Source: an uncultured Muribaculaceae bacterium
GTDB lineage: Bacteria > Bacillota_I > Bacilli_A > RF39 > UBA660
Length of the DNA stretch: 60,670 nt
NCBI GenBank assembly: GCA_964369355.1
Contig: CAYJEO010000001.1
Location: 31,090 to 91,759 of the forward strand
Reading direction: 5' to 3'
This document shows positions 1 to 60,670 of this stretch, one piece after another. Numbering within the stretch: position 1 is the first letter of the stretch; the number at the start of each line of letters is the position of its first letter. The notes under the pieces were generated by a model. The model searched no databases. It was not told the origin of the DNA and was given only the letters and a program-made list of their open reading frames with translations. A program made the position numbers and the translations under genes.

Positions 1-23
1 TTTGTCGAAAAAAAGAAGAAAAA

Positions 24-344
24 CTACTTTTCTTCTAATTCATCAATATATTTTTTTAATTGCTTAGCATCTTCTCCAAATACTATTTTTAATTGGTTAT
101 CTATTTCTACTATACCTTGAGCACCCATTTTTTGAATTGCTTCCTTATTTGCTTTAGAAATATTTCTCAAATTAACTACAAATCTTGATTTATTTACTTC
201 GTAATTAATAATATTATTTTTACCCCCTAAAAATTCAATTAATTTATTTGCTTCTAATTTAAAATCTTTACTTCTTGATTTAGTAATTGCTATTGCAATT
301 ATAACTGTTACTATTATTACTATTAAGTATTTTAACATTTCCAT
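24..344 (-). CDS. Membrane-anchored PTS EIIB(Glc)-like domain protein with non-conserved phospho-Cys site
   Basis: 106-aa ORF. N-terminal TM helix (YLIVIIVTVIIAIAI), then LIEFLGGKNNIINYEVNKSRFVVNL...GIVEIDNQLKIVFG. This follows the EIIB pattern LGGxxNI....HCxTRLR...Q.v.G, but the His-Cys is Val-Asn. Confidence 0.5.
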   Translation of the reverse strand: MEMLKYLIVIIVTVIIAIAITKSRSKDFKLEANKLIEFLGGKNNIINYEVNKSRFVVNLRNISKANKEAIQKMGAQGIVEIDNQLKIVFGEDAKQLKKYIDELEEK

Positions 345-419
345 ACTATCACCTATAATATTATACTATATTTTTTTTATATTATCAAATAAAATGAACA
401 AAATAAAAATGGTGATGAT

Positions 420-1511
420 ATGCTAAAAAAAGATAAACAAATTATTTTAATTTATATATTGATTTTTTTTATTATAAGTATTTTATCTATTTATAGTGCA
501 CAAAAACTTCTACCTACTTATATGAACACTTTATATATAAAACAAATATTGTGGTATATATTAGGATTTATATTTATTTATTTCATATCTAAAATTAATA
601 TCAATATATACAAATATAGTATACACTTGTATATATTATTTACAGTTTTATTATTAGGTTTATTTTTCTTTGCTCCTGTTATTAATTCTGCTAAGTGTTG
701 GTATCAACTACCCATAATAGGTAATTTTCAACCTAGCGAATTTATGAAAATTGTTTTAATAATTGTTTTATCTAATGAATTATATAAATTTGAAAAAACA
801 AAAAAAAATATCAAAAAAGAATTTATGTTTTTACTTAAAATATTTTTAATAGTATTTATTCCAAGTATATTAACCTTTTTACAACCTGATACTGGTGTAG
901 TTTTAATTTATTTAGTAATTACTTTTACTATGTTATTTATATCTACTTTATCTTATTTTTGGTTTGTATTAATATTTATAATCATATTTTTATTTGTAAT
1001 ATTGTTTTTAAGTTTATATCATTTTAATATTGATTTATTTATTAATTTATTTGGAACAGATTCTTTTTTAAGAATAGAAAGATTACTTAATTGGTCTAGT
1101 AGTGACGGATATCAATTAGTCAATGGTATGTCTTCTATTGGAGGTGCTGGATTGTTTGGCTATGGTTATTTAAATACTCCAATTTATTTTCCTGAGCCAC
1201 ATACAGATTTTATATTTGCAACATTCTCTTCTAATTTTGGTTTTATAGGTTCATTAGTATTAATACTTCTTATTTTATTTTTTGATTTACACTTGATAAA
1301 AATAGCAAAAAAGATAAAGAAAAAAGATAAATATCTTATCTTTGGTTTTATAGGAATGCTAGTTTATCAGCAAGTTCAAAATATAGGTATGACTTTTGGT
1401 GTAATCCCTATTACTGGTATTACATTACCTTTTATTTCATACGGTGGTTCATCACTCTTAAGTTATATGATTTTAATTGGCTTAATAATGAATATAAAAA
1501 AAAGCTATTAG
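420..1511 (+). CDS. SEDS family peptidoglycan polymerase (FtsW/RodA/SpoVE)
   Basis: 363 aa with about 10 TM segments. Family-typical QPSEFMK, LQPDTG, PEPHTDFIF and a C-terminal GITLPFISYGGSS. RBS GGTGATGAT precedes the ATG. Confidence 0.85.
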   Translation: MLKKDKQIILIYILIFFIISILSIYSAQKLLPTYMNTLYIKQILWYILGFIFIYFISKININIYKYSIHLYILFTVLLLGLFFFAPVINSAKCWYQLPIIGNFQPSEFMKIVLIIVLSNELYKFEKTKKNIKKEFMFLLKIFLIVFIPSILTFLQPDTGVVLIYLVITFTMLFISTLSYFWFVLIFIIIFLFVILFLSLYHFNIDLFINLFGTDSFLRIERLLNWSSSDGYQLVNGMSSIGGAGLFGYGYLNTPIYFPEPHTDFIFATFSSNFGFIGSLVLILLILFFDLHLIKIAKKIKKKDKYLIFGFIGMLVYQQVQNIGMTFGVIPITGITLPFISYGGSSLLSYMILIGLIMNIKKSY

Positions 1512-1690
1512 TTAGCTTCTTTTTTTAATACTTCTTTACCTTTGTATGATCCACAAGCAGTACAAACTCTGTGTGGTCTAACATCAGCTCCACATTTTGT
1601 ACATTTTGTTGTAGCATTTTCACTAATTTTGTAGTGAGTTCTACGCATTCTACCTCTAGTTTTACTAACTTTTCTAAATGGTACAGCCAT
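1508..1690 (-). CDS. rpmF: 50S ribosomal protein L32
   Basis: MAVPFRKVSKTRGRMRRTH... with a CxxC...CxxC zinc ribbon (CTKCG / CTACG). Sits in the classic yceD-rpmF pair. Confidence 0.95.
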   Translation of the reverse strand: MAVPFRKVSKTRGRMRRTHYKISENATTKCTKCGADVRPHRVCTACGSYKGKEVLKKEAN

Positions 1691-1693
1691 TTT

Positions 1694-2185
1694 CTACACC
1701 TCTTTCTTAAATAAATCGTTTAATTTTTCAAATTCTGGATTAATATTTTCTTCTTCACCTGAAATTAATTTCCAACCATTTCCTTCTGTTTGGATATCAC
1801 TTGTTTCATTACTAACGACTTTCATTGGAATTTCCATTAATATATTTTCCCATATTATTGGAAAAATATCAATAGAATTTCCTATATTTTTCTGCTTTTC
1901 ATCAATTTCCTCGATTAAAACTTGTAAATAATCTGAAACATTAGTTTCAAAATCTACTTTTACTGGTTTTAATGTCAATGAACAAGGCAGAATCATAGTT
2001 CCGTTAATCGTGATATTCATAAAGTATTCATTTAAAGAATCTTTAGTAATATCTCCTTTTACTTCTACATTCAAAAGTTCTAATAGTTCACTATCTTTTA
2101 AATCTTCTTTTGTAAATTGTAGCGTTTCATTTATTTCAATAAATTTTTCTACATTACTTCTTAATTTTATTAAATCAATATTCAT
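1694..2185 (-). CDS. YceD/DUF177 family protein (23S rRNA accumulation protein-like)
   Basis: Lies immediately upstream of rpmF, as in most bacteria. Acidic protein of the right size. I place the start at MNIDLIKLR (2185), which has a GGTGAT RBS, rather than at the track start 2254, which has none. Confidence 0.6.
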   Translation of the reverse strand: MNIDLIKLRSNVEKFIEINETLQFTKEDLKDSELLELLNVEVKGDITKDSLNEYFMNITINGTMILPCSLTLKPVKVDFETNVSDYLQVLIEEIDEKQKNIGNSIDIFPIIWENILMEIPMKVVSNETSDIQTEGNGWKLISGEEENINPEFEKLNDLFKKEV

Positions 2186-2258
2186 AATATCACCAGCACT
2201 AACATTATACATAAGAATAGTGTTTTTTGCAAGGTTTTTTTGATTAAACAACAAAATA

Positions 2259-3182
2259 TTATTTTCTTAAATATTTTGATAACGTTGACATTTTATCAAT
2301 ATTTGAGTTTAATTGTTTTTCTATTAATAAAAGATTAAATTCAAACCATTTATTAAAAGATTCCTTTGTTGGATTTATAGCCATTTGATGAATTAAATTT
2401 CTGTATTCACCACGTTTATTAGTGTTATATAAAGCTTCACTAATATATACAGAAGGTAATTCTAAATTCATATTTGTTATATTTTTAGTTAATGACCATA
2501 TTTTAACATTTTCATATACTCTTGCTAATCTAGTGTTACCGTCTCTAAACATCTGTAAAGCAGCTATTAAACCATGTACAAATATTGGTTTAGAAAATAC
2601 TTCATATTCTTCATTTATATCATCATTGTTATACATATTCATTATGTACTTAGCAGCATCATTAATTTCTTTATAATCTATTGGTACATAATCAATTATT
2701 CTTTGTCCATCTTGTACTTTACCTACAAACGTTGTATTGTCAGTTCTAAAATTGGTGAAATCTTCTGTTAAATCTGCTGTTCCAAATAATAGTTTTTGAT
2801 GTGATATATCTAAATCCTTTGGAGTATATATTTGATTATTCATTTTATCTGCTATTAATTTATTTGTAGCTGTTGGCGTTCCGTATTTTAAAAATACATC
2901 AACTAATACTCCATCTACATTTTCTAAACCTTGGTTTCTTACAATTTCCTTATCTTTCAAAGTTTCTAAGAAAGGATTTAAATATTTATCTAATCGTGGC
3001 AACAATCCAATATATCTTTTATATTCATCCATTATGTATTCAGATAATTCCTTATTTTCATCTGATACTTTATAAGCATCAAATTGCTCTAGTAAAGACA
3101 TACCTGTAACTTTTATATTTTCTCTTTTTATTATCTCAGCCATTTCTTGTTCTTGTTTTATTATTTTTTCTGTTCTGCACAT
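2259..3182 (-). CDS. Fic/DOC family protein with degenerate active-site motif
   Basis: 307 aa. The Fic signature HPFx(D/E)GNGRxxR is present as QMFRDGNTRLAR (nt 2520-2555). GAGGTGA RBS before the ATG. Confidence 0.6.
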   Translation of the reverse strand: MCRTEKIIKQEQEMAEIIKRENIKVTGMSLLEQFDAYKVSDENKELSEYIMDEYKRYIGLLPRLDKYLNPFLETLKDKEIVRNQGLENVDGVLVDVFLKYGTPTATNKLIADKMNNQIYTPKDLDISHQKLLFGTADLTEDFTNFRTDNTTFVGKVQDGQRIIDYVPIDYKEINDAAKYIMNMYNNDDINEEYEVFSKPIFVHGLIAALQMFRDGNTRLARVYENVKIWSLTKNITNMNLELPSVYISEALYNTNKRGEYRNLIHQMAINPTKESFNKWFEFNLLLIEKQLNSNIDKMSTLSKYLRK

Positions 3183-3225
3183 ACTATCACCTCTTGTGCT
3201 AATTATTTTATCATTTTTAATTTTT

Positions 3226-3254
3226 TTGTCAATTATTTCTTTATATGTTATTAT
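3226..3254 (+). promoter_or_regulatory. Putative sigma-A promoter of tmcAL
   Basis: TTGTCA-17 nt-TATTAT with TG at the extended -10 position, about 20 nt upstream of the ATG at 3273. Confidence 0.4.
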
Positions 3255-3272
3255 ATTTACAGGTGATTATTT

Positions 3273-4388
3273 ATGGCTGTAGGAATTATTTGTGAATATA
3301 ACCCATTTCATAATGGGCATTTGCATCATTTAAAAGAAGTTAAAAGATTATATCCTTTAGAAGAAATTGTATTAATAATGTCTGGTAACTTTACTGAACG
3401 TGGTGATGTTAGTTTAATTAATAAATGGGATAAAACTGATATTGCTATTAATTATGGTGTTAATTTAGTAGTAGAACTTCCTTTTTGTTATGCTACCGAA
3501 AGTGCTGATAATTTTGCATATGGAAGTATTCGTTTATTAAATCATTTAAAAGTTAATACTTTAGTTTTTGGTAGTGAATGTAATGATGTTTCATTACTAA
3601 CTAAATTAGCAAATATACAATTAACTGAAGATTATAATTTATTAGTAAAAAAATATGTTGATGAAGGCATTAACTACCCTACTGCTTTGTCTATGTCTTT
3701 AAAACAATTAACTAATACTACTATTACTACTCCAAATGATATTTTAGGTATTTCTTATATTAGAGAAATAATTAAATTAAAATCAAATATTAAACCTATA
3801 ACAATTAAAAGAACAAATGACTTTCACGATATTGATAGCGATGTTGCTTCTGCTACTAGCATAAGAAATTCTTTATTAGAAAATAAAGATGTATCTAAAG
3901 TAGTTCCTAAATATACTTTAAAGTATTTAAATAATTATAATTTTATAGATAATTATTTTGATTTAATAAAATATAAAATAATATCTAGTGAGGATTTAAG
4001 TATATATCATAATGTAGATATAGATCTTGCTAGTAGAATAAAGTCAAATATTTTTAAATCTAATTGTTTAGAAGAGCTAATTTTAAACGTGAAAACCAAA
4101 AGATATACATATAATAGAATTAAAAGATGTCTACTTATGATTTTATGTAACTATACTAAAGAAGAAGCTATAATAAATAAAAGTTATGACTATATAAGAA
4201 TATTAGGTTTTGATAATATAGGTAAAACTTATTTAAATAAACTAAAAAAAGAACTTAATGTTCCTTTAATAGTTAATTATAAAAAATGTTTCGATGATTT
4301 TTTGAAACTAGAAACCAAAGTAACAAATATATATAATTTATATAAAGATACTATCTGTTTAGAAACCTCTAAACCTATAATAAGATAA
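3273..4388 (+). CDS. tmcAL: tRNA(Met) cytidine acetate ligase (UPF0348/YlbM family nucleotidyltransferase)
   Basis: N-terminal GIICEYNPFHNGHLHHLKE (HxGH nucleotidyltransferase motif typical of YlbM/TmcAL). 371 aa. Confidence 0.8.
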   Translation: MAVGIICEYNPFHNGHLHHLKEVKRLYPLEEIVLIMSGNFTERGDVSLINKWDKTDIAINYGVNLVVELPFCYATESADNFAYGSIRLLNHLKVNTLVFGSECNDVSLLTKLANIQLTEDYNLLVKKYVDEGINYPTALSMSLKQLTNTTITTPNDILGISYIREIIKLKSNIKPITIKRTNDFHDIDSDVASATSIRNSLLENKDVSKVVPKYTLKYLNNYNFIDNYFDLIKYKIISSEDLSIYHNVDIDLASRIKSNIFKSNCLEELILNVKTKRYTYNRIKRCLLMILCNYTKEEAIINKSYDYIRILGFDNIGKTYLNKLKKELNVPLIVNYKKCFDDFLKLETKVTNIYNLYKDTICLETSKPIIR

Positions 4389-4400
4389 TATCTTTTTTTA

Positions 4401-5804
4401 TTACATTTCAACTATTTTAATAAAATTAGTTGATTGTTTATCATCTGTTAAAATACCACCAGTTGCAATAATAATATCTTTTTCTTTTAATGAAATAAAT
4501 TCTTTAGCTAATTGTTTTGCATTTTCAACTAAATCTTCAACATCATCAGATTTTTTATAAACTACAGGGTGTACTCCCCAGTTTAAAGTAAGTGAATATG
4601 CTGTTAATTCATCTTGACATAAAGCAATAATAAATGACGCTGGTTTTAATGAACTAATTGATTTTGCAGAATATCCTGTAATTGAATTTACAACTATTGC
4701 TTTTACATCTAAGGTATTTGCACATTCTACTACTGATTTAGCAATTGTTTTAGTTATATCATAATTTTTTAGTTTAACTTCTTTTAAATAATTATAATGA
4801 TTTTCAGAATTTATACAAATATCTGCCATAAATCTTACTACTTCAATAGGATATTTACCAGTAGTTGTTTCTCCTGATAACATAACACAGTCTGCTCCAT
4901 CTAATACAGCATTTGCTACATCTGAAACTTCTGCTCTTGTAGGTCTTGCTGATTTTTTCATTGATTCTAACATTTCTGTTGCTACTATACAAAATTTATT
5001 TTCTTGTCTACATTTATCGATCATCATTTTTTGTAATATTGGTAAGTGTTCCATAGGTACTTCAACACCTAAATCTCCTCTTGCTACCATTATTCCATCT
5101 GATAATTCAATAATTTCATCTAAATTATCAATTCCTGTTTGGCTTTCGATTTTAGATATTATTTTTAAATCTTCTCTGTTTTCTTGTTTTAATATTTCTT
5201 TAGCTTGTAAAATATCTTCTTTACTATTTACAAATGATAAAGCTAAAAAATCTCCTTCGTGTCTACATGCAAATATAATGTCTTCTCTATCTACATCACT
5301 AATAAATGGAATGTTTAAGTTAATACCTGGTGCACTTAAACTTTTTTTATTTCCTAATTTACCACCATTAATTACTCTACAAGTAACACCGTCTTCTTCT
5401 TTTGATATTACTTCTATTTTCATTAATCCATTTTCTAATAATACAACATCGTCTTTTTGTAATGCTGCTATTGCTTGTGGATGATTAACACTAAATCTTT
5501 CATTGTTTCCTAATACTTTATCTTTAACTAATCTAATATTAGCACCTTCTACTAATTCAATTTCATTATTTTCCATCATTCCAGATCTAAATTCTGGTCC
5601 TTTTGTATCGTATAAAATTCCTATTGGTTTTTTAGTTTCAATACGTACTTTTTTTACTGTATCTAATACTTGTAGTCTTTCTTCTAATGTTGCGTGTGAG
5701 AAATTTATTCTCGCTACATTCATTCCTACATTTACCATTTTTGACATTACTTCAACTGTATTACTTGCAGGTCCTATACTTGCTATTATTTTTGTTTTTT
5801 TCAT
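4401..5804 (-). CDS. pyk: Pyruvate kinase
   Basis: KTKIIASIGPAS, RINFSH, MVARGDLGVEVP. 467 aa. AAAGGAGTG RBS. Confidence 0.95.
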   Translation of the reverse strand: MKKTKIIASIGPASNTVEVMSKMVNVGMNVARINFSHATLEERLQVLDTVKKVRIETKKPIGILYDTKGPEFRSGMMENNEIELVEGANIRLVKDKVLGNNERFSVNHPQAIAALQKDDVVLLENGLMKIEVISKEEDGVTCRVINGGKLGNKKSLSAPGINLNIPFISDVDREDIIFACRHEGDFLALSFVNSKEDILQAKEILKQENREDLKIISKIESQTGIDNLDEIIELSDGIMVARGDLGVEVPMEHLPILQKMMIDKCRQENKFCIVATEMLESMKKSARPTRAEVSDVANAVLDGADCVMLSGETTTGKYPIEVVRFMADICINSENHYNYLKEVKLKNYDITKTIAKSVVECANTLDVKAIVVNSITGYSAKSISSLKPASFIIALCQDELTAYSLTLNWGVHPVVYKKSDDVEDLVENAKQLAKEFISLKEKDIIIATGGILTDDKQSTNFIKIVEM

Positions 5805-6628
5805 TACTTACACTCCTTTTGGCATTTAGTACAGTAATATGTACCTCTGCCTCCTACTTTTATTTTGTTAATTTTTGTATTACATATACTGCACAATTCA
5901 TCCTTTTTGCCATGCACGTATAAACTTTGTTGGAATCTTCCATGTACACCTTCTTGTGATGTATAACTTCTTATAGTTGTTCCACCTTCATTTATAGCTT
6001 TTTCTAATGTTTGTTTTGTATATTTAATTATGTTTTCCAAATCTTTTTCTTTTAAATCAATTGCTTTAGTTAAAGGATTAATTTTAGATAAAAATAATAT
6101 TTCATCTGCATATATATTTCCTATACCTGTAATTATTGATTGATCTAATATAACTGTTTTAATCGGTAATTTTTTATTTTTATATGCTTCTTTCAAATAA
6201 TTTACATCTAAATTCTTATCCCAAGGTTCTAATCCTAATTCTGATAAAGGTTTTACTTTTAGTAAATCTTCTTTTTTTAACAAATGCATTTTTCCAAATT
6301 TTCTTACATCCTGATATAACAAATTTGTATCATTTAATTCGAATATTACATGAACATGGTTCAAATCTTCATAATTTTGTCTTATAAAGTATTTACCTTC
6401 CATTCTTAAATGTGATAGTAAATAATAATCACTTAGTTCAAATATTAACCATTTACCTAATCTAGTTATATCTTTTATTTCTTGATTTTTAATTTTTTCT
6501 ATAAATTGTTTTGCATCCATATTTTCAATTATGTTTTCATGTTTAACAATACAATTTTTAATTATTTTATTTAATACTTTAGTTTTTAATGTGTTTTTTA
6601 CTGTTTCTACTTCTGGTAATTCTGGCAT
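5804..6628 (-). CDS. mutM: Formamidopyrimidine-DNA glycosylase
   Basis: MPELPEVETV N-terminus (catalytic Pro2), H2TH region, C-terminal zinc finger CSIC...CTKC. Confidence 0.93.
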   Translation of the reverse strand: MPELPEVETVKNTLKTKVLNKIIKNCIVKHENIIENMDAKQFIEKIKNQEIKDITRLGKWLIFELSDYYLLSHLRMEGKYFIRQNYEDLNHVHVIFELNDTNLLYQDVRKFGKMHLLKKEDLLKVKPLSELGLEPWDKNLDVNYLKEAYKNKKLPIKTVILDQSIITGIGNIYADEILFLSKINPLTKAIDLKEKDLENIIKYTKQTLEKAINEGGTTIRSYTSQEGVHGRFQQSLYVHGKKDELCSICNTKINKIKVGGRGTYYCTKCQKECK

Positions 6629-6689
6629 AACTACCTCCTTGTACTAATTTATTTTACCATATTTTTATAATAAAAAAAGAAATAATTGC

Positions 6690-8027
6690 TTATTTCTTAA
6701 ATGTTTTTATTATTTCTTTAAAGTGATTTCCTCTATCTTCAAATTTTTTATACTGATCCCAAGAGGCACATGAAGGAGATAATAATACAACATCTCCTTT
6801 ATTTGATATTTCATATGCTTTTTTTGTTGCTTGTTCTAGATTATCAAATATATAATTTTCTATATTCAATGAGTTAGCAAAGTCTTTTACTTTTTCTTTT
6901 GTTTCTCCATATCCGATTATTGCTTTTGTGTTTTTAGTATAATCTTTTAATTCATCAAAGAAATGTCCTCTATCTAGCCCACCTAGTAATAAAACAGTTG
7001 GTTCAGTAAATGCTGATAATGCTATTTTTGTAGATTCTACATTTGTCGCTTTTGAATCATTATAAAACTTAATACCACCTACTTCATCTACATATTCCAT
7101 TCTGTGTTCTACTCCACCAAAATTATTTAAATATTCTTTAATTATTTCATTTGATACATTAAATTGTTTTGCAACTGCTATTGCACACATTATGTTTTCA
7201 TAATTATGATTTCCTTTTAATTTAATATCTTGTAATTTTATTATTTCTTCTTTATTAAAATAAATTGCATCATTTTCTAAATATAAGTTATGTTTGTTTT
7301 TTGAAGAAAATAAAATTTTAGTTGATTTAATGTCTTTTGTTTGCTCTAATACATCACTATCTTCTCCATTAATTATTGCTACTTCATTTTCTGTATGATT
7401 TCTAAATATTAAGGTTTTATTATATTTGTAAAAATCATATGTCCCAAAATGATCTAAATGTACTTCACTTAGATTTGTCATTATAGCAATATCTGTTTTA
7501 AAATCTTTAGTATCATGTAATTGATGACCTGCTATTTCTAATACTAATATATCTCCTTTTTTAGAGTTACTTACTAATGAACATACTGGATATCCAATAT
7601 TACCACCTAGGTGAACAGGTAAGTTAGCATTTTTTAATATATTATAAGTTAGCGTTGTTGTAGTTGTTTTACCATTTGATCCTGTTATACCTACAATTTT
7701 AACATCCATATCTTTTAGATATTGATATGCAACTTCTACTTCATTAATTACTGGTATATTTAATTCTTTTGCTTTTAATATAGCTGGATGATCTAATTTG
7801 ATACCTGGATTTTTAACTAAATAATCATATTCTTCATTCAATAATTCTACTGGACTTTGGCCTATTACAATTTCAACACCTAAGCTAGTTAATTCTTTTA
7901 CATGTTCTTCATTTTGCTCTGATGCATCGTTTACAGTTACAACTGCACCTTTATTTGCTAGTAGTTTGGCAGCTTCATATCCACTTCTTGCCATTCCTAA
8001 TATAAACATCTTTTTATTTTTATACAT
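6690..8027 (-). CDS. murD: UDP-N-acetylmuramoyl-L-alanine--D-glutamate ligase
   Basis: Rossmann N-terminus ILGMARSG, P-loop GITGSNGKTTT, Mur ligase C-terminal domain. Start moved to MYKNKK (GAGGAGAG RBS) from the track start 8042. Confidence 0.9.
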   Translation of the reverse strand: MYKNKKMFILGMARSGYEAAKLLANKGAVVTVNDASEQNEEHVKELTSLGVEIVIGQSPVELLNEEYDYLVKNPGIKLDHPAILKAKELNIPVINEVEVAYQYLKDMDVKIVGITGSNGKTTTTTLTYNILKNANLPVHLGGNIGYPVCSLVSNSKKGDILVLEIAGHQLHDTKDFKTDIAIMTNLSEVHLDHFGTYDFYKYNKTLIFRNHTENEVAIINGEDSDVLEQTKDIKSTKILFSSKNKHNLYLENDAIYFNKEEIIKLQDIKLKGNHNYENIMCAIAVAKQFNVSNEIIKEYLNNFGGVEHRMEYVDEVGGIKFYNDSKATNVESTKIALSAFTEPTVLLLGGLDRGHFFDELKDYTKNTKAIIGYGETKEKVKDFANSLNIENYIFDNLEQATKKAYEISNKGDVVLLSPSCASWDQYKKFEDRGNHFKEIIKTFKK

Positions 8028-8075
8028 TTTATCTCTCCTCATCTTTTTTTATTATATCAAATATATGTTTAAAGT

Positions 8076-8100
8076 AAAAGAAAAAGACTTATTAGTCTTT
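8076..8100 (-). terminator. Rho-independent terminator after the hybrid kinase gene
   Basis: AAGACT-tatt-AGTCTT hairpin (8084-8099) followed by a U-rich run on the minus strand. Overlaps the stop codon. Confidence 0.55.
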
Positions 8101-10371
8101 AGCTGTATATTTATTAACAGTATCTATTAATAATTGTTTATTAATTGGTTTTGGGATATATTCATCAAATCCTTCTGTTAGGTAATATTCTCTACTTCCA
8201 TCAATTGCATTTGCAGTTACTGCTACTACAGGTGTAGTAAAATTTTGCATTTGTTTTAATTCTTTTAATGTTTCAACTCCTGATAATTCTGGCATCATAT
8301 CATCCATTAAAATTAAATCATATTTTTGTCCATTTTGAATATTAGTTAAACATTCTTTACCACTTAATACTTCAACCATATCAATTTCTAAATCTTTTAA
8401 TAATTTAGTTGCTATTTTTAAGTTCACTTTATTATCATCTACAATCAATACTTTTTTATGTTTTGTGTCTATTACGTTCATGATATTTATTGTATTTTCT
8501 AAATCAACTATTTCTAAAGTATCTCTTAATTTTTTTGGTGTTAAGAATCTATAAAATACTTTTAATAATTCTTCTTTATCTATTGGTTTTGCTAAATAGT
8601 CATCGAATCCTTTTTCAATATACATCTCTTTCATACCAGATATGGCGTTTGCTGTTAGTGCTACTACTGGGATATTGAAATTATTAATTTCTTTTAAGTG
8701 TTTTAATGTGTCTTGTCCACTTAATATAGGCATCATATCATCTAATAAAATTAAATCATAATTAAATCCTAGTTTTATTTTATCTATGCATTCTAAACCT
8801 GACTCAATCATTTCTGTTTCTATATTATATTTTTTAATTAATTTATCTGCCACTTTTAAGTTTAATTTATTGTCATCTACTAATAATACTTTCATACCTG
8901 AAAAGTCTACATTATGTGATAACTCTTGCATATCTTTTTCTTCAGCACCGGCATGAAGTTTTACTATTTTTTGTTGTAAGTAAATACTAAATTTAGTACC
9001 TTCTCCATAATTAGATGATACTACTATTTTACCACCTAACATTTCAACTAAAGATTTAGTAATTGCAAGACCTAATCCAGTACCTTCTATTGTTGTGTTT
9101 TTATCTTCATCTAATCTATTAAACTTAGTAAATAATGTTTGTATTTTTTCAGTTCTGATTCCTCTTCCTGTATCTTCTATAGTGATAACTAATGATGAAT
9201 CATCACCTTCATTTATACAAGTCACTGCAAATATGATATAACCTGCTTCAGTATATTTAACTGCATTGGTTAAAACATTTGTTATTATTTGTTTTATTTT
9301 TCCAATATCACCATACATTGTTGCCGGTAAATCTTCTGAAAAATGTGTTTTTAATTGAATTGGTTTTTCTCCAATTCTTGGAACTACTAATTTAGCTATA
9401 TTATTTAATTGCGACATTAAATTATAGTTTTGATTAACTATTTCCATTTTATCAGCTTCAATTTTTGATATATCTAATATACCATTTACTATTTCAAGTA
9501 AGTTTTGTGAAGCCATTATAATATCATCAGCATCTTTTTTTGTATCTTCTATATCATGTTCTGCTTTGATACATTCGGAAAAACCTATTATTGCATTTAA
9601 AGGTGTTCTTATTTCATGTGACATACTGGATAAGAAATCTGTTTTTGCTCTATTTGCCTTTTCAGCATATTCTTTTGCTTGTTCTATTTGTTCAATCATT
9701 TTAACATCTGGATTTTCGATAGTGAAAAACATAATGTAAACAAGAAAAATTGGTATTAAATCTACTAACATCAATTCTGGTACAAAATATGATATTAATA
9801 AAATAGGAATTAGAAATAATAAAATATAATATATTGTTTTAAATCTGTTATCCAATCTTTTTTTATTTATAAAAGCAAATATGAATATAGCAACCGCTAT
9901 TGCGCCAATACAAGCATAGCTAAAGTTAACTAACATTCCCTCAGATTGTGTAACTCCTAAATTTTGAGTAAATTCAATATCTAAAAATAAATTAATAATG
10001 AAAAATATCGGAACAGTAATAAGATAAGTTAATGCAATATTTTTTTTATTAAGTTTGTCTTTTTTTATCAAATATAAATTATATAAAAATAGTGAAATAA
10101 TTGTTATATATAACAATGTTACAATTCCAATATTTAAAAATTTCATAATATAATAAAATTCTTCATTTACCAATTCAATATGAAAAAAAGCTGATATTGT
10201 TAGAGCAACTGAATTGAAAACAGTAAATATTGTAGTCGCTATAAGCATTATTTCAAAAAATGTGTTTTCAAAAACTTTTAATTTTGGCTTTGGAAAATAA
10301 AAAACACAAAGCATAAACATAAAAATAAAGCTAAGTATTGGTATTTTAAATCCTAAATTTAGTAGTTCCAT
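8092..10371 (-). CDS. Hybrid sensor histidine kinase with polytopic membrane sensor and two C-terminal receiver domains
   Basis: About 6-7 TM helices. H-box [12 protein letters not shown]1 DTGRGI, G2 GTGLGLAI. Two REC domains follow (VLLVDDNK...ILLDDMMP...ALTANA, about 8548-8895, and VLIVDDNK...ILMDDMMP...AVTANA, about 8107-8460). Confidence 0.9.
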
Positions 10372-10427
10372 AGTATCACCTTAAACAATTATATCACTCT
10401 TTAAATCATTCTGTCTATCTCTTTAAA

Positions 10428-10451
10428 CAAAAAAAGACTTTTAAAAGTCTT
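10428..10451 (-). terminator. Rho-independent terminator after the acyltransferase gene
   Basis: Perfect palindrome AAGACTTTT/AAAAGTCTT (10434-10451) followed by 7 U on the minus strand. Confidence 0.6.
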
Positions 10452-11661
10452 ATCTCGTTTTCATTTGATTATCTATTTCGTATACTACTTCTTCTGTATT
10501 TTGATATACACTCGACAAAAAATCTTCAATAATATATTTTATTGTATCATCAATATTGAAATCATTTGTTTTGTTAATAATATAATTTTTTAATTCTTTA
10601 TCAGTTGATAACAACATAGTTGCCATAATAAAATCAATAACTTCATTTTTAGTTTTAAATATTTTTCGCAATCTTCTCGCTAACAAATCAATTTTGCTAT
10701 TTCTAGTATCAGGTATCGTAAACCCTATTTTTCTTTCACAAAATTTTCTAAAATCATACAAATCTCTATATTTTATTTCATAATATAGTGGAGAGTACTT
10801 TTGTATTTCTTTGTTTTTGTAAATAGATTTTGTATCTTCAATAAAATCTTCATTAGTATATCTATCAAAGTCTTTATATCCGTGTAAATTTTCGCGCCAT
10901 CCTAAAATGGTATCGTCTTTTGCATATTGTTTAAAGCGTTCTTCGTAATAATTATTTATGTCATTATATCCTCTTTGAGTTTGATCTAATGGTTTAATAT
11001 AGTTTGAAATAATATGCATCATAGATGTTGAAATCTCCTCACTTAATTTTTCTTTAAACTCCTTTTGTGACATTTCATACCCTTTTATTGGATTTCCATA
11101 CATAAGATAAGCTTTATGTTCTTGAGCATCAAATACATTAATCGTTGGTATAACTTCGACTTTTTTACTATTACTAAGTATATATGGCGAGTTGAAAAAA
11201 CCTTCATGAAATTTATTTGGTGAATCACAATATATTCCTTCAACAAATATTTGAACATTGGCGTGTTCTAATACTTTTTCACAGTGTTTTATACATTCTG
11301 AACGACTGATTTTATCAAACATATCAACTCTAATTATTCCATTTAATACAGTCGCTGGCATTAATGGATTATATTTAATTTGATCTGTTCCACCCATCAA
11401 TAAGTATGTGTGTGAAGGAATGTGACAAGTATTTATTATTATGTCATCTTCATAACTATGATTGCTTGCAAAAACATATTTTTTTCCTTTTTCCATTGTT
11501 GGTTTATTTAATACTTCTGTCTTATAATTTAGTATAGCTAGTTTAAAAACATTTCTTAAAATTGGATTGATTGCATTTCTCCATCCTATGGATTTTTCAT
11601 CAAACGGATCGATAGTGTTATCCAAAATTCCTTGACGTAAATTTTTAGTTAAATTATTCAT
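10450..11661 (-). CDS. PlsC-like lysophospholipid acyltransferase family protein with long C-terminal extension
   Basis: HX4D motif NHSYEDD and an EG-type block FVEGIY in the first ~200 aa. About 200 further aa show no motif I recognise. Start set at MNNLTK (AAGGGAGAG RBS); the track start 11682 is a TTG inside the RBS region. Confidence 0.55.
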   Translation of the reverse strand: MNNLTKNLRQGILDNTIDPFDEKSIGWRNAINPILRNVFKLAILNYKTEVLNKPTMEKGKKYVFASNHSYEDDIIINTCHIPSHTYLLMGGTDQIKYNPLMPATVLNGIIRVDMFDKISRSECIKHCEKVLEHANVQIFVEGIYCDSPNKFHEGFFNSPYILSNSKKVEVIPTINVFDAQEHKAYLMYGNPIKGYEMSQKEFKEKLSEEISTSMMHIISNYIKPLDQTQRGYNDINNYYEERFKQYAKDDTILGWRENLHGYKDFDRYTNEDFIEDTKSIYKNKEIQKYSPLYYEIKYRDLYDFRKFCERKIGFTIPDTRNSKIDLLARRLRKIFKTKNEVIDFIMATMLLSTDKELKNYIINKTNDFNIDDTIKYIIEDFLSSVYQNTEEVVYEIDNQMKTR

Positions 11662-11763
11662 AAATTCTCTCCCTTTTTTCAACTATTATATATTTTTTCA
11701 TTTATTTGTCAAATTTTTAGTTTCTTATATATTGATTGTATTATAAAATTAAAATTTTTTCAA

Positions 11764-11800
11764 TAAAAAAACATTATCAACTAAGATAATGTCTTTTTTT
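11764..11800. terminator. Hairpin terminator downstream of serS
   Basis: ACATTATC-aactaa-GATAATGT (11771-11792) flanked by A- and T-runs. Confidence 0.55.
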
Positions 11801-13085
11801 ATTTTTTAGGTTCTATTTTTTCTAAACCACCCATGTAAGGTCTTAATGCAGTAGGAATATTTACACTTCCATCTTCATTATAATTGTTTTCTAAGAAAGC
11901 AATTAATCCTCTTGGTGTTGCTAATACTGTATTATTTAAAGTATGCGCATATTGAGTACCTTCATTAGTTTTCATTCTAATACCTAATCTTCTTGATTGT
12001 GCTTCTCCTAAAGTTGAACAAGATCCAACTTCAAAGTATTTTTGTTGTCTTGGAGACCAAGCTTCAACATCACAAGATTTAACTTTTAAATCTGCTAAAT
12101 CTCCTGAGCAACATTCTAATGTTCTAACAGGTACATCTAATGATTTAAAGAAATCAACTGTAAGTTGCCACATTTTGTTATACCAATCCATAGATTCTTC
12201 TGGTTTACAAATAACTATCATTTCTTGTTTTTCAAATTGATGAACTCTATAAAGTCCTCTTTCTTCTAAACCATGAGCCCCAACTTCTTTTCTAAAACAT
12301 GGTGAATAAGAAGTTAATGTTATAGGTAATTCTGATTCTTTTACTTTTTGATCTTTGAATTTACCTATCATTGAGTGTTCTGAAGTTCCGATTAAATATA
12401 AATCTTCTCCTTCAATTTTATACATCATTGCATCCATTTCTGCAAATGACATAACACCTGTAACAACATCTGATCTAATCATAAATGGCGGAATACAGTA
12501 ATCAAATCCTGCATCTATCATAAAGTCTTTAGCATAAGCTATCATTGCTGAATGTAATCTTGCAATATTTCCCATTAAGTAGTAAAAACCATGACCACTT
12601 GTTCTTGCAGAAGATTCTTTATCAATTCCCATAAATCTATCACAAATATCTGCATGATATGGAATTTCATAACTAGGAACTACTGGCTCTCCATATTTTT
12701 GTACTTCTACATTTTCGTTATCATCTTTACCAATAGGTACTGAGTCATCCATAATATTTGGAATAACCATCATTTTTTCTTTAATTGATTTTTCTAATTC
12801 TACTTCTTTTTCTTCTAATTCAGTTATTTTTGTAGTATATGTCGCTATTTCTTCTTTTAAAGCATTAGCTTCTTCTACTTTTTTCTCTCTCATTAAAGTT
12901 CCAATTAAAGCACTTTTTTCATTTTTTGAAGCTCTTAAGTTATCTCCTTGTTGTTTGTATTCACGATATTCTTTATCTAAAGTAAATATTTCATCTACTA
13001 AAGGTAATTTATTATCTTGAAATTTTTTCTTGATGTTTTCTTTTACTAAATCTTTGTTTTCTCTTATTAATTTAATGTCTATCAT
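11799..13085 (-). CDS. serS: Serine--tRNA ligase
   Basis: N-terminal coiled-coil arm and class II core (FRKEVGAHG, YRVHQFEK, GSCS...RR). 428 aa. Preceded by a Ser T-box. Confidence 0.95.
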   Translation of the reverse strand: MIDIKLIRENKDLVKENIKKKFQDNKLPLVDEIFTLDKEYREYKQQGDNLRASKNEKSALIGTLMREKKVEEANALKEEIATYTTKITELEEKEVELEKSIKEKMMVIPNIMDDSVPIGKDDNENVEVQKYGEPVVPSYEIPYHADICDRFMGIDKESSARTSGHGFYYLMGNIARLHSAMIAYAKDFMIDAGFDYCIPPFMIRSDVVTGVMSFAEMDAMMYKIEGEDLYLIGTSEHSMIGKFKDQKVKESELPITLTSYSPCFRKEVGAHGLEERGLYRVHQFEKQEMIVICKPEESMDWYNKMWQLTVDFFKSLDVPVRTLECCSGDLADLKVKSCDVEAWSPRQQKYFEVGSCSTLGEAQSRRLGIRMKTNEGTQYAHTLNNTVLATPRGLIAFLENNYNEDGSVNIPTALRPYMGGLEKIEPKK

Positions 13086-13107
13086 AATTTCCTCTTTCTA
13101 TTTAAAA

Positions 13108-13312
13108 CAAATTATAAAAAAAGACTAATTATAGGAGCATAAAAAATGCGGTACCATCCTAATTAGTCTTAATTTGAATAACGGCTATGCCGGAAATGTT
13201 TACATTTCACTCAAGAGTAGATTCATAAAATAATTTTGTTTCGTTTACATCAACCACGAACTTTCTTTGCAAAATTAATTTTATTACTATTCTCCGTCTT
13301 TGTTTTAAAAAT
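13108..13312 (-). promoter_or_regulatory. T-box leader (Ser, specifier UCU) controlling serS
   Basis: On the minus strand: stem I with AGAAAG / GGTTGATGTAAAC elements. Specifier loop GAA-UCU-A (codon = plus-strand 13219-13221). T-box sequence AATTAGGATGGTACCGCA (plus-strand 13148-13165). Terminator AAGACTAATTAGG...CCTATAATTAGTCTT plus U7. Confidence 0.88.
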
Positions 13313-13319
13313 TACATTT

Positions 13320-13348
13320 ATTATATCTTATTTTTTTTTATAAATCAA
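13320..13348 (-). promoter_or_regulatory. Promoter of the serS T-box leader
   Basis: Minus strand TTGATT-17 nt-TATAAT, directly upstream of stem I. Confidence 0.55.
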
Positions 13349-13351
13349 GTA

Positions 13352-15934
13352 TTATTTAGCAGTGTACCAGTTATGCCCAGTTTCAATATCTACTTTTAAG
13401 TCTACACCGATTTCATAAACATGCTCCATAATTTCAGTTATTAAGTCTTTTACTACTTCTACTTCTTCATTAACTACATCAAATACTAATTCATCGTGTA
13501 CTTGTAAAATCATTTTAGATTTTAAATTTTTAAGTACAAATTGTTCTTTTATTTTTACCATTGCTAGTTTAATAATATCAGCACTTGTTCCTTGAATTGG
13601 AGTATTTAAAGCAATTCTCTCTCCTTGTTGTTTTATCATATAGTTTTTATTTTTTAATTCCTGAATATAACGAGTTCTTCCCATCAATGTTCTTACTTTA
13701 TAAGTTTCATAAGCTTTTTTAATAGTTTCTTCCATATACACTTTTATTTCTGGATATGTTTGTAAATATGTATTAATAAATTCTTGGGCTTCTTTTACTG
13801 TTATATTTAAGTTTTCTGCTAATCCAAATCCACTAATTCCATAAATTATTCCGAAGTTAACTGCTTTTGCTACTCTACGCATATTACTATTAACATTTTT
13901 AATATCTGTTTTAAAAATATCTGCTGCTGTTTTTGTGTGAATGTCTATATTATTATTAAATGCTTGTTTTAATGTATCAACATTTGCAATTGCTGCAAGT
14001 ATTCGAAGTTCTATTTGTGAGTAATCGCCACTTATTAATAAAGAATTTTCACTTGGTATAAATGCTTTTCTAATTAATTTGCCATATTCGTTTCTAATTG
14101 GTATATTTTGTAAGTTAGGCTCTATTGAAGATAATCTACCAGTTCTTGTTAATGTTTGAGTATATATTGTGTGTATTTTATTATCATCAAATATTATATT
14201 TAATAATCCTTCAATATAAGTTGAATGTAGTTTTGTTAGCATTCTATATTCAATTATTTTATCAATTACAGGATGTGAATTTTTTAATTTATTTAACACA
14301 TCAATAGAAGTTGAATAACCGGTTTTATTTTTCTTACCATGTGGTAAATTTAATTTTTCAAATAATATTTCTCCTAATTGCATTGGAGAAGATATATTAA
14401 AATTAGAACCTGTCATATTAAATATTTCTTTTTCAGTAAGTTCTATTTTGATTTTAATTTCTTCTGACATTTCTGTTAATACATTTTTATCAACACATAC
14501 TCCGTCATATTCCATATCTGCTAAAACGAAAGCTAATGGGTGTTCTATGTTTTTATATAAGTCATATTGCTTATCTTCTATTAATTTTTTTTCAAATATA
14601 TTTTTAGATTCATATATGAATTTTGCTTTTAATATTGCATTATAAGCTATTATATCAACTGATGGTTCTTTTAATTTTGTTTTACCATAAGTTGTTTCAT
14701 AAAAAGGAATATCATTATCAAATATGTTTGCTAAGTATGCAATATCATCTTTAATATTATAATCAAGTAAATACCCTGCTATCATTGTATCAAATTCTAT
14801 ATTATCTATTTTTATATTATTCCACTTTAATGCTGTGTATACTTTTTTTAAATCATATGTATACTTTACATTATTGATTAAAAAATCAGGATTTTCTTTT
14901 AATAAATCAAATGGAATATATGTACTAATTTCGTTATTATAAATAGCCATTCCAAGTATTTTAGAAGTATGATAATTAGTTCCTAATATTTCTAAGTAAA
15001 CAGCTACGTCACCTTTTACTTCAAAGTCTAGGTTAGTTGCTACATTTATATCTATTGATTTTACTTCATCTTGTTTTGCTTCTTTTTTAATAAAAGAATA
15101 GAATTCTAAGTCTTCATACATTTCAGTTAATTTTAAACTGTCTTTACTTTTTAATCTTATATCTTCTACGTTAATATCAACAGGTACATTTAATTCAATA
15201 GTTGCTATTTCATAACTCGTATAAGCATCATTTTTACCATTAATTAACTTATCCTTTACAGCACCTTTTAAATTATCAATGTTTTCATATAAATTATCTA
15301 AACTTTTATATTCTTGCAATAATTTTAATGCAGTTTTTTCTCCTATTCCTTTTACACCAGGAATATTATCTGAAGGATCTCCCATTAATGCTTTTAAATC
15401 TATTATTTTAATTGGTTCTATACCATATTCTTCAATAAATGTTTGTTCATTATATCTTATATAGTCTTTTTGTTTTAATAATTTAATATCAACATCACTT
15501 GATATTAATTGAAGTAAATCTTTATCACTTGAAATAATAGTACCTACATAATTTGAATCTTTATTACAATATGCTGCAAACGTTCCGATGATATCATCAG
15601 CCTCATAATTATCGATTTCATAATACTTAATTCCCATATGTGTAAGTAATTCTTTTGCTAAAGGAAATTGCTTTCTTAACTCATCTGGAGTTTCACTTCT
15701 TCCTTGTTTGTAAAAGTCATATTTTTCATGTCTGAAGTTTTTACCTTTATCAAATGCTACTAGCATATAAACAGGTTTTTCTTCTAAAATTATTTTATTA
15801 ATCATATTAGTAAAGCCAAATAAGGCATTAGTTGGAAATCCTTTACTATTTGTCATGAAGTTACCATTGTATGCTGTTGCATAATAACTTCTAAATAATA
15901 AATTATTACCATCTACTAAAATTATTTTTTCCAT
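13352..15934 (-). CDS. polA: DNA polymerase I
   Basis: 860 aa. 5'-nuclease N-terminus (ILVDGNNLLFRSYYA), motif A DYSQIELR, motif B RRVAKAVNFGIIYG, motif C QVHDELV. Confidence 0.95.
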   Translation of the reverse strand: MEKIILVDGNNLLFRSYYATAYNGNFMTNSKGFPTNALFGFTNMINKIILEEKPVYMLVAFDKGKNFRHEKYDFYKQGRSETPDELRKQFPLAKELLTHMGIKYYEIDNYEADDIIGTFAAYCNKDSNYVGTIISSDKDLLQLISSDVDIKLLKQKDYIRYNEQTFIEEYGIEPIKIIDLKALMGDPSDNIPGVKGIGEKTALKLLQEYKSLDNLYENIDNLKGAVKDKLINGKNDAYTSYEIATIELNVPVDINVEDIRLKSKDSLKLTEMYEDLEFYSFIKKEAKQDEVKSIDINVATNLDFEVKGDVAVYLEILGTNYHTSKILGMAIYNNEISTYIPFDLLKENPDFLINNVKYTYDLKKVYTALKWNNIKIDNIEFDTMIAGYLLDYNIKDDIAYLANIFDNDIPFYETTYGKTKLKEPSVDIIAYNAILKAKFIYESKNIFEKKLIEDKQYDLYKNIEHPLAFVLADMEYDGVCVDKNVLTEMSEEIKIKIELTEKEIFNMTGSNFNISSPMQLGEILFEKLNLPHGKKNKTGYSTSIDVLNKLKNSHPVIDKIIEYRMLTKLHSTYIEGLLNIIFDDNKIHTIYTQTLTRTGRLSSIEPNLQNIPIRNEYGKLIRKAFIPSENSLLISGDYSQIELRILAAIANVDTLKQAFNNNIDIHTKTAADIFKTDIKNVNSNMRRVAKAVNFGIIYGISGFGLAENLNITVKEAQEFINTYLQTYPEIKVYMEETIKKAYETYKVRTLMGRTRYIQELKNKNYMIKQQGERIALNTPIQGTSADIIKLAMVKIKEQFVLKNLKSKMILQVHDELVFDVVNEEVEVVKDLITEIMEHVYEIGVDLKVDIETGHNWYTAK

Positions 15935-15990
15935 ATTCTCACCATTTTCTTAATTTATTATATCAAGTTTCATATTTTTAGTAAATAAGT

Positions 15991-16019
15991 TTGACATTAT
16001 ACACTATAAAACTTATAAT
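15991..16019 (+). promoter_or_regulatory. Perfect consensus sigma-A promoter upstream of the glycine-rich protein gene
   Basis: TTGACA (15991-15996), exactly 17 nt, TATAAT (16014-16019). The ATG lies 55 nt downstream. Confidence 0.65.
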
Positions 16020-16073
16020 TATATATAGAATAAGAATAGATAAATATATATATAAAGAAATGAGTGAGTTTAA

Positions 16074-18509
16074 ATGAATAAAAAAGGGTTTGCATTATCG
16101 AGTATGATTTATACTTTGTTGGTTATATGTTTAGCTTTAATGTTAGGTATTTTAGCTTCTTTAGCATCTCAAAAATTTCAATTTGATAAAATCGGAGAAA
16201 TCATACATGAAAATTTAAATAGTATAATTAAAACAGAAGAAGGTTCTGAATTTGTTTTCGACTATACTGGAGATTATCAAACTTTTGTTGCACCGACTGA
16301 TGGATATTATAACTTTGAAGCTTGGGGAGCACAAGGCGGTAATGATATAGATACTAAAAATGGTGGATATGGGTCATATACATCTGGAGACATCTATCTA
16401 ACAGAAGGTGAAATTATATATGTCTATGTAGGTGGACAAGGTTCTTTATCAGCTGTTGCTGGTGATGAAAATTCAAAAGGATATAATGGTGGCGGAGCTG
16501 GTGGCTACATGAATCCAGCTGATCATGTAGCTGAAGCTGGAGGAGCCGGTGGCGGTGGCGGTGCTACTGATTTCAGATTAAATGATAGTACTAATTCAAT
16601 AATAATGATTGCCGGTGGTGGTGGCGGTCAAAGTAATTACTACACTCAAAAACCTGGTGGTTCAGCAGGAGGACTAATTGGGTATGCGGGTGTTGAAGAT
16701 AGAAATTCTGGAAGTGCAGCATTTACAAATGCACAAGGAGCTACTCAAACTACTGGTGGACAAGCTGCGATAGGTAGTTCATCCTATACTCAACCGACTT
16801 CTGGTATATTTTCCCAAGGAGGTTCTTCACTAGATAAGTGGGGTGGCGGTGGCGGTGGTGGCTACTACGGTGGTGGTGCTAGTAGTGCCACGTCTGGAGT
16901 AGTAGGATCTGGTGCTGGTGGTTCATCTTATATTTCGGGTCATACTGGTTCAGTTGCAATTACTTCTGAATCTGATACAACTCCAACTACTACCGATTTA
17001 GACTTTTCAATTAGATATATTGAAATTGGATCTTCAGGTAGTAATTCTAATACTAACAATCATATTGTAGAACTACAAGCATTTACTGCAGACGGTACTA
17101 ATGTTGCAAGTGGAAAAAGTGTTACTTCTAATAAAACTCAAAATTCATCTTACCCATTTTCTCGAGTAACTGATGGCAATACAACATCAGCTTACTTTGC
17201 AGATGTGGGTTCTATCACTACTGTAGATTTAGGTGCTGAATACAATTTGGAAAGTGTTAAATTATGGAGATATTACACGGATTCAAGAACATACTACAAT
17301 ACTTATGTAAAAGTTTATAATGAAGATTTTTCAAGAAGTACATATTTGCATATTTCAACTCTTGATGGAACCTATGCAGAAACTTCTGCTGGAAAAACAT
17401 TATCTACTAAAATTTGTGAAACAGGTACTTTAAATAATAATTGTTCAATTCATTATAGTGATAAATATTTCACTAATACAGTTATGATTGATGGTTCTGG
17501 TTATAATTGGACAAATAAAAAAGAAGGAATCATTAATATGCCAACTATTGATAATGGTACTTATGAGACTAATATAGGACATTCTGGTAATGGTAGTGCT
17601 AAAATAACATATTTAGGAACTACTCTTGATGAAGAAACCATAGAAACAGGACAAGTATTTGATTTTGCTCATATAAGTGACTATCAAACTTTCATTGTTC
17701 CAGAAAGTGGAAATTATAAATTTGAAGCTTGGGGAGCTTCTTCAACAAATCAAGGTAATACATACATTTTAAGTAATAAAACATATGCAGGATATACTAG
17801 TGGAAATATACATTTGGAAAAAGATCAAATTATTTATGTATATGTTGGTGGCATGGGCGAAAAGTTCAATACTTCCACAACTGTCACTGGTCTTTCTAAA
17901 AGTGGTGGTGCAACTGATTTTAGATTAATTCAGGGTGAATGGAATGAAAAATATTCTTTAAATTCTAGAATAATGGTTGCCGGTGGTTCTGGTGGAACAT
18001 ATGCTGATGGCTCTGGTGGTGTTGGCGGAGATGCTGGCGGTTTAACAAGTCAAGGTGCTTTAATCTCTTATACTACTGCTGGTGCTAGTCAAACATTTGG
18101 TGGAAGTGCTGGATTAAACAGTTATGCAGGCGGATTTGGATATGGTGGTTACAGTGCTGTTTCTGCATATAATTCTGGTGCTGGTGGCTATTACGGTGGT
18201 GGGTCATCTCCTTCTGGAGGTGGTGGTTCTTCATTTATTTCAGGTCATACTGGAGCTGTTGCTATTACTTCTGTATCCAATAGTTCTCCCAAAACTGGAT
18301 GCACCACAGGAACAACAACCAATGAATGTTCAAAACATTATAGTACTCTAACTTTTACTAATACTGTTATGATTGATGGTTCAGGTTATAACTGGACTAA
18401 TGTAAGAGGTTCTTTAACTCCGATGCCTAACCCTAATGGCGGTAGTTATTCGAATGGTTTAGGACATTCTGGTGCTGGACATGCAAGAATTACATATTTA
18501 GGAAACTAA
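16074..18509 (+). CDS. Secreted/anchored protein with prepilin-like leader, two ALK/LTK-type glycine-rich modules and a nested discoidin (F5/8 type C)-like domain
   Basis: Leader MNKKGF|ALSSMIYTLLVICLALML. Modules at aa 58-515 and 527-810 share ordered motifs (YQTF..P..G.Y.FEAWGA, GGATDFRL, IMxAGGxGG, YYGGG, ISGHTGxVAITS, FTNTVMIDGSGYNWTN, GHSGxGxAxITYLG). aa ~307-447 carry IVELQAFT...VTDGNT...VDLG...VKLWRYY, which looks discoidin-like. Confidence 0.6.
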   Translation: MNKKGFALSSMIYTLLVICLALMLGILASLASQKFQFDKIGEIIHENLNSIIKTEEGSEFVFDYTGDYQTFVAPTDGYYNFEAWGAQGGNDIDTKNGGYGSYTSGDIYLTEGEIIYVYVGGQGSLSAVAGDENSKGYNGGGAGGYMNPADHVAEAGGAGGGGGATDFRLNDSTNSIIMIAGGGGGQSNYYTQKPGGSAGGLIGYAGVEDRNSGSAAFTNAQGATQTTGGQAAIGSSSYTQPTSGIFSQGGSSLDKWGGGGGGGYYGGGASSATSGVVGSGAGGSSYISGHTGSVAITSESDTTPTTTDLDFSIRYIEIGSSGSNSNTNNHIVELQAFTADGTNVASGKSVTSNKTQNSSYPFSRVTDGNTTSAYFADVGSITTVDLGAEYNLESVKLWRYYTDSRTYYNTYVKVYNEDFSRSTYLHISTLDGTYAETSAGKTLSTKICETGTLNNNCSIHYSDKYFTNTVMIDGSGYNWTNKKEGIINMPTIDNGTYETNIGHSGNGSAKITYLGTTLDEETIETGQVFDFAHISDYQTFIVPESGNYKFEAWGASSTNQGNTYILSNKTYAGYTSGNIHLEKDQIIYVYVGGMGEKFNTSTTVTGLSKSGGATDFRLIQGEWNEKYSLNSRIMVAGGSGGTYADGSGGVGGDAGGLTSQGALISYTTAGASQTFGGSAGLNSYAGGFGYGGYSAVSAYNSGAGGYYGGGSSPSGGGGSSFISGHTGAVAITSVSNSSPKTGCTTGTTTNECSKHYSTLTFTNTVMIDGSGYNWTNVRGSLTPMPNPNGGSYSNGLGHSGAGHARITYLGN

Positions 18510-18542
18510 AAAAACATATGAATATTCATATGTTCTTTTTTT
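18508..18542. terminator. Bidirectional terminator between the glycine-rich gene and polC
   Basis: 22-nt perfect palindrome AACATATGAAT/ATTCATATGTT (18513-18534) flanked by an A-run and a T-run. Confidence 0.7.
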
Positions 18543-18543
18543 A

Positions 18544-21500
18544 TTAAAATAAACTTAATTGACTAGATTCATCCATACCATCTAAAATACCCATAGATCT
18601 TAATTTTTCAATTAAAGTAGATGATACTTTAGCTCTTTTTTGTAAATCTTCGATACTTAAAAATTCACCTTTTTGTCTTTCTTCAACTATTTTTTTAGCA
18701 ACAGTATCTCCAAGACCTTCTATAGTACTAAAAGGCGGAATTAAAGTATTATCATCTTTTACTATAAATGTATTTGAATCACTTTCTAAAAGATTAATAT
18801 TAGTAAATTTTAATCCCCTAGCCGTCATTTCTAATGCTAATTTTAAGCACTCTAATACAGCACTTTCTTTATTTGTAGCTTCATAACCTTTATTAACTAT
18901 TTCAGTCATTTTGTTTTTTATTGCATCATACCCTTTAATCATTGATTCAATATCAAAATCAACTGCTTTAGTGGTAAACCATGAAGCATAAAAATATTGA
19001 GGATGATGCACTTTGTAATAAGCAATTCTAAAAGCTGAAGTTACATAAGCGGTAGCATGTGCTTTAGGGAACATGTACTTGATTTTTCTACATGATTCAA
19101 TATACCAATCTTCAATACCTGCTTCTTTCATTTCTTCTGCAAAAGATGCCCAAGTTTCAGGATCTTTAGAAGCTCTACCTTTACGAACAAACTCCATTAT
19201 TTTAAATGCTTTAATAGGTTTCATGCCTTTATACATTAAGTATACCATTATATCATCACGACATCCGATAACTTCTTTAAAGGGCACTATTTTGTTTTTA
19301 ATTAATTCTTGAGCATTTCCTACCCATACATCAGTCCCATGAGATAATCCAGATATTTTAACTAATTCTCCAAATGTTGTAGGTTTAGTTTCTGCTACTA
19401 AAGCTACTGTAAAAGGAGTTCCAAATTCTGGAATACCTAAAGTACCTGTTTCACATAAAATTTGTTCTTTAGTAACTCCTAAATTATCAGGAGATAAAAA
19501 TATACCCATTGTTTTTTTATCATCTAAAGGAACTTCTAATACATTGTGATTTGAATAATCTTGAATTAATCTTAATTGTGTTGGATCTGAATGACCTAAG
19601 ATATCTAATTTAAGTAAATCTTGGTCAATTGCATGGTAATCAAAATGAGTTGTTTTCCAAGCTGAATTAACATCATCAGCCGGGAAGCCAAAAGGTGTAA
19701 AATCATATACATCCATATAATCTGGCACTACTACTATTCCTCCTGGATGTTGTCCCGTTGTTCTTTTAACACCAACACATCCTTGAGCTAAGCGTTCTAC
19801 TTCTGCTGTACGCATAGTAATTCCTTTTTCTTCTGAATATCCTTTAACATATCCGAATGCAGTCTTATCAGCAACTGTACCTATAGTACCTGCTCTAAAT
19901 ACATTATCTTCTCCGAATAATACTTTAGTATATTCATGGGCTGCTGCTTGATTTAAATCAGAAAAATTTAAATCTATATCTGGAACTTTATCGGCATTAA
20001 ATCCTAAGAAAGTGGCGAATGGCATATCGTTTCCTTCTTTTTTCATATTTGCATTACATTTAGGACAATTCATATCAGGTAAATCAAATCCTGAAGAATA
20101 ATCTGCTCCTAAAGATACTCCATCTATTTCAAAAATTGAATTTTGACAATTAGGACAAATATAATGAGCTGATAATGGATTAACTTCTGTTATTCCCATC
20201 ATCGTTGCTACAAAAGAAGAACCAACAGATCCTCTTGAACCTACTATATAACCATCGTCGTTAGATTTTTTAACTAACTTTTGTGAAATTAAATAGATAA
20301 CATCAAATCCTCCACCGATAATACCACCTAGGTTTTTATCTATTGCTTTTTCTATATTTTCTATATTTGGATCTTCTTTTAATAGTTTTTGTTTTACTAT
20401 CTCTCTTACACTTTCATAACCACTTCTAATAACTTCATTTAGTTTAGAATATAATTGTGATTTATCTTCTAAGGTAGATTCAATAACAGAAATAAATCCA
20501 TCTCCGTATAGTTCTTTTGCAATACGTTCTTCTATATTAAAAGGTAGTGGACTACCATATAAAGATGTAGCTTTATCATAAACTAAATCTATAGTTATTT
20601 GTTGTGAATTTTCTATTTTGGGTGAAAATGGAACTCCACCTGTTTCAATAATAACTTCAATTATTTCTACACAATCAGCTATTTTATTTGTATTTTCTAT
20701 AACAATTAATTTCTTAACTTCATCATCTAAAAAACTAAAAGCTTCTAACATATTTTTAGTAGTTCTAAAGTGATTTGATGGAATATCAGTAATTCCTTTT
20801 CTAGCTAGTGGATGTCTTCCGCCACCTGGAACTTTTTGATTAACAATAATTTGTCTATAAATTTTGTCATCTTCTTTTATATGATGAACATCTCCTGTTG
20901 CTACTACTAAAATACCAGTATCCATACCTACTCTAATTATTTTTTTAACATGTTCTTCTAATTCTTGTTTTGAACCAAAATCACCTGATTGTAATAAATG
21001 GTCGTAACATTCTAATGGTTGTACTTCTACATAATCATAAAAGTTCATTAAATTAGCAATTTCTTCATCTGCTTTACTTCTTGCTTCAATAAATATTTCA
21101 GATTCATAACATCCACTACCTATTAATAAACCTTCTTTATGTTTTTCTATTTCACTTCTAAGAATTCTAGGTGTTTTATATAAATATTTAGTATTAGCCA
21201 TAGATAATAATTTAAATAAATTTTTTAAACCTGTTTTATCTTTTACTAATATATTTACGTGAAAAGCACGCCCAAATTTATGTATTTCATCAACAGACAC
21301 TAATTTAGTTAAATCATTAATTGATTCAAAGTTTCTTTCAACTAATTTTTTTAACATTTTATGGAACACTAAAGCAGTACCTTTAGCATCATAATCTGCT
21401 CTATGGTGAGCATTTTCATCAAACGCTACATCATATCTTTTAACTAATGCTGATAAACTATGTCTTGCAAAGTTATTATCCAAAGTACGTGACAATTCTA

Positions 21501-23097
21501 ATGTATCAATTAAAGTATTTTTATAAGTACCTAAATTATATTTTTTATAGGCCATCTCTAAGAAAGATAAGTCAAATTTAGCATTGTGTGCAACCATTGG
21601 TAAATCTGAAAACCATTCAATAAATCTTTTAATAGCATTTTCTTCATTGTCTTTATCTGCTAACATGTCATCGGTTATATTAGTTATTTCAGTTATTTTT
21701 ACTGGTAATTTTCTACCAGGATTTATTAATTCGTTAAAGGTATCAATAATTTCTCCGTTACATATTTTAACTGCCCCTATTTCAATAATAGTATCTAGTC
21801 CACCGGCATTAAAACCTGTTGTTTCAAAGTCAAATACAACATACGTATTATCAAGTAATTTAGTATCATTAGGTCTAATTACAATATTAACTGTATCATC
21901 TATCATTGTAAGTTCTGTTCCATATATGACTTTAAATTTCTTATCTTCTTCTACACCTTTATTTAAATCACATACCAAATGATAAGCATCAGGGAAAGCT
22001 TGAGCACTATTATGATCTGTTATTGCTATTGCTTTATGCCCCCATTTTTTAGCTGTTTTAATTAGTGCTTTAACATCACTTAATCCATCCATTTGACTCA
22101 TTTTAGTATGAGTATGTAACTCTACTCTTTTATTTTCTTCTAAATCTATTTCTTCCCATTCGATTCTTTCTAATTTATTAATATCAGATACTGAAAAAAC
22201 TAATTCTTTAGAATATAAATCATCTTTTATATTTCCACGAAGTTTTAACCAAGCACCTTTTTTTACATTTTTTAAAACTGCTATTAATTCTTCTTCTGAA
22301 TTTATAAACATTTTAGCATACATACTATCTGTGTAATCTGTTAGTTTTAATGTTAATATGCGTAGATCTGTTTTAGTTGTACGAATATCAACATCTGCAA
22401 AAACATAACCTTCGATTGTTATATTATTTTGTGGTGCTATTATATTATTTATAGTAGTAATATCAGTATTAATTAATCTTCCGTATATAACATCTTCATT
22501 ATCTGATAGAGTTTTATTTTTTCTTGGGTATTTTGGCTGTTCTACAACTGTTTCTTTTTTTACTTCAACAGGCATTTTTATTTGTTTAGTAGCTTCTATT
22601 TCTTTTTGTAATTCAATACTAGCGTCTAAATCTATTTCTAAATTAAATTTAATATTAGTAAAACCTGCTTTATGTAATTCTTTTTCTAAAAATAATTTAA
22701 TAGTTTCAAAACGCATTATTTCTGCTTTATTAGCAAGTAATAATGTCACTTTATTTTCTTTATAATCTAAATTTATATTTTTAAACATTTCTACTAAAGG
22801 AGATTCCATAGTTTTAACTTCTATTAAATGTTTATAGTAATCACTTAAATATGAGTTATCATTAGTTTCAAATAAAACTGAAACTTTTTTAACAGAAGGA
22901 AATCCCTTTTTTAATAGTTGTTTAAATTCTAAATAAACATTTAGTGGTAAAATAGAATCATTTTTAATTATAAAATTATAAGAATCTTTTTGTTTGTTTC
23001 CAACAATACGTTCTAAAGATGATTTTTCAAAATAACAATAGTTACTTTCATCTAGTTTTATTTGCTCTAATAATATTTTTATTTTGTTTTCCATCAT
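18544..23097 (-). CDS. polC: DNA polymerase III alpha subunit, PolC type
   Basis: About 1517 aa. PHP domain (VELHTHTKMS), inserted proofreading exonuclease (VVFDFETTG), polymerase core (PDIDLNF), C-terminal HhH. The track start 23103 is a GTG inside the GGAG RBS; ATG at 23097 preferred. Confidence 0.95.
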   Translation of the reverse strand: MMENKIKILLEQIKLDESNYCYFEKSSLERIVGNKQKDSYNFIIKNDSILPLNVYLEFKQLLKKGFPSVKKVSVLFETNDNSYLSDYYKHLIEVKTMESPLVEMFKNINLDYKENKVTLLLANKAEIMRFETIKLFLEKELHKAGFTNIKFNLEIDLDASIELQKEIEATKQIKMPVEVKKETVVEQPKYPRKNKTLSDNEDVIYGRLINTDITTINNIIAPQNNITIEGYVFADVDIRTTKTDLRILTLKLTDYTDSMYAKMFINSEEELIAVLKNVKKGAWLKLRGNIKDDLYSKELVFSVSDINKLERIEWEEIDLEENKRVELHTHTKMSQMDGLSDVKALIKTAKKWGHKAIAITDHNSAQAFPDAYHLVCDLNKGVEEDKKFKVIYGTELTMIDDTVNIVIRPNDTKLLDNTYVVFDFETTGFNAGGLDTIIEIGAVKICNGEIIDTFNELINPGRKLPVKITEITNITDDMLADKDNEENAIKRFIEWFSDLPMVAHNAKFDLSFLEMAYKKYNLGTYKNTLIDTLELSRTLDNNFARHSLSALVKRYDVAFDENAHHRADYDAKGTALVFHKMLKKLVERNFESINDLTKLVSVDEIHKFGRAFHVNILVKDKTGLKNLFKLLSMANTKYLYKTPRILRSEIEKHKEGLLIGSGCYESEIFIEARSKADEEIANLMNFYDYVEVQPLECYDHLLQSGDFGSKQELEEHVKKIIRVGMDTGILVVATGDVHHIKEDDKIYRQIIVNQKVPGGGRHPLARKGITDIPSNHFRTTKNMLEAFSFLDDEVKKLIVIENTNKIADCVEIIEVIIETGGVPFSPKIENSQQITIDLVYDKATSLYGSPLPFNIEERIAKELYGDGFISVIESTLEDKSQLYSKLNEVIRSGYESVREIVKQKLLKEDPNIENIEKAIDKNLGGIIGGGFDVIYLISQKLVKKSNDDGYIVGSRGSVGSSFVATMMGITEVNPLSAHYICPNCQNSIFEIDGVSLGADYSSGFDLPDMNCPKCNANMKKEGNDMPFATFLGFNADKVPDIDLNFSDLNQAAAHEYTKVLFGEDNVFRAGTIGTVADKTAFGYVKGYSEEKGITMRTAEVERLAQGCVGVKRTTGQHPGGIVVVPDYMDVYDFTPFGFPADDVNSAWKTTHFDYHAIDQDLLKLDILGHSDPTQLRLIQDYSNHNVLEVPLDDKKTMGIFLSPDNLGVTKEQILCETGTLGIPEFGTPFTVALVAETKPTTFGELVKISGLSHGTDVWVGNAQELIKNKIVPFKEVIGCRDDIMVYLMYKGMKPIKAFKIMEFVRKGRASKDPETWASFAEEMKEAGIEDWYIESCRKIKYMFPKAHATAYVTSAFRIAYYKVHHPQYFYASWFTTKAVDFDIESMIKGYDAIKNKMTEIVNKGYEATNKESAVLECLKLALEMTARGLKFTNINLLESDSNTFIVKDDNTLIPPFSTIEGLGDTVAKKIVEERQKGEFLSIEDLQKRAKVSSTLIEKLRSMGILDGMDESSQLSLF

Positions 23098-23193
23098 ACC
23101 CACTCCATTAATAAATATTATACTAAAAAAAGACTAAAAATTATAGTCTTTTTATTAATTATTTATAGTTTGTTTTAACAAAAAAAGTAGAAT

Positions 23194-23901
23194 TTATCTA
23201 CTTTTTATAAATACAAATCTATCTTTGCCTTGTAAATCTTTTTTTACATCTACTTTTATATTAGAAAATTTACTTAATGCATAATTTTTAATAAAATCAC
23301 CTTGTGTATGTCCTATTTCAAAAGCAATAAGAAATTCGTTATTTAAATAATTACTACACTCATCTAATATTTTTTTATAAAAATATAATCCATTATCTAA
23401 TGCATATAAAGCTAAATGTGGTTCGTTATTTTTTACTAAATCCATAACTTCTTCTTTTATATCAATATAAGGTGGATTAGAAATAATAACATCATATTTT
23501 TTATTTATATTTTCAAATAAATCACCTTGATAAAAATTAATAGAAGCATCATTTAATAAAGCATTTTCTTTTGCTACTTCTAAAGCTTTATTAGATATAT
23601 CAGTAGCATCTACATTACAATTAAGTTCTTTTTTTAAAGTAATTGCTATACAACCAGAACCTGTACATAAATCTAATATAGAAACACTGTTTTTAAAATC
23701 TTTAATATATTTTATAGTATTTTCTACTAACTCTTCTGTTTCAAAGCGCGGTATTAATACATTTTCATTAACTTTAATATTATATCCATAAAAGTTAGTA
23801 GACCCAACTATATATTGAACAGGAATACCTTCATTAAATTTTTTAATACCCTCTTCTAACAAATCTTCTTTTAAATATTTTTTTAAATAATCAACAGACA
23901 T
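23194..23901 (-). CDS. prmC: Release factor glutamine N5-methyltransferase
   Basis: SAM motif LDLCTGSGCI and NPPY (ISNPPYI). Start codon overlaps the prfA stop (TAATG). At 235 aa it is shorter at the N-terminus than typical PrmC. Confidence 0.85.
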   Translation of the reverse strand: MSVDYLKKYLKEDLLEEGIKKFNEGIPVQYIVGSTNFYGYNIKVNENVLIPRFETEELVENTIKYIKDFKNSVSILDLCTGSGCIAITLKKELNCNVDATDISNKALEVAKENALLNDASINFYQGDLFENINKKYDVIISNPPYIDIKEEVMDLVKNNEPHLALYALDNGLYFYKKILDECSNYLNNEFLIAFEIGHTQGDFIKNYALSKFSNIKVDVKKDLQGKDRFVFIKSR

Positions 23902-24956
23902 TATTCACCACGTAATTTACGATTTTGATCTTCAGTAATTAATGCTTCAATAATTTCATCCATTGCTCCATCCATTACTCTATCTAGTTGTTTTGTAGTA
24001 AATCCAATTCTATGATCAGTTACTCTGTTTTGAGGATAATTGTAAGTTCTTATTTTTTCAGAACGATCTCCTGAACCTATTTTATCTTTTCTCTCAGCAC
24101 CAACTAATTCTTCTTGTTCTCTTAATTTTAAATCGTATAATCTAGTTTGTAATATTTTAATAGCTTTTTCTTTATTCTTAATTTGAGATCTTTCTGATTG
24201 AGAATAAACTATTACTCCTGTTGGAATATGAGTAAGTCTAACAGCTGAATCGGTAGTATTAACTGATTGCCCACCTGCTCCTGAAGATCTAGTAACATCT
24301 ACTCTTACTTCATTCATATCTAATTGGAAATCTACTTCTTCTGCTTCAGGCATTACTAAAACTGTAGCGGTTGAAGTTTGAACTCTACCATTACTTTCAG
24401 TTACTGGAATTCGCTGAACTCTGTGTGCTCCTGAATCGTATTTTAATTTAGAATAAACACTATCTCCTTTAATCATAAATTCGATTTGTGAAAATCCACC
24501 AGCAGTACCTTCTAAAGCTTCTAAAATTTCAGTTTTAAAACCTTGTTTTTCAGCATATCTACAATACATTCTATATAAATCACCTGCAAATATGTTTGCT
24601 TCATCTCCACCTGCAGCTCCACGAATTTCTAAAATTACGTTTTTACCATCATTAGGATCTTTTGGTAATAATAAAACTTCAAAAGTTGATTCTAATTTAG
24701 TTAATTGTTCTTGTAACATATCATGTTCTTCTTTAGCAAATTCACCTAATTCTGCATCTTTCATCATTTCTTTTGCTTCTTCAATACCATTTACTAAATT
24801 TTTATATTCTTGATAAGCATTATAAGCTTCATTTAAAGAAGCTAATTCTTTATTATATTCTAATGTTTTATTAAAATCTGTAATTACTTCTTGTTTCATT
24901 AACTCATCTTGTATTTCTTTATAGCGAGTTTCTATTGCGATTAATCTTTCTATCAT
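23901..24956 (-). CDS. prfA: Peptide chain release factor 1
   Basis: PVT anticodon-like tripeptide (RIPVTES) and GGQ motif (SGAGGQSVNTTDSAVR). Confidence 0.95.
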   Translation of the reverse strand: MIERLIAIETRYKEIQDELMKQEVITDFNKTLEYNKELASLNEAYNAYQEYKNLVNGIEEAKEMMKDAELGEFAKEEHDMLQEQLTKLESTFEVLLLPKDPNDGKNVILEIRGAAGGDEANIFAGDLYRMYCRYAEKQGFKTEILEALEGTAGGFSQIEFMIKGDSVYSKLKYDSGAHRVQRIPVTESNGRVQTSTATVLVMPEAEEVDFQLDMNEVRVDVTRSSGAGGQSVNTTDSAVRLTHIPTGVIVYSQSERSQIKNKEKAIKILQTRLYDLKLREQEELVGAERKDKIGSGDRSEKIRTYNYPQNRVTDHRIGFTTKQLDRVMDGAMDEIIEALITEDQNRKLRGE

Positions 24957-25044
24957 TTTATTACCTCCGTAAACTTTAAAAATTATACTATAATTTTATT
25001 AAATAATCAAATAATATTGCCTATTTGAATAAAAAAAGACGATA

Positions 25045-25473
25045 TTAGTCTTCGTCTATTTCTTCTTCAGCAATAATTGCTAAATCACCTAACTCATCTT
25101 CAGTTTCTAAATCTTCAGAATCATCGATTTCATCTATGTCAGTTTCTACTTCTTCTTCTTCGATTTCTTCCTCTTCTTCTTCAATGTGTTCTTCGTCTTC
25201 TAATTCATCTAATTCGATTTTTACTTTATGGTTAATTGCTAAATCCCATTCTCCACTATCAAGTAGTAAAAAACGTTTGTCTAAAGTTAAAGACGTATAA
25301 TAATCACCTATTTTTGCAGCATAATCATCATCTGAAAAACCAAGTAGTTCACATATCTTTTTAAATATAGTTGGTGTGTTTAAACATTTTTTTTCATCTT
25401 TTAATATTAAATTAGTTAAATCTGTATAAGATAAAACTTCTATTTCTTCTTTCGTCATTTTTTTTAAATTCAT
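25045..25473 (-). CDS. rpoE: DNA-directed RNA polymerase delta subunit
   Basis: N-terminal HARE-HTH-like domain (LSYTDLTNLILKD...PTIFKKICELLGFSDDDY) followed by a long Asp/Glu tail. Strong RBS AGGAGGA. Confidence 0.8.
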   Translation of the reverse strand: MNLKKMTKEEIEVLSYTDLTNLILKDEKKCLNTPTIFKKICELLGFSDDDYAAKIGDYYTSLTLDKRFLLLDSGEWDLAINHKVKIELDELEDEEHIEEEEEEIEEEEVETDIDEIDDSEDLETEDELGDLAIIAEEEIDED

Positions 25474-25527
25474 ATAATCCTCCTACTTTTTCTAATTTAT
25501 AATATGCTTAAATTATAAATTAATACA

Positions 25528-27222
25528 CTACATAGTTGTTGGAATATCAATTCCAAGTAAATCTAATGATGTTTTAATAATTTCATTAGACACTGCTAAT
25601 ATATTTAACCAATCATTTTTAACAGTCTCATCATCTAATCCTGTTATATGATTGTTTTGATAAAATATGTTACAAGCAACACATAAATCATAAACATACT
25701 CAGCTAAATAATGCGGTTTTCTTTCATAGAAAGTTGCATTTAATGATTTAGCAAAATTTAGGATTTGTAATCTTAAATTTCTATCAAATTCATTATAAAC
25801 TTTATTAGTAATTTCTTTATTATAAGAATTACCTTCTAATATTTTATTAATTCTTAAATAAGTATATAAAATATATGGTCCAGTTTTACCAGAAACCTCT
25901 GAAAACTTATTTAAGTCAAATACATAATCTTTTTTTCTAAAATTAATTAAATCTGCAAATTTAATAATTGCATTTACAATTATATTTAAATCACTATCAG
26001 ACATATCTTTATTAGATTCTTTTTTAGTAACAAATAATTCTTTTGCATTAATAAATAAATTTTCTAATTTAGGATTATCTCCAGATCTAGTTTTATATGG
26101 TTTACCATCTTCACCATTAACTGTACCATAACCTAAAAATTCTAAAGAATCATAATTATATAATCCACATAAATCAGCTGTTCTAAATACTTGCTCAAAA
26201 TGTAATTCTTGTCTGTTATCTACAACATATAAAATATGGTCTGGATTAAAATCTAATTTTCTTTGTAACATTGTTGCTAAATCTGTTGTTGAATAAAGGT
26301 AAGCACCATTGCTTTTTTGAAATACTAAAGGTGGCATTGTTGCTTTATCTGTATCTTTTTCTACTTCAACAATTAAAGCGCCATTACTTTCCTTTAATAA
26401 ATTTTTATTATTAAGTATTTCTTTTATTCCTTTAATATATTCAAATGAATGAGATTCACCATACCAAAGATCAAAATGAGCAGATAAATAATCATAATTT
26501 TTTCTTATATCAGCAACTGATACTTCAAATATTTTTTCCCAATATTTTCTTAATTCTAAATCTCCATCTTGTAAGTCTTTAACAATTAAAGCACATGCTT
26601 CTTTTATTTCTTCATCTTCTTTACAAATAGAACTCATTTCAGGATATATTTTATCTAAAAATTTAATATCTAATTCATTTAAATCAATATTATATTTTTT
26701 AATTCCATAAATAACTTGTCCAATTTGTAATCCAAAGTCTCCTAGGTGAGTATCTGAAATTATTTCATTATTGAAATATTTAATAATTCTTCTAATACTT
26801 TCTCCTACTACAGCAGTTCTCATATGACCTACATGTAGTGGTTTTGCAACATTTGCACCACCAAAATCAATTACGTATTTTTCTTTTTTAGAAAAATCTA
26901 AATTAGTATTTATATCATTAATTACTTCTTTTACTGAAGTAGTAATTAACTCATCACTTACAACTATATTTATAAAACCTGGTTTTACAAATTCTATTTT
27001 TTTAAAATATGTAGAAAAATTATCTATTTCATTTAATGCACACGTTAATAATTCTCCTATTTCAATTGGACTTTTTCTATACTCTTTTGTTAGTTTAAAT
27101 ACATCATCACATTGAAAATCACATAAATCTGGTCTATTTGAAGTAATTATTTTTACGTTTTCCACAGGAAAACTATTTTCATTAAAGACTTTTTTAAATA
27201 TTTGTTCTATAACATTTATCAT
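25528..27222 (-). CDS. argS: Arginine--tRNA ligase
   Basis: Class I HIGH-type motif PLHVGHMRT. 564 aa. DALR anticodon-binding C-terminus ending in M. Confidence 0.92.
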   Translation of the reverse strand: MINVIEQIFKKVFNENSFPVENVKIITSNRPDLCDFQCDDVFKLTKEYRKSPIEIGELLTCALNEIDNFSTYFKKIEFVKPGFINIVVSDELITTSVKEVINDINTNLDFSKKEKYVIDFGGANVAKPLHVGHMRTAVVGESIRRIIKYFNNEIISDTHLGDFGLQIGQVIYGIKKYNIDLNELDIKFLDKIYPEMSSICKEDEEIKEACALIVKDLQDGDLELRKYWEKIFEVSVADIRKNYDYLSAHFDLWYGESHSFEYIKGIKEILNNKNLLKESNGALIVEVEKDTDKATMPPLVFQKSNGAYLYSTTDLATMLQRKLDFNPDHILYVVDNRQELHFEQVFRTADLCGLYNYDSLEFLGYGTVNGEDGKPYKTRSGDNPKLENLFINAKELFVTKKESNKDMSDSDLNIIVNAIIKFADLINFRKKDYVFDLNKFSEVSGKTGPYILYTYLRINKILEGNSYNKEITNKVYNEFDRNLRLQILNFAKSLNATFYERKPHYLAEYVYDLCVACNIFYQNNHITGLDDETVKNDWLNILAVSNEIIKTSLDLLGIDIPTTM

Positions 27223-27596
27223 TTTATTACCTCGTATTCTAATAAATAACTTATTTCCACTTTGTCTGAATATATATCTTGAATGTATTCTATTAATAAT
27301 TTATTATCTTCTTTAATTATTTTTTTAGTTATTATTTTAATATCAATTTCCTTATTATAATTTTTTAATAAATATGAACCAAATGTTTCTTTGTTCAAAG
27401 TAAACTCAAGGTTAATTTCGTATTCTTTATTTTTTCTGTTTAAAGTAATAACATCATCATTTATTACTATTACATTATTAGTTAAATCATCTAAATAATT
27501 AATTTTATTGTTAGTTTTTAAAGCAATAGTTTCATAAATAGAAATATTTTTTTCATCACTTCTTTTAATACTTGCTTTTAATTTAATTTTTGACAT
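27219..27596 (-). CDS. DUF1934 (YwiB-like) beta-barrel protein
   Basis: 125 aa, overlaps argS by 4 nt. Same position as ywiB upstream of argS in Bacilli. Assignment rests mainly on size and synteny. Confidence 0.55.
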   Translation of the reverse strand: MSKIKLKASIKRSDEKNISIYETIALKTNNKINYLDDLTNNVIVINDDVITLNRKNKEYEINLEFTLNKETFGSYLLKNYNKEIDIKIITKKIIKEDNKLLIEYIQDIYSDKVEISYLLEYEVIK

Positions 27597-27727
27597 CTAA
27601 TCAACTTCTTATCTATAACACTTAACTGAGCGTAATTATAACACCAATATTAGACAAACGCAATACTTTTAAAATATTTTTGTTATATTTTTTTATAAAT
27701 ATTTAATACTAACATTAGAGGTGAGTT

Positions 27728-29671
27728 ATGAAACTTATTTATAAACTATTTAAAGTTGGTATTTTTTTAAGTATTATTGCTCTTTTATTATATGGTAGTT
27801 TATATTTAGTTGCATATTTTAAGACTCCATTAAATATAAAAAGTTTTAATTCCTATGTCTTATATGATAAAGATAATAACACTTACACAGCCTCTGCTGA
27901 TGAATGGGTTTTATTAGAAGATATAAGTCCTTATGTAATAGATGCTACTGTTGCAATTGAAGATAAAAATTTCTTTGATCATATAGGTTTTGATTATTTA
28001 AGAATGGTAGCTGCTATGTATAATAATGTTTTAGCAGGTGATACCGTACAAGGAGCTTCTACAATAACACAACAATATGCTAAAAATTTATTTTTATCTT
28101 TTGATAAGCAATGGAGTAGAAAAATTGAAGAAGCATGGTTAACAATCCAATTAGAAACTCACTATACTAAAGAAGAAATATTAGAAGGTTATTTAAACAC
28201 CATTAATTATGGTGGTGTTTTCGGAATAGAAAATGCTAGTAAATATTATTTTAATGTGTCTGCTAGTGACCTTACTTTAGCTCAAGCTTCGATATTAGCA
28301 GGAATCCCTAAAGGTCCTACTTTATATTCGCCTTTAATAAATGAACAAAATGCTATTGGAAGACAAAATTTAATTTTAAATGCGATGGTGGAAAATGATT
28401 TTATAAGTGAAGAACAAAAAGAAGACGCTCTAAATGAACAATTAATATATACTGCTTTAGAAGATGAAGATTATTTAAAGACTTTAATGTATTACCAAGA
28501 TGCTGTTATGGATGAACTTAAAAATATAAATAGCATCCCTGATTCATTTTTAGAAACAGGTGGTTTAAAAATATACACTAATTTAGATATGGAAGCTCAA
28601 AAGATATTAGAAACTAATATAGATGCTAATTTAACTACAGATGTAGAAGTAGCTTCAATTATGATTACCCCTGATGATGGAAAAGTTATAGCCTTAGTAG
28701 GAGGAAGAGACTACTCTGTTACTCAATTTAATAGAGCAATTGATGCTAACAGACAAGTAGGTTCTACTATTAAACCTTTTTTATATTATTCAGCCTTAGA
28801 AAACGGTTTTACTGCTTCTACCACTTTTATAAGTGAAGAAACTACTTTTGCTTTTGATGAAGATAAAACTTATTCTCCAAGTAACTTTAATAATAAATAT
28901 GCAAATGAACCTATTAGTATGGCAGCAGCATTATCTTATTCTGATAATATATATGCTGTTAAAACTCATATTTTTTTAGGTGAAGAAACTTTAGTTGATA
29001 TTTCTAAAAGAGTAGGAATTTCTTCTAGTTTTGACCCTATTCCTTCTCTAGCATTAGGCTCTCAAGAAATAAGTTTAATGGATTTAATGACCGGATACGC
29101 TGTTTTAGCTAATGAAGGAGTTAAAATAGAACCTTATTTTATTACTAAAGTAGAAGATTCTTCTGGCAATTTATTATATGAGCATAAAAAAGAAGAAGAT
29201 ATTATTTTAAATGAGAGTGTTGTTTATATATTAAGTGAATTATTAACTAATTGCTATAACTCTAGTTTTATTGATTATAATTACCCTACATGTGTAGGAA
29301 TAATACCTGAAATAACTAATAAATACGCAATAAAAACAGGTTCCACTGATACAGATTCTTTAATAGTAGGTTACAACAGTGATGTTTTATTAGGGGTTTG
29401 GAATGGATATGATGATAATAGAGATTTACTTCCAGCTGATGGAAGCGATAATAAATACATTTGGACTGATACTATGAATGATTATTTTAAAGATAAAACT
29501 GCCACTTGGTATGATATGCCTAATAACGTTGTTGCTTCTTTAGTTGATCCTATAACAGGGCAAGTAGATAATGATAATGACAATGTATTTTTATATTATA
29601 TAAAAGGAACCGAACCGATGGTTGATACTTCTTCTTTAGATACTTTAATACCTACAATTAAATTAGAATAA
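27728..29671 (+). CDS. Class A penicillin-binding protein (glycosyltransferase + transpeptidase)
   Basis: N-terminal TM anchor. GT51 motifs EDKNFFDHIGFD and GASTITQQ. Transpeptidase motifs STIKP (SxxK), YSDN (SxN), KTGST (KTG). Confidence 0.92.
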   Translation: MKLIYKLFKVGIFLSIIALLLYGSLYLVAYFKTPLNIKSFNSYVLYDKDNNTYTASADEWVLLEDISPYVIDATVAIEDKNFFDHIGFDYLRMVAAMYNNVLAGDTVQGASTITQQYAKNLFLSFDKQWSRKIEEAWLTIQLETHYTKEEILEGYLNTINYGGVFGIENASKYYFNVSASDLTLAQASILAGIPKGPTLYSPLINEQNAIGRQNLILNAMVENDFISEEQKEDALNEQLIYTALEDEDYLKTLMYYQDAVMDELKNINSIPDSFLETGGLKIYTNLDMEAQKILETNIDANLTTDVEVASIMITPDDGKVIALVGGRDYSVTQFNRAIDANRQVGSTIKPFLYYSALENGFTASTTFISEETTFAFDEDKTYSPSNFNNKYANEPISMAAALSYSDNIYAVKTHIFLGEETLVDISKRVGISSSFDPIPSLALGSQEISLMDLMTGYAVLANEGVKIEPYFITKVEDSSGNLLYEHKKEEDIILNESVVYILSELLTNCYNSSFIDYNYPTCVGIIPEITNKYAIKTGSTDTDSLIVGYNSDVLLGVWNGYDDNRDLLPADGSDNKYIWTDTMNDYFKDKTATWYDMPNNVVASLVDPITGQVDNDNDNVFLYYIKGTEPMVDTSSLDTLIPTIKLE

Positions 29672-29698
29672 AAAAAATAGACTTTTATAGTCTATTTT
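29670..29698. terminator. Bidirectional terminator between the PBP gene and the 445-aa gene
   Basis: ATAGACT-tttat-AGTCTAT hairpin (29677-29695) flanked by A- and T-runs. Confidence 0.6.
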
Positions 29699-31029
29699 CC
29701 ATATGTATATTTATAAGTTGGTTCTAAATAATAGTTTTGCGAATTATAAATTTCTTCTAACGTCATTCCTAATTTGGCTTCTAGTTCAGTACCTAATATA
29801 GGTTCTTCTAAAATAGGAAATGATAAAATATAATATTGAATTCTATATCTTGAATAAACATCTACTACTTCTGTTCTATAAGATGAATTGCTTGCATCTA
29901 ATGAAGAATAATCTCTAAATGAAGTATAATCTGTATGACGTGTAAGTTCTACATCTTTATTAGGATAGTTTGATGGTGTTGTTGACGTATATGAACTATA
30001 GTTTCTTCTAGTACCATTGTACCAACGCCATTGCGTATCCTGATAAGAATACATTTTAACACTTTCTTTACTTTTTTCTGTATACTGGTCATCTGGTTGA
30101 TCTACTAAGTATTCTCCATTGTTATAATATACTTTATCTCCATCTTTATTTTCATAATACCATTGGTATCCTGTATCTGATTTAATAGAACGGTAATCTT
30201 TTTCCTCTGGATAATTAATTGACCACTCTGTATATTCTAATTTTATAGCTGTATTAGTATCTTTATTAGCATATCCTGCAGGTTGTTCTGAAGATAGATG
30301 CGAGTATTGCCCACCATTATCTTTATAAAATTTCCATTGTTGATCACTATATGAATAATAATTTTTTGTATCTTGTTCAATATTAGCTATTACTGCTTGT
30401 TCTGGAACATTTGGCAAGTCATCTTCGTCTAATGGTAAATAGTTATCATATTCTGATAATGTTTTGCTTACTTCACTTGATTCAAAATAATTTGTATAAC
30501 TAGTATTGTAAGTTTCTTTGTCATAATAATTATAGTAAGTAGTTACATCAACTAAATCTCTATTTGGTAATTTAGAAGTTTCACCACTCATTTTATATTT
30601 ATCTTCTGTTGTACATTCTCCGCAATTTGTTAAATTAAATGTTCTTATGTAGTCATCTTCTATTTTAGTTACTTTAACTTCTCCTGAGCAAGTTAAATCA
30701 TCGCACATAAATTCTGATGATTTAATATAACCTTCATCTATTAAGGTGTCAATTTCAACTATCACTGAAGTACCAGGTACTATTGGTAAAGTATTAGTAT
30801 CTTCTAAGTATAAATATGCTTTTTCTTTTGCTAAATCTTCTAAAGGAGCACATTTATTAGGTCCTAATGAAGATATAATAATAATTATTATCATTAATAC
30901 TATTAAAACTATCCCTGCTATAATAATTTTATTTTTATTCGTTTCATAAAAACTTTGTTTTGGAGCATCTGTTTCTACTACCATATAGCTTTTGTCTTCA
31001 TAAATTTTTTCTTTTTTTAAAAATTTCAT
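29692..31029 (-). CDS. Single-pass membrane protein with Cys-containing EGYI module and Tyr/Trp-rich repeats
   Basis: 445 aa. TM at aa 36-55. VEIDTLIDEGYIKSS...C..C motif resembling the pseudopilin at 53292. Two ~33-aa repeats YSY(S/Q)D.QW(K/R)(F/W)Y...YS...P..Y.NKD (nt 30259-30357 and 29953-30051). Confidence 0.45.
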   Translation of the reverse strand: MKFLKKEKIYEDKSYMVVETDAPKQSFYETNKNKIIIAGIVLIVLMIIIIIISSLGPNKCAPLEDLAKEKAYLYLEDTNTLPIVPGTSVIVEIDTLIDEGYIKSSEFMCDDLTCSGEVKVTKIEDDYIRTFNLTNCGECTTEDKYKMSGETSKLPNRDLVDVTTYYNYYDKETYNTSYTNYFESSEVSKTLSEYDNYLPLDEDDLPNVPEQAVIANIEQDTKNYYSYSDQQWKFYKDNGGQYSHLSSEQPAGYANKDTNTAIKLEYTEWSINYPEEKDYRSIKSDTGYQWYYENKDGDKVYYNNGEYLVDQPDDQYTEKSKESVKMYSYQDTQWRWYNGTRRNYSSYTSTTPSNYPNKDVELTRHTDYTSFRDYSSLDASNSSYRTEVVDVYSRYRIQYYILSFPILEEPILGTELEAKLGMTLEEIYNSQNYYLEPTYKYTYGK

Positions 31030-31076
31030 AATATCACCTAAAAAAATTATAACATATTTTCAATAATAAAAGAACT

Positions 31077-31295
31077 CTATTTTAAAGAGTCCTTTATTTT
31101 TTCTAGCATTTCTTCATTTGTATCTGTAATAATTGGTATGTTATTGACTATACAAACTACCTTTTTTCGTCCAATACCACACATATTGTGACATCCTTTT
31201 ATAATATTTGTATCTTTATTTAATTTATTTATATTATCGACTAAATAAGAAACATTAGTAGTTTTACATTTATTACATATTTTGATCTTGTTCAC
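31077..31295 (-). CDS. DUF1450 (YuzB-like) small Cys-rich protein
   Basis: 72 aa. CNKC...GCHNMCGIG...VNNIPI...EEMLEKI matches the C..N...GC..(Y/M)CG.C...VNG pattern of the YuzB family. Confidence 0.45.
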   Translation of the reverse strand: MNKIKICNKCKTTNVSYLVDNINKLNKDTNIIKGCHNMCGIGRKKVVCIVNNIPIITDTNEEMLEKIKDSLK

Positions 31296-31854
31296 AAATA
31301 ATTCCTATATCATCTTGTGATACTAAATGAGCATTTGCATCATCTGAATCAATATGCAATTCAAAGTATGCTGTTGGTGCAACTTTGATAGATACATTAT
31401 GTAATATACCACCTTTAAAACCACCTAATTTAACGCTATATAGTTTTTTAGCATCTAATCCTAATTCATTTAATTTTTCTTCTGTTATATGAATATGTCT
31501 AGTAGCAATAATACAACAATCTTTAGTTACTTCACCATTTGGTCCAACAATTGTTACAACCGCTCCACCTAAAACATCTCCAGATTCTCTAACAGGAGGA
31601 TTAACTCCTAATTTATAAGCATCTGTTTTTGCTATTTCTACTTGTGAATAACTTCTTAAAGGACCTAAAACTCTAACATTTTTTATTTCACTTTTTTCTG
31701 TTTTAATAGTTACTACTTGTTCAGATGCGAATTCTCCTACTTGATTTAATGCTTTTTTCATAACTAAGTCATGACCAAATAAAATATCTAAATCTTCTTT
31801 TGATAAATGTACATGTTTATTTGATACTCCAATTTTTATTTCCATTTCTATCAC
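31273..31854 (-). CDS. pduL: Phosphate propanoyl/acetyltransferase PduL
   Basis: Two PduL repeats with GVSNKHVHLS and IATRHIHI motifs. 193 aa. Confidence 0.85.
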   Translation of the reverse strand: MIEMEIKIGVSNKHVHLSKEDLDILFGHDLVMKKALNQVGEFASEQVVTIKTEKSEIKNVRVLGPLRSYSQVEIAKTDAYKLGVNPPVRESGDVLGGAVVTIVGPNGEVTKDCCIIATRHIHITEEKLNELGLDAKKLYSVKLGGFKGGILHNVSIKVAPTAYFELHIDSDDANAHLVSQDDIGIICEQDQNM

Positions 31855-31936
31855 CTTGTTAATTATACCAAAAATGAATAAAAAGATAAATATTTAATCA
31901 TAAAAAAACAGCTTTCTAATATTATTTATTGAAGGG

Positions 31937-32230
31937 ATGTATACAATGAATAACTATTATAATCCTTATATGGAACAAAATTATTTTTATGAATTAGATC
32001 AATTACAAAGGGTATTAGAATTATCTAATAAAAGTAAAGTTAAAATTTATATGAGTTTTCCTCACTTATCTGAAGGAAACGAATTTGAAGGTATTATCGA
32101 AAAAGTTGGTAAAGATTATATATTATTAAGTAGCCCAAAATCATCTAAATTTTGTTTATTACCTACTATATATATTAACTATGTTGTTTTTGAAGAAAAT
32201 ATAATTGAAAATTTTAAAAAAAACATATAA
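31937..32230 (+). CDS. Spore coat protein GerQ-like
   Basis: EQNYFYE...LELSNKSKVKIYMSF...EFEGIIEKVGKDYILLSSP...LLPTIYINYVVFEE parallels the conserved C-terminal GerQ/YwdL domain (EQSYIENILR...ATVYMTF...F.G.IEAAGRDHII.S.P...LLL..YLDYITF.E). Confidence 0.55.
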   Translation: MYTMNNYYNPYMEQNYFYELDQLQRVLELSNKSKVKIYMSFPHLSEGNEFEGIIEKVGKDYILLSSPKSSKFCLLPTIYINYVVFEENIIENFKKNI

Positions 32231-32260
32231 AAAACTATTGATTTTTTCAATAGTTTTATT
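32229..32260. terminator. Bidirectional terminator
   Basis: AAACTATTGA-ttttt-TCAATAGTTT hairpin (32232-32256) between convergent genes. Confidence 0.65.
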
Positions 32261-33335
32261 TTGTAATCCATCTTTCCCATCTTGCATTGGCAAAATTACC
32301 AAAGTAATTATCTATTATTGAATCTAAATAAATAGCTTTTTCATTGATTCCATATCCAGCATTCATAAAAGTTTTTTTATATGTTCTAAACATTAAATCA
32401 GAAAACAACTCTGCTCTATCCTCTAATTCGTTTGTTTTAGCGTATTGAGATACAAAATCCATATCTTTTATATCTATTTCTGTGTCAATCCATGTATATT
32501 GATTATTCATTGTCCCATAAGTAAATCCTGCAGGATTAAATGTATTCCATTCAGGAAAGGCATCACTTCCTCCATTTTGCCAGTACATATATCTATCCAT
32601 TAAATGAAATGTTTCATGGTATAAAATACGACTTACTAAAGTAGTATCAACATCTAAAACTATTCTATAACTCCCGTATGGTTGGAAAATAGCATAACCG
32701 GCTTTTTTATCAGGTAATTCTTTTAATATATGAATACTATATCCTACTTCCATTCTTAACGTGTCAAATATACTTTTAGGAAAATGACCTAGTGCTGTTT
32801 TTAATTCCCTTAGAAAACTATTTAATTTTTCTGCATCTGCTTCTGTTGTCTTTAAAGAACTTACTCCATTATATGTATAGTATGCTTTGTCATCATATAA
32901 AACTGATACTTGATACATATTTAGTATATCTTGAGCTAACTGCTTATTTTCTTCTATATATCCTACATCTTGAGGTTCTTCTGGTTTAATTTCTGGTTCT
33001 ACTTCTGGTGTTGTTTCTTCTGGTTTTGTTTCTTCTTCAGGTGTTGTTTCAACTTCAGGTGTTGTTTCTACTTCTGTTTTCATTTCTTCTTCTGGTGTTG
33101 TTTCTTCTTGGTTTTGCTCCGTATTATTTTCACCTAAGTTATTATCAGGTTTTTCATTTTCTTCTTTTGATTCAGTATCATTTTCTACATTATTGTTATC
33201 TATATTATTTTCTTCTTTTTCAGTATTTTTTTTTAGATTAGTATGTACGTCAAAATGCACAAATAAAATTAATAATAATAAAATTGCAATAAAAATTATA
33301 CTAATAATCTTTGTTTTTTTATTGATTTTAAACAT
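32256..33335 (-). CDS. Membrane-anchored protein with acidic Thr/Pro/Glu repeat linker and HExxH (putative zinc metallopeptidase) domain
   Basis: N-terminal TM helix. TTPEVE/TTPEEE/TKPEE repeats. HETFH at nt 32604-32618, with ELEDRAE downstream as a possible third ligand region. Confidence 0.45.
   Translation of the reverse strand: MFKINKKTKIISIIFIAILLLLILFVHFDVHTNLKKNTEKEENNIDNNNVENDTESKEENEKPDNNLGENNTEQNQEETTPEEEMKTEVETTPEVETTPEEETKPEETTPEVEPEIKPEEPQDVGYIEENKQLAQDILNMYQVSVLYDDKAYYTYNGVSSLKTTEADAEKLNSFLRELKTALGHFPKSIFDTLRMEVGYSIHILKELPDKKAGYAIFQPYGSYRIVLDVDTTLVSRILYHETFHLMDRYMYWQNGGSDAFPEWNTFNPAGFTYGTMNNQYTWIDTEIDIKDMDFVSQYAKTNELEDRAELFSDLMFRTYKKTFMNAGYGINEKAIYLDSIIDNYFGNFANARWERWITK
32970..33101 (-). 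repeat. Imperfect in-frame tandem repeats encoding (T)TPE(V/E)E units
   Basis: Plus strand shows reiterated ggtgttgtttc(t/a)(t/a)cttc units. Translated: TPEEEMKTEVETTPEVETTPEEETKPEETTPEVEPEIKPEEPQ. Confidence 0.6.
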
Positions 33336-33407
33336 AATATCACCTACTAATAATTATATAATAAATTCAATATTAATACTAGTTTTCATTTTAATTTATA
33401 AATAAGA

Positions 33408-33436
33408 TTGTATAAACATTTAACTTTTGTTATAAT
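33408..33436 (+). promoter_or_regulatory. Putative promoter of lemA
   Basis: TTGTAT-17 nt-TATAAT with an extended -10 TG (tgtTATAAT). Confidence 0.5.
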
Positions 33437-33452
33437 AAATTAAGGTGATAGT

Positions 33453-33998
33453 ATGGATAGTATGTTAATTATTTTTCTAGTTTTAATTATTTTTAGTTTT
33501 TTAGGGATATGGGCTTTATCTACTTATAATAGATTCCAAGAGTTTATTATTAGAATGAATGAAGCTGAATCTAATATAGATGCAACTTTAAGAAAAAGAT
33601 TTGACTTACTTAATAAAGCTGCTTCTATAATAAGAACAACTATTGAAGGTAAAGAAGATGCTTTAAACATTATTGAAAAAATACGTTCTAAAAAAATATC
33701 TAATTTTGATTTAGATAGACAAATATATGAAGCTATCAATGAATTTGAAGTTTATAAGTTAGAATATAAAGAACTAAAAAAAATAGATGATTTTGTTAAA
33801 ATTGATTATTCTTTACAAGAAACTGAAGCTGAAATAATTGCTTTCAGAAAATATTATAATGAAATAATTACTAGTTATAACAAAATGATTATAACTTTCC
33901 CGTCTGTAATAGTTGCTAGTTTAAAAAAATACAATGCTAAATTATATTATGATGGCAAAGATATGTCAGATGATGATATTGAAGATATGAAAGTATAA
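33453..33998 (+). CDS. lemA: LemA family protein
   Basis: N-terminal TM helix, then YNRFQEFIIRMNEAESNIDATLRKRFDLLNK, the typical LemA core. Confidence 0.8.
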   Translation: MDSMLIIFLVLIIFSFLGIWALSTYNRFQEFIIRMNEAESNIDATLRKRFDLLNKAASIIRTTIEGKEDALNIIEKIRSKKISNFDLDRQIYEAINEFEVYKLEYKELKKIDDFVKIDYSLQETEAEIIAFRKYYNEIITSYNKMIITFPSVIVASLKKYNAKLYYDGKDMSDDDIEDMKV

Positions 33999-34026
33999 GA
34001 AAAAGGAAAATTATTTTCCTTTTTTT
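33999..34026. terminator. Bidirectional terminator between lemA and divIC
   Basis: AGGAAAA-tta-TTTTCCT hairpin (34004-34020) with flanking A/T runs. Confidence 0.55.
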
Positions 34027-34448
34027 GTTTCTGTTTTATCTTTTTTAAATATTATAAATAAAATAATTGCAGTAGATACACCTATTATCACGCCTATTAC
34101 TTTAGACTGATTATATTCTTGTTCTACTTCTTTTAACTCATTTTCAGTTTCTTCTATTTTTATTATATATTCTCCTTCTTTAGAATATAAATAATTTTCC
34201 CTTGCATATCTTGCTAAGTAATCTTCATCTTGTAATTTTACTAACTCTTCTGCTAATTGTTCTTTTGTGTCAATTAAAATCTCTTTTGTTTCTTCTAAAT
34301 ATTGCTTCTCATTTTGTAACTCATATATTTTAAATGCATATGAAAATATAGTGTATATTGAATAACCAATTAAGATAATACAAATAGGACCAGTTATAGC
34401 TAATCTTCTAACTGCTCTTTTTACTTTTACTCTTTTTTTAACAGCCAT
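34011..34448 (-). CDS. divIC: Septum formation initiator (DivIC/FtsB family) with an extra C-terminal TM segment
   Basis: TM helix, coiled coil (IYELQNEKQYLEETKEIL...), then DEDYLARYARENYLYSKEGEYIIKI, the FtsB/DivIC signature. Sits directly after yabP-yabQ as in B. subtilis. Second hydrophobic helix VIGVIIGVSTAIILFIIF near the C-terminus. Confidence 0.75.
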   Translation of the reverse strand: MAVKKRVKVKRAVRRLAITGPICIILIGYSIYTIFSYAFKIYELQNEKQYLEETKEILIDTKEQLAEELVKLQDEDYLARYARENYLYSKEGEYIIKIEETENELKEVEQEYNQSKVIGVIIGVSTAIILFIIFKKDKTETKKGK

Positions 34449-34488
34449 ATAACTCCCCCTATAGTAAGGTAATTATATCACTTATATT

Positions 34489-34761
34489 TTATTTTTTCAA
34501 TTTTTTTTCAACAAAACTACTTAATGTAAATCCAATAGCAATAAATATTAAAGAATAATAATGTATTATTGCATTGTTGATTTTATTTATTTCTATAAAA
34601 TAAATAATTGATGATAACAATATTATTGAAAAACTAGATAATATTTTAATAATTTTATTTTTATTATATATTAATTTATAATTAACCGATAAAAATAAGG
34701 AAAATATAATTCCAAATATAAAAGAAAATATAATTAATTCAATTTGTGTCCTTAAAATCAT
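34489..34761 (-). CDS. yabQ: Spore cortex biosynthesis protein YabQ
   Basis: 90-aa polytopic membrane protein overlapping yabP by 4 nt. Position and size match yabQ. Confidence 0.65.
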   Translation of the reverse strand: MILRTQIELIIFSFIFGIIFSLFLSVNYKLIYNKNKIIKILSSFSIILLSSIIYFIEINKINNAIIHYYSLIFIAIGFTLSSFVEKKLKK

Positions 34762-35039
34762 TTGAATAATTTAGAAATAAAACTATCTTCCTTTTTCTTT
34801 TTATTACTATCTAAATAAGTTAAACTGTTCAATATTCCTTTTATTGCAACATTTCCAGAATTTGTATCTAGTTTAATTATTTCCAATTCATTTCCTTTTA
34901 TATGCATAAATCCCATATTTGTTTCTAATAAAAATTCTTCTTCATCAAAGTTTTCTATTTTTTTTACTCCACTTAAGTTTATAGTTTTTCTTTCATTAAT
35001 TGATATAGAATGTTTAGATATATTAAATTTTTCTTCCAT
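34758..35039 (-). CDS. yabP: Sporulation protein YabP
   Basis: HSISINERKTINLSGVKKIENFDEEEFLLETNMGFMHIKGNELEIIKLD fits the YabP family pattern. Confidence 0.8.
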   Translation of the reverse strand: MEEKFNISKHSISINERKTINLSGVKKIENFDEEEFLLETNMGFMHIKGNELEIIKLDTNSGNVAIKGILNSLTYLDSNKKKKEDSFISKLFK

Positions 35040-35103
35040 TCGATCACCTAATCAATTATATGATTTTTAATTTTTTATATGAAAAAAAGAGTTTTATAAA
35101 CTC

Positions 35104-35361
35104 TTATTCAGCATTTTTATAAGCTTCTAAAATTGCTTCTTCAAACATCTTTCTTCCTTCTGGATTGATCGGGTGAGCTATATCTCTATATCCTCCTGTT
35201 GCTGTTTTTCTGCTAGGCATAGCGATAAATAAACCGTTGTCTCCTTCGATGATTCTAATATCATGAATAGCTAGGCATTCATCAATTAAAACTGATGCTA
35301 ATCCTTTCATTCTAGAATCTTCTTTTTCAACTTTACGTACATTTACTGATGTTATTTTCAT
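35104..35361 (-). CDS. spoVG: Septation protein SpoVG
   Basis: MKITSVNVRKVE...GLASVLIDECLAIHDIRIIEGDNGLFIAMPSRK...YRDIAHPIN. The track start (35379) is a TTG within the GGGAGA RBS, so ATG 35361 is used. Confidence 0.9.
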   Translation of the reverse strand: MKITSVNVRKVEKEDSRMKGLASVLIDECLAIHDIRIIEGDNGLFIAMPSRKTATGGYRDIAHPINPEGRKMFEEAILEAYKNAE

Positions 35362-35460
35362 ATAACCATCTCCCTTCAAGAATTTTACTACAATTAAAGT
35401 ATATACCTTTTTGTTAACTTTTGCAAGTTTTTGTCGTATTTAAAAAAAACTACTTGTTAT

Positions 35461-36177
35461 TTAAGTAGTTTTTGTCTCTAATGCTGCAAAATATTTTATC
35501 ATTTCGAATTTCATTTCTTCATTGATTTCTATCTTATATAATTTTTTAATTGTTGCTTTTCGGTCATATTTTATTTTAATACAATATTGAATAATAGATT
35601 TTTTTATATTTTTTTTATATAAACTATAATTATTTAACAATATTGCTGCTAATTTATGTTTATCTCCATTAAAGTGATTTAAATTAAACATTATATTTTT
35701 GTAATTATATTTTATTTTTAATTTATTTAAAGTATCTAATACTTCTACAACTTTATTATGATCATTTTGTCTAGTGACTGCTAAAAAGGCGTTATCAATA
35801 CAATTTATATTATCTGTATTTAAACAATTAATTAAATAATCATATGTTTTTTTTGATTTGAATTTTACCTTAGCTAATAAGAAAGTAAAGTATATTTTTT
35901 TATTAGGTTTTTGTTTATCATAATAAACTGCTAATTTATCAAATATAAATTCATAATCATTTATATTTATTGTTACTTCATTTCTTTCATAAATGTCATC
36001 AAATATTAAAATATTTTCTATATTTTTTAATCGATTATATATTTTGTTTTCAACATTTTTTTGTTTGTTATCTAGTTTTATTATAAGTTTTAAAAGTTTT
36101 CTTTCTCTATTTTTATCCAGATTATAAATTTTAAAACAAATAATAACTAATAATATTATTATAAGTGCTATTTCCAT
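35461..36177 (-). CDS. Hypothetical Lys/Asn-rich membrane-anchored protein
   Basis: 238-aa ORF with an N-terminal TM helix and no motif I recognise. Sits between veg and spoVG. Confidence 0.4.
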   Translation of the reverse strand: MEIALIIILLVIICFKIYNLDKNRERKLLKLIIKLDNKQKNVENKIYNRLKNIENILIFDDIYERNEVTININDYEFIFDKLAVYYDKQKPNKKIYFTFLLAKVKFKSKKTYDYLINCLNTDNINCIDNAFLAVTRQNDHNKVVEVLDTLNKLKIKYNYKNIMFNLNHFNGDKHKLAAILLNNYSLYKKNIKKSIIQYCIKIKYDRKATIKKLYKIEINEEMKFEMIKYFAALETKTT

Positions 36178-36271
36178 GTTTTCATCCTGTTCTATTATCT
36201 ACTGCAGAAATACAATTATAATATATTTTTACTATTATAGTCAATTGATTTTAATAAGTTTACATATATTT

Positions 36272-36493
36272 TTACACATCTATTTTGATTATTTTTGTTA
36301 TAACATCTGAATACTTAAATGATTTTATTTCCGGATATATTTCTCTATTTAATTTAACTAAAAATATATAGTCATAAGTCTCTTCAATCGTTGCTTTATA
36401 TGTTTCATATTTGTTTCTTCCTAAACTATATTTTATAGAAATTTGTTTTCCTTTTATATTTTCAATTTCATTTTTCACTTTTTCTATTGTCAT
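36272..36493 (-). CDS. veg: Veg protein (biofilm formation stimulator)
   Basis: 73 aa. IKGKQISIKYSLGRNKYETYKATIEETYDYIFLVKL...FKYSDVIT parallels B. subtilis Veg. Lies directly after yabG as in B. subtilis. Confidence 0.75.
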   Translation of the reverse strand: MTIEKVKNEIENIKGKQISIKYSLGRNKYETYKATIEETYDYIFLVKLNREIYPEIKSFKYSDVITKIIKIDV

Positions 36494-37266
36494 CTAGGAT
36501 ACCCCACATACATTGTTCCTTTTGTAATTATTCCACCTATTCCAGCAGAGCCATATTTTGTTATTTCTAATATACCTTTTAAATCTATATCTGAAGTTGA
36601 CTCTGTTAAACTTAATCGTGATGCAACTATAGCGGGATCTAACGCGTGAATGTTTACTCTTTTTGGACTAGAAGCAAAGTTTGCTCCCGCTTTTAATAAT
36701 TCTTCATAGTCAGATTGGCATGCCCCTGCTATTATTATTAGTTTTTGGTGGCTACTTTCATACTTTCTTGCTTCGATAACTGAATTAACAAAATGAATAC
36801 TGTTTTTGTAAGCTGTTATATCATTTAATTCGCCCTTACTTTTATAATATGCATCATGCCCTGTTATTACTAATATCGTTGGATTCACTTCATTTAATAA
36901 AGTTTCTAAATTATTTGCTATCTCATTTTCTTTTAACACTTTACCTACTGCCCATATATTATTATTTTCATAATATTTTAAACACTTATTTAAATAATCA
37001 CTGTCACCGTCTATATGCAATATTTTACCAGGTAAGTAAAAGTAATCATCTCTATTAAATTCTTTTGCTAGTCCAATTCTTTCTTCAAATTCTTTATCTT
37101 CAATATCTTCTTTTACCAGTTGTAAATCTAATATAGGACTATCTGCTAATAATCTAATACTCATTCCTTTTAAATATACTGTTTCGTCTTCTATATTAGT
37201 AATTATAAAAACTAAATCATTGTCATATGATTTTCTTGTAACTAAATCTCCTATTTTAAAATTCAT
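36490..37266 (-). CDS. yabG: Sporulation-specific peptidase YabG
   Basis: MNFKIGDLVTRKSYDNDLVFII matches the YabG N-terminus. LHIDGD...ILVITGHDAY...IIAGACQS core. Start moved to 37266 (GGTGATAAT ATG). Confidence 0.8.
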   Translation of the reverse strand: MNFKIGDLVTRKSYDNDLVFIITNIEDETVYLKGMSIRLLADSPILDLQLVKEDIEDKEFEERIGLAKEFNRDDYFYLPGKILHIDGDSDYLNKCLKYYENNNIWAVGKVLKENEIANNLETLLNEVNPTILVITGHDAYYKSKGELNDITAYKNSIHFVNSVIEARKYESSHQKLIIIAGACQSDYEELLKAGANFASSPKRVNIHALDPAIVASRLSLTESTSDIDLKGILEITKYGSAGIGGIITKGTMYVGYPR

Positions 37267-37330
37267 ATTATCACCCATCTAATTGTATGATGGATATTTT
37301 TATATATGAAAAAAAGTAGAATTTCTTCTA

Positions 37331-38230
37331 CTATATTTTTAAATGACGTTTTACTGCTCTATAACTACCAAATACACCAACTACTACCCCTATTGAAAGT
37401 AATATTGCTGATACTTGATACATGAATGGGTTCGGATCTATTAATTTAATGAATTGTGAGAATAATTGCCCATCAAAATTATTATATAAAGCTGTATAAC
37501 CATATACTGTAATTACTATTGGAATTATTGAACCTATTACTGATAAAATTAACCCTTCTACTATAAAAGGTATTTTAATATTTAAGTTAGATGCTCCAAC
37601 TAAACGCATTATATCTATTTCTTTTTTTCTTGAAAATATTGTAATTTTAATTGTGTTTGAAATTAAGAATGCTGTTACTACTACTAAAGCTATAACTATT
37701 GCTATTCCTACTTGTTGAACAATATCAAATAAACTTATTAATTGTTCTACCATTCCTTCACCGTATTTTACTATATCTACATATTCAATTTCTTCGACAA
37801 TTTTCGCAATTGCTCCAATTTGTTCTATATCTTTAACTTTAATTAAATAAGTATCTTGGATTGGACTTGTTGCTTCTGTATAACCTTCCATAATGTTTTT
37901 AAATACTTCTGAAGATTCCATCATTTCTTGTGATATTTCCATTTTTGATTCAAATGTATATGTATCTACACCATCTATTTTTTTTATATCTGCTTCTACT
38001 GCTTCTTTTTGCTCTTCTGTTATATCAACATCTAGAAATGCTACTATAGTTACATCTCTTTCAACTTCTTTTGCAAAATTATTAACATTTTGTGAAGATA
38101 TTATAGATAATGACACAACAATTAAAGTAATTGTAATACTTACTGTTGATGCTGCCGATAATGAGAAATTTCTAAAAACGCTTCTAAAAGAATCTCTAAT
38201 ACTTCTAGATAATATTCTTAATGCTTTCAT
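37331..38230 (-). CDS. ftsX: Cell division ABC transporter permease FtsX
   Basis: Four TM segments with a large first extracellular loop, directly after ftsE. ATG at 38230 is preceded by AAAGGAAAA (the track start is TTG 38251). Confidence 0.85.
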   Translation of the reverse strand: MKALRILSRSIRDSFRSVFRNFSLSAASTVSITITLIVVSLSIISSQNVNNFAKEVERDVTIVAFLDVDITEEQKEAVEADIKKIDGVDTYTFESKMEISQEMMESSEVFKNIMEGYTEATSPIQDTYLIKVKDIEQIGAIAKIVEEIEYVDIVKYGEGMVEQLISLFDIVQQVGIAIVIALVVVTAFLISNTIKITIFSRKKEIDIMRLVGASNLNIKIPFIVEGLILSVIGSIIPIVITVYGYTALYNNFDGQLFSQFIKLIDPNPFMYQVSAILLSIGVVVGVFGSYRAVKRHLKI

Positions 38231-38912
38231 GTTTGAATTTTCCTTTCTCAAAGTCTTTTAAGATTCTTCCTGAATCTAATAATATAACTCTTTTTTTCAT
38301 TTTATCAACTAGATCCATATCATGGGTAACCATAATAACTGTTGTTCCTAGTTTATTAATTTCTTCTAAAACTTTCATGATTTCCATACTTGTTACTTCA
38401 TCTAAGTTTCCTGTAGGTTCATCACATATTAATAATTTTGGTTCATTTACAATTGCTCTTGCTATTGCAACACGTTGTTGTTCCCCACCTGATAATTCAG
38501 TTGGGTAGTTTTTTACCTTATGTTTTAATCCAACTAAATCTAATACTTTTACTACTTTTAAATGTATTTCATCTTTTGGCATTCCAAATATTTCTAAAGC
38601 AAATGCTACATTTTCATAAACTGTTAATTTATTTAGTAATTTAAAATCTTGGAATACTACTCCTAATTGTCTTCTTAATTTATAAACTTTGCTATTTCTT
38701 AGTTTACCTACATCAACTCCACCTACAATGATTTTTCCACTTGTTGGTTTTAATTCTCTATAAATCATTTTAATTAATGTAGATTTACCACAACCTGTTG
38801 TTCCTATTATAAAGGCAAAGTCACCTTTCGTTATATTTAAGTCTAAATCATATACAGCTGTTACACCATTTTTATATACTTTTTTGACATTTTTCATTCT
38901 TATTAAATCCAT
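38205..38912 (-). CDS. ftsE: Cell division ATP-binding protein FtsE
   Basis: Walker A GTTGCGKST, signature LSGGEQQR, Walker B LLICDEPTGNLD. Confidence 0.9.
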   Translation of the reverse strand: MDLIRMKNVKKVYKNGVTAVYDLDLNITKGDFAFIIGTTGCGKSTLIKMIYRELKPTSGKIIVGGVDVGKLRNSKVYKLRRQLGVVFQDFKLLNKLTVYENVAFALEIFGMPKDEIHLKVVKVLDLVGLKHKVKNYPTELSGGEQQRVAIARAIVNEPKLLICDEPTGNLDEVTSMEIMKVLEEINKLGTTVIMVTHDMDLVDKMKKRVILLDSGRILKDFEKGKFKHESIKNII

Positions 38913-38921
38913 ATTACCACC

Positions 38922-39800
38922 TTAAGCTCCACCGCTTACTTCATAAGAATCTGATACTACGAAAAACGCAGTTGGATCTATTTTATGAAGCCCTTCTTTT
39001 ACTATAAAATATTCTTTTGTTGGTATTGTACACATTATAACCTTTTGTCTGTTTCCTGTAAATCCACCTTTACCATCTAAAACTGTTACTCCATGTCCTA
39101 AATCATTCATTATAAAACTTTTTACTGCTGTTTCATGTTCTGTAATAATGTGAAACATTTTTGATTGTGATATTCCTAATATTACTCTATCAGTCATTAC
39201 ACTAATTATATATAAAGTAATTAATGAATACATAAGTTGTGCCCATCCAAATACAAATACACCACCTACTATTATTAAACCATCTGTAAAAAACATTGCA
39301 TTACCAATTGACATTTTTCCATATTTTGAAACTATTTGATTTAAAATATCTGTTCCACCTGTTGTATATCCTGCTTTAAATATTAATCCAAGTCCTAATC
39401 CACTTAAAACTGCTCCGAATATAGTAAATAAAATTGGATCTGTTGTTCCTAAATCTATTAATTCAGGAATTTCTGTTGTTAATTCAACAAATACAGGATA
39501 TAAAAGTGATCCTATTATTGAATTAGCTGTTTTTTTCTTTCCTAATAAGAAGAAACTCATTATTAATAAAATAATTGATCCTATTAATATTACTAATGAT
39601 GGAGTAATTCCATACAATTCTTCTAATATTACTGATACTCCACTTACTCCATATACTATTTTCATTGGAAATATAAATAAATTAAATGATAGTGCTACTA
39701 AGAATACACCAGTTAAAAATTGTGCATATCTTGGTAATAACGATGTTTTATATATTGTTGTAATAATATTTATGTTTTCTTTTGCTTTTTTCCTAAACAT
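38922..39800 (-). CDS. YitT family membrane protein (DUF2179 C-terminal domain)
   Basis: Five to six TM segments with GGTDIL, then a soluble C-terminal domain (VTVLDGKGGFTG...TIPTKE). Typical YitT architecture. Confidence 0.75.
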   Translation of the reverse strand: MFRKKAKENINIITTIYKTSLLPRYAQFLTGVFLVALSFNLFIFPMKIVYGVSGVSVILEELYGITPSLVILIGSIILLIMSFFLLGKKKTANSIIGSLLYPVFVELTTEIPELIDLGTTDPILFTIFGAVLSGLGLGLIFKAGYTTGGTDILNQIVSKYGKMSIGNAMFFTDGLIIVGGVFVFGWAQLMYSLITLYIISVMTDRVILGISQSKMFHIITEHETAVKSFIMNDLGHGVTVLDGKGGFTGNRQKVIMCTIPTKEYFIVKEGLHKIDPTAFFVVSDSYEVSGGA

Positions 39801-40898
39801 TATTCTTCCCTCCTTAAACTAGCATTTATAAATAAATCTAAATCTCCATCTAAAACTTTTGATACAGAAGACGTTTCTTTATTTGTTCTATGGTCCTTTA
39901 CCATTGAATATGGATGCATAACATAACTTCTAATTTGTGAACCAAAATTAATATCCATAGGACTTCCTTTTAATTGATTTAATTGTTCTTGTTTTCTTTC
40001 TTGTTCTAATTTATATAATTTATTTTTAAGTATTTCTAATGCTTTTTCTTTATTTTGAATTTGCGATCTTTCGTTTTGACATGTCACTACTGTTTTAGTA
40101 GGTAGATGCGTAATTCTTACTGCTGAATCTGTTGTATTAACTGATTGGCCACCTGCTCCTGATGAGCGGTAAACATCTATTCTTAAATCTGATTCTTTTA
40201 TTTCAATATCGAAGTTTTTTTCCATTTTAGGAATGATATCAATTGATGCAAATGAAGTGTGTCTTCTTGAGTTTGAATCAAAAGGTGAAATACGTACTAG
40301 TCTATGTACTCCTCTTTCTTCTTTTAAATATCCAAAAGCATTAGTTCCTTTTACAATTATTGTTGCTCCTTTTATACCTACTTCTTCTCCTGGTTGTTCT
40401 TCTATTATTTCCGCTTTAAAGCCTTTATTTTCAATATATCTCAAATACATTCTATATAGCATATTAGCCCAGTCACATGCTTCTGTACCACCTGCTCCTG
40501 AATGTATTTCTAAAATTGCATCTTCTTTATCAAATTCTTTATTTAATAATAATTTTGTTTCTAAATTTTCTAGTAAGTTATTAGTTGGATTTACTTCTTT
40601 TTCTATTAAATTAAAAAATTCTAAATCAAAGTCTTCTTTTAATAAATTAAGTGTTTCTATATTATTTTGTACACTATTTTTTAAATTATCAAATTCACTT
40701 AATATGCTTTTTAATTCATTTGCTTCTTTGATTATTCCCTCACTTGTTTTTTTATCTGACCAAAAGTCTGGTTCATTCATTTTTTCTTCTAATTCTTTTA
40801 ATCTAATGTTTTTATTATCTGGGTCAAAGAGCCCTCCATAAACTATTTATTTTTTCTAAATAGTTGTTGTATATATTTATTAATTCATTTAGTTCCAT
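39800..40898 (-). CDS. prfB: Peptide chain release factor 2 (requires programmed +1 frameshift)
   Basis: ORF0 ATG at 40898 encodes MELNELINIYNNYLEKINSLWRAL, ending CTT TGA C (40829-40823). The +1 frame continues DPDNKNIRLKELEEKMNEPDFW... into the 326-aa ORF, which carries SPF and GGQ motifs. Confidence 0.9.
40823..40837 (-). promoter_or_regulatory. RF2 autoregulatory +1 frameshift site
   Basis: Internal SD-like GGAGGG (40837-40832), 2-nt spacer, then slippery CTT followed by in-frame TGA and C. Confidence 0.85.
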
Positions 40899-40962
40899 AT
40901 AATCACCTTACTTTTATCATTATAACATTTTTTTTAATTAAAAAAAAGGTATTTTAAACCTT

Positions 40963-41751
40963 TTATACTCCCATACTATTTGTTTCTGGTAAAGTAGAAC
41001 CACCGTCTATTACTATACCTTGTCCAGTTATGTAAGAAGATTCATCGCTTGCTAAAAATGCTGCTAATTCTCCTATTTCTTCTATTGTTCCCAATCTTTT
41101 CATAGGTACTGCTGAACCTATTGAATCTATTACAGATTGCGGATTTTGTGGATTACTATCTTTAGCCATATTTTCTACTAACGGTGTTAATATGTATCCT
41201 GGTAAAATAGAGTTTACTCTTATATTATCATTTACAACTTCCATTGCTAATGATTTCGTAAATCCCATATTAGCTGCTTTTGTAGTTGCATATGCTACTT
41301 CCCCTGGATCTGCTACCATAGGTCCTGTTACACTAGATAAATTTACAATTGCACCATATTGTTCTTTTTTCATATGTTTAATTACTGATTTACTTACATT
41401 CCAAGGTCCTTTTATATTTATATCAAAATGCTTATCTCTTATTTCATTTGATGTTTCTAAGAACGAACTTAATAAGCAAATTCCTGCATTATTTACTAAA
41501 ATGTCTATTTTTTGATGTTTAGTAATTATATCATTTACACAATTTTCTACTAATTGATCATTACTTATATCTACTTTATAACCAAAAACTTTTCCTTGAT
41601 ATTCATTTAGATTAGTTAAAGTTTCTGCTATCTTTTCACTATAGTCTAAAATTATTACTTTAGCTCCATATTTTAAAAATACTTTTACAATTCCTAATCC
41701 ATTTCCCATAGCTCCGCCTGTTACTATTGCTACTTTATTTTCTAATTTCAT
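40963..41751 (-). CDS. SDR family oxidoreductase
   Basis: TGGAMGNGLG (TGxxxGxG), NNAG, catalytic YATTK (YxxxK). 262 aa. Confidence 0.85.
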   Translation of the reverse strand: MKLENKVAIVTGGAMGNGLGIVKVFLKYGAKVIILDYSEKIAETLTNLNEYQGKVFGYKVDISNDQLVENCVNDIITKHQKIDILVNNAGICLLSSFLETSNEIRDKHFDINIKGPWNVSKSVIKHMKKEQYGAIVNLSSVTGPMVADPGEVAYATTKAANMGFTKSLAMEVVNDNIRVNSILPGYILTPLVENMAKDSNPQNPQSVIDSIGSAVPMKRLGTIEEIGELAAFLASDESSYITGQGIVIDGGSTLPETNSMGV

Positions 41752-41752
41752 A

Positions 41753-42022
41753 TTAATCTTCCTTTTCTAAAATAAAATATTTACATTCATAAGCACATTT
41801 TTCTTTTATATATTTTTTAATATTAGTAAAATCATTAATATTGGTACATGATTTATTTTCTGGTTTATAAAATCCTTTTAATCTAAGTTTCCCATAAGCC
41901 CAGTCTCCTAGTATGTAATCATATTCTGAAAAATAATCTGTATATTTTTTTTCTACTTCGTCTTTTATAAATCCGTCTTTATAATCTTCTATTAATTTAT
42001 ATTTTATACCTTCTAATACCAT
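41753..42022 (-). CDS. yutD: YutD-like protein (DUF1027)
   Basis: LIEDYKDGFIKDEVEKKYTDYFSEYDYILGDWAYGKLRLKGFY matches the YutD family core. Confidence 0.7.
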   Translation of the reverse strand: MVLEGIKYKLIEDYKDGFIKDEVEKKYTDYFSEYDYILGDWAYGKLRLKGFYKPENKSCTNINDFTNIKKYIKEKCAYECKYFILEKED

Positions 42023-42058
42023 TTTATCACCTACTATAATTATACACCTTTTTTATTA

Positions 42059-42811
42059 TTAATCTACTGGTATTGATAAAATTGATGAATTTTCGTTTAT
42101 TCCGTTTGCATAATATTCTGGTACACTACCATTTATTAACTTAATAGATATCGGTATTTTGGAATCAATAGTTATTTTTTCTGTTAGAAATGGCATTATA
42201 ACTTGTACTGATGTTTCTACTTCTATAAATACTTCTAATAAAGCATTGTTAATTCCATATTCTTTTATTTCTGTTTTTATATTACTGATAACATTTCCTA
42301 CTAAGTTTAATCTTACTGGTATTTTAGGTCCTAAATTTGATAATAAAGAGTTATTTAAAGGTAATAATGAAGGTATATAAAAAATAACCCCATTGTTTTC
42401 ATTTTTATATTCTAAATTAGGGTCATTTTGATAACTATTTAAATTTAAAACACCATTTTCTAATTCTATTAAATTTTCGTATATATTAGTTGTAACTGAT
42501 GTTAATAACTTATTTACTATTATTGGATTAAAATCTATTGTATTTATTTCTTCATTTATATTTTTATTTATTAAAAATAAATTTTCTATATCTATTTGAT
42601 CTGTTATTTCTTTATTTATAGATAAATTTACTATTTGTGATGTTATTTTTATTATTTCTTGACTAGCATAATTATTTAAAGTTGGCATTATTTTATCATT
42701 TATGTATAAAAATGATGAATATATCCCTATAAAAACTAGGATAATTAAAATAATTATTTTATCTTTGTTAGTAATTTTTATTTTTTTATATTTCTTTATT
42801 TTTTTTCTCAT
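42059..42811 (-). CDS. yunB: Sporulation protein YunB
   Basis: N-terminal TM helix. LGPKIPVRLNLVGNV...EYGINNALLEVFIEVE...VPEYY corresponds to the conserved YunB C-terminal region. Confidence 0.7.
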   Translation of the reverse strand: MRKKIKKYKKIKITNKDKIIILIILVFIGIYSSFLYINDKIMPTLNNYASQEIIKITSQIVNLSINKEITDQIDIENLFLINKNINEEINTIDFNPIIVNKLLTSVTTNIYENLIELENGVLNLNSYQNDPNLEYKNENNGVIFYIPSLLPLNNSLLSNLGPKIPVRLNLVGNVISNIKTEIKEYGINNALLEVFIEVETSVQVIMPFLTEKITIDSKIPISIKLINGSVPEYYANGINENSSILSIPVD

Positions 42812-42832
42812 ATTTAATTATATGAAAAAAGA

Positions 42833-43366
42833 CTATATAAATATATAATCTTTTTTTTCTTCTTGAATTTCTTCTAGGGTGATTATTTTATTTTGTTCTA
42901 ATGAGGATTTAACATCTATTAGTCTTTGATTAGTTGAACCTCTAAATTTAGTATTATAACTTAGTTTATCTAGTTCGAATTTACCATCGATTAAAACATC
43001 AATATTATTTAATAAATCTAAAAAATATTTGTTTTTAGAATTTATTATTTGTTCATAAGTATATCCTGTATAACACCAAACATTTAAACCTATATCTTTA
43101 ACAGATGCAGCTATATATGCGCATTGTTTTGCTTGCATAAATGGTTCTCCACCTGATAGTGTTATTCCATCATGATATTTTAAGTTTTTTATTTGTTTAA
43201 TTAATAAATCAACGTCAATATCAAATCCATCATTTGTATCATGTGTTGCAGGATTTTGACAACCTTTACAATTATGAGAACATCCTTGAGTCCATACAAC
43301 TGCTCTTATGCCTATTCCATCAACTATACTTTCTTCTTGTAAGTTAGCAGCTAATCTTATTTGCAT
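42833..43366 (-). CDS. nrdG: Anaerobic ribonucleoside-triphosphate reductase activating protein
   Basis: Radical SAM cluster GCSHNCKGCQNP, then GITLSGGEP. 177 aa. Confidence 0.9.
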   Translation of the reverse strand: MQIRLAANLQEESIVDGIGIRAVVWTQGCSHNCKGCQNPATHDTNDGFDIDVDLLIKQIKNLKYHDGITLSGGEPFMQAKQCAYIAASVKDIGLNVWCYTGYTYEQIINSKNKYFLDLLNNIDVLIDGKFELDKLSYNTKFRGSTNQRLIDVKSSLEQNKIITLEEIQEEKKDYIFI

Positions 43367-43506
43367 TCGTGTTTTACTCTGTCTTTTTCTTCTGCTTGTT
43401 TAGCGTCATTAAATCTTTCTTTAGTTCCTACTAAATATCCAGTAATTCGTCTGATTCTTTCAAATCCTACTCCTTCTCCTTCTTTTTTTACTACTCTTTT
43501 TTCCAT
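43357..43506 (-). CDS. Stand-alone NrdD glycyl-radical tail (49 aa)
   Basis: Not in the ORF track (<60 aa). Sequence MEKRVVKKEGEGVGFERIRRITGYLVGTKERFNDAKQAEEKDRVKHECK carries the class III RNR C-terminal R(V/I)xGYL...N.(G/A)K..E...RVKH signature. Own RBS GGTGATAAT ATG. Its stop overlaps the nrdG start. Confidence 0.65.
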   Translation of the reverse strand: MEKRVVKKEGEGVGFERIRRITGYLVGTKERFNDAKQAEEKDRVKHECK

Positions 43507-43514
43507 ATTATCAC

Positions 43515-45755
43515 CTATAATCTTTCTATTCCTTCAAAAGCTTTTCTACCACACCCTGGGCATACATCTCCAATTATTCCAACATATCCACATACTGGAT
43601 CTCTATCTACTGGGTGGTTTATTGCTCCGTATCCTATTTTTGCATCATGCATTATTCTTATTATTTTTTCAAATGCTTCTAGATTAGATGATGTATCTCC
43701 ATCTAATTCTATATATGAAATGTGACCAGCATTTGTAAGTGCATGATATGGGCCTTCTAGATGTAATTTATTTGGCACTGATATTTCATAATGTACTGGT
43801 ACATGAAATGAGTTTGTATAGTAATTTCTATCTGTTATACCATTTAATTTACCATATATTGCTTGATCTATTTTTAAAAATCTACCTGATAGTCCTTCTG
43901 CTGGTGTTGCAATTAGTGAGAAATTTAATTTATATTTAGTTGCATATTCATCAGCTTTTTGTCTCATGAATCCAATAATTTCAAGACCTAATTCTTGGGC
44001 TTCTTTTGTTTCTCCGTGATGTTTACCTATTAATGCTTTTAAACATTCTGCTAAACCTATAAATCCAAATGTTAAAGTACCATGTTTTAATACTTTTCTT
44101 AATTTGTCTGTAGATTTTAACTTTTCTGAATCCATCCATACTCCTTGTCCCATTAAAAATGGGAAATTATATACATGTGCATTTCCTTGAATTTCAAATC
44201 GTTCTAATAATTGGTCTTTAACTAAATCTAGTAATTCTTCTAATTCTTTAAAGAAACCTTCTAAATCTGTTTTTTCATTTATAGCATTACCATATTTTAG
44301 TCCAAGTCTAGGTAAATTAATTGATGTAAATGATAAATTACCTCTACCTGGTGTTATTGCTTTATTTTCATCCACTACATTTGATAAAACTCTTGTTCTA
44401 CAACCCATATAAGATACTTCAGTATTATAGTCTCCTTCTTTATAATATTGTAAGTTATAAGGAGAATCTATAAATGAGAAATTAGGGAATAATCTTTTAG
44501 CTGATACTTTACATGATAATTTAAATAAATCATAATTTATATCACCTTCATTAAAATTTATTCCTTCTTTTACTTTAAATATCGATATAGGGAATATTGG
44601 TGTTTCATTTTTACCTAGCCCTGAATCTGCTGCTAGTAAATAATTTTTAACAACCATTCTTCCTTCTTCTGATGTATCTGTTCCAAAGTTAATTGATGAA
44701 AATGGAACTTGTGCTCCTGCTCTTGAATGCATTGTATTTAAATTATGTATAAATGCTTCCATTGCTTGATATGTAATTCTATCTGTTTTTTGTAAGGCTT
44801 TTTCATATGATGTTTTAAATATTTTTTCTATTTGTTCTGATTTTTCTGTAAATTTATTAAATATTTCTAAATCAAATTTAATTGATTTTAATTTATTTAT
44901 TTCTTTTGCTATATCGTCCATATTAACTATATTTAATAATGATGAAAAGTCTAGAAAATCATATATTGCTTGTTTAAATTGTTTTTTAAAAGTAACAAGT
45001 ACTCCCGGTGCTAGATAATAATCAAATGCTGGTATACTTTGTCCCCCATGTTGATCATTTTGATTTGATTGAATTGCTATTGCTGCTAATGCTGAATAAC
45101 TCATAATATCTTTTGGTTGTCTTAAATGTCCATGTCCTGTTGAAAAACCATTTGTAAATAATTTTTTTAAATCTATTTGGCAACATGTTACAGTTTTCAT
45201 TGGCATAAAGTCCATGTCATGAATATGTATATCACCATTATCATGTGCCTCAGCAAATTTTTCTTTCATCATATATGCCTTAGCAAATTCTTTTGATAAA
45301 CTACTTCCATATTGAAGCATAGTTCCCATTGCAGTATCACCATCTACATTGGCATTTTCTCTTTTTGAATCTTCTTCTTCAGCTGATTTTAATGTAAGAC
45401 TTTCTAAAGATTTTAAAAATTTATGTTGTTTGTGTTCTCCGAATATATATTGTCTAGCATTACTTCTTTTTTCTCTATATAAAGAAAATGATTCATAAGC
45501 ATCTTTATATCCTAGTTCATTTAATTCATTTTCAATCAAATCTTGAATTTGTTCGATTTTAATTTTGTCTACGTTTAAGTTTTTTATTTTTTCTAAAACA
45601 GTAGTATATACTTTATTAACATCTTCTTCATTATATTTTAATTCGTCTTCATCTATTTTAATAGAATCCATACCTTTTTTAATGGCTAATGCGATTTTAG
45701 CACCATTGAAATCTACTTTTTTTCCATTTCTTTTAATTACTTTTAAATTTTCCAT
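43515..45755 (-). CDS. nrdD: Anaerobic ribonucleoside-triphosphate reductase large chain, ending just after the Zn ribbon (no glycyl-radical motif)
   Basis: N-terminal ATP-cone (VIKRNGKKVDFNGAKIALAI), class III RNR core, C-terminal ...VDRDPVCGYVGIIGDVCPGCGRKAFEGIERL*. GTG 45770 lies within the GGAGGT RBS, so ATG 45755 is used. Confidence 0.88.
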   Translation of the reverse strand: MENLKVIKRNGKKVDFNGAKIALAIKKGMDSIKIDEDELKYNEEDVNKVYTTVLEKIKNLNVDKIKIEQIQDLIENELNELGYKDAYESFSLYREKRSNARQYIFGEHKQHKFLKSLESLTLKSAEEEDSKRENANVDGDTAMGTMLQYGSSLSKEFAKAYMMKEKFAEAHDNGDIHIHDMDFMPMKTVTCCQIDLKKLFTNGFSTGHGHLRQPKDIMSYSALAAIAIQSNQNDQHGGQSIPAFDYYLAPGVLVTFKKQFKQAIYDFLDFSSLLNIVNMDDIAKEINKLKSIKFDLEIFNKFTEKSEQIEKIFKTSYEKALQKTDRITYQAMEAFIHNLNTMHSRAGAQVPFSSINFGTDTSEEGRMVVKNYLLAADSGLGKNETPIFPISIFKVKEGINFNEGDINYDLFKLSCKVSAKRLFPNFSFIDSPYNLQYYKEGDYNTEVSYMGCRTRVLSNVVDENKAITPGRGNLSFTSINLPRLGLKYGNAINEKTDLEGFFKELEELLDLVKDQLLERFEIQGNAHVYNFPFLMGQGVWMDSEKLKSTDKLRKVLKHGTLTFGFIGLAECLKALIGKHHGETKEAQELGLEIIGFMRQKADEYATKYKLNFSLIATPAEGLSGRFLKIDQAIYGKLNGITDRNYYTNSFHVPVHYEISVPNKLHLEGPYHALTNAGHISYIELDGDTSSNLEAFEKIIRIMHDAKIGYGAINHPVDRDPVCGYVGIIGDVCPGCGRKAFEGIERL

Positions 45756-45782
45756 ACATCTGACCTCCACTACTATGATTTC

Positions 45783-45812
45783 ATTATAGTCACAAAATTA
45801 AGTTAAAGTCAA
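45783..45812 (-). promoter_or_regulatory. Putative nrdD promoter
   Basis: Minus strand TTGACT-18 nt-TATAAT, about 25 nt upstream of the RBS. Confidence 0.45.
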
Positions 45813-45936
45813 TATACATTTTGTTTGCTTTTAATATGTGTTTTTTTGACATTTATAATAAAATATTACCTTTTTCTCTTTATTTATAATAAAATTTGTT
45901 TCTTTTTTATTTTGAAAAAATTTGTTCGTTTTATTA

Positions 45937-45960
45937 AAAAAAGAATATTTTCATATTCTT
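45937..45960 (-). terminator. Terminator copy A (24-nt repeat) after the pilin-like gene
   Basis: AAAAAAGAATATTTTCATATTCTT. Minus-strand hairpin AAGAATAT-gaaa-ATATTCTT followed by 7 U (the repeat covers 6; plus-strand 45936 adds one). Identical 24 nt at 47338-47361. Confidence 0.7.
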
Positions 45961-47284
45961 ATTTAACTACTACATATGGATCGTTGTATAAACCTGTTCC
46001 TGTCAATGTTACATCTGCTTTTAAGGATATAACAGGTCTTACATAATATGACTTCCATGTGTATGTGGCCCAAATTTGTTCATTTGAAGTTGTTGCTAGA
46101 CCGTAAGAAGATCCCCAACCTATTCCTTGTGTTGTTATTGTCCAATTCCAAAGTCCATTATATAAATAATTACTGCTAATAAACGGCCAGCTATCACCTT
46201 CTTGCCTGTGATAACTACCAGACAAAACTGCTTCATGAAAGTCATATGTACCAACTGGATAAGTTAATAATCCATTTCCATACTCAGATTCTTCTACTGT
46301 ATAACTTGATTCTTTATTACATTCAAGATTATAACCTTTTGAATATATTTCATAAAATTTTTGGTGATCATTAGTAGAATAGGTCCATCCTTGATTAAGT
46401 GATGTTCCTGAGGTTTGCCCACTGTCCGAGCAAAACACTGAGTCTGCTATATACTCTTGACTATCAATTATATTTGTAGCATACCAATTATCTAACACTA
46501 TTTTTAAGTTTGAAGATGTTATAGTACCATCAACATTTTCATAAGCATATTTAAGAATGTTTGAATTTGTAGAATTGGGATTGTAACTATGAGTACCTAT
46601 TGTTGTATCAACTCCTATTTTCCCTGTTTGTTCTGCTTCTGTTGGTGGTGTAGTTCCTGCATATATTATGCGTATTGTTCCATCACCATTTATTCTTATA
46701 ATATTCCAATAATAATCATCAAATTTTAACCAATTATCATTAACTGCACCTCGATAGTAATAAGATTCACCTAAACTATCTGTAGTAACATGAATACCTG
46801 TATCTATCTCTACTACAGAGGGTGCTGTTATTTTGTTTTTTGCGTTTATTACATCCATTCCCTCGCTTGACAATATGTATTCGGCAGTATTAAAATTCGG
46901 TACACATTCTTCTTGTGTTTTAATTGTATTATCTTCATTTATTTCTTTATCTTCAAAGTTTTTTGTATAGCAAACATTATCCAAATACACTGCTATATAT
47001 ATTTGCCCATTGTCTTTTATTTTTAAAATCCCATTATCTGGTTTTTCTGATGTTGTTTTTATTTCACTATATAAATTAGTTTCACCATCAAAAGTAATTC
47101 CTTCTAAATGCGATGTTGCATAATATGTTTCAGCTCCATCTAGTATAAATTTTACTTCTGATAAGTTTGCAGACTTTTGTGCATCATCTATTATACCTAA
47201 AATAATAGGTGTTGCTATTGCCATTATTATCACTAATATTACTAATACAGCTAGTAACTCAATTAATGTGAATCCCTTTTTCAT
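45959..47284 (-). CDS. Type IV pilin-like protein (prepilin N-terminal cleavage/methylation domain) with large C-terminal domain
   Basis: MKKG|FTLIELLAVLVILVIIMAIA class III leader. Downstream YYYRGAVNDNWLKFDDYYWNIIRINGDGTIRIIYAG, LDNWY, YVRPVISLK. AGGAGAG RBS. Confidence 0.85.
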   Translation of the reverse strand: MKKGFTLIELLAVLVILVIIMAIATPIILGIIDDAQKSANLSEVKFILDGAETYYATSHLEGITFDGETNLYSEIKTTSEKPDNGILKIKDNGQIYIAVYLDNVCYTKNFEDKEINEDNTIKTQEECVPNFNTAEYILSSEGMDVINAKNKITAPSVVEIDTGIHVTTDSLGESYYYRGAVNDNWLKFDDYYWNIIRINGDGTIRIIYAGTTPPTEAEQTGKIGVDTTIGTHSYNPNSTNSNILKYAYENVDGTITSSNLKIVLDNWYATNIIDSQEYIADSVFCSDSGQTSGTSLNQGWTYSTNDHQKFYEIYSKGYNLECNKESSYTVEESEYGNGLLTYPVGTYDFHEAVLSGSYHRQEGDSWPFISSNYLYNGLWNWTITTQGIGWGSSYGLATTSNEQIWATYTWKSYYVRPVISLKADVTLTGTGLYNDPYVVVK

Positions 47285-47337
47285 ATATACTCTCCTATTC
47301 TATTAATATTTTATCAAAAATTACTTTTTTTAACAAT

Positions 47338-47361
47338 AAAAAAGAATATTTTCATATTCTT
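47338..47361 (-). terminator. Terminator copy B (24-nt repeat) after the 114-aa membrane protein gene
   Basis: Same 24 nt as 45937-45960, 1401 bp away, again abutting a TAA stop. Confidence 0.7.
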
Positions 47362-47705
47362 TATCTTATTATTTTTTCTTCATCTATACTTACTTTTTTA
47401 TCTGTTAGACTTTGTGGTGTGAAGTTTATTATATTTTGTGCTTTTAATGCATCATATATAGCAGGAGCTCCTATAAACGTGAAAACACCAACCCAAATAC
47501 TGTCATATAAAGTTAAATCATAAAATTGAATTGCAAAAGGTATTCCCATAGCAAAAGCTAAAAGTAAATTCATAACCCATATATGCCATCCTTCTTTTAA
47601 CATAGATGATGTTTTTAATTTTTGTATAGCAGTCATTAATATTATTGAAAAAAGCATACTGACCGCTAATATATTTATAAGTTTATCTGGTAAAACTAAA
47701 TCCAT
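47361..47705 (-). CDS. Hypothetical small membrane protein (3 TM)
   Basis: 114-aa ORF with three hydrophobic helices and a charged C-terminal tail. No diagnostic motif. Confidence 0.4.
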   Translation of the reverse strand: MDLVLPDKLINILAVSMLFSIILMTAIQKLKTSSMLKEGWHIWVMNLLLAFAMGIPFAIQFYDLTLYDSIWVGVFTFIGAPAIYDALKAQNIINFTPQSLTDKKVSIDEEKIIR

Positions 47706-47793
47706 ATAATCATCCTTTCTAAAATATTATATTAATATCTAATTACTTTGTACATTATGTATAAGTAGTTTCATATTATTTTATAGGTGAACT

Positions 47794-48219
47794 ATGGAAG
47801 ATAAATATATAAAGCAAAAAGAAGAAGAAATTTTAAATGGACAAATCTTAGGGATTGTTATTTTTTTAATATCTATTTGTTTTTCTTTATATGTTGCTTT
47901 AGAACAAAAGAAATTTTTAGAAGATGAAAATTATCCTATTGATAATGAATTGTTAGAAAGTATTGTTTTTTATAATCGTATTGTCTTAACAATTGCTATT
48001 TTTTATTTTTTATATTTAAGTTATGAAACATTACAGTTAGCTAGACTAACCAAAAGCGATACATATATTGCTTCTTTACAAGTTTTTGCTTCTCTACTTA
48101 TATCTTTTGCTGGTTTAATTAGCTTATATATAATTTTATATAATAAACAAGTTAATAATGACCCTAATGATGGTAGTGATTTAGAAGAAATAATTGATAA
48201 TTTAAATTTTGAAGTATAA
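47794..48219 (+). CDS. Hypothetical membrane protein (3-4 TM)
   Basis: 141-aa ORF, hydrophobic helices, acidic C-terminus. RBS-like TAGGTGAA upstream. Confidence 0.4.
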   Translation: MEDKYIKQKEEEILNGQILGIVIFLISICFSLYVALEQKKFLEDENYPIDNELLESIVFYNRIVLTIAIFYFLYLSYETLQLARLTKSDTYIASLQVFASLLISFAGLISLYIILYNKQVNNDPNDGSDLEEIIDNLNFEV

Positions 48220-48246
48220 AAAAAGATATTAGTTATCTAATATCTC
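48218..48246. terminator. Bidirectional terminator
   Basis: AGATATTAG-ttat-CTAATATCT hairpin (48224-48245) between convergent genes. Confidence 0.6.
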
Positions 48247-48927
48247 TTGTAATTGTTGTACTTTTTCTATATCCATATCTAATACGTTTTTTAAAGGATA
48301 TTCAAGTCCTAATTTTTCATATTTTTCTATAGCCATTGAATGATATGGTAATAATTGTACTTTTTCTATGTTGTTTATATTTTTTATATATTCTTTAAAT
48401 CTTATAATATAATCTTCTGTATCATTTATACCAGGAATTATAACATGTCTTATCCATAGTTTTTTATTTAGTTTTTGACAAACATTTAAAAAATTATCAA
48501 ATTCGTCTTTTTTATGTTTCGCTATTTCAAAAAATTCTTTATCAGTTATTCCTTTTATATCTAATAATACTAAATCTGTATATTTTAATATTTCTTCATA
48601 ATTACCTACACCTATTCCACTTGTATCTAAACAAGTATGAATATTGCAAGTTTTACAAAGTTTTAACATTTCTAATAAGAAATCTTTTTGTAATAAAGGT
48701 TCTCCTCCTGAAAAAGTAACTCCGCCATTATCATTAAAATAATTTTTATATTTTAAAATTTTTCTTATTAATTCATCTGAAGTCATTTCCGTTCCATCAT
48801 TTATATTAAATGTTTCTGGATTATGACAGTATATACATCTATTTTTGCAACCTTGCATAAAAACAACAAAACGAATTCCAGGTCCATCTACTAGACCCAT
48901 TGTATCTATTGAACTAATTTTTCCCAT
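48229..48927 (-). CDS. pflA: Pyruvate formate-lyase activating enzyme
   Basis: GPGIRFVVFMQGCKNRCIYCHNP radical-SAM motif, TFSGGEP. Start overlaps the pflB stop. Confidence 0.92.
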   Translation of the reverse strand: MGKISSIDTMGLVDGPGIRFVVFMQGCKNRCIYCHNPETFNINDGTEMTSDELIRKILKYKNYFNDNGGVTFSGGEPLLQKDFLLEMLKLCKTCNIHTCLDTSGIGVGNYEEILKYTDLVLLDIKGITDKEFFEIAKHKKDEFDNFLNVCQKLNKKLWIRHVIIPGINDTEDYIIRFKEYIKNINNIEKVQLLPYHSMAIEKYEKLGLEYPLKNVLDMDIEKVQQLQEILDN

Positions 48928-51140
48928 TAGATTTTTTCGTGGAATGTTCTTTCAATTACTTCTAATTGTTGTTCTTTGCTTAATCTAACGAAGTTAACTG
49001 CATATCCTGATACTCTTATTGTTAAACTTGGATATGCATCTGGATTGTTCATAGCATCTATTAGAGTTTCTCTATTAAATACATTTACATTAATATGTTG
49101 TGCACCTTGTTTAAAGTATCCATCTAATATATTAACTAAGTTTTGTTTTCTAGATATTTCATCTTGCCCTAAAGCTTGTGGTGTTATTGAGAACGTATTT
49201 GATACACCATCTTGACAAATATCTTTATAAGGTATTTTAGCAACACTATTTAATGAAGCTAATGCTCCACAACAATCTCTTCCATGCATTGGATTTGCTC
49301 CTGGTGCAAATGGAATTGATGCTTCTCTACCATCTGGTGTAGCTCCTGTTTTTTTACCGTATACTACATTTGATGTAATTGTTAACATTGATAATGTATG
49401 TTTAGCATCTTTATATAATTCATGTTGTTTTAATGCATTAATGAAATATTCTACTACTTCCTTTGCTATTAAATCTACTTCATCTAAGTCGTTACCATAT
49501 TTAGGGAAATCCCCTTCGATATTATAACTAATTGCTAATCCATCTTCGTTTCTAACTGGTGTTACTTTGGCATGTTTAATTGCTGATAAACTATCTGCTA
49601 CTATTGATATACCTGCTCCGCCAAATGCCATTAATTTTTCAACATTTGTATCATGTAATGCTAATTGTGCCGATTCATATGCATATTTATCGTGCATGTA
49701 ATGAATTATGTTCATTGCATCTACATATATTTTTGCTACCTTATCTAATACTTTAAAGTAAGCTTTTTTAACTGTTTCGTAATCTAACACTTCATCGTTT
49801 ATTTTTTCTACATCATCTAATACTAGTTTAAATGTTTTTTCATCTACTCCACCATTTATTGAATAAAGTAGTGCTTTAACTAAATTACATCTTGCTCCGA
49901 AAAATTGCATTTGTTTACCTAAAGTCATTGCCGATACACAACAAGCAATTCCATAATCAGATCCATATATTGGTCTCATTTCTTCATCGTTTTCATATTG
50001 TAATGCATCTGTTTCAATTGACATTTTAGCACAATATTCTTTGAAATTTTTTGGTAACTTATCTGACCATAATACTGTCATATTTGGTTCCGGTGCTGGA
50101 CCTAAATTAGTTAATGTATGTAAAAATCTAAATGATGTTTTTGTTACTAAACTATTTTTATCATTTAACATACCAGCAATTGATTCAGTTACCCAAGTTG
50201 GATCTCCAGCAAATAATTCATTATAGTCTGGAGTTCTTAAATGTCTCATTAATCTTAATTTAATTACAAATTGATCGATTAATTCTTGTGCTTCTATTTC
50301 TGTTAATCTACCTTCTTCAATATCTTTTTCAATATAAATATCTAAGAATGTTGATACTCTACCTAAAGATGTTGCCGCTCCATTGTTTTCTTTTGTTCCT
50401 GCTAAGTACGCAAAGTATGTCCATTGTACTGCTTCTTTAGCATTTTTAGCTGGCACTGATAAATCAGCCCCATAAGTTTTAGCCATGTTTTTAATTTTTA
50501 CTAAAGCTTTTATTTGTTCATTTACTTCTTCTCTTAATTGAATAGTTTTATCATTAGTAATGTTTTCTAATTTTAATAAATCTTTTTGCTTTTCGTTTAT
50601 TAAAATATCAATACCATATAACGCTACTCTTCTGTAGTCTCCAATAATTCTTCCTCTACCATAAGCATCTGGAAGTCCTGTTAATAATCCATTACTTCTA
50701 GCTTTTTTAATATCTGTAGTATAAGCATCAAATACACCATCATTATGTGTTTTAATTGTTTCATGAAACGGTTTTAATAATTCACTATTCACTTCATATC
50801 CATAAGCTTCTACTGATTTTTCAGCCATTCTTATTCCACCAAATGGATTTACAATTCTTTTTAGTGGTGCATCTGTTTGAAGACCTACTATTACTTCATT
50901 ATCTTTATCTATATATCCAGGATTAAAATTATCTATTCCTGAAATTATATTAGTTTCTATATCTAATACACCTTTTTGTACTTCTTCTTTTAGTAATTGT
51001 TGACATTTATTCCATATTGCATTTGTTTTATCTGTTGCATTTTGTAAAAAGTCTTCATTACCTGTATATTCAGTGTAGTTTTCTTCTATGAAGTTTGCTA
51101 CATCTATATTTTGTCTCCAAAATTTACCTTTAAAATTCAT
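48927..51140 (-). CDS. pflB: Formate C-acetyltransferase (pyruvate formate-lyase)
   Basis: 737 aa. Active-site CC (IACCVSAM). Glycyl radical motif TIRVSGYAV near the C-terminus. Confidence 0.95.
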
Positions 51141-51247
51141 ATTTTTACCTCTTTTCGCCTAAACATTATATCAAATTAGTGTTTTAAAAACAAGAATCCT
51201 TATGTTTTTTAAAAGAATTTCTTGTCTGTTTTAAAATATTTACTACG

Positions 51248-53239
<1,992 letters not shown>

Positions 53240-53265
53240 CTATTATCATTATACCAAATATTAAT

Positions 53266-53293
53266 AAAAAAAAACATACAATTGTATGTTTTT
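53266..53293 (-). terminator. Terminator between the pseudopilin gene and ligA
   Basis: 18-nt perfect palindrome AACATACAA/TTGTATGTT (53273-53290) followed by 9 U on the minus strand. Confidence 0.65.
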
Positions 53294-53648
53294 AATTACA
53301 TTCTTCCATATATGTAAATTCATATTGATTAGACGATGTTTGAAATGAAACTTCTACACAACCATTCATTACTTCATTGTTAACTGGATTTTTTAAATCT
53401 TCATTTTTAATGTATCCTTCTTCTTTTAAAGTTTGAATTTCCACTTGAATTGTGTTTTCGCTATATAAATATATATTTTCATTTAAGTAAGTTTGTGCTG
53501 CTTGTTCTATTTTTGTTATTTGTTCTTCTAAAGTATTTTCTCTTGCATTTTTTAATATTGAATTAACTGCAACAAATGTAATAGTTGCTAACAATGCAAT
53601 TATTACTAATACTGCTAATAATTCAATTAAAGTAAAGGCTTTTTTCAT
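53292..53648 (-). CDS. ComGC-like pseudopilin (prepilin N-terminal cleavage/methylation domain)
   Basis: MKKA|FTLIELLAVLVIIALLATI leader. 118 aa, small globular domain with VEIQTLKEEGYIKNEDL. Confidence 0.85.
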   Translation of the reverse strand: MKKAFTLIELLAVLVIIALLATITFVAVNSILKNARENTLEEQITKIEQAAQTYLNENIYLYSENTIQVEIQTLKEEGYIKNEDLKNPVNNEVMNGCVEVSFQTSSNQYEFTYMEECN

Positions 53649-53649
53649 A

Positions 53650-53817
53650 TTAGTTACCTTTATTTAAAGAACCATATACAAAACCAAATAAAGCTAGTCC
53701 TACTAAGAAAAATGTCAACCACATAAATGGATTACCTGAGTTATCTAAAATAAACCCTTGAATATTTGACATGAATTTTTCTAATTCTTCTATTATTCCT
53801 TCTAAAAAATTAATCAT
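53650..53817 (-). CDS. Unlisted 55-aa small membrane protein
   Basis: MINFLEGIIEELEKFMSNIQGFILDNSGNPFMWLTFFLVGLALFGFVYGSLNKGN. ATG lies 2 nt after the pcrA stop, with an AAAGGAAG RBS. Its stop is 1 nt before the pilin ATG. One TM helix. Confidence 0.45.
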   Translation of the reverse strand: MINFLEGIIEELEKFMSNIQGFILDNSGNPFMWLTFFLVGLALFGFVYGSLNKGN

Positions 53818-53818
53818 A

Positions 53819-55909
53819 TTAATCTTCCTTTCTTATACTTTTATGCCCCTTCATAAGTTGTTTAATTCCTATTGGATGTTCAAAGGCTATTGTAAGTATT
53901 GATTTATCTATACCTACTATTATACCACTTCCAAATGTATCATGCAAAATTGATTCTCCTAAAGTATATTCAGCATTTTTATCAATGAAACTTTCTTTAG
54001 GTTTTATTTTAGATTCACTTACTAATTCGAATTCATCTATATCTAAAACATCTGCATTTATTTCATTTATAAATCTACTTGGTGGATTATAATTATCACG
54101 ACCAAATAATAATCTTTTTTTAGAATTAGTTATCCATAATTTTTCTTTTGCTCTTGTTATTGATACATAACAAAGTCTTCTTTCTTCTTCAATATCTTCG
54201 TTACTTTGTAGTGAGTTTTGATGTGGGAATATTGTTTCTTCTAAACCTACTATAAATACATTTTCAAATTCTAAACCTTTTGATGAGTGAACAGTCATTA
54301 ATGTAACTACTTCTTTGTTGTCTTTATATTCTTCTTTATCAGCTACTAAACTTATTTCTTCTAAAAATTCTTGTAAAGATACTATTCCACTTTGTTCTTC
54401 AAATGTTTTTGTAATCGATTTAAATTCTTCTAAGTTTTCTAATCTAGAAATTGCTTCTATTGTATTTTCTTTTTCTAATTCATAACGCATTTTAGTTTCC
54501 ACTAATATTGCTTCTATTAATTCTGTTAAAGAAGAATTTTTAGATATTTCTATTAATTTATTTATTATTTTTTTAAATTCTAATTCTTTTGCATTTTCAA
54601 TTGATTCAAATAAACTTCTTTTCTCTAATGTTGCTTTAGATGTTAAATTTTCTAAAGTTTTTAATCCTATACCTCTTTTTGGTACATTAATTATTCTAAG
54701 TAAACTTATATCATCATCTTGATTATATATTAATTTTAAATAACTTATTAAATCTTTTATTTCTTTTCTGTTATAAAAATAAAAACTTCCTACTACTTTA
54801 TAAGGTATATTATTTCTTAATATTTCTTCTTCTATTGTTCTTGATTGTGCATTTGTTCTATATAAAACAGCCATTGAACTTAAAGGATTACCCTCTATTA
54901 TTAATTTTTTAATTTGAGCTACAACGTAATGAGCTTCTTCTTTTTCGTCATATGTTCTATGATATTTTATTTTTAAACCATCATCATTTTGAGTCCATAA
55001 ATTTTTATCTTTTTTCCATTTATTGTTTTTAATAACTGAATTAGCTGCTTCAATTATATTTTTAGTAGAACGATAATTTTGCTCTAATAAAATAACTTTA
55101 GCATCTTTATAATCTTTTTCAAAGTTTAAAATATTTCTATAATTAGAACCTCTAAATCCATATATACTTTGATAATCATCACCAACTACACATACATTTT
55201 GATATTTAGCACTTAACATTTTTATTAATATATATTGTGCTTCATTTGTATCTTGATACTCATCTACCAATATGTATTCAAATCTTTCTTGATATTTTTT
55301 TAAAACATCTTTGTGTTTAGTAAATAGTTTTATTGGTAGCATTAATAAATCGTCAAAATCCAAAGAATTATTAATTTTTAATTTTTCTTGATATCTTCTA
55401 TAAACATTAAGTACTATTTCTTCAAAATGATTATTAGCAAAATTAGAATATTTATCCGGATCCATTAACTCATTTTTAGCACCACTAATTTTACTTTTTA
55501 TAGCTCTTGGATTATATTCTTTTGGATCCAAGTTCATATCTTTTAATATTTTTTTAATAGTTGCTAATGAATCATCTGAATCAATAATAGTAAAATTAGA
55601 TTTAAACCCTAATAAATCATAATTTTCTTTAACTAATAATAAACCAAGTGAGTGAAATGTTGATATTTGTATTTTAAAAGCTAGTGGTCCTAAAATATTT
55701 ACTACTCTTTCCTTCATTTCTTTTGCTGCTTTATTAGTAAAAGTAATAGCTAAAACATTATAAGGATCTACTCCTATTTCATCTACTAAATAAGCAATTC
55801 TAGTTGTTAAAACTTTTGTTTTCCCAGATCCTGCTCCCGCTAATACTAATAATGGTCCATTAATGTTTTTAACCGCTTCTAATTGTTTTTCATTTAATGT
55901 TTTTAACAT
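53819..55909 (-). CDS. pcrA: ATP-dependent DNA helicase PcrA (UvrD family)
   Basis: Walker A AGAGSGKT, DEYQDTN, VLEQNYRS, TVHSSKGLEF. 696 aa. Confidence 0.93.
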   Translation of the reverse strand: MLKTLNEKQLEAVKNINGPLLVLAGAGSGKTKVLTTRIAYLVDEIGVDPYNVLAITFTNKAAKEMKERVVNILGPLAFKIQISTFHSLGLLLVKENYDLLGFKSNFTIIDSDDSLATIKKILKDMNLDPKEYNPRAIKSKISGAKNELMDPDKYSNFANNHFEEIVLNVYRRYQEKLKINNSLDFDDLLMLPIKLFTKHKDVLKKYQERFEYILVDEYQDTNEAQYILIKMLSAKYQNVCVVGDDYQSIYGFRGSNYRNILNFEKDYKDAKVILLEQNYRSTKNIIEAANSVIKNNKWKKDKNLWTQNDDGLKIKYHRTYDEKEEAHYVVAQIKKLIIEGNPLSSMAVLYRTNAQSRTIEEEILRNNIPYKVVGSFYFYNRKEIKDLISYLKLIYNQDDDISLLRIINVPKRGIGLKTLENLTSKATLEKRSLFESIENAKELEFKKIINKLIEISKNSSLTELIEAILVETKMRYELEKENTIEAISRLENLEEFKSITKTFEEQSGIVSLQEFLEEISLVADKEEYKDNKEVVTLMTVHSSKGLEFENVFIVGLEETIFPHQNSLQSNEDIEEERRLCYVSITRAKEKLWITNSKKRLLFGRDNYNPPSRFINEINADVLDIDEFELVSESKIKPKESFIDKNAEYTLGESILHDTFGSGIIVGIDKSILTIAFEHPIGIKQLMKGHKSIRKED

Positions 55910-56019
55910 TTTTATACCACCTACTCTTACGTAATTATACTTTACTAAAATAGTTTAGTCAATGAAATCACCTTATTTTATATATCGAATATAATACATA
56001 GAAAAGAAAGGATGATATT

Positions 56020-57006
56020 TTGAAAAAATATTTAATATTAATAGGTTTAGTATTATTATCTCTTGCTTGTTTTATAGCATTTTTACCTGAGAAAGAAGAT
56101 TCTAATTTAGAGAGCATTACTGTTGCTGAAGTAGCTCACAGTATCTTTTATGCTCCACAATATGTGGCTCATTCTCTAGGTTATTTTGAAGAAGTTGGAT
56201 TAGATGTGGAATTTATTTTAACACCTGGTGCTGATAGTGTTACTGCTGCTGTTTTATCAGGAGATGCTCAAATAGGTTTTTCTGGTAGTGAAGCTTCAAT
56301 TTATGTATATAATGGTGGTGAAGAAGATTATTTAGTTAACTTTGCTGGTCTTACTAAAAGAGATGGTTCTTTTATAGTATCAAGAGAGCCAATAGAAGAC
56401 TTTAGTGTTTCAGATTTAGAAGGAAGTTATGTAATTGGTGGGCGTAAAGGTGGAATGCCTGTTATGACATTTGAATGGATTTTAAAGGAAAACGGGATTA
56501 ATCCTAGTACTGATCTAACAATTGATACTAGTATTGACTTTGCTGCTATGGCTGGTGCATTTATAGGAGGTACTGGAGATTTCGTTAATTTGTTTGAACC
56601 ACAAGCTACTTTAATAGAAAAACAAGGTTTTGGTTATGTAGTTGCTTCTGTTGGTGAGCTAGGCGGTGTAGTTCCTTATACTACTTATAATGCTAGATTA
56701 AGTTACATTGAAGAAAATGGAGAAACTTTAGAAAAATTTAATACTGCTTTACAAAAAGGAATTGATTATGTTTTAAATAATTCCAGTGAAGATATAGCTT
56801 CTGCTATAATAGATTACTTCCCAGATACGTCTTTAACTGATTTAACTAATATCGTGACTCGTTATAAAGATGCTGATTCTTGGTTCAATACTACTTTAAT
56901 AACTGAAACTGATTTTAACCATGTTCAAGATATAATGGAAGAAGCTGGTGAATTAACTTCAAGAGTTGATTATAACAAATTAGTTACTACACAATTTTCA
57001 AAATAA
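56020..57006 (+). CDS. ABC transporter substrate-binding lipoprotein, NMT1/THI5 (SsuA/TauA-like) family
   Basis: TTG start after GAAAGGATGA. Lipobox LLSLAC. Periplasmic-binding fold with APQYVAHSLGYFEEVGLDVEF typical of the NMT1/SsuA family. Confidence 0.75.
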   Translation: MKKYLILIGLVLLSLACFIAFLPEKEDSNLESITVAEVAHSIFYAPQYVAHSLGYFEEVGLDVEFILTPGADSVTAAVLSGDAQIGFSGSEASIYVYNGGEEDYLVNFAGLTKRDGSFIVSREPIEDFSVSDLEGSYVIGGRKGGMPVMTFEWILKENGINPSTDLTIDTSIDFAAMAGAFIGGTGDFVNLFEPQATLIEKQGFGYVVASVGELGGVVPYTTYNARLSYIEENGETLEKFNTALQKGIDYVLNNSSEDIASAIIDYFPDTSLTDLTNIVTRYKDADSWFNTTLITETDFNHVQDIMEEAGELTSRVDYNKLVTTQFSK

Positions 57007-57023
57007 GGCTTAAATGCCTTTTT
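57005..57023 (+). terminator. Terminator after the binding-protein gene
   Basis: AAGGC-ttaaat-GCCTT followed by a T-run. Confidence 0.5.
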
Positions 57024-57070
57024 AATTTGACTTTTTTTATTTTTTTGATATTATATAGCCAGGTGATTTT

Positions 57071-57736
57071 ATGTTATTAAAAACTAATGGATACGAATAT
57101 AAAAATATTAGAGTTTTTAAAAATATTTTATTTAAAAAAACATCTTTATCTAAAGATGCTTCAGAATATATAAAACAATGTGATTTTCATTTTGTAGTTA
57201 ATCCTCTTAGAGTTTTTAATAATGAAATTATTTTACCTTTTTATAAATCTTTTTCTAATTTATATGAGTGTAAGCATAATTTTAATGAATTAGAAATTTA
57301 TACTTTATTATTAAGACAATTAAGATATTTACAAATATTAAATAAAAAAAATATTATTCATGGCGATATTTATCCTTTAAATGTTTTATATAAAAAATAT
57401 GAAGGTATTAAATTAATAGATTTTGATTTATCTATTGTAAATGATATAGTTTCAAAAGACAATATTTATGCAGAAGATAATTTAAATTTAGAAGATTTAA
57501 AATATATTTCTATTAATGATGATAAAAGAGATACTCTTCGTATGTATTTTTATTATTTAATTAATAAAAAATTCAATAATGAAACTTGCTACGACGTTGA
57601 TATTAGCAGTTTAAATATTGATTATGATATTAAAGAAAAAATTCAAATGTTTTTAGATGAAGTTATTGATATTGATCAAGATGATTATTTTATTGATGAT
57701 ATTTTATCTATAGTAAAAGTTAAAAAGATACATTAG
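57071..57736 (+). CDS. Small protein-kinase-like fold protein
   Basis: 221 aa. Catalytic-loop-like IIHGDIYPLNVL and IKLIDFDLS (nt 57359-57427). No obvious Gly-rich loop. Confidence 0.45.
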   Translation: MLLKTNGYEYKNIRVFKNILFKKTSLSKDASEYIKQCDFHFVVNPLRVFNNEIILPFYKSFSNLYECKHNFNELEIYTLLLRQLRYLQILNKKNIIHGDIYPLNVLYKKYEGIKLIDFDLSIVNDIVSKDNIYAEDNLNLEDLKYISINDDKRDTLRMYFYYLINKKFNNETCYDVDISSLNIDYDIKEKIQMFLDEVIDIDQDDYFIDDILSIVKVKKIH

Positions 57737-57748
57737 TATCTTTTTTTT
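57722..57748. terminator. Bidirectional terminator
   Basis: AAGATAC-atta-GTATCTT hairpin with an 8-T run. The kinase-like gene's stop codon lies partly in the loop and partly in the 3' stem arm. Confidence 0.55.
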
Positions 57749-58292
57749 ACATCTTATTTATTAATTTTTGATACACTACTTTCATTTGGTCTTCATTACT
57801 TGTATCTACTACTTTATTAATATCAATCCATTTTACTCCACTTGTTTCCTCTTCATTTAAAATTAATGCTTCTTCTTCTAAAGCTTCTATTAAATAAGTT
57901 ATATTTAAATGAACATGAGCTGAAACATATTTATTTTTTTTATAGTGTCCATTAACATTTAATATTTCTAATGAAAATATATCATTGTTTTTTAACTTTA
58001 GATTTTTTAATCCTGTTTCTTCTTCTACTTCTTTTAAAGCTACTTTTGCTAAATTTTCATCCCCATCTGCATGTCCGCCTGTCCAAGCCCAAGATTTATA
58101 AATATTATGATATATCATTAATACTTTTGTTTTTTCTTTGTTTACGACCCAAGCTGATGCTGTAAAATGACACATTTCATTTTTTCTTGTTAAAACATCA
58201 TCAAAAGTATTTATATATTCAAGCATCAATTTTTTATCATTTTCTTCTTGAACATTTATTGGTTGATATTTTAGTATTGATTCTTTTAACAT
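57747..58292 (-). CDS. NUDIX hydrolase
   Basis: Nudix box GGHADGDENLAKVALKEVEEETGL (GX5EX7REUXEEXGU). Confidence 0.85.
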   Translation of the reverse strand: MLKESILKYQPINVQEENDKKLMLEYINTFDDVLTRKNEMCHFTASAWVVNKEKTKVLMIYHNIYKSWAWTGGHADGDENLAKVALKEVEEETGLKNLKLKNNDIFSLEILNVNGHYKKNKYVSAHVHLNITYLIEALEEEALILNEEETSGVKWIDINKVVDTSNEDQMKVVYQKLINKM

Positions 58293-58370
58293 AGTTACTC
58301 CTTAATTTTTACAATAAATATTTAGATACATCAATTATTGCTATTTAAAATTATAAATTAATTATATCAT

Positions 58371-58398
58371 AAAAAAACAATATAAATTAATATATTGT
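58371..58398 (-). terminator. Terminator after the 585-aa secreted protein gene
   Basis: ACAATATA-aattaa-TATATTGT hairpin followed by 7 U on the minus strand. Confidence 0.55.
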
Positions 58399-60144
58399 TA
58401 TTGTATATCTAGATGAGTGGTTAGGATCTGCTATTCCACTATAAGTTGTATATGAGAATATACCGTTTATATAAGTTGCATTTGACCATAAAGAACCACC
58501 TCTATAAAACCAACTATTTACTAAATATTCAGATGTAACTCCTCTATCTTGATAAAAACCTAAAGTGTCCGTTAAAGCATCTCCTTTAATTGATGGGGTT
58601 GTAGTTACTCCATAATTACCATATGGATATATATTTATATATCTTCCTTCTGGCAAAGTTGTAAATCCTGATTTATCAAAATTAACTGTTCCATTTGACC
58701 TTAAAACAGTTCCCATAACTCTATCGAAAGTTCCACCTACTGTATCATATACACCATATATATTTCCAGTAGTTGATGCTCCCATACCATAATATGTATC
58801 ATAAGTATTTACTGTACAAGTAGCAGTTGTACTGCCTGCATGAGGATAATCTCCTCCTATACCTGTTGTATAATTAATACAATTATTAGGATAAATTTCT
58901 TTATTAACTCCTGTATAATCTGTATTTCCGTATTTTCCAAATTTAGATTGAGATAAATACGCCATTGATCCCCATTCTGTATTTTTAATTAAATGAGCAT
59001 CTACGTAACCTATATAACCATAGTTATAATATCCATTCATTCCATTCATTAAGCTTTGAACGTAATTAAATGTTTGAGCAATAGAATAATTAACCATAGG
59101 TGTCATACTAGGTTTTGAATATAATAAATTCCCTACTTTTGAAGCTTCAAATTTTGCTATCCAAAATCCGGGTATTTCTATATTACCTACATCACTCCTT
59201 GATGTGTCACAAGTATTGCCCCAACAAAATGCCGGTGATGTGTAATAGTTTGTTGGATATGCACTATCATATGTTGCACTACCAGTATCTAACATATCCG
59301 TACCGCCAAATTTAATATCAAAGGCTCCAGGAGTTGTTATGCTTAACTCAGAGCCTCCATAACCTAGATATCCTAAAGGTTCTCTTATTGTATATGAATA
59401 TCTTGGAATCCATACCATCATTGAAGTCATATGTTCCATTTCAACAATTGTACCTGGTTCTGATGCTACATATCTAGCTCGCTCTGATTCAATAACTGAT
59501 GTAGCATTTGCCCACTTTAAAATATCATAATCAAACCACTGTTGATTTAAAACGTCTGCTTTTACCCATTCATTTATTGTATTATCATAAACAATTGGGA
59601 TTAATCCATCAATTAAAACTGGGTCTGCACCATCTAAAGTCGGATCTTTATATATTCCACCTTTAGTAAATATATATTCTAATTCTAAAACAAAATTGGT
59701 ATTTGTCAAAGTTTTTTCTGTATTAAAATATATTTGGAAAGTAGTTTCTGAGTTAGGTGCAAATTCTGAATATATATATACACCTACTAAAAAGTAGTCG
59801 CCAACACCACTATAAATTAATTCATTAACTTCACTTAAATGATAATAATCACTTGTATCATTTTTAATAGTTACTTCGTAAAAAAATCTTGATGTCGTAT
59901 TTTGAACTGTTACGCCAATATTTGTTGTGCTATCTGTAAATGTAGGAGAAAAAGTTTCTGTTGCATTAGTTATAGATTCTAAGTGTATATCAGATATATA
60001 TATTCCACCTACTTCACCAATTACCGCTTCACCGCTAATTGCTAATTCTGTATTTAATGCAGAATACCCTATTGATATTACAGAAATAGATAAGAAAATT
60101 ATTAATAATCCTAAAACTTTAATACTAATAAAATTACGTATCAT
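58387..60144 (-). CDS. Secreted/anchored protein of the family commonly fused to pilin leaders in Bacillota, with FGE/SUMF1-like signature blocks
   Basis: N-terminal signal anchor LGLLIIFLSISVISIGYSALNTELAISGEA. Blocks WFDYDILKWANA, MVWIPRYSYTI, GFWIAKFEAS, NTEWGSMAYLSQSKFG, GNIYGVYDTVGGTFDRVMG, FYRGGS. GGAAGGAG RBS. Confidence 0.5.
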   Translation of the reverse strand: MIRNFISIKVLGLLIIFLSISVISIGYSALNTELAISGEAVIGEVGGIYISDIHLESITNATETFSPTFTDSTTNIGVTVQNTTSRFFYEVTIKNDTSDYYHLSEVNELIYSGVGDYFLVGVYIYSEFAPNSETTFQIYFNTEKTLTNTNFVLELEYIFTKGGIYKDPTLDGADPVLIDGLIPIVYDNTINEWVKADVLNQQWFDYDILKWANATSVIESERARYVASEPGTIVEMEHMTSMMVWIPRYSYTIREPLGYLGYGGSELSITTPGAFDIKFGGTDMLDTGSATYDSAYPTNYYTSPAFCWGNTCDTSRSDVGNIEIPGFWIAKFEASKVGNLLYSKPSMTPMVNYSIAQTFNYVQSLMNGMNGYYNYGYIGYVDAHLIKNTEWGSMAYLSQSKFGKYGNTDYTGVNKEIYPNNCINYTTGIGGDYPHAGSTTATCTVNTYDTYYGMGASTTGNIYGVYDTVGGTFDRVMGTVLRSNGTVNFDKSGFTTLPEGRYINIYPYGNYGVTTTPSIKGDALTDTLGFYQDRGVTSEYLVNSWFYRGGSLWSNATYINGIFSYTTYSGIADPNHSSRYTITIY

Positions 60145-60260
60145 AATAAAACTCCTTCCTATTATTACTTAAATTATAACATATAAATATCAAAAGTAAA
60201 ATATAGCATTATCAACTACACATATTTAAGATATTCTCATAAAATATTTTAGAGGTGTTT

Positions 60261-60670
60261 ATGGAAATATTAAAAATAAATAATTTAAAAAAAATATATC
60301 ATACACAAAAAGAAGAAATAAAAGCTTTAGATAACATCAGTTTTAATTTAAATAAAAATGAATTTTTATCAATTATCGGACCCAGCGGATGTGGTAAAAG
60401 TACTATATTATCTATACTCTCTAATTTAGAAAATAAAACAAGTGGTAATATTGAAGTAATTGATAATTTAAAATTAGGTTATATGCTTCAACAAGATTGT
60501 CTATTAGATTGGTTAACCATATTAGATAACTGTTTAATAGGTTTAGAAATACAAAAGAAAAAAACTAAAAAAAATATTTATTATGTTAAAAGATTATTAA
60601 AAACTTATGGCCTAAAAGATTTTATGTATAGTTATCCATCGAGTCTTTCAGGTGGTATGAGGCAGCGTGT
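60261..60670 (+). CDS. ABC transporter ATP-binding protein (NitT/TauT-type), 3'-truncated by the window edge
   Basis: Walker A GPSGCGKST, Q-loop MLQQD, signature LSGGMRQR at the window end. RBS AGAGGTG. Confidence 0.85.
   Translation, partial: MEILKINNLKKIYHTQKEEIKALDNISFNLNKNEFLSIIGPSGCGKSTILSILSNLENKTSGNIEVIDNLKLGYMLQQDCLLDWLTILDNCLIGLEIQKKKTKKNIYYVKRLLKTYGLKDFMYSYPSSLSGGMRQR

Follow-up and report, generated by a model that had tools for sequence, protein, structure and literature searches.

The glycine-rich domain (GRD) shared by ALK and LTK is medically important in animals. In the structures of this domain (PF12810; 7nx1, 7mzy, 7lrz, 7lir), the Gly-run motifs follow one another in a set order on a TNF-like sandwich, and a TNF-like, Gly-rich domain is likewise located at the far end of a helix or fibre in the fibre tips of phages, namely, cyanophage Pam3 gp24 and Salmonella phage S16 gp38, which are trimeric parts of the virion for which chaperones are needed. 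In Pam3, host recognition is the task of the fibre tip, which is similar to ALK of C. elegans (PMC9608196). For the bacterial proteins that contain PF12810, the literature that we searched yielded no function, as the initial annotation of the present locus had maintained, and one fungal genome paper explicitly describes PF12810 proteins as having no known function.

Type IV filament subunits are the other relevant group of described proteins. Modular pilins that carry adhesive payloads are established (PMC8179133). In those of Streptococcus sanguinis, which are treated in Raynaud et al. 2021 and in Shahin et al. 2023, a pilin-type helix is combined with a large adhesive module, a vWA module in PilB and a lectin module in PilC; in these proteins, the class III signal is canonical and contains Glu5, a folded head precedes the payload, and the genes belong to pil operons. 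Among the modular pilins catalogued by Raynaud et al. are architectures that join IPR012902 (N_methyl) to PF12810, which their Dataset S1 lists as uncharacterised (PMC8179133). The K-type capping subunit of type IV filaments has no Glu5, but ComGG is still cleaved by ComC and caps the tip complex (PMC10790768). GspK, PilK/PilX and ComGG have all kept Gly-1 and lack Glu5, and the criterion given in that work is that no other subunit does so; they are small or alpha-domain pilins encoded by the last gene of an H-I-J-K-type operon.

Here we describe a bacterial gene for an 811-aa protein that is, most likely, an adhesin (Table 1). The open reading frame and the translation initially reported for it match the sequence exactly, and the protein collection contains one identical entry (P0001). 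The promoter that had been called very strong is a predicted sigma-70 site agreeing with the consensus in all 12 positions, the only such site within 15700-18800; promoter-like sites as a whole are not more numerous in this region than after shuffling of the sequence. The window, by which we mean the whole stretch of 60,670 nucleotides that was analysed, comes from an uncultured, spore-forming gut bacterium.

Table 1. Positions, within the window, of the 811-aa gene and of the features in and around it
Feature	Positions	Strand	Basis
Open reading frame, complete, 811 aa plus stop codon	16074..18509	+	translation
Consensus sigma-70 promoter: TTGACA 15991-15996, 17-nt spacer, TATAAT 16014-16019	15991..16019	+	12/12 consensus matches; predicted
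GAGTGAG, purine-rich, weak Shine-Dalgarno-like, 5 nt 5' of ATG (putative)	16062..16068	+	sequence reading
Basic leader MNKKG (aa 1-5), Gly-terminated; putative prepilin-peptidase site G5/F6	16074..16088	+	class-b conservation, in-register alignment
Predicted long helix, aa 6-51: hydrophobic aa 6-31, then amphipathic; Ser at +5, without Glu5, without Pro22	16089..16226	+	AF2
GRD1, N-terminal part, aa ~55-306	16236..16991	+	PF12810 best stretch aa 75-325; BLASTP vs GRD2; pLDDT mostly >90
Insert, aa ~307-426, CBM32 / F5-F8 type C (discoidin)-like, apparently circularly permuted	16992..17351	+	profiles
GRD1, C-terminal part, aa ~427-515, with Cys pair, HYS and FTNTVMIDGSGYNWTN	17352..17618	+	BLASTP vs GRD2 C-terminus
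GRD2, aa 523-811, uninterrupted	17640..18506	+	Pfam, BLASTP, AF2

The presence of two ALK/LTK-type GRDs in tandem, which had been proposed from the order of the motifs, is fully supported by profile comparison and by the predicted structure. In Pfam, the protein matches PF12810 (ALK_LTK_GRD) with 224 bits (cut-off 24.5; E=3.9e-66), in three stretches that cover both copies, a score that chance cannot explain. The internal duplication seen in the initial annotation is recovered by BLASTP as two separate matches, aa ~55-306 with ~524-741 (42% identity, E=4e-48) and aa ~427-515 with ~722-810 (53% identity, E=1e-26), so GRD1 is split by an insert of ~120 aa. GRD2 shows 54-59% identity to the single GRDs of homologues; the motifs originally listed, including the Cys pair that precedes HYS, recur in both copies, and several of them are invariant among close homologues. 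When the AF2 model (pLDDT 83.4; mostly >90 in the GRDs) was compared with the PDB using Foldseek, the 21 best matches (E 6e-7 to 2e-5, probability 1.0) were without exception structures of ALK/LTK GRDs, with modest TM-scores of 0.25-0.41; the first match of a different kind appeared only at E=0.08, so the ALK/LTK structures are the sole significant structural matches of this protein. According to DSSP, the high-confidence Gly-rich stretches have no regular secondary structure, which is compatible with polyglycine-II (PGII). A sequence-only search of the PDB with the full protein gave a weak CBM32 match and no ALK, so the link to the GRD requires profiles or structure; NCBIfam gave no match to the protein. 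A Pfam match to SH3_2 at aa 568-592 (E=4e-4, below the cut-off) was dismissed as a 25-residue chance match. The Gly-run motifs follow the same order as in ALK/LTK, from which the protein also differs: it is bacterial, contains two GRDs with a CBM32-like insert in the first, is only 15-23% identical and has no EGF-like, transmembrane-kinase or ALKAL-ligand elements.

The insert in GRD1, for which a lectin-like character had been suggested, appears to belong with the CBM32/discoidin sugar-binding domains, a placement supported by profiles. Its own sequence scores 18.3 bits against PF22633, below the Pfam cut-off of 27.8; among the 19 homologous insert segments, 17 match PF22633 (best 4e-8) and nine match PF00754. 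The insert profile also matches the AlyQ CBM32 structure 7d29 (E=5e-7), in two pieces whose order is swapped, and the CpGH89 CBM32 structure 4a3z (E=1e-4). By contrast, a Foldseek search with the AF2 model of the insert (pLDDT 87.7) found nothing at E<0.26, a miss that is possibly due to the circular permutation; the galactanase 6eon (TM 0.48) came closest, with a partial match. The lectin-like assignment stands at the level of profiles and receives no support from the structural search.

The protein is not unique but is part of a very large family that is without experimental study. At 50% identity, the related proteins form ~7,400 clusters, which come mostly from the genomes of uncultured gut Bacilli/'Tenericutes' and also from phages, and 55 viral predicted structures, many of them from tailed phages, match the AF2 model at E<=1e-3. 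Tandem GRDs are common in the family, with up to 18 PF12810 stretches in one protein. Scanning of genomes succeeded with a 5-sequence GRD2 alignment; with the single 811-aa protein it gave no match, and a large alignment contained no conserved stretch. The N-termini of the relatives are interchangeable, being either canonical prepilin leaders, or the Glu5-less type found in the 811-aa protein and shared by a set of GRD homologues (hereinafter class b), or SipW-type signals. Among the 120 top homologues, ~26, that is, about a fifth, have canonical KGFTLIELL leaders (24 by motif, together with P0102 and P0114 recognised by eye, NGFFLSE), several with a precomputed PF07963 match, and ~24 have a Glu5-less N-terminus (22 by motif, together with P0013 and P0084 by eye). 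Many GRD homologues carry SipW-type or plain signals, so the GRD payload does not need a pilus.

Both hallmarks of modular pilins, the N-terminal IPR012902 module and a further functional domain that is not confined to type IV pili, are found in close homologues; in the 811-aa protein, the extra modules (two GRDs and the CBM32-like domain) are present and the IPR012902 motif is undetected. The initial annotation did not recognise the combination of a pilin-type leader, tandem GRDs, a lectin-like insert and a very strong promoter as a described system. This is only partly right: IPR012902 together with PF12810 is listed in Raynaud et al. 2021, and tandem GRDs are widespread.

The N-terminus of the 811-aa protein is MNKKGFALSSMIYTLLVICLALML and, with F6 counted as +1, Ser occupies position +5 in place of Glu, just as had been noticed at the outset. 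The layout is that of a class III signal, in which a short basic leader with a terminal Gly precedes ~21 hydrophobic residues (alpha1N): MNKKG is followed by the hydrophobic helix, FALSSMIYTLLVICLALMLGIL; AF2 predicts a helix at aa 5-51 (pLDDT ~67-93). In 14 diverse class-b N-termini (identities 21-43%), Gly-1 is invariant, Lys-2 is nearly invariant, and position +5 is S/T/A/G throughout and never Glu; the class-b consensus is K-G-F-[AV]-x-S-x-x-x-Y...K-x-x-L-D-K-I-K. Alignment of class b with the canonical leaders of the GRD family using hhalign gave a probability of 87.7% and E=3.4e-6, in register at G-1/F+1. In a search against PF07963 (N_methyl) that gave 32 bits for a canonical homologue, aa 1-60 produced no match at E<=10, and the ComGG and PilX_N profiles similarly gave no match to the N-terminus at E<=10. 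A pilin head domain is absent, as judged from BLASTP and the AF2 model, with GRD1 beginning at ~aa 55, directly after the helix; the distance from the Gly to the first GRD is 68-75 aa in 10 of 33 class-b proteins, compared with at least 136 aa in the canonical-leader homologues. Class b also includes small proteins of 85-96 aa that consist of a TM helix and a charged region, coiled-coil-like by eye. Used as a search profile, the class-b N-terminus matched nothing but fragments or short proteins and revealed no other payload types directly.

A prepilin-type leader, as originally proposed, is plausible judging from the sequence comparisons: the invariant Gly-1 of class b, the in-register alignment and the clustering with canonical prepilins (see below) argue for it, whereas the failure of PF07963 and the absence of Glu5 argue against it. 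Like the S. sanguinis modular pilins, the protein joins a pilin-like helix to a large, probably adhesive module but, unlike them, lacks Glu5, an N_methyl match, a head domain and an operon. Like GspK, PilK/PilX and ComGG, it has Gly-1 without Glu5, although it has no sequence-family match to the K-type pilins and its gene is not in an H-I-J-K operon.

The gene is solitary, located between polA (divergent) and polC (convergent). No H/I/J-type minor pilin genes lie beside it, and no gene for a prepilin peptidase, an ATPase or a platform protein is present in the 60-kb window. Two PF07963-positive prepilins, of 441 aa and 118 aa, are, however, encoded in the window (45959..47284 and 53292..53648), which implies that the genome possesses a prepilin peptidase. 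The solitary setting is common to the class-b homologues examined (P0014, P0055 and P0006), with partial exceptions in the L036 and L082 clusters. In these two related loci, class b adjoins canonical prepilin genes: in L082/L083, a class-b-like gene of 641 aa and a class-b gene of 96 aa are accompanied by a lipoprotein gene and by an N_methyl+fn3 gene (at least 639 aa), and in L036 there is an overlap between a class-b gene of 231 aa and the start of a Glu5 prepilin-GRD gene. Two related genomes (L012 and L034) have genes for T2SSF (PilC-like) and for an A24 prepilin peptidase beside or near GRD genes, the A24 homologue of L012 being at 12510-13274; the pilC-pilD pairs in related genomes have no adjacent ATPase gene. 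In yet another locus (L071), ten large prepilin-type genes are arranged in tandem, four of them with GRDs. The gene context of P0137 was uninformative.

An origin from a prophage or tail fibre was rejected: polA, serS and polC flank the gene, and those further window ORFs that were inspected, by eye or with Pfam, belong to housekeeping or sporulation, are pilin-like or have no family match, with no phage genes near the 811-aa gene among them. In contrast to the phage fibre tips, the protein is encoded in the chromosome, between polA and polC, and has a membrane or pilin-type N-terminus.

We give an even chance to the interpretation of the 811-aa protein as a tip-type (GspK/ComGG-like, Glu5-less) pilin-like carrier that presents a GRD/lectin adhesin; the occurrence of canonical and Glu5-less leaders on the same GRD family and the location of class b beside prepilin genes both favour it. 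Under this scenario, the helix of ~47 residues that follows the 5-residue, Gly-terminated basic leader would insert into the membrane, and a prepilin peptidase, presumably encoded elsewhere in the genome, would cut after Gly5. The cut protein might then occupy a type IV filament tip, like GspK, PilK and ComGG, or else stay anchored by its helix. The two rigid TNF-like/PGII GRDs and the CBM32-like domain would be held away from the cell and, by analogy with the phage tail-fibre tips that have the same fold, could bind a glycan or a surface receptor.

The main rival is a plain membrane anchor, that is, an uncleaved type II helix, possibly a former pilin leader, that tethers the GRD/lectin ectodomain without involvement of a peptidase or a filament. 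Signal-anchors, too, have a hydrophobic helix behind a short basic n-region; the missing Glu5, head domain and PF07963 match, the solitary position among housekeeping genes, the small class-b proteins, which are not pilin-like, and the export of GRDs by other signal types all fit such an anchor. Except for the small class-b proteins, these points also count against the pilin-like carrier, as do the missing Pro22, the missing ComGG or PilX_N match and the lack, in the window, of genes for a prepilin peptidase, an ATPase or a platform protein. We nevertheless consider it doubtful, although well worth keeping in view, because it leaves unexplained the invariant Gly, the near-invariant Lys and the uniformly short leader across diverged class-b proteins; furthermore, class b can be aligned in register with the canonical leaders, its genes cluster with those of canonical prepilins, and bona fide prepilin leaders are present on about a fifth of the close GRD homologues. 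Unlikely, in our opinion, is an assembly other than a pilus, in which peptidase-processed proteins with pilin leaders would form a short pseudopilus or a surface layer with binding domains, comparable to the Sulfolobus bindosome, instead of a long pilus with one adhesin at its tip. The abundance of large prepilin-type genes in this lineage (ten in tandem in L071, two in the window) and the pilC-pilD pairs without a neighbouring ATPase gene point in this direction, and class III signals on sugar-binding proteins are a precedent (PMC3047682); the ATPase gene, however, may simply be in another part of the genome, and the same facts are already accounted for by the modular-pilin tip model. Finally, a Sec signal peptide cut by signal peptidase I, e.g., at ASLA/S (aa 31/32), with release of a soluble GRD protein, is very improbable: there is an n-h-c layout with small residues at A28-S29-L30-A31, but the h-region spans ~22 residues or more, compared with 10-20 in a Sec signal peptide, in a single predicted helix that continues to aa 51, and class b as a whole does not share the AXA-like motif, MLLMNFKNKK or GLLSMTDTRK being found at this place in several members.

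If the pilin-like carrier is indeed cleaved and displayed at the tip, the requirements set for subunits of type IV filaments would have to be widened. Because the class-b N-terminus is missed by PF07963, surveys of modular pilins would undercount such proteins. The 811-aa locus and its relatives link the GRD to surface display, through type IV pilin leaders and SipW-type signals, and to a lectin module, and suggest a role in adhesion or receptor recognition for these abundant uncultured gut Bacilli. More tentatively, the head-less, Glu5-less N-terminus could be a new pilin-derived carrier, a bare alpha1 helix that is cut by the peptidase and caps a filament or a bindosome-like array with interchangeable GRD and lectin adhesins, the genes for which would have strong promoters and be dispersed between housekeeping genes. 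Should this be the case, such proteins would be to cells what the tail-fibre tips are to phages and would be relevant to the descent of the ligand-binding domain of metazoan ALK/LTK from prokaryotic and viral sources.

The local GC content at the 811-aa gene is 0.34, compared with ~0.25, and the GC skew is positive, both because of the high content of Gly, which makes up 17.6% of the residues. Horizontal transfer as the source of this GC bump was dropped, given that the Gly codons account for it.

The glycine-rich domains (GRDs) of the 811-aa protein are real, and the translation quoted in the initial annotation is indeed the product of the ORF listed in the table. PF12810 (ALK_LTK_GRD) covers three stretches of this protein (E=3.9e-66 in the Pfam search), and its two halves, when compared with BLASTP, align at 42% identity (E=4e-48) and 53% identity (E=1e-26), delineating GRD1 (aa ~55-306 and ~427-515), which is interrupted by an insert of ~120 aa, and an unbroken GRD2 (aa ~523-810). 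In the AlphaFold2 model, for which 56 homologues were the input, the mean pLDDT is 83.4, with values mostly >90 in GRD1 and GRD2, and aa 5-51 are modelled as one helix. A Foldseek search of the PDB yielded 21 matches at E<=2e-5, all of them to GRD/TG structures of ALK or LTK, the next match being at E=0.08, so the tandem GRD duplication proposed at the outset is borne out by profile, sequence and structure comparisons alike. The TM-scores to the ALK/LTK structures are modest (0.25-0.41), so the GRD of this protein and the animal domain are only distantly related. Predicted viral structures gave 55 matches at E<=1e-3, many of them to tailed-phage and giant-virus proteins whose only annotation is 'glycine-rich domain-containing'.

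The insert (window positions 16992..17351, aa ~307-426) is found in many homologues, either at the identical position or as separate tandem copies. A profile made from an alignment of 19 sequences matches CBM32 structures, namely, AlyQ (7d29, E=5e-7) and the CBM32 of CpGH89 (4a3z, E=1e-4), as well as CBM32s of the fucolectin type and from chitosanase; PF22633 is matched by 17 of the 19 aligned sequences and PF00754 by 9, and the insert of the 811-aa protein itself scores under the curated Pfam threshold. The AlyQ match consists of two pieces in an order reversed relative to the insert, suggestive of a circularly permuted discoidin fold adapted to sit in a GRD loop. When modelled separately with AlphaFold2, the insert gives a confident structure (pLDDT 87.7, pTM 0.85), but a Foldseek search with this model found no significant match (best partial match, galactanase 6eon, TM 0.48). 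The lectin-like character first ascribed to the insert is, then, supported by the profiles but not by the fold search, and the insert is best described as 'CBM32/discoidin-like, probably permuted'.

Among the top homologues, we distinguished N-termini with the canonical prepilin leader KGFTLIELL (class a), several of which have a precomputed PF07963 match; the Glu5-less form seen in the 811-aa protein (class b); the SipW/camelysin-type signal, PF12389 (class c); and signals or anchors of other types (classes d and e). SipW/camelysin-type N-termini, with motifs such as TFSYLAP and SYAFF, take the place of pilin leaders on many GRD proteins (P0005, P0015, P0024 and others; locus L003, 9110..11929), so that the GRD payload is, judging by sequence, attached to a second export signal. 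This signal is also used by TasA/camelysin-type proteins, which may link it to fibre assembly.

The class (b) N-terminus is itself a conserved module. In 14 sequences that are 21-43% identical to the N-terminus of the 811-aa protein, the leader is mostly 4-6 residues long (14 in one), Gly-1 is invariant, Lys-2 is nearly so, Phe+1 is usual, S/T/A/G occupies +4/+5, an aromatic residue is found at +8, and the motif K-x-x-L-D-K-I-K follows the hydrophobic stretch. Profile-profile comparison aligned the class (b) and class (a) leaders in register (87.7% probability, E=3.4e-6), although class (b) has no N_methyl profile match, as against 32 bits for a canonical homologue tested alongside; the prepilin-type leader of the initial annotation is plausible in view of the invariant glycine and the register. 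In 10 of the 33 class (b) members, including the 811-aa protein, the GRD starts 68-75 residues past the Gly, whereas in class (a) the distance is always at least 136 residues, so class (b) is often 'head-less' whereas the class (a) spacing is wide enough to accommodate a pilin head.

Among the subunits of type IV filaments, it is the K-type cap at the tip (GspK, PilK, ComGG) that has no Glu5, since nothing sits above it whose charge would have to be neutralised; the prepilin peptidase nevertheless cleaves ComGG (PMC10790768). In lacking Glu5, these caps resemble the N-terminus of the 811-aa protein. Adhesive modules of modular pilins are probably tip-exposed (PMC8179133), and the receptor-binding tip of the phage Pam3 tail fibre is a TNF-like plus Gly-rich domain and resembles C. 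elegans ALK (PMC9608196). Taken with the findings on the family and its gene neighbourhoods, these parallels make it the most likely reading, in which we place about even confidence, that the 811-aa protein displays a GRD/lectin adhesin on a Glu5-less, pilin-derived carrier, either at a filament tip or at the cell surface. The main rival, in which the N-terminal helix would be an uncleaved membrane anchor only, is less likely; a bindosome-like surface assembly is possible. The AXA-like site varies across class (b), which makes a secreted form released by Sec cleavage improbable.

With respect to the pilin-derived carrier, no gene for a prepilin peptidase, ATPase or platform protein was found within the 60-kb window, and there are no pil/com genes in the ligA-pcrA interval beside the gene for the 118-aa prepilin, a candidate major or minor pilin. 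The large C-terminal domain of the 441-aa prepilin has no Pfam match; relatives of this domain are encoded in L060, L033 and L041, and those of the N-terminal part in L045 and L005. Homologues of the 585-aa protein adjoin GRD genes in L015 (58% identity), L007, L045 and L073, and its N-terminal motif class recurs on the GRD proteins P0030, P0053 and P0090.

Features of the window discussed in the text
Feature	Position	Strand	Remarks
ORF, 811 aa	16074..18509	+	flanked by polA (divergent) and, 34 nt away, polC (convergent)
Promoter TTGACA-17-TATAAT	15991-16019		perfect match to consensus
Canonical prepilin, 118 aa (MKKAFTLIELLAVL)	53292..53648	-	PF07963 25.7 bits, above cut-off; between ligA and pcrA
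Canonical prepilin, 441 aa (MKKGFTLIELLAVL)	45959..47284	-	PF07963 27.2 bits; adjoins nrdD
585-aa protein, N-terminus type ...GYSALNTELAISGEA	58387..60144	-	no Pfam match
Sporulation genes (YabP, YabQ weak, SpoVG, YabG, YunB)	34489..37278 and 42059..42811	-	
Three ORFs (410, 445 and 238 aa)	10450..11682, 29692..31029, 35461..36177	-	no significant Pfam family

Class (b) GRD genes are mostly solitary among housekeeping genes. Directly after a GRD gene in L012 (11099..13277) are genes for a T2SSF (pilC-like) platform and an A24 prepilin peptidase, the pair being flanked by GRD or SipW-type-signal genes; L034 (1190..3469) has the same pair ~5 kb from two GRD genes. Both peptidases combine A24_N_bact and Peptidase_A24 domains, and no ATPase gene adjoins either pair. 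A four-gene cluster with class (b) proteins (L082, 8060..10635; L083, 2486..4402) encodes a 641-aa class (b)-like protein, a 96-aa class (b) protein, a 115-aa lipoprotein and an N_methyl+fn3 protein of at least 639 aa; the 96-aa protein, read on 23 contigs, combines a conserved C-x-C motif with a charged tail, coiled-coil-like by eye. In L036, a 231-aa class (b) gene and the start of a Glu5 prepilin-GRD gene overlap. Large pilin-like proteins are strikingly expanded in L071 (835..15415; contig of 1.04 Mb, Bacilli MAG from buffalo omasum), with ten tandem canonical prepilin-type genes of 405-760 aa each, four of which contain GRDs.

The combination had initially been regarded as undescribed. 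However, Datasets S1 and S2 of Raynaud et al. 2021 (PMC8179133) list, with no comment, the IPR012902-PF12810 architecture (two proteins), a version with three PF12810 copies (one protein) and PilY1 carrying PF12810, so proteins joining a pilin leader to a GRD are, in general terms, already catalogued, if uncharacterised; our literature search turned up no publication that gives bacterial GRD proteins a function. Three things appear to be undescribed: a conserved N-terminal class, Glu5-less and head-less, joined directly to GRDs; a CBM32-like domain inserted into a GRD; and how large the GRD family is in uncultured gut Bacilli.

A word-indexed search returned 2,981 proteins at E<=1e-5, and an exhaustive one (1.84 billion representatives) 7,388 clusters at E<=1e-3, 652 of them at E<=1e-30. 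The largest members reach 7,663 aa, and there are up to 18 GRD stretches per protein (P0153-P0221), so two GRDs are ordinary within the family. In GTDB, with one genome per species, 417 GRD stretches were confirmed; the best 80 of these come almost all from uncultured gut MAGs labelled Bacilli, Tenericutes or Mycoplasmatota (human, mouse, rabbit, ruminant), often with several loci per genome, and include Firmicutes CAG:582 and Coprobacillus CAG:605. GRD genes occur in true Patescibacteria too; in one case (L019), the gene adjoins an ORF bearing the Walker motif of a GspE/PilB-type ATPase, as well as two neighbouring ORFs, putatively PilT- and PilC-like to judge by size and position.

The GRD gene also adjoins polC in the nearest locus (L003, UMGS1661) and lies near polA in L025. 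The GC content of the window (about 25%) and its sporulation genes (YabP, YabG, SpoVG, YunB, and a weak YabQ match), carried along with polA, polC and serS, point to a low-GC, spore-forming Firmicute as the source, and the lineage appears to be spore-forming. The nearest GRD-bearing relatives of this ~25% GC genome are MAGs labelled 'Tenericutes', 'Mycoplasmatota' or 'Bacilli'. GC is locally raised in the GRD gene and GC skew is positive, both because glycine makes up 17.6% of the protein, and foreign origin was rejected as the cause. The 445-aa protein of the window has one TM helix and an ectodomain rich in Tyr, Asn and Asp.

Follow-up and report, generated by a model that had tools for sequence, protein, structure and literature searches.

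Class III ribonucleotide reductase is the textbook single-chain glycyl-radical enzyme and is essential to strict anaerobes. In the window, by which is meant the whole 60,670-nt stretch of DNA analysed here, the reading frame of its catalytic subunit, NrdD, closes ahead of the radical glycine, and that glycine lies on a separate 49-residue frame situated before the gene of the activase, nrdG. The question raised by the locus is thus whether a single gene has been broken, in the cell or in the assembly, or whether the enzyme is encoded by two genes. We consider it very probable that the class III ribonucleotide reductase of this locus is genuinely encoded by two genes, with the radical glycine on a chain of its own. 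Judged by sequence comparison, the split is neither an assembly error nor a pseudogene and is conserved in many gut anaerobes; the evidence consists of independent initiation signals, conservation of the layout, purifying selection and piece-by-piece homology to single-chain NrdD.

All three genes lie on the minus strand. The large catalytic chain, here termed nrdD-L (43515..45755, 746 amino acids, assigned from Pfam and NF005497), probably begins at the ATG at 45755 and not at the GTG at 45770 of the ORF list, since a GGAGGT Shine–Dalgarno sequence lies 7 nt upstream of the former and the resulting 746 amino acids are as in the database entry P0121. On its 5′ side there is a promoter-like site (TTGACT, 18 nt, TATAAT; 45783..45812, minus strand), a consensus match only, which agrees at 11 of 12 positions and has the top sigma-70-type score in 42600-46000; the same scan gave no comparably good site in the interval between nrdD and the small ORF. 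The AT-rich half-palindromes 5′ of nrdD, inspected by eye over 45783-45880, included none resembling an NrdR box. The order of domains within nrdD-L is ATP-cone, barrel and Zn ribbon, with the glycyl-radical motif absent. Alignment with the Prevotella copri enzyme (8P23) identifies the codons of the ribbon, D719-P-V-C722 ... C732-P-G-C735-G736, at 43548..43601 (minus strand), such that the ribbon appears to contain three cysteines, with an Asp instead of the first Cys of the P. copri CLDC...CPKC, a substitution common to fused and split relatives in the clade. The sequence-only reading had described the chain as stopping shortly after this ribbon, and indeed its C-terminus, ...CPGCGRKAFEGIERL, is followed by a TAG stop (43517-43515) ten residues past CPGCG, with no RxxGY. 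In other words, nrdD-L ends at the very point where T-G-Y would start.

The glycyl-radical chain, nrdD-S (43357..43506, minus strand, 49 amino acids, assigned from Pfam NRDD and NF005497), opens at an ATG (43506) after a gap of 8 nt, in frame +2 with respect to nrdD-L, and has its own Shine–Dalgarno sequence, AGGTGAT (43510..43516, minus strand), which overlaps the nrdD stop. Its translation is MEKRVVKKEGEGVGFERIRRITGYLVGTKERFNDAKQAEEKDRVKHECK, closed by TAA at 43359-43357; the radical glycine is Gly23 (codon GGA, 43440-43438) in the motif RRITGY. The ribosome-binding form GGTGATARTATG had been said to recur before other genes of this genome, which is borne out by 5 occurrences in the window against 0.01 expected, all 5 at ORF starts; the four besides nrdD-S include yabG (Peptidase_U57), lemA and a Fic-domain gene. 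Likewise as first read, the end of the small ORF overlaps the start of nrdG (42833..43366, minus strand), which encodes a radical-SAM activase of 177 amino acids (TIGR02491, 155.5 bits, cut-off 126.1) and whose ATG, at 43366, falls within the last nrdD-S codons (ATGCAAATAA), giving an overlap of 10 nt.

Taken piece by piece, both chains belong to NrdD. The large chain is a full-length match to the NrdD family models (PF13597/TIGR02487/NF005497) at scores above the curated cut-offs: Pfam returns an ATP-cone and NRDD, the latter with an E value of 1e-187, NF005497 scores 1008 bits (cut-off 764, model positions 3-717) and TIGR02487 scores 573 bits (cut-off 326). Moreover, alignment to the phage T4 enzyme (1H78) finds the equivalents of T4 Cys79 (the beta-A cysteine), Cys290 (the thiyl cysteine of the finger loop) and Asn311 kept, with the motifs TCCQIDL (190-196), YMGCRTR (449-455) and GRGNLSF (470-476) paired to those of T4. 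The locus is, in this regard, of the same family and has the same parts, including an adjacent nrdG, as the single-chain systems of E. coli, T4 (1H78/1HK8) and P. copri, the large chain aligning end to end with 8P23. The difference is that RxxGY is not on the same polypeptide, since nrdD-L ends ...FEGIERL and RRITGY is on the 49-residue ORF, such that the radical loop and terminal helix of single-chain NrdD are here a separate polypeptide with its own start. This polypeptide matches Pfam NRDD over positions 533-562 of 562, with an E value of 1e-08 and a score that exceeds the gathering threshold, and NF005497 over positions 711-744 of 746 (E 3.5e-12), and is therefore no chance ORF; the glycyl-radical signature ascribed to it on first reading is upheld by these same matches. 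Its residues 15-46 align to 8P23 positions 707-738.

A second departure from single-chain NrdD is that the strand which precedes the loop occurs in two copies, one closing the large chain and the other in the small chain. NF005497 is accordingly matched twice over about seven positions. The first copy, the nrdD-L tail FEGIERL (residues 740-746; 43518..43538, minus strand), aligns to 8P23 707-713, IDKLQR(I), and the second, FERIRRI of nrdD-S (residues 15-21; 43464-43444, minus strand), matches the same positions. The echo of AFEGIERL in GFERIRRI, from which a local duplication had been suspected, proves to be a property of the whole family, in which a strand GEGVxxERI stands both at the large-chain C-terminus and at the start of the small-chain motif region; compared in register, the two copies have on average 4.1 of 9 residues in common, a figure that falls to 0.05-1.6 once they are shifted out of register.

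The nrdD loci of close relatives, the comparison of which had been proposed from the sequence, have for the most part the same organisation. Of the 120 large-chain homologues that stand closest, at 77-80% identity across residues 400-751, 114 stop past the Zn ribbon in conserved tails that lack the Gly motif, and 6 are fused; among 150 representatives of clusters at 50% identity, 60 end after the ribbon, 52 contain the motif and 38 are truncated. Genome loci (n = 89) contain the small ORF in 81 cases and a fused gene in 8, with the large chain directly upstream in 79 and nrdG directly downstream in 70, the small-ORF stop and the nrdG start overlapping or abutting in most loci. The three-gene unit is the common form, found in dozens of species and on many contigs unrelated to one another; cultured bacteria of the split type include the mouse-gut isolate 1XD42-1 (L020) and Fibrobacter. 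In the small chain, 5-25 variable, Lys-rich residues precede the conserved core. Small homologues number 6358, with lengths of 27-86 amino acids. One of them, a 54-residue protein occurring in identical form (P0107), has index entries in 809 blocks of the sequence collection, and the three-gene layout is the same in all four contexts displayed, which derive from separate samples. Across 638 pairs the 37-codon core of nrdD-S has a median dN/dS of 0.07, and the window copy compared with its relatives gives 0.07-0.15 at dS 0.7-1.2; nrdD-S is under strong purifying selection.

The alternative that fares best, which we nevertheless hold to be improbable, is that the small protein is an optional spare of the GrcA type, a working fused NrdD being encoded elsewhere and the large chain being inactive or otherwise employed. 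It is in keeping with such a role that phages carry the small gene alone. Against it, the large chain has lost none of its catalytic residues and reaches the score of a full equivalog, its gene shares an operon with nrdD-S and nrdG, no second nrdD-like sequence was found within the 60-kb window, and the three-gene unit is, as above, what dozens of species commonly have.

An indel introduced in sequencing or assembly, or a pseudogene of recent origin, with the 49-residue ORF as the displaced C-terminus of a single-chain nrdD, is a good deal less credible still. The window large-chain tail is unusually short, being the shortest seen and without the conserved extension present in relatives, and on that account the window copy may be somewhat degenerate. 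However, a one-base indel would not yield a canonical protein, in that the junction, compared with fused relatives, contains about 65-90 extra nt (tail, stop, Shine–Dalgarno sequence, ATG and Lys-rich N-terminus) as well as the doubled strand. Nor would an indel be expected to recur as the same layout across most close relatives and independent assemblies, to place before the small ORF a Shine–Dalgarno sequence of the same form as those of other genes in this genome, or to leave dN/dS at the low values given above. In public ruminant and gut metagenome runs, 6-9% of sampled words were matched with a junction depth of 0, the reads being from the conserved parts of relatives only.

Programmed recoding, in which a −1 frameshift, or stop read-through in those relatives where the frames coincide, would fuse the two ORFs, is equally hard to maintain. 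The window small ORF is indeed in the −1 (+2) frame and merely 8 nt off, and some relatives have it in frame behind one stop. Over a set of 69 junctions (67 genome loci and 2 viral contigs), however, all three frames occur (+2 in 30, 0 in 21 and +1 in 18), the gaps range from 1 to 216 nt, with several stops inside, and no slippery site is common to the 69 loci. An ATG start and a Shine–Dalgarno-like match of at least 4 nt are nearly universal (each in 68 of 69), and a fused product would hold the duplicated strand together with an insert of 20-70 residues. Programmed frameshifting and read-through are rejected on these frame and gap statistics. Joining of the chains after translation, for instance by split-intein-like ligation, has a negligible likelihood and is excluded by the size of the pieces, for although many NrdD homologues contain inteins (900-1778 amino acids, 2-4 matched stretches), the 5-25 residues before the small-chain core and the 10-residue window tail leave no room for intein halves, and conserved splice-junction residues are absent.

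Returning to the two-gene enzyme, a mechanism may be proposed for it. The large chain would supply the ATP-cone, the barrel, in which Cys452 is the thiyl cysteine, and the Zn ribbon, and nrdD-S, made separately from its own Shine–Dalgarno sequence and ATG, would contribute RRITG23YL as the radical loop together with the C-terminal helix, with nrdG presumably coupled translationally to nrdD-S. From the homology of the parts, we infer that NrdG takes hydrogen from Gly23 on nrdD-S, that this 49-residue chain occupies the large-chain barrel in the manner of the C-terminal domain of a single-chain NrdD, and that the Gly23 radical is passed in trans to Cys452, whereupon nucleotide reduction would begin. 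Most likely, then, NrdG places the radical on the small chain, which would complete the active site of the large chain in trans. Glycyl-radical proteins exposed to oxygen are cleaved at the glycine; for this reason oxygen would probably destroy nothing but the small chain, and this could be replaced while the large chain was kept.

The nearest parallels are the spare parts of pyruvate formate-lyase, GrcA/YfiD of E. coli and Y06I of phage T4, each of which is, like nrdD-S, a small free protein with a radical glycine. Both are activated by the enzyme's own activase, and by analogy the same may hold for nrdD-S. GrcA/YfiD and nrdD-S are also alike in having a variable or disordered N-terminus and in the existence of phage-encoded versions, and in YfiD one strand overlaps a strand retained by the large protein (PMC13450708), as it does in nrdD-S. 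The parallel drawn in the sequence-only reading consequently stands as an analogy, in the free radical-glycine protein and the duplicated strand, and fails as a statement of family: nrdD-S has a match to NRDD but none to PF01228, the PFL-type Gly_radical domain, and so lies outside the GrcA family and is not homologous to that domain. The only PF01228 match in the window is PflB, an ordinary single chain. Moreover, GrcA backs up a complete PflB, whereas nrdD-S, to judge from the gene content, would be obligatory for the adjacent large chain, because that chain lacks a radical domain.

Divided catalytic subunits have precedents in other classes of ribonucleotide reductase. The class I nrdA of Aeromonas phage Aeh1 is reportedly a gene in pieces, split by a homing endonuclease, and is said still to assemble an active enzyme; there, a mobile endonuclease gene is inserted in the barrel, whereas the locus in the window has no insertion and is cut so as to set the radical domain apart. 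As summarised in PMC9669993, which cites Crona et al. 2015, the NrdJa/NrdJb pair of Pseudomonas aeruginosa is a split class II enzyme, similar in that the catalytic subunit is cut into a barrel chain and a C-terminal chain from adjacent genes. It differs in being of class II, with B12 and no glycyl radical, and NrdJb carries a Zn-finger and a Cys tail for re-reduction, not a radical cofactor.

A trans-acting mini-subunit had been said to be undescribed for NrdD, and with this the literature agrees: no description of a split NrdD was found in the full texts searched, subscription-only papers being outside that coverage, and a 2026 review gives spare-part proteins for formate-lyases only. The arrangement would mean that in a large and diverse group of gut and rumen bacteria the radical glycine has a peptide of its own, some 50 residues long, which changes how class III ribonucleotide reductase must be assembled, activated and repaired. 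Split NrdD offers a natural system in which to ask whether a detachable radical piece exists beyond pyruvate formate-lyase, and activase recognition could conveniently be studied on a radical carrier of 5.8 kDa. Annotation pipelines, for their part, name both pieces 'anaerobic ribonucleoside-triphosphate reductase', or leave the small one hypothetical.

A more tentative extension, possible in our view but somewhat short of probable, is that nrdD-S is an exchangeable radical cartridge, charged by NrdG, plugged into the large chain and swapped after oxygen damage, with phages supplying cartridges of their own during infection and with the duplicated strand permitting recombination between fused and split forms. 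Such recombination would explain the at least 12 changes between the fused and split states on the tree. If true, this would be the first system of the spare-part type to serve a glycyl-radical enzyme besides pyruvate formate-lyase, and phage cartridges would keep the host large chain producing dNTPs in infection. In 36 of 80 viral loci the small gene has neither the large chain nor nrdG within 5 kb, and in one locus that was inspected a terminase and other phage genes stand beside it; stand-alone genes of this kind fit a protein that acts in trans, as in the two-gene reading itself, and suggest a new type of auxiliary gene.

The chains were also modelled as one, using a relative with the small ORF in frame (L063) and its stop read through. 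The AlphaFold2 model has a core of mean pLDDT 78.8, with the tail, linker, small-chain N-terminus and glycyl loop all at pLDDT <50; in a naturally fused control (P0125) the radical domain is likewise below about pLDDT 50, and at this alignment depth the models do not bear on docking. Compared with 8P23/8P2S, the read-through model gives TM 0.78-0.88.

The class III ribonucleotide reductase locus comprises three consecutive genes on the minus strand. The first, nrdD-L, encodes the large, catalytic chain (45770..43515 from the GTG taken by the ORF lister; the true start is likely to be the ATG at 45755, 7 nt behind a GGAGGT, for a product of 746 aa) and ends in ...CPGCGRKAFEGIERL, then TAG. Eight nt past this stop, in frame +2, an ATG opens nrdD-S (43506..43357), whose 49-aa product is MEKRVVKKEGEGVGFERIRRITGYLVGTKERFNDAKQAEEKDRVKHECK, and the ATG of the third gene, nrdG (43366..42833, passing TIGR02491), lies 10 nt within the end of this small ORF. 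The large chain matches the ATP-cone, positions 1-538 of 562 of the NRDD model and positions 3-717 of 746 of NF005497 (1008 bits, cut-off 764), while the small chain matches NRDD positions 533-562 and NF005497 positions 711-744. In other words, the canonical NrdD protein is divided between the two ORFs.

The Shine-Dalgarno (SD) sequence of the small ORF, AGGTGAT, is complementary to the 16S 3' end, and the 12-mer running from it to the start codon, GGTGATARTATG (SD GGTGAT, a 3-nt spacer and ATG), occurs five times in the window against 0.01 expected (342-353, 3180-3191, 33444-33455, 37264-37275 and 43504-43515), always at a gene start, the other four being those of yabG, lemA, the Fic gene and a PTS-EIIB-like ORF. 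It is thus a stereotyped initiation region of this very AT-rich genome. Since the canonical protein is shared by the two ORFs and this SD form recurs, the factual statements of the sequence-only reading all prove correct: a large ORF that ends without a glycyl motif, a 49-aa ORF eight nt on in another frame that carries the C-terminal glycyl-radical region of NrdD and whose stop overlaps the nrdG start, and a ribosome-binding form reused at yabG, lemA and the Fic gene.

That the split is an artefact of sequencing or assembly is very unlikely on comparative evidence, because the same layout recurs across homologues and genomes. Of the searches for sequencing runs, one gave no match and the other matched only ruminant and gut metagenomes containing conserved stretches of relatives, with depth 0 across 43515-43535. 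Among the best 120 large-chain homologues (77-80% identity over residues 400-751), 114 lack a glycyl motif and stop soon after the Zn ribbon, the remaining 6 being fused, that is, single chains with the motif. The 49-mer as query retrieved 6358 protein clusters of 27-86 aa, with a strikingly conserved core (GEGVGFERIRRITGYLVGTxxRFNxAKxAExxDRVKH) behind variable, Lys/Glu-rich N-termini, each with an initial Met. The order large chain, small chain, nrdG was found around three small homologues, and again in all four contexts shown, from separate samples, for an identical 54-aa homologue (P0107) that is indexed in 809 blocks of the collection. A locus scan with the small-ORF alignment as query, one genome per species, gave 89 loci (window and context loci included), of which 81 have the small ORF and 8 are fused; the large chain lies directly upstream in 79 and nrdG directly downstream in 70. 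The relatives are mostly split.

A frameshift or read-through that fuses both ORFs is made very unlikely by the spread of frames, gaps and starts across 69 junctions (67 genome, 2 viral contig). The small ORF lies in frame +2 in 30, 0 in 21 and +1 in 18 of these, the gap ranges from 1 to 216 nt (the window's 8 nt being unusually short) and the large ORF stops at TAA, TAG or TGA, while all but one have ATG as the small-ORF start and 68/69 have an SD-like match, 4 nt or longer, at the right distance; no recoding mechanism fits such a pattern. In most loci the small-ORF stop and the nrdG start overlap or abut (commonest offset -8; window -10), which points to translational coupling of radical carrier and activase. 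The 37-codon core of the small ORF is under strong purifying selection, with a median dN/dS of 0.07 over 638 pairs and, for the window against relatives, 0.07-0.15 at dS 0.7-1.2.

By homology, the large chain provides the barrel, the thiyl Cys452, Cys191/192, Asn473 and an allosteric ATP-cone, the small chain provides the radical Gly23 and the terminal helix, and the next gene, nrdG, encodes the activase. The best-supported reading of these assignments is an obligate two-chain enzyme, in which NrdG would make the radical on the small chain and the small chain would complete the active site of the large chain in trans. Glycyl-radical proteins are cut at the glycine by oxygen, as is established for pyruvate formate-lyase (PFL) and NrdD, such that the split would confine the damage to the 5.8-kDa small chain. 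The latter may be a freely exchanging cartridge, or else a tight subunit. No further nrdD or other RNR class was found within the 60-kb window. In AlphaFold2 models the radical domain had pLDDT < 50 both in an in-frame read-through relative and in a natural fused control; the core of the modelled relative resembles Prevotella copri NrdD, the TM reaching 0.88.

Among other reductases, a phage class I nrdA is split by a homing endonuclease. A split class II enzyme, NrdJa/NrdJb, is cited in PMC9669993. Spare-part proteins, GrcA/YfiD and T4 Y06I, serve PFL (PMC13450708), and according to a 2026 review such proteins have been identified for formate-lyases alone among the glycyl-radical enzymes, it being yet to be determined whether there are others. 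With no match to PF01228, the small chain is no homologue of GrcA. We found no description of a split NrdD in the literature searched, in agreement with the earlier suggestion that a trans-acting glycyl-radical mini-subunit was not known for this enzyme. The window also encodes PflB (737 aa) and its activase PflA (232 aa) at 48229-51140, minus strand, 5 kb upstream of nrdD; this PflB is unsplit and has a PF01228 Gly_radical domain of its own. The RNR alone is split here.

Positions 707-713 (IDKLQRI) of the single-chain P. copri structure 8P23, the strand directly before T-G-Y, are matched twice, by residues 740-746 of the large chain (FEGIERL) and by residues 15-21 of the small chain (FERIRRI). 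The window's large chain therefore ends right at the point where the radical loop would start, and the strand that precedes the loop recurs in the small chain. The local duplication suspected from the sequence is family-wide: R-[RHK]-E-G-E-[GA]-[VI]-x-x-E-[RK]-[LIV] follows CPxCG in large chains and K-K-V-G-E-G-V-G-F-E-R-I precedes RRITGY in small chains, the two copies sharing a mean of 4.1 of 9 residues in register against 0.05-1.6 in shifted registers. Relative to fused relatives, joints and DNA alignment place ~65-90 extra nt at the split junction. Large chains of most relatives (for example L013, L029, L043, L047, L088 and P0142-P0240) have a conserved tail past the repeated strand, either Bacilli-type (...EGVSVDKVNDFKKNSCC, often with a Cys pair at the end: …NSCCN, …NLNCCK, …CDC) or Clostridia-type (...EEIPPERVAELKKMYPEMPAFQGIE, also …ELKKMYPEMPAFQGIE). 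The Cys pair is reminiscent of the tails that serve re-reduction in class I and II RNRs. In the window the tail, the shortest seen, has neither extension nor Cys pair. Separately, Asp719 (43599-43601) replaces the first Zn-ribbon Cys (DRDPVCGY…CPGCG, against CLDC…CPKC in P. copri), as is common to fused and split members of the window's clade.

More widely, 150 representatives of clusters at 50% identity divide into 60 whose chain ends after the Zn ribbon, 52 with the Gly motif and 38 truncated ones. Many of the cluster representatives (in P0243-P0321) are 900-1778 aa long and align to the query piecewise, in 2-4 stretches interrupted near query residues 450 and 623, a pattern to be expected of inteins; a number of them are split-type at the C-terminus as well. 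Split and fused forms are intermingled on a quick maximum-likelihood tree built from 115 large chains trimmed after the Zn knuckle, with 15 changes of label (at least 12 forced by well-supported branches) against ~23 for shuffled labels, one distant row (P0390) mislabelled by the motif pattern lowering the count by ~1. The window's own well-supported clade of uncultured Bacilli and Mycoplasmatota-like gut bacteria holds 40 split and 4 fused members. Recombination between the strand repeats would offer a simple way of passing from either state to the other. In rumen metatranscriptomes (runs X1 and X2), RNA contigs of relatives, not of the window organism itself, cover the small-gene region (window positions 43370-43514) at 85-95% identity, and some extend further upstream, where they encode Lys-rich N-termini of small chains (loose end at 43480). 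Transcription of split-type small genes in rumen communities therefore appears to take place.

In the viral collection, the small gene stands alone in 36 of 80 loci (among L089-L163, on phage-like contigs), neither a large chain nor nrdG lying within 5 kb; another 37 loci are fused, and the split operon is present in 2. One stand-alone gene (L089) neighbours an exonuclease, a PAPS reductase and a small terminase subunit. The cultured Eggerthella phage EL753P1 (L169, OP172808.1) has a split-type nrdD ending …CPQCHRKEFEAVPEEYRDMVDEIRKSGMR, followed by a 102-aa ORF and a small glycyl-radical gene (record 6964-7170). In the deposited record a 5-nt insertion, TGACC, perhaps an error or the mark of a pseudogene, duplicates local sequence and breaks this small gene immediately before T-G-Y.
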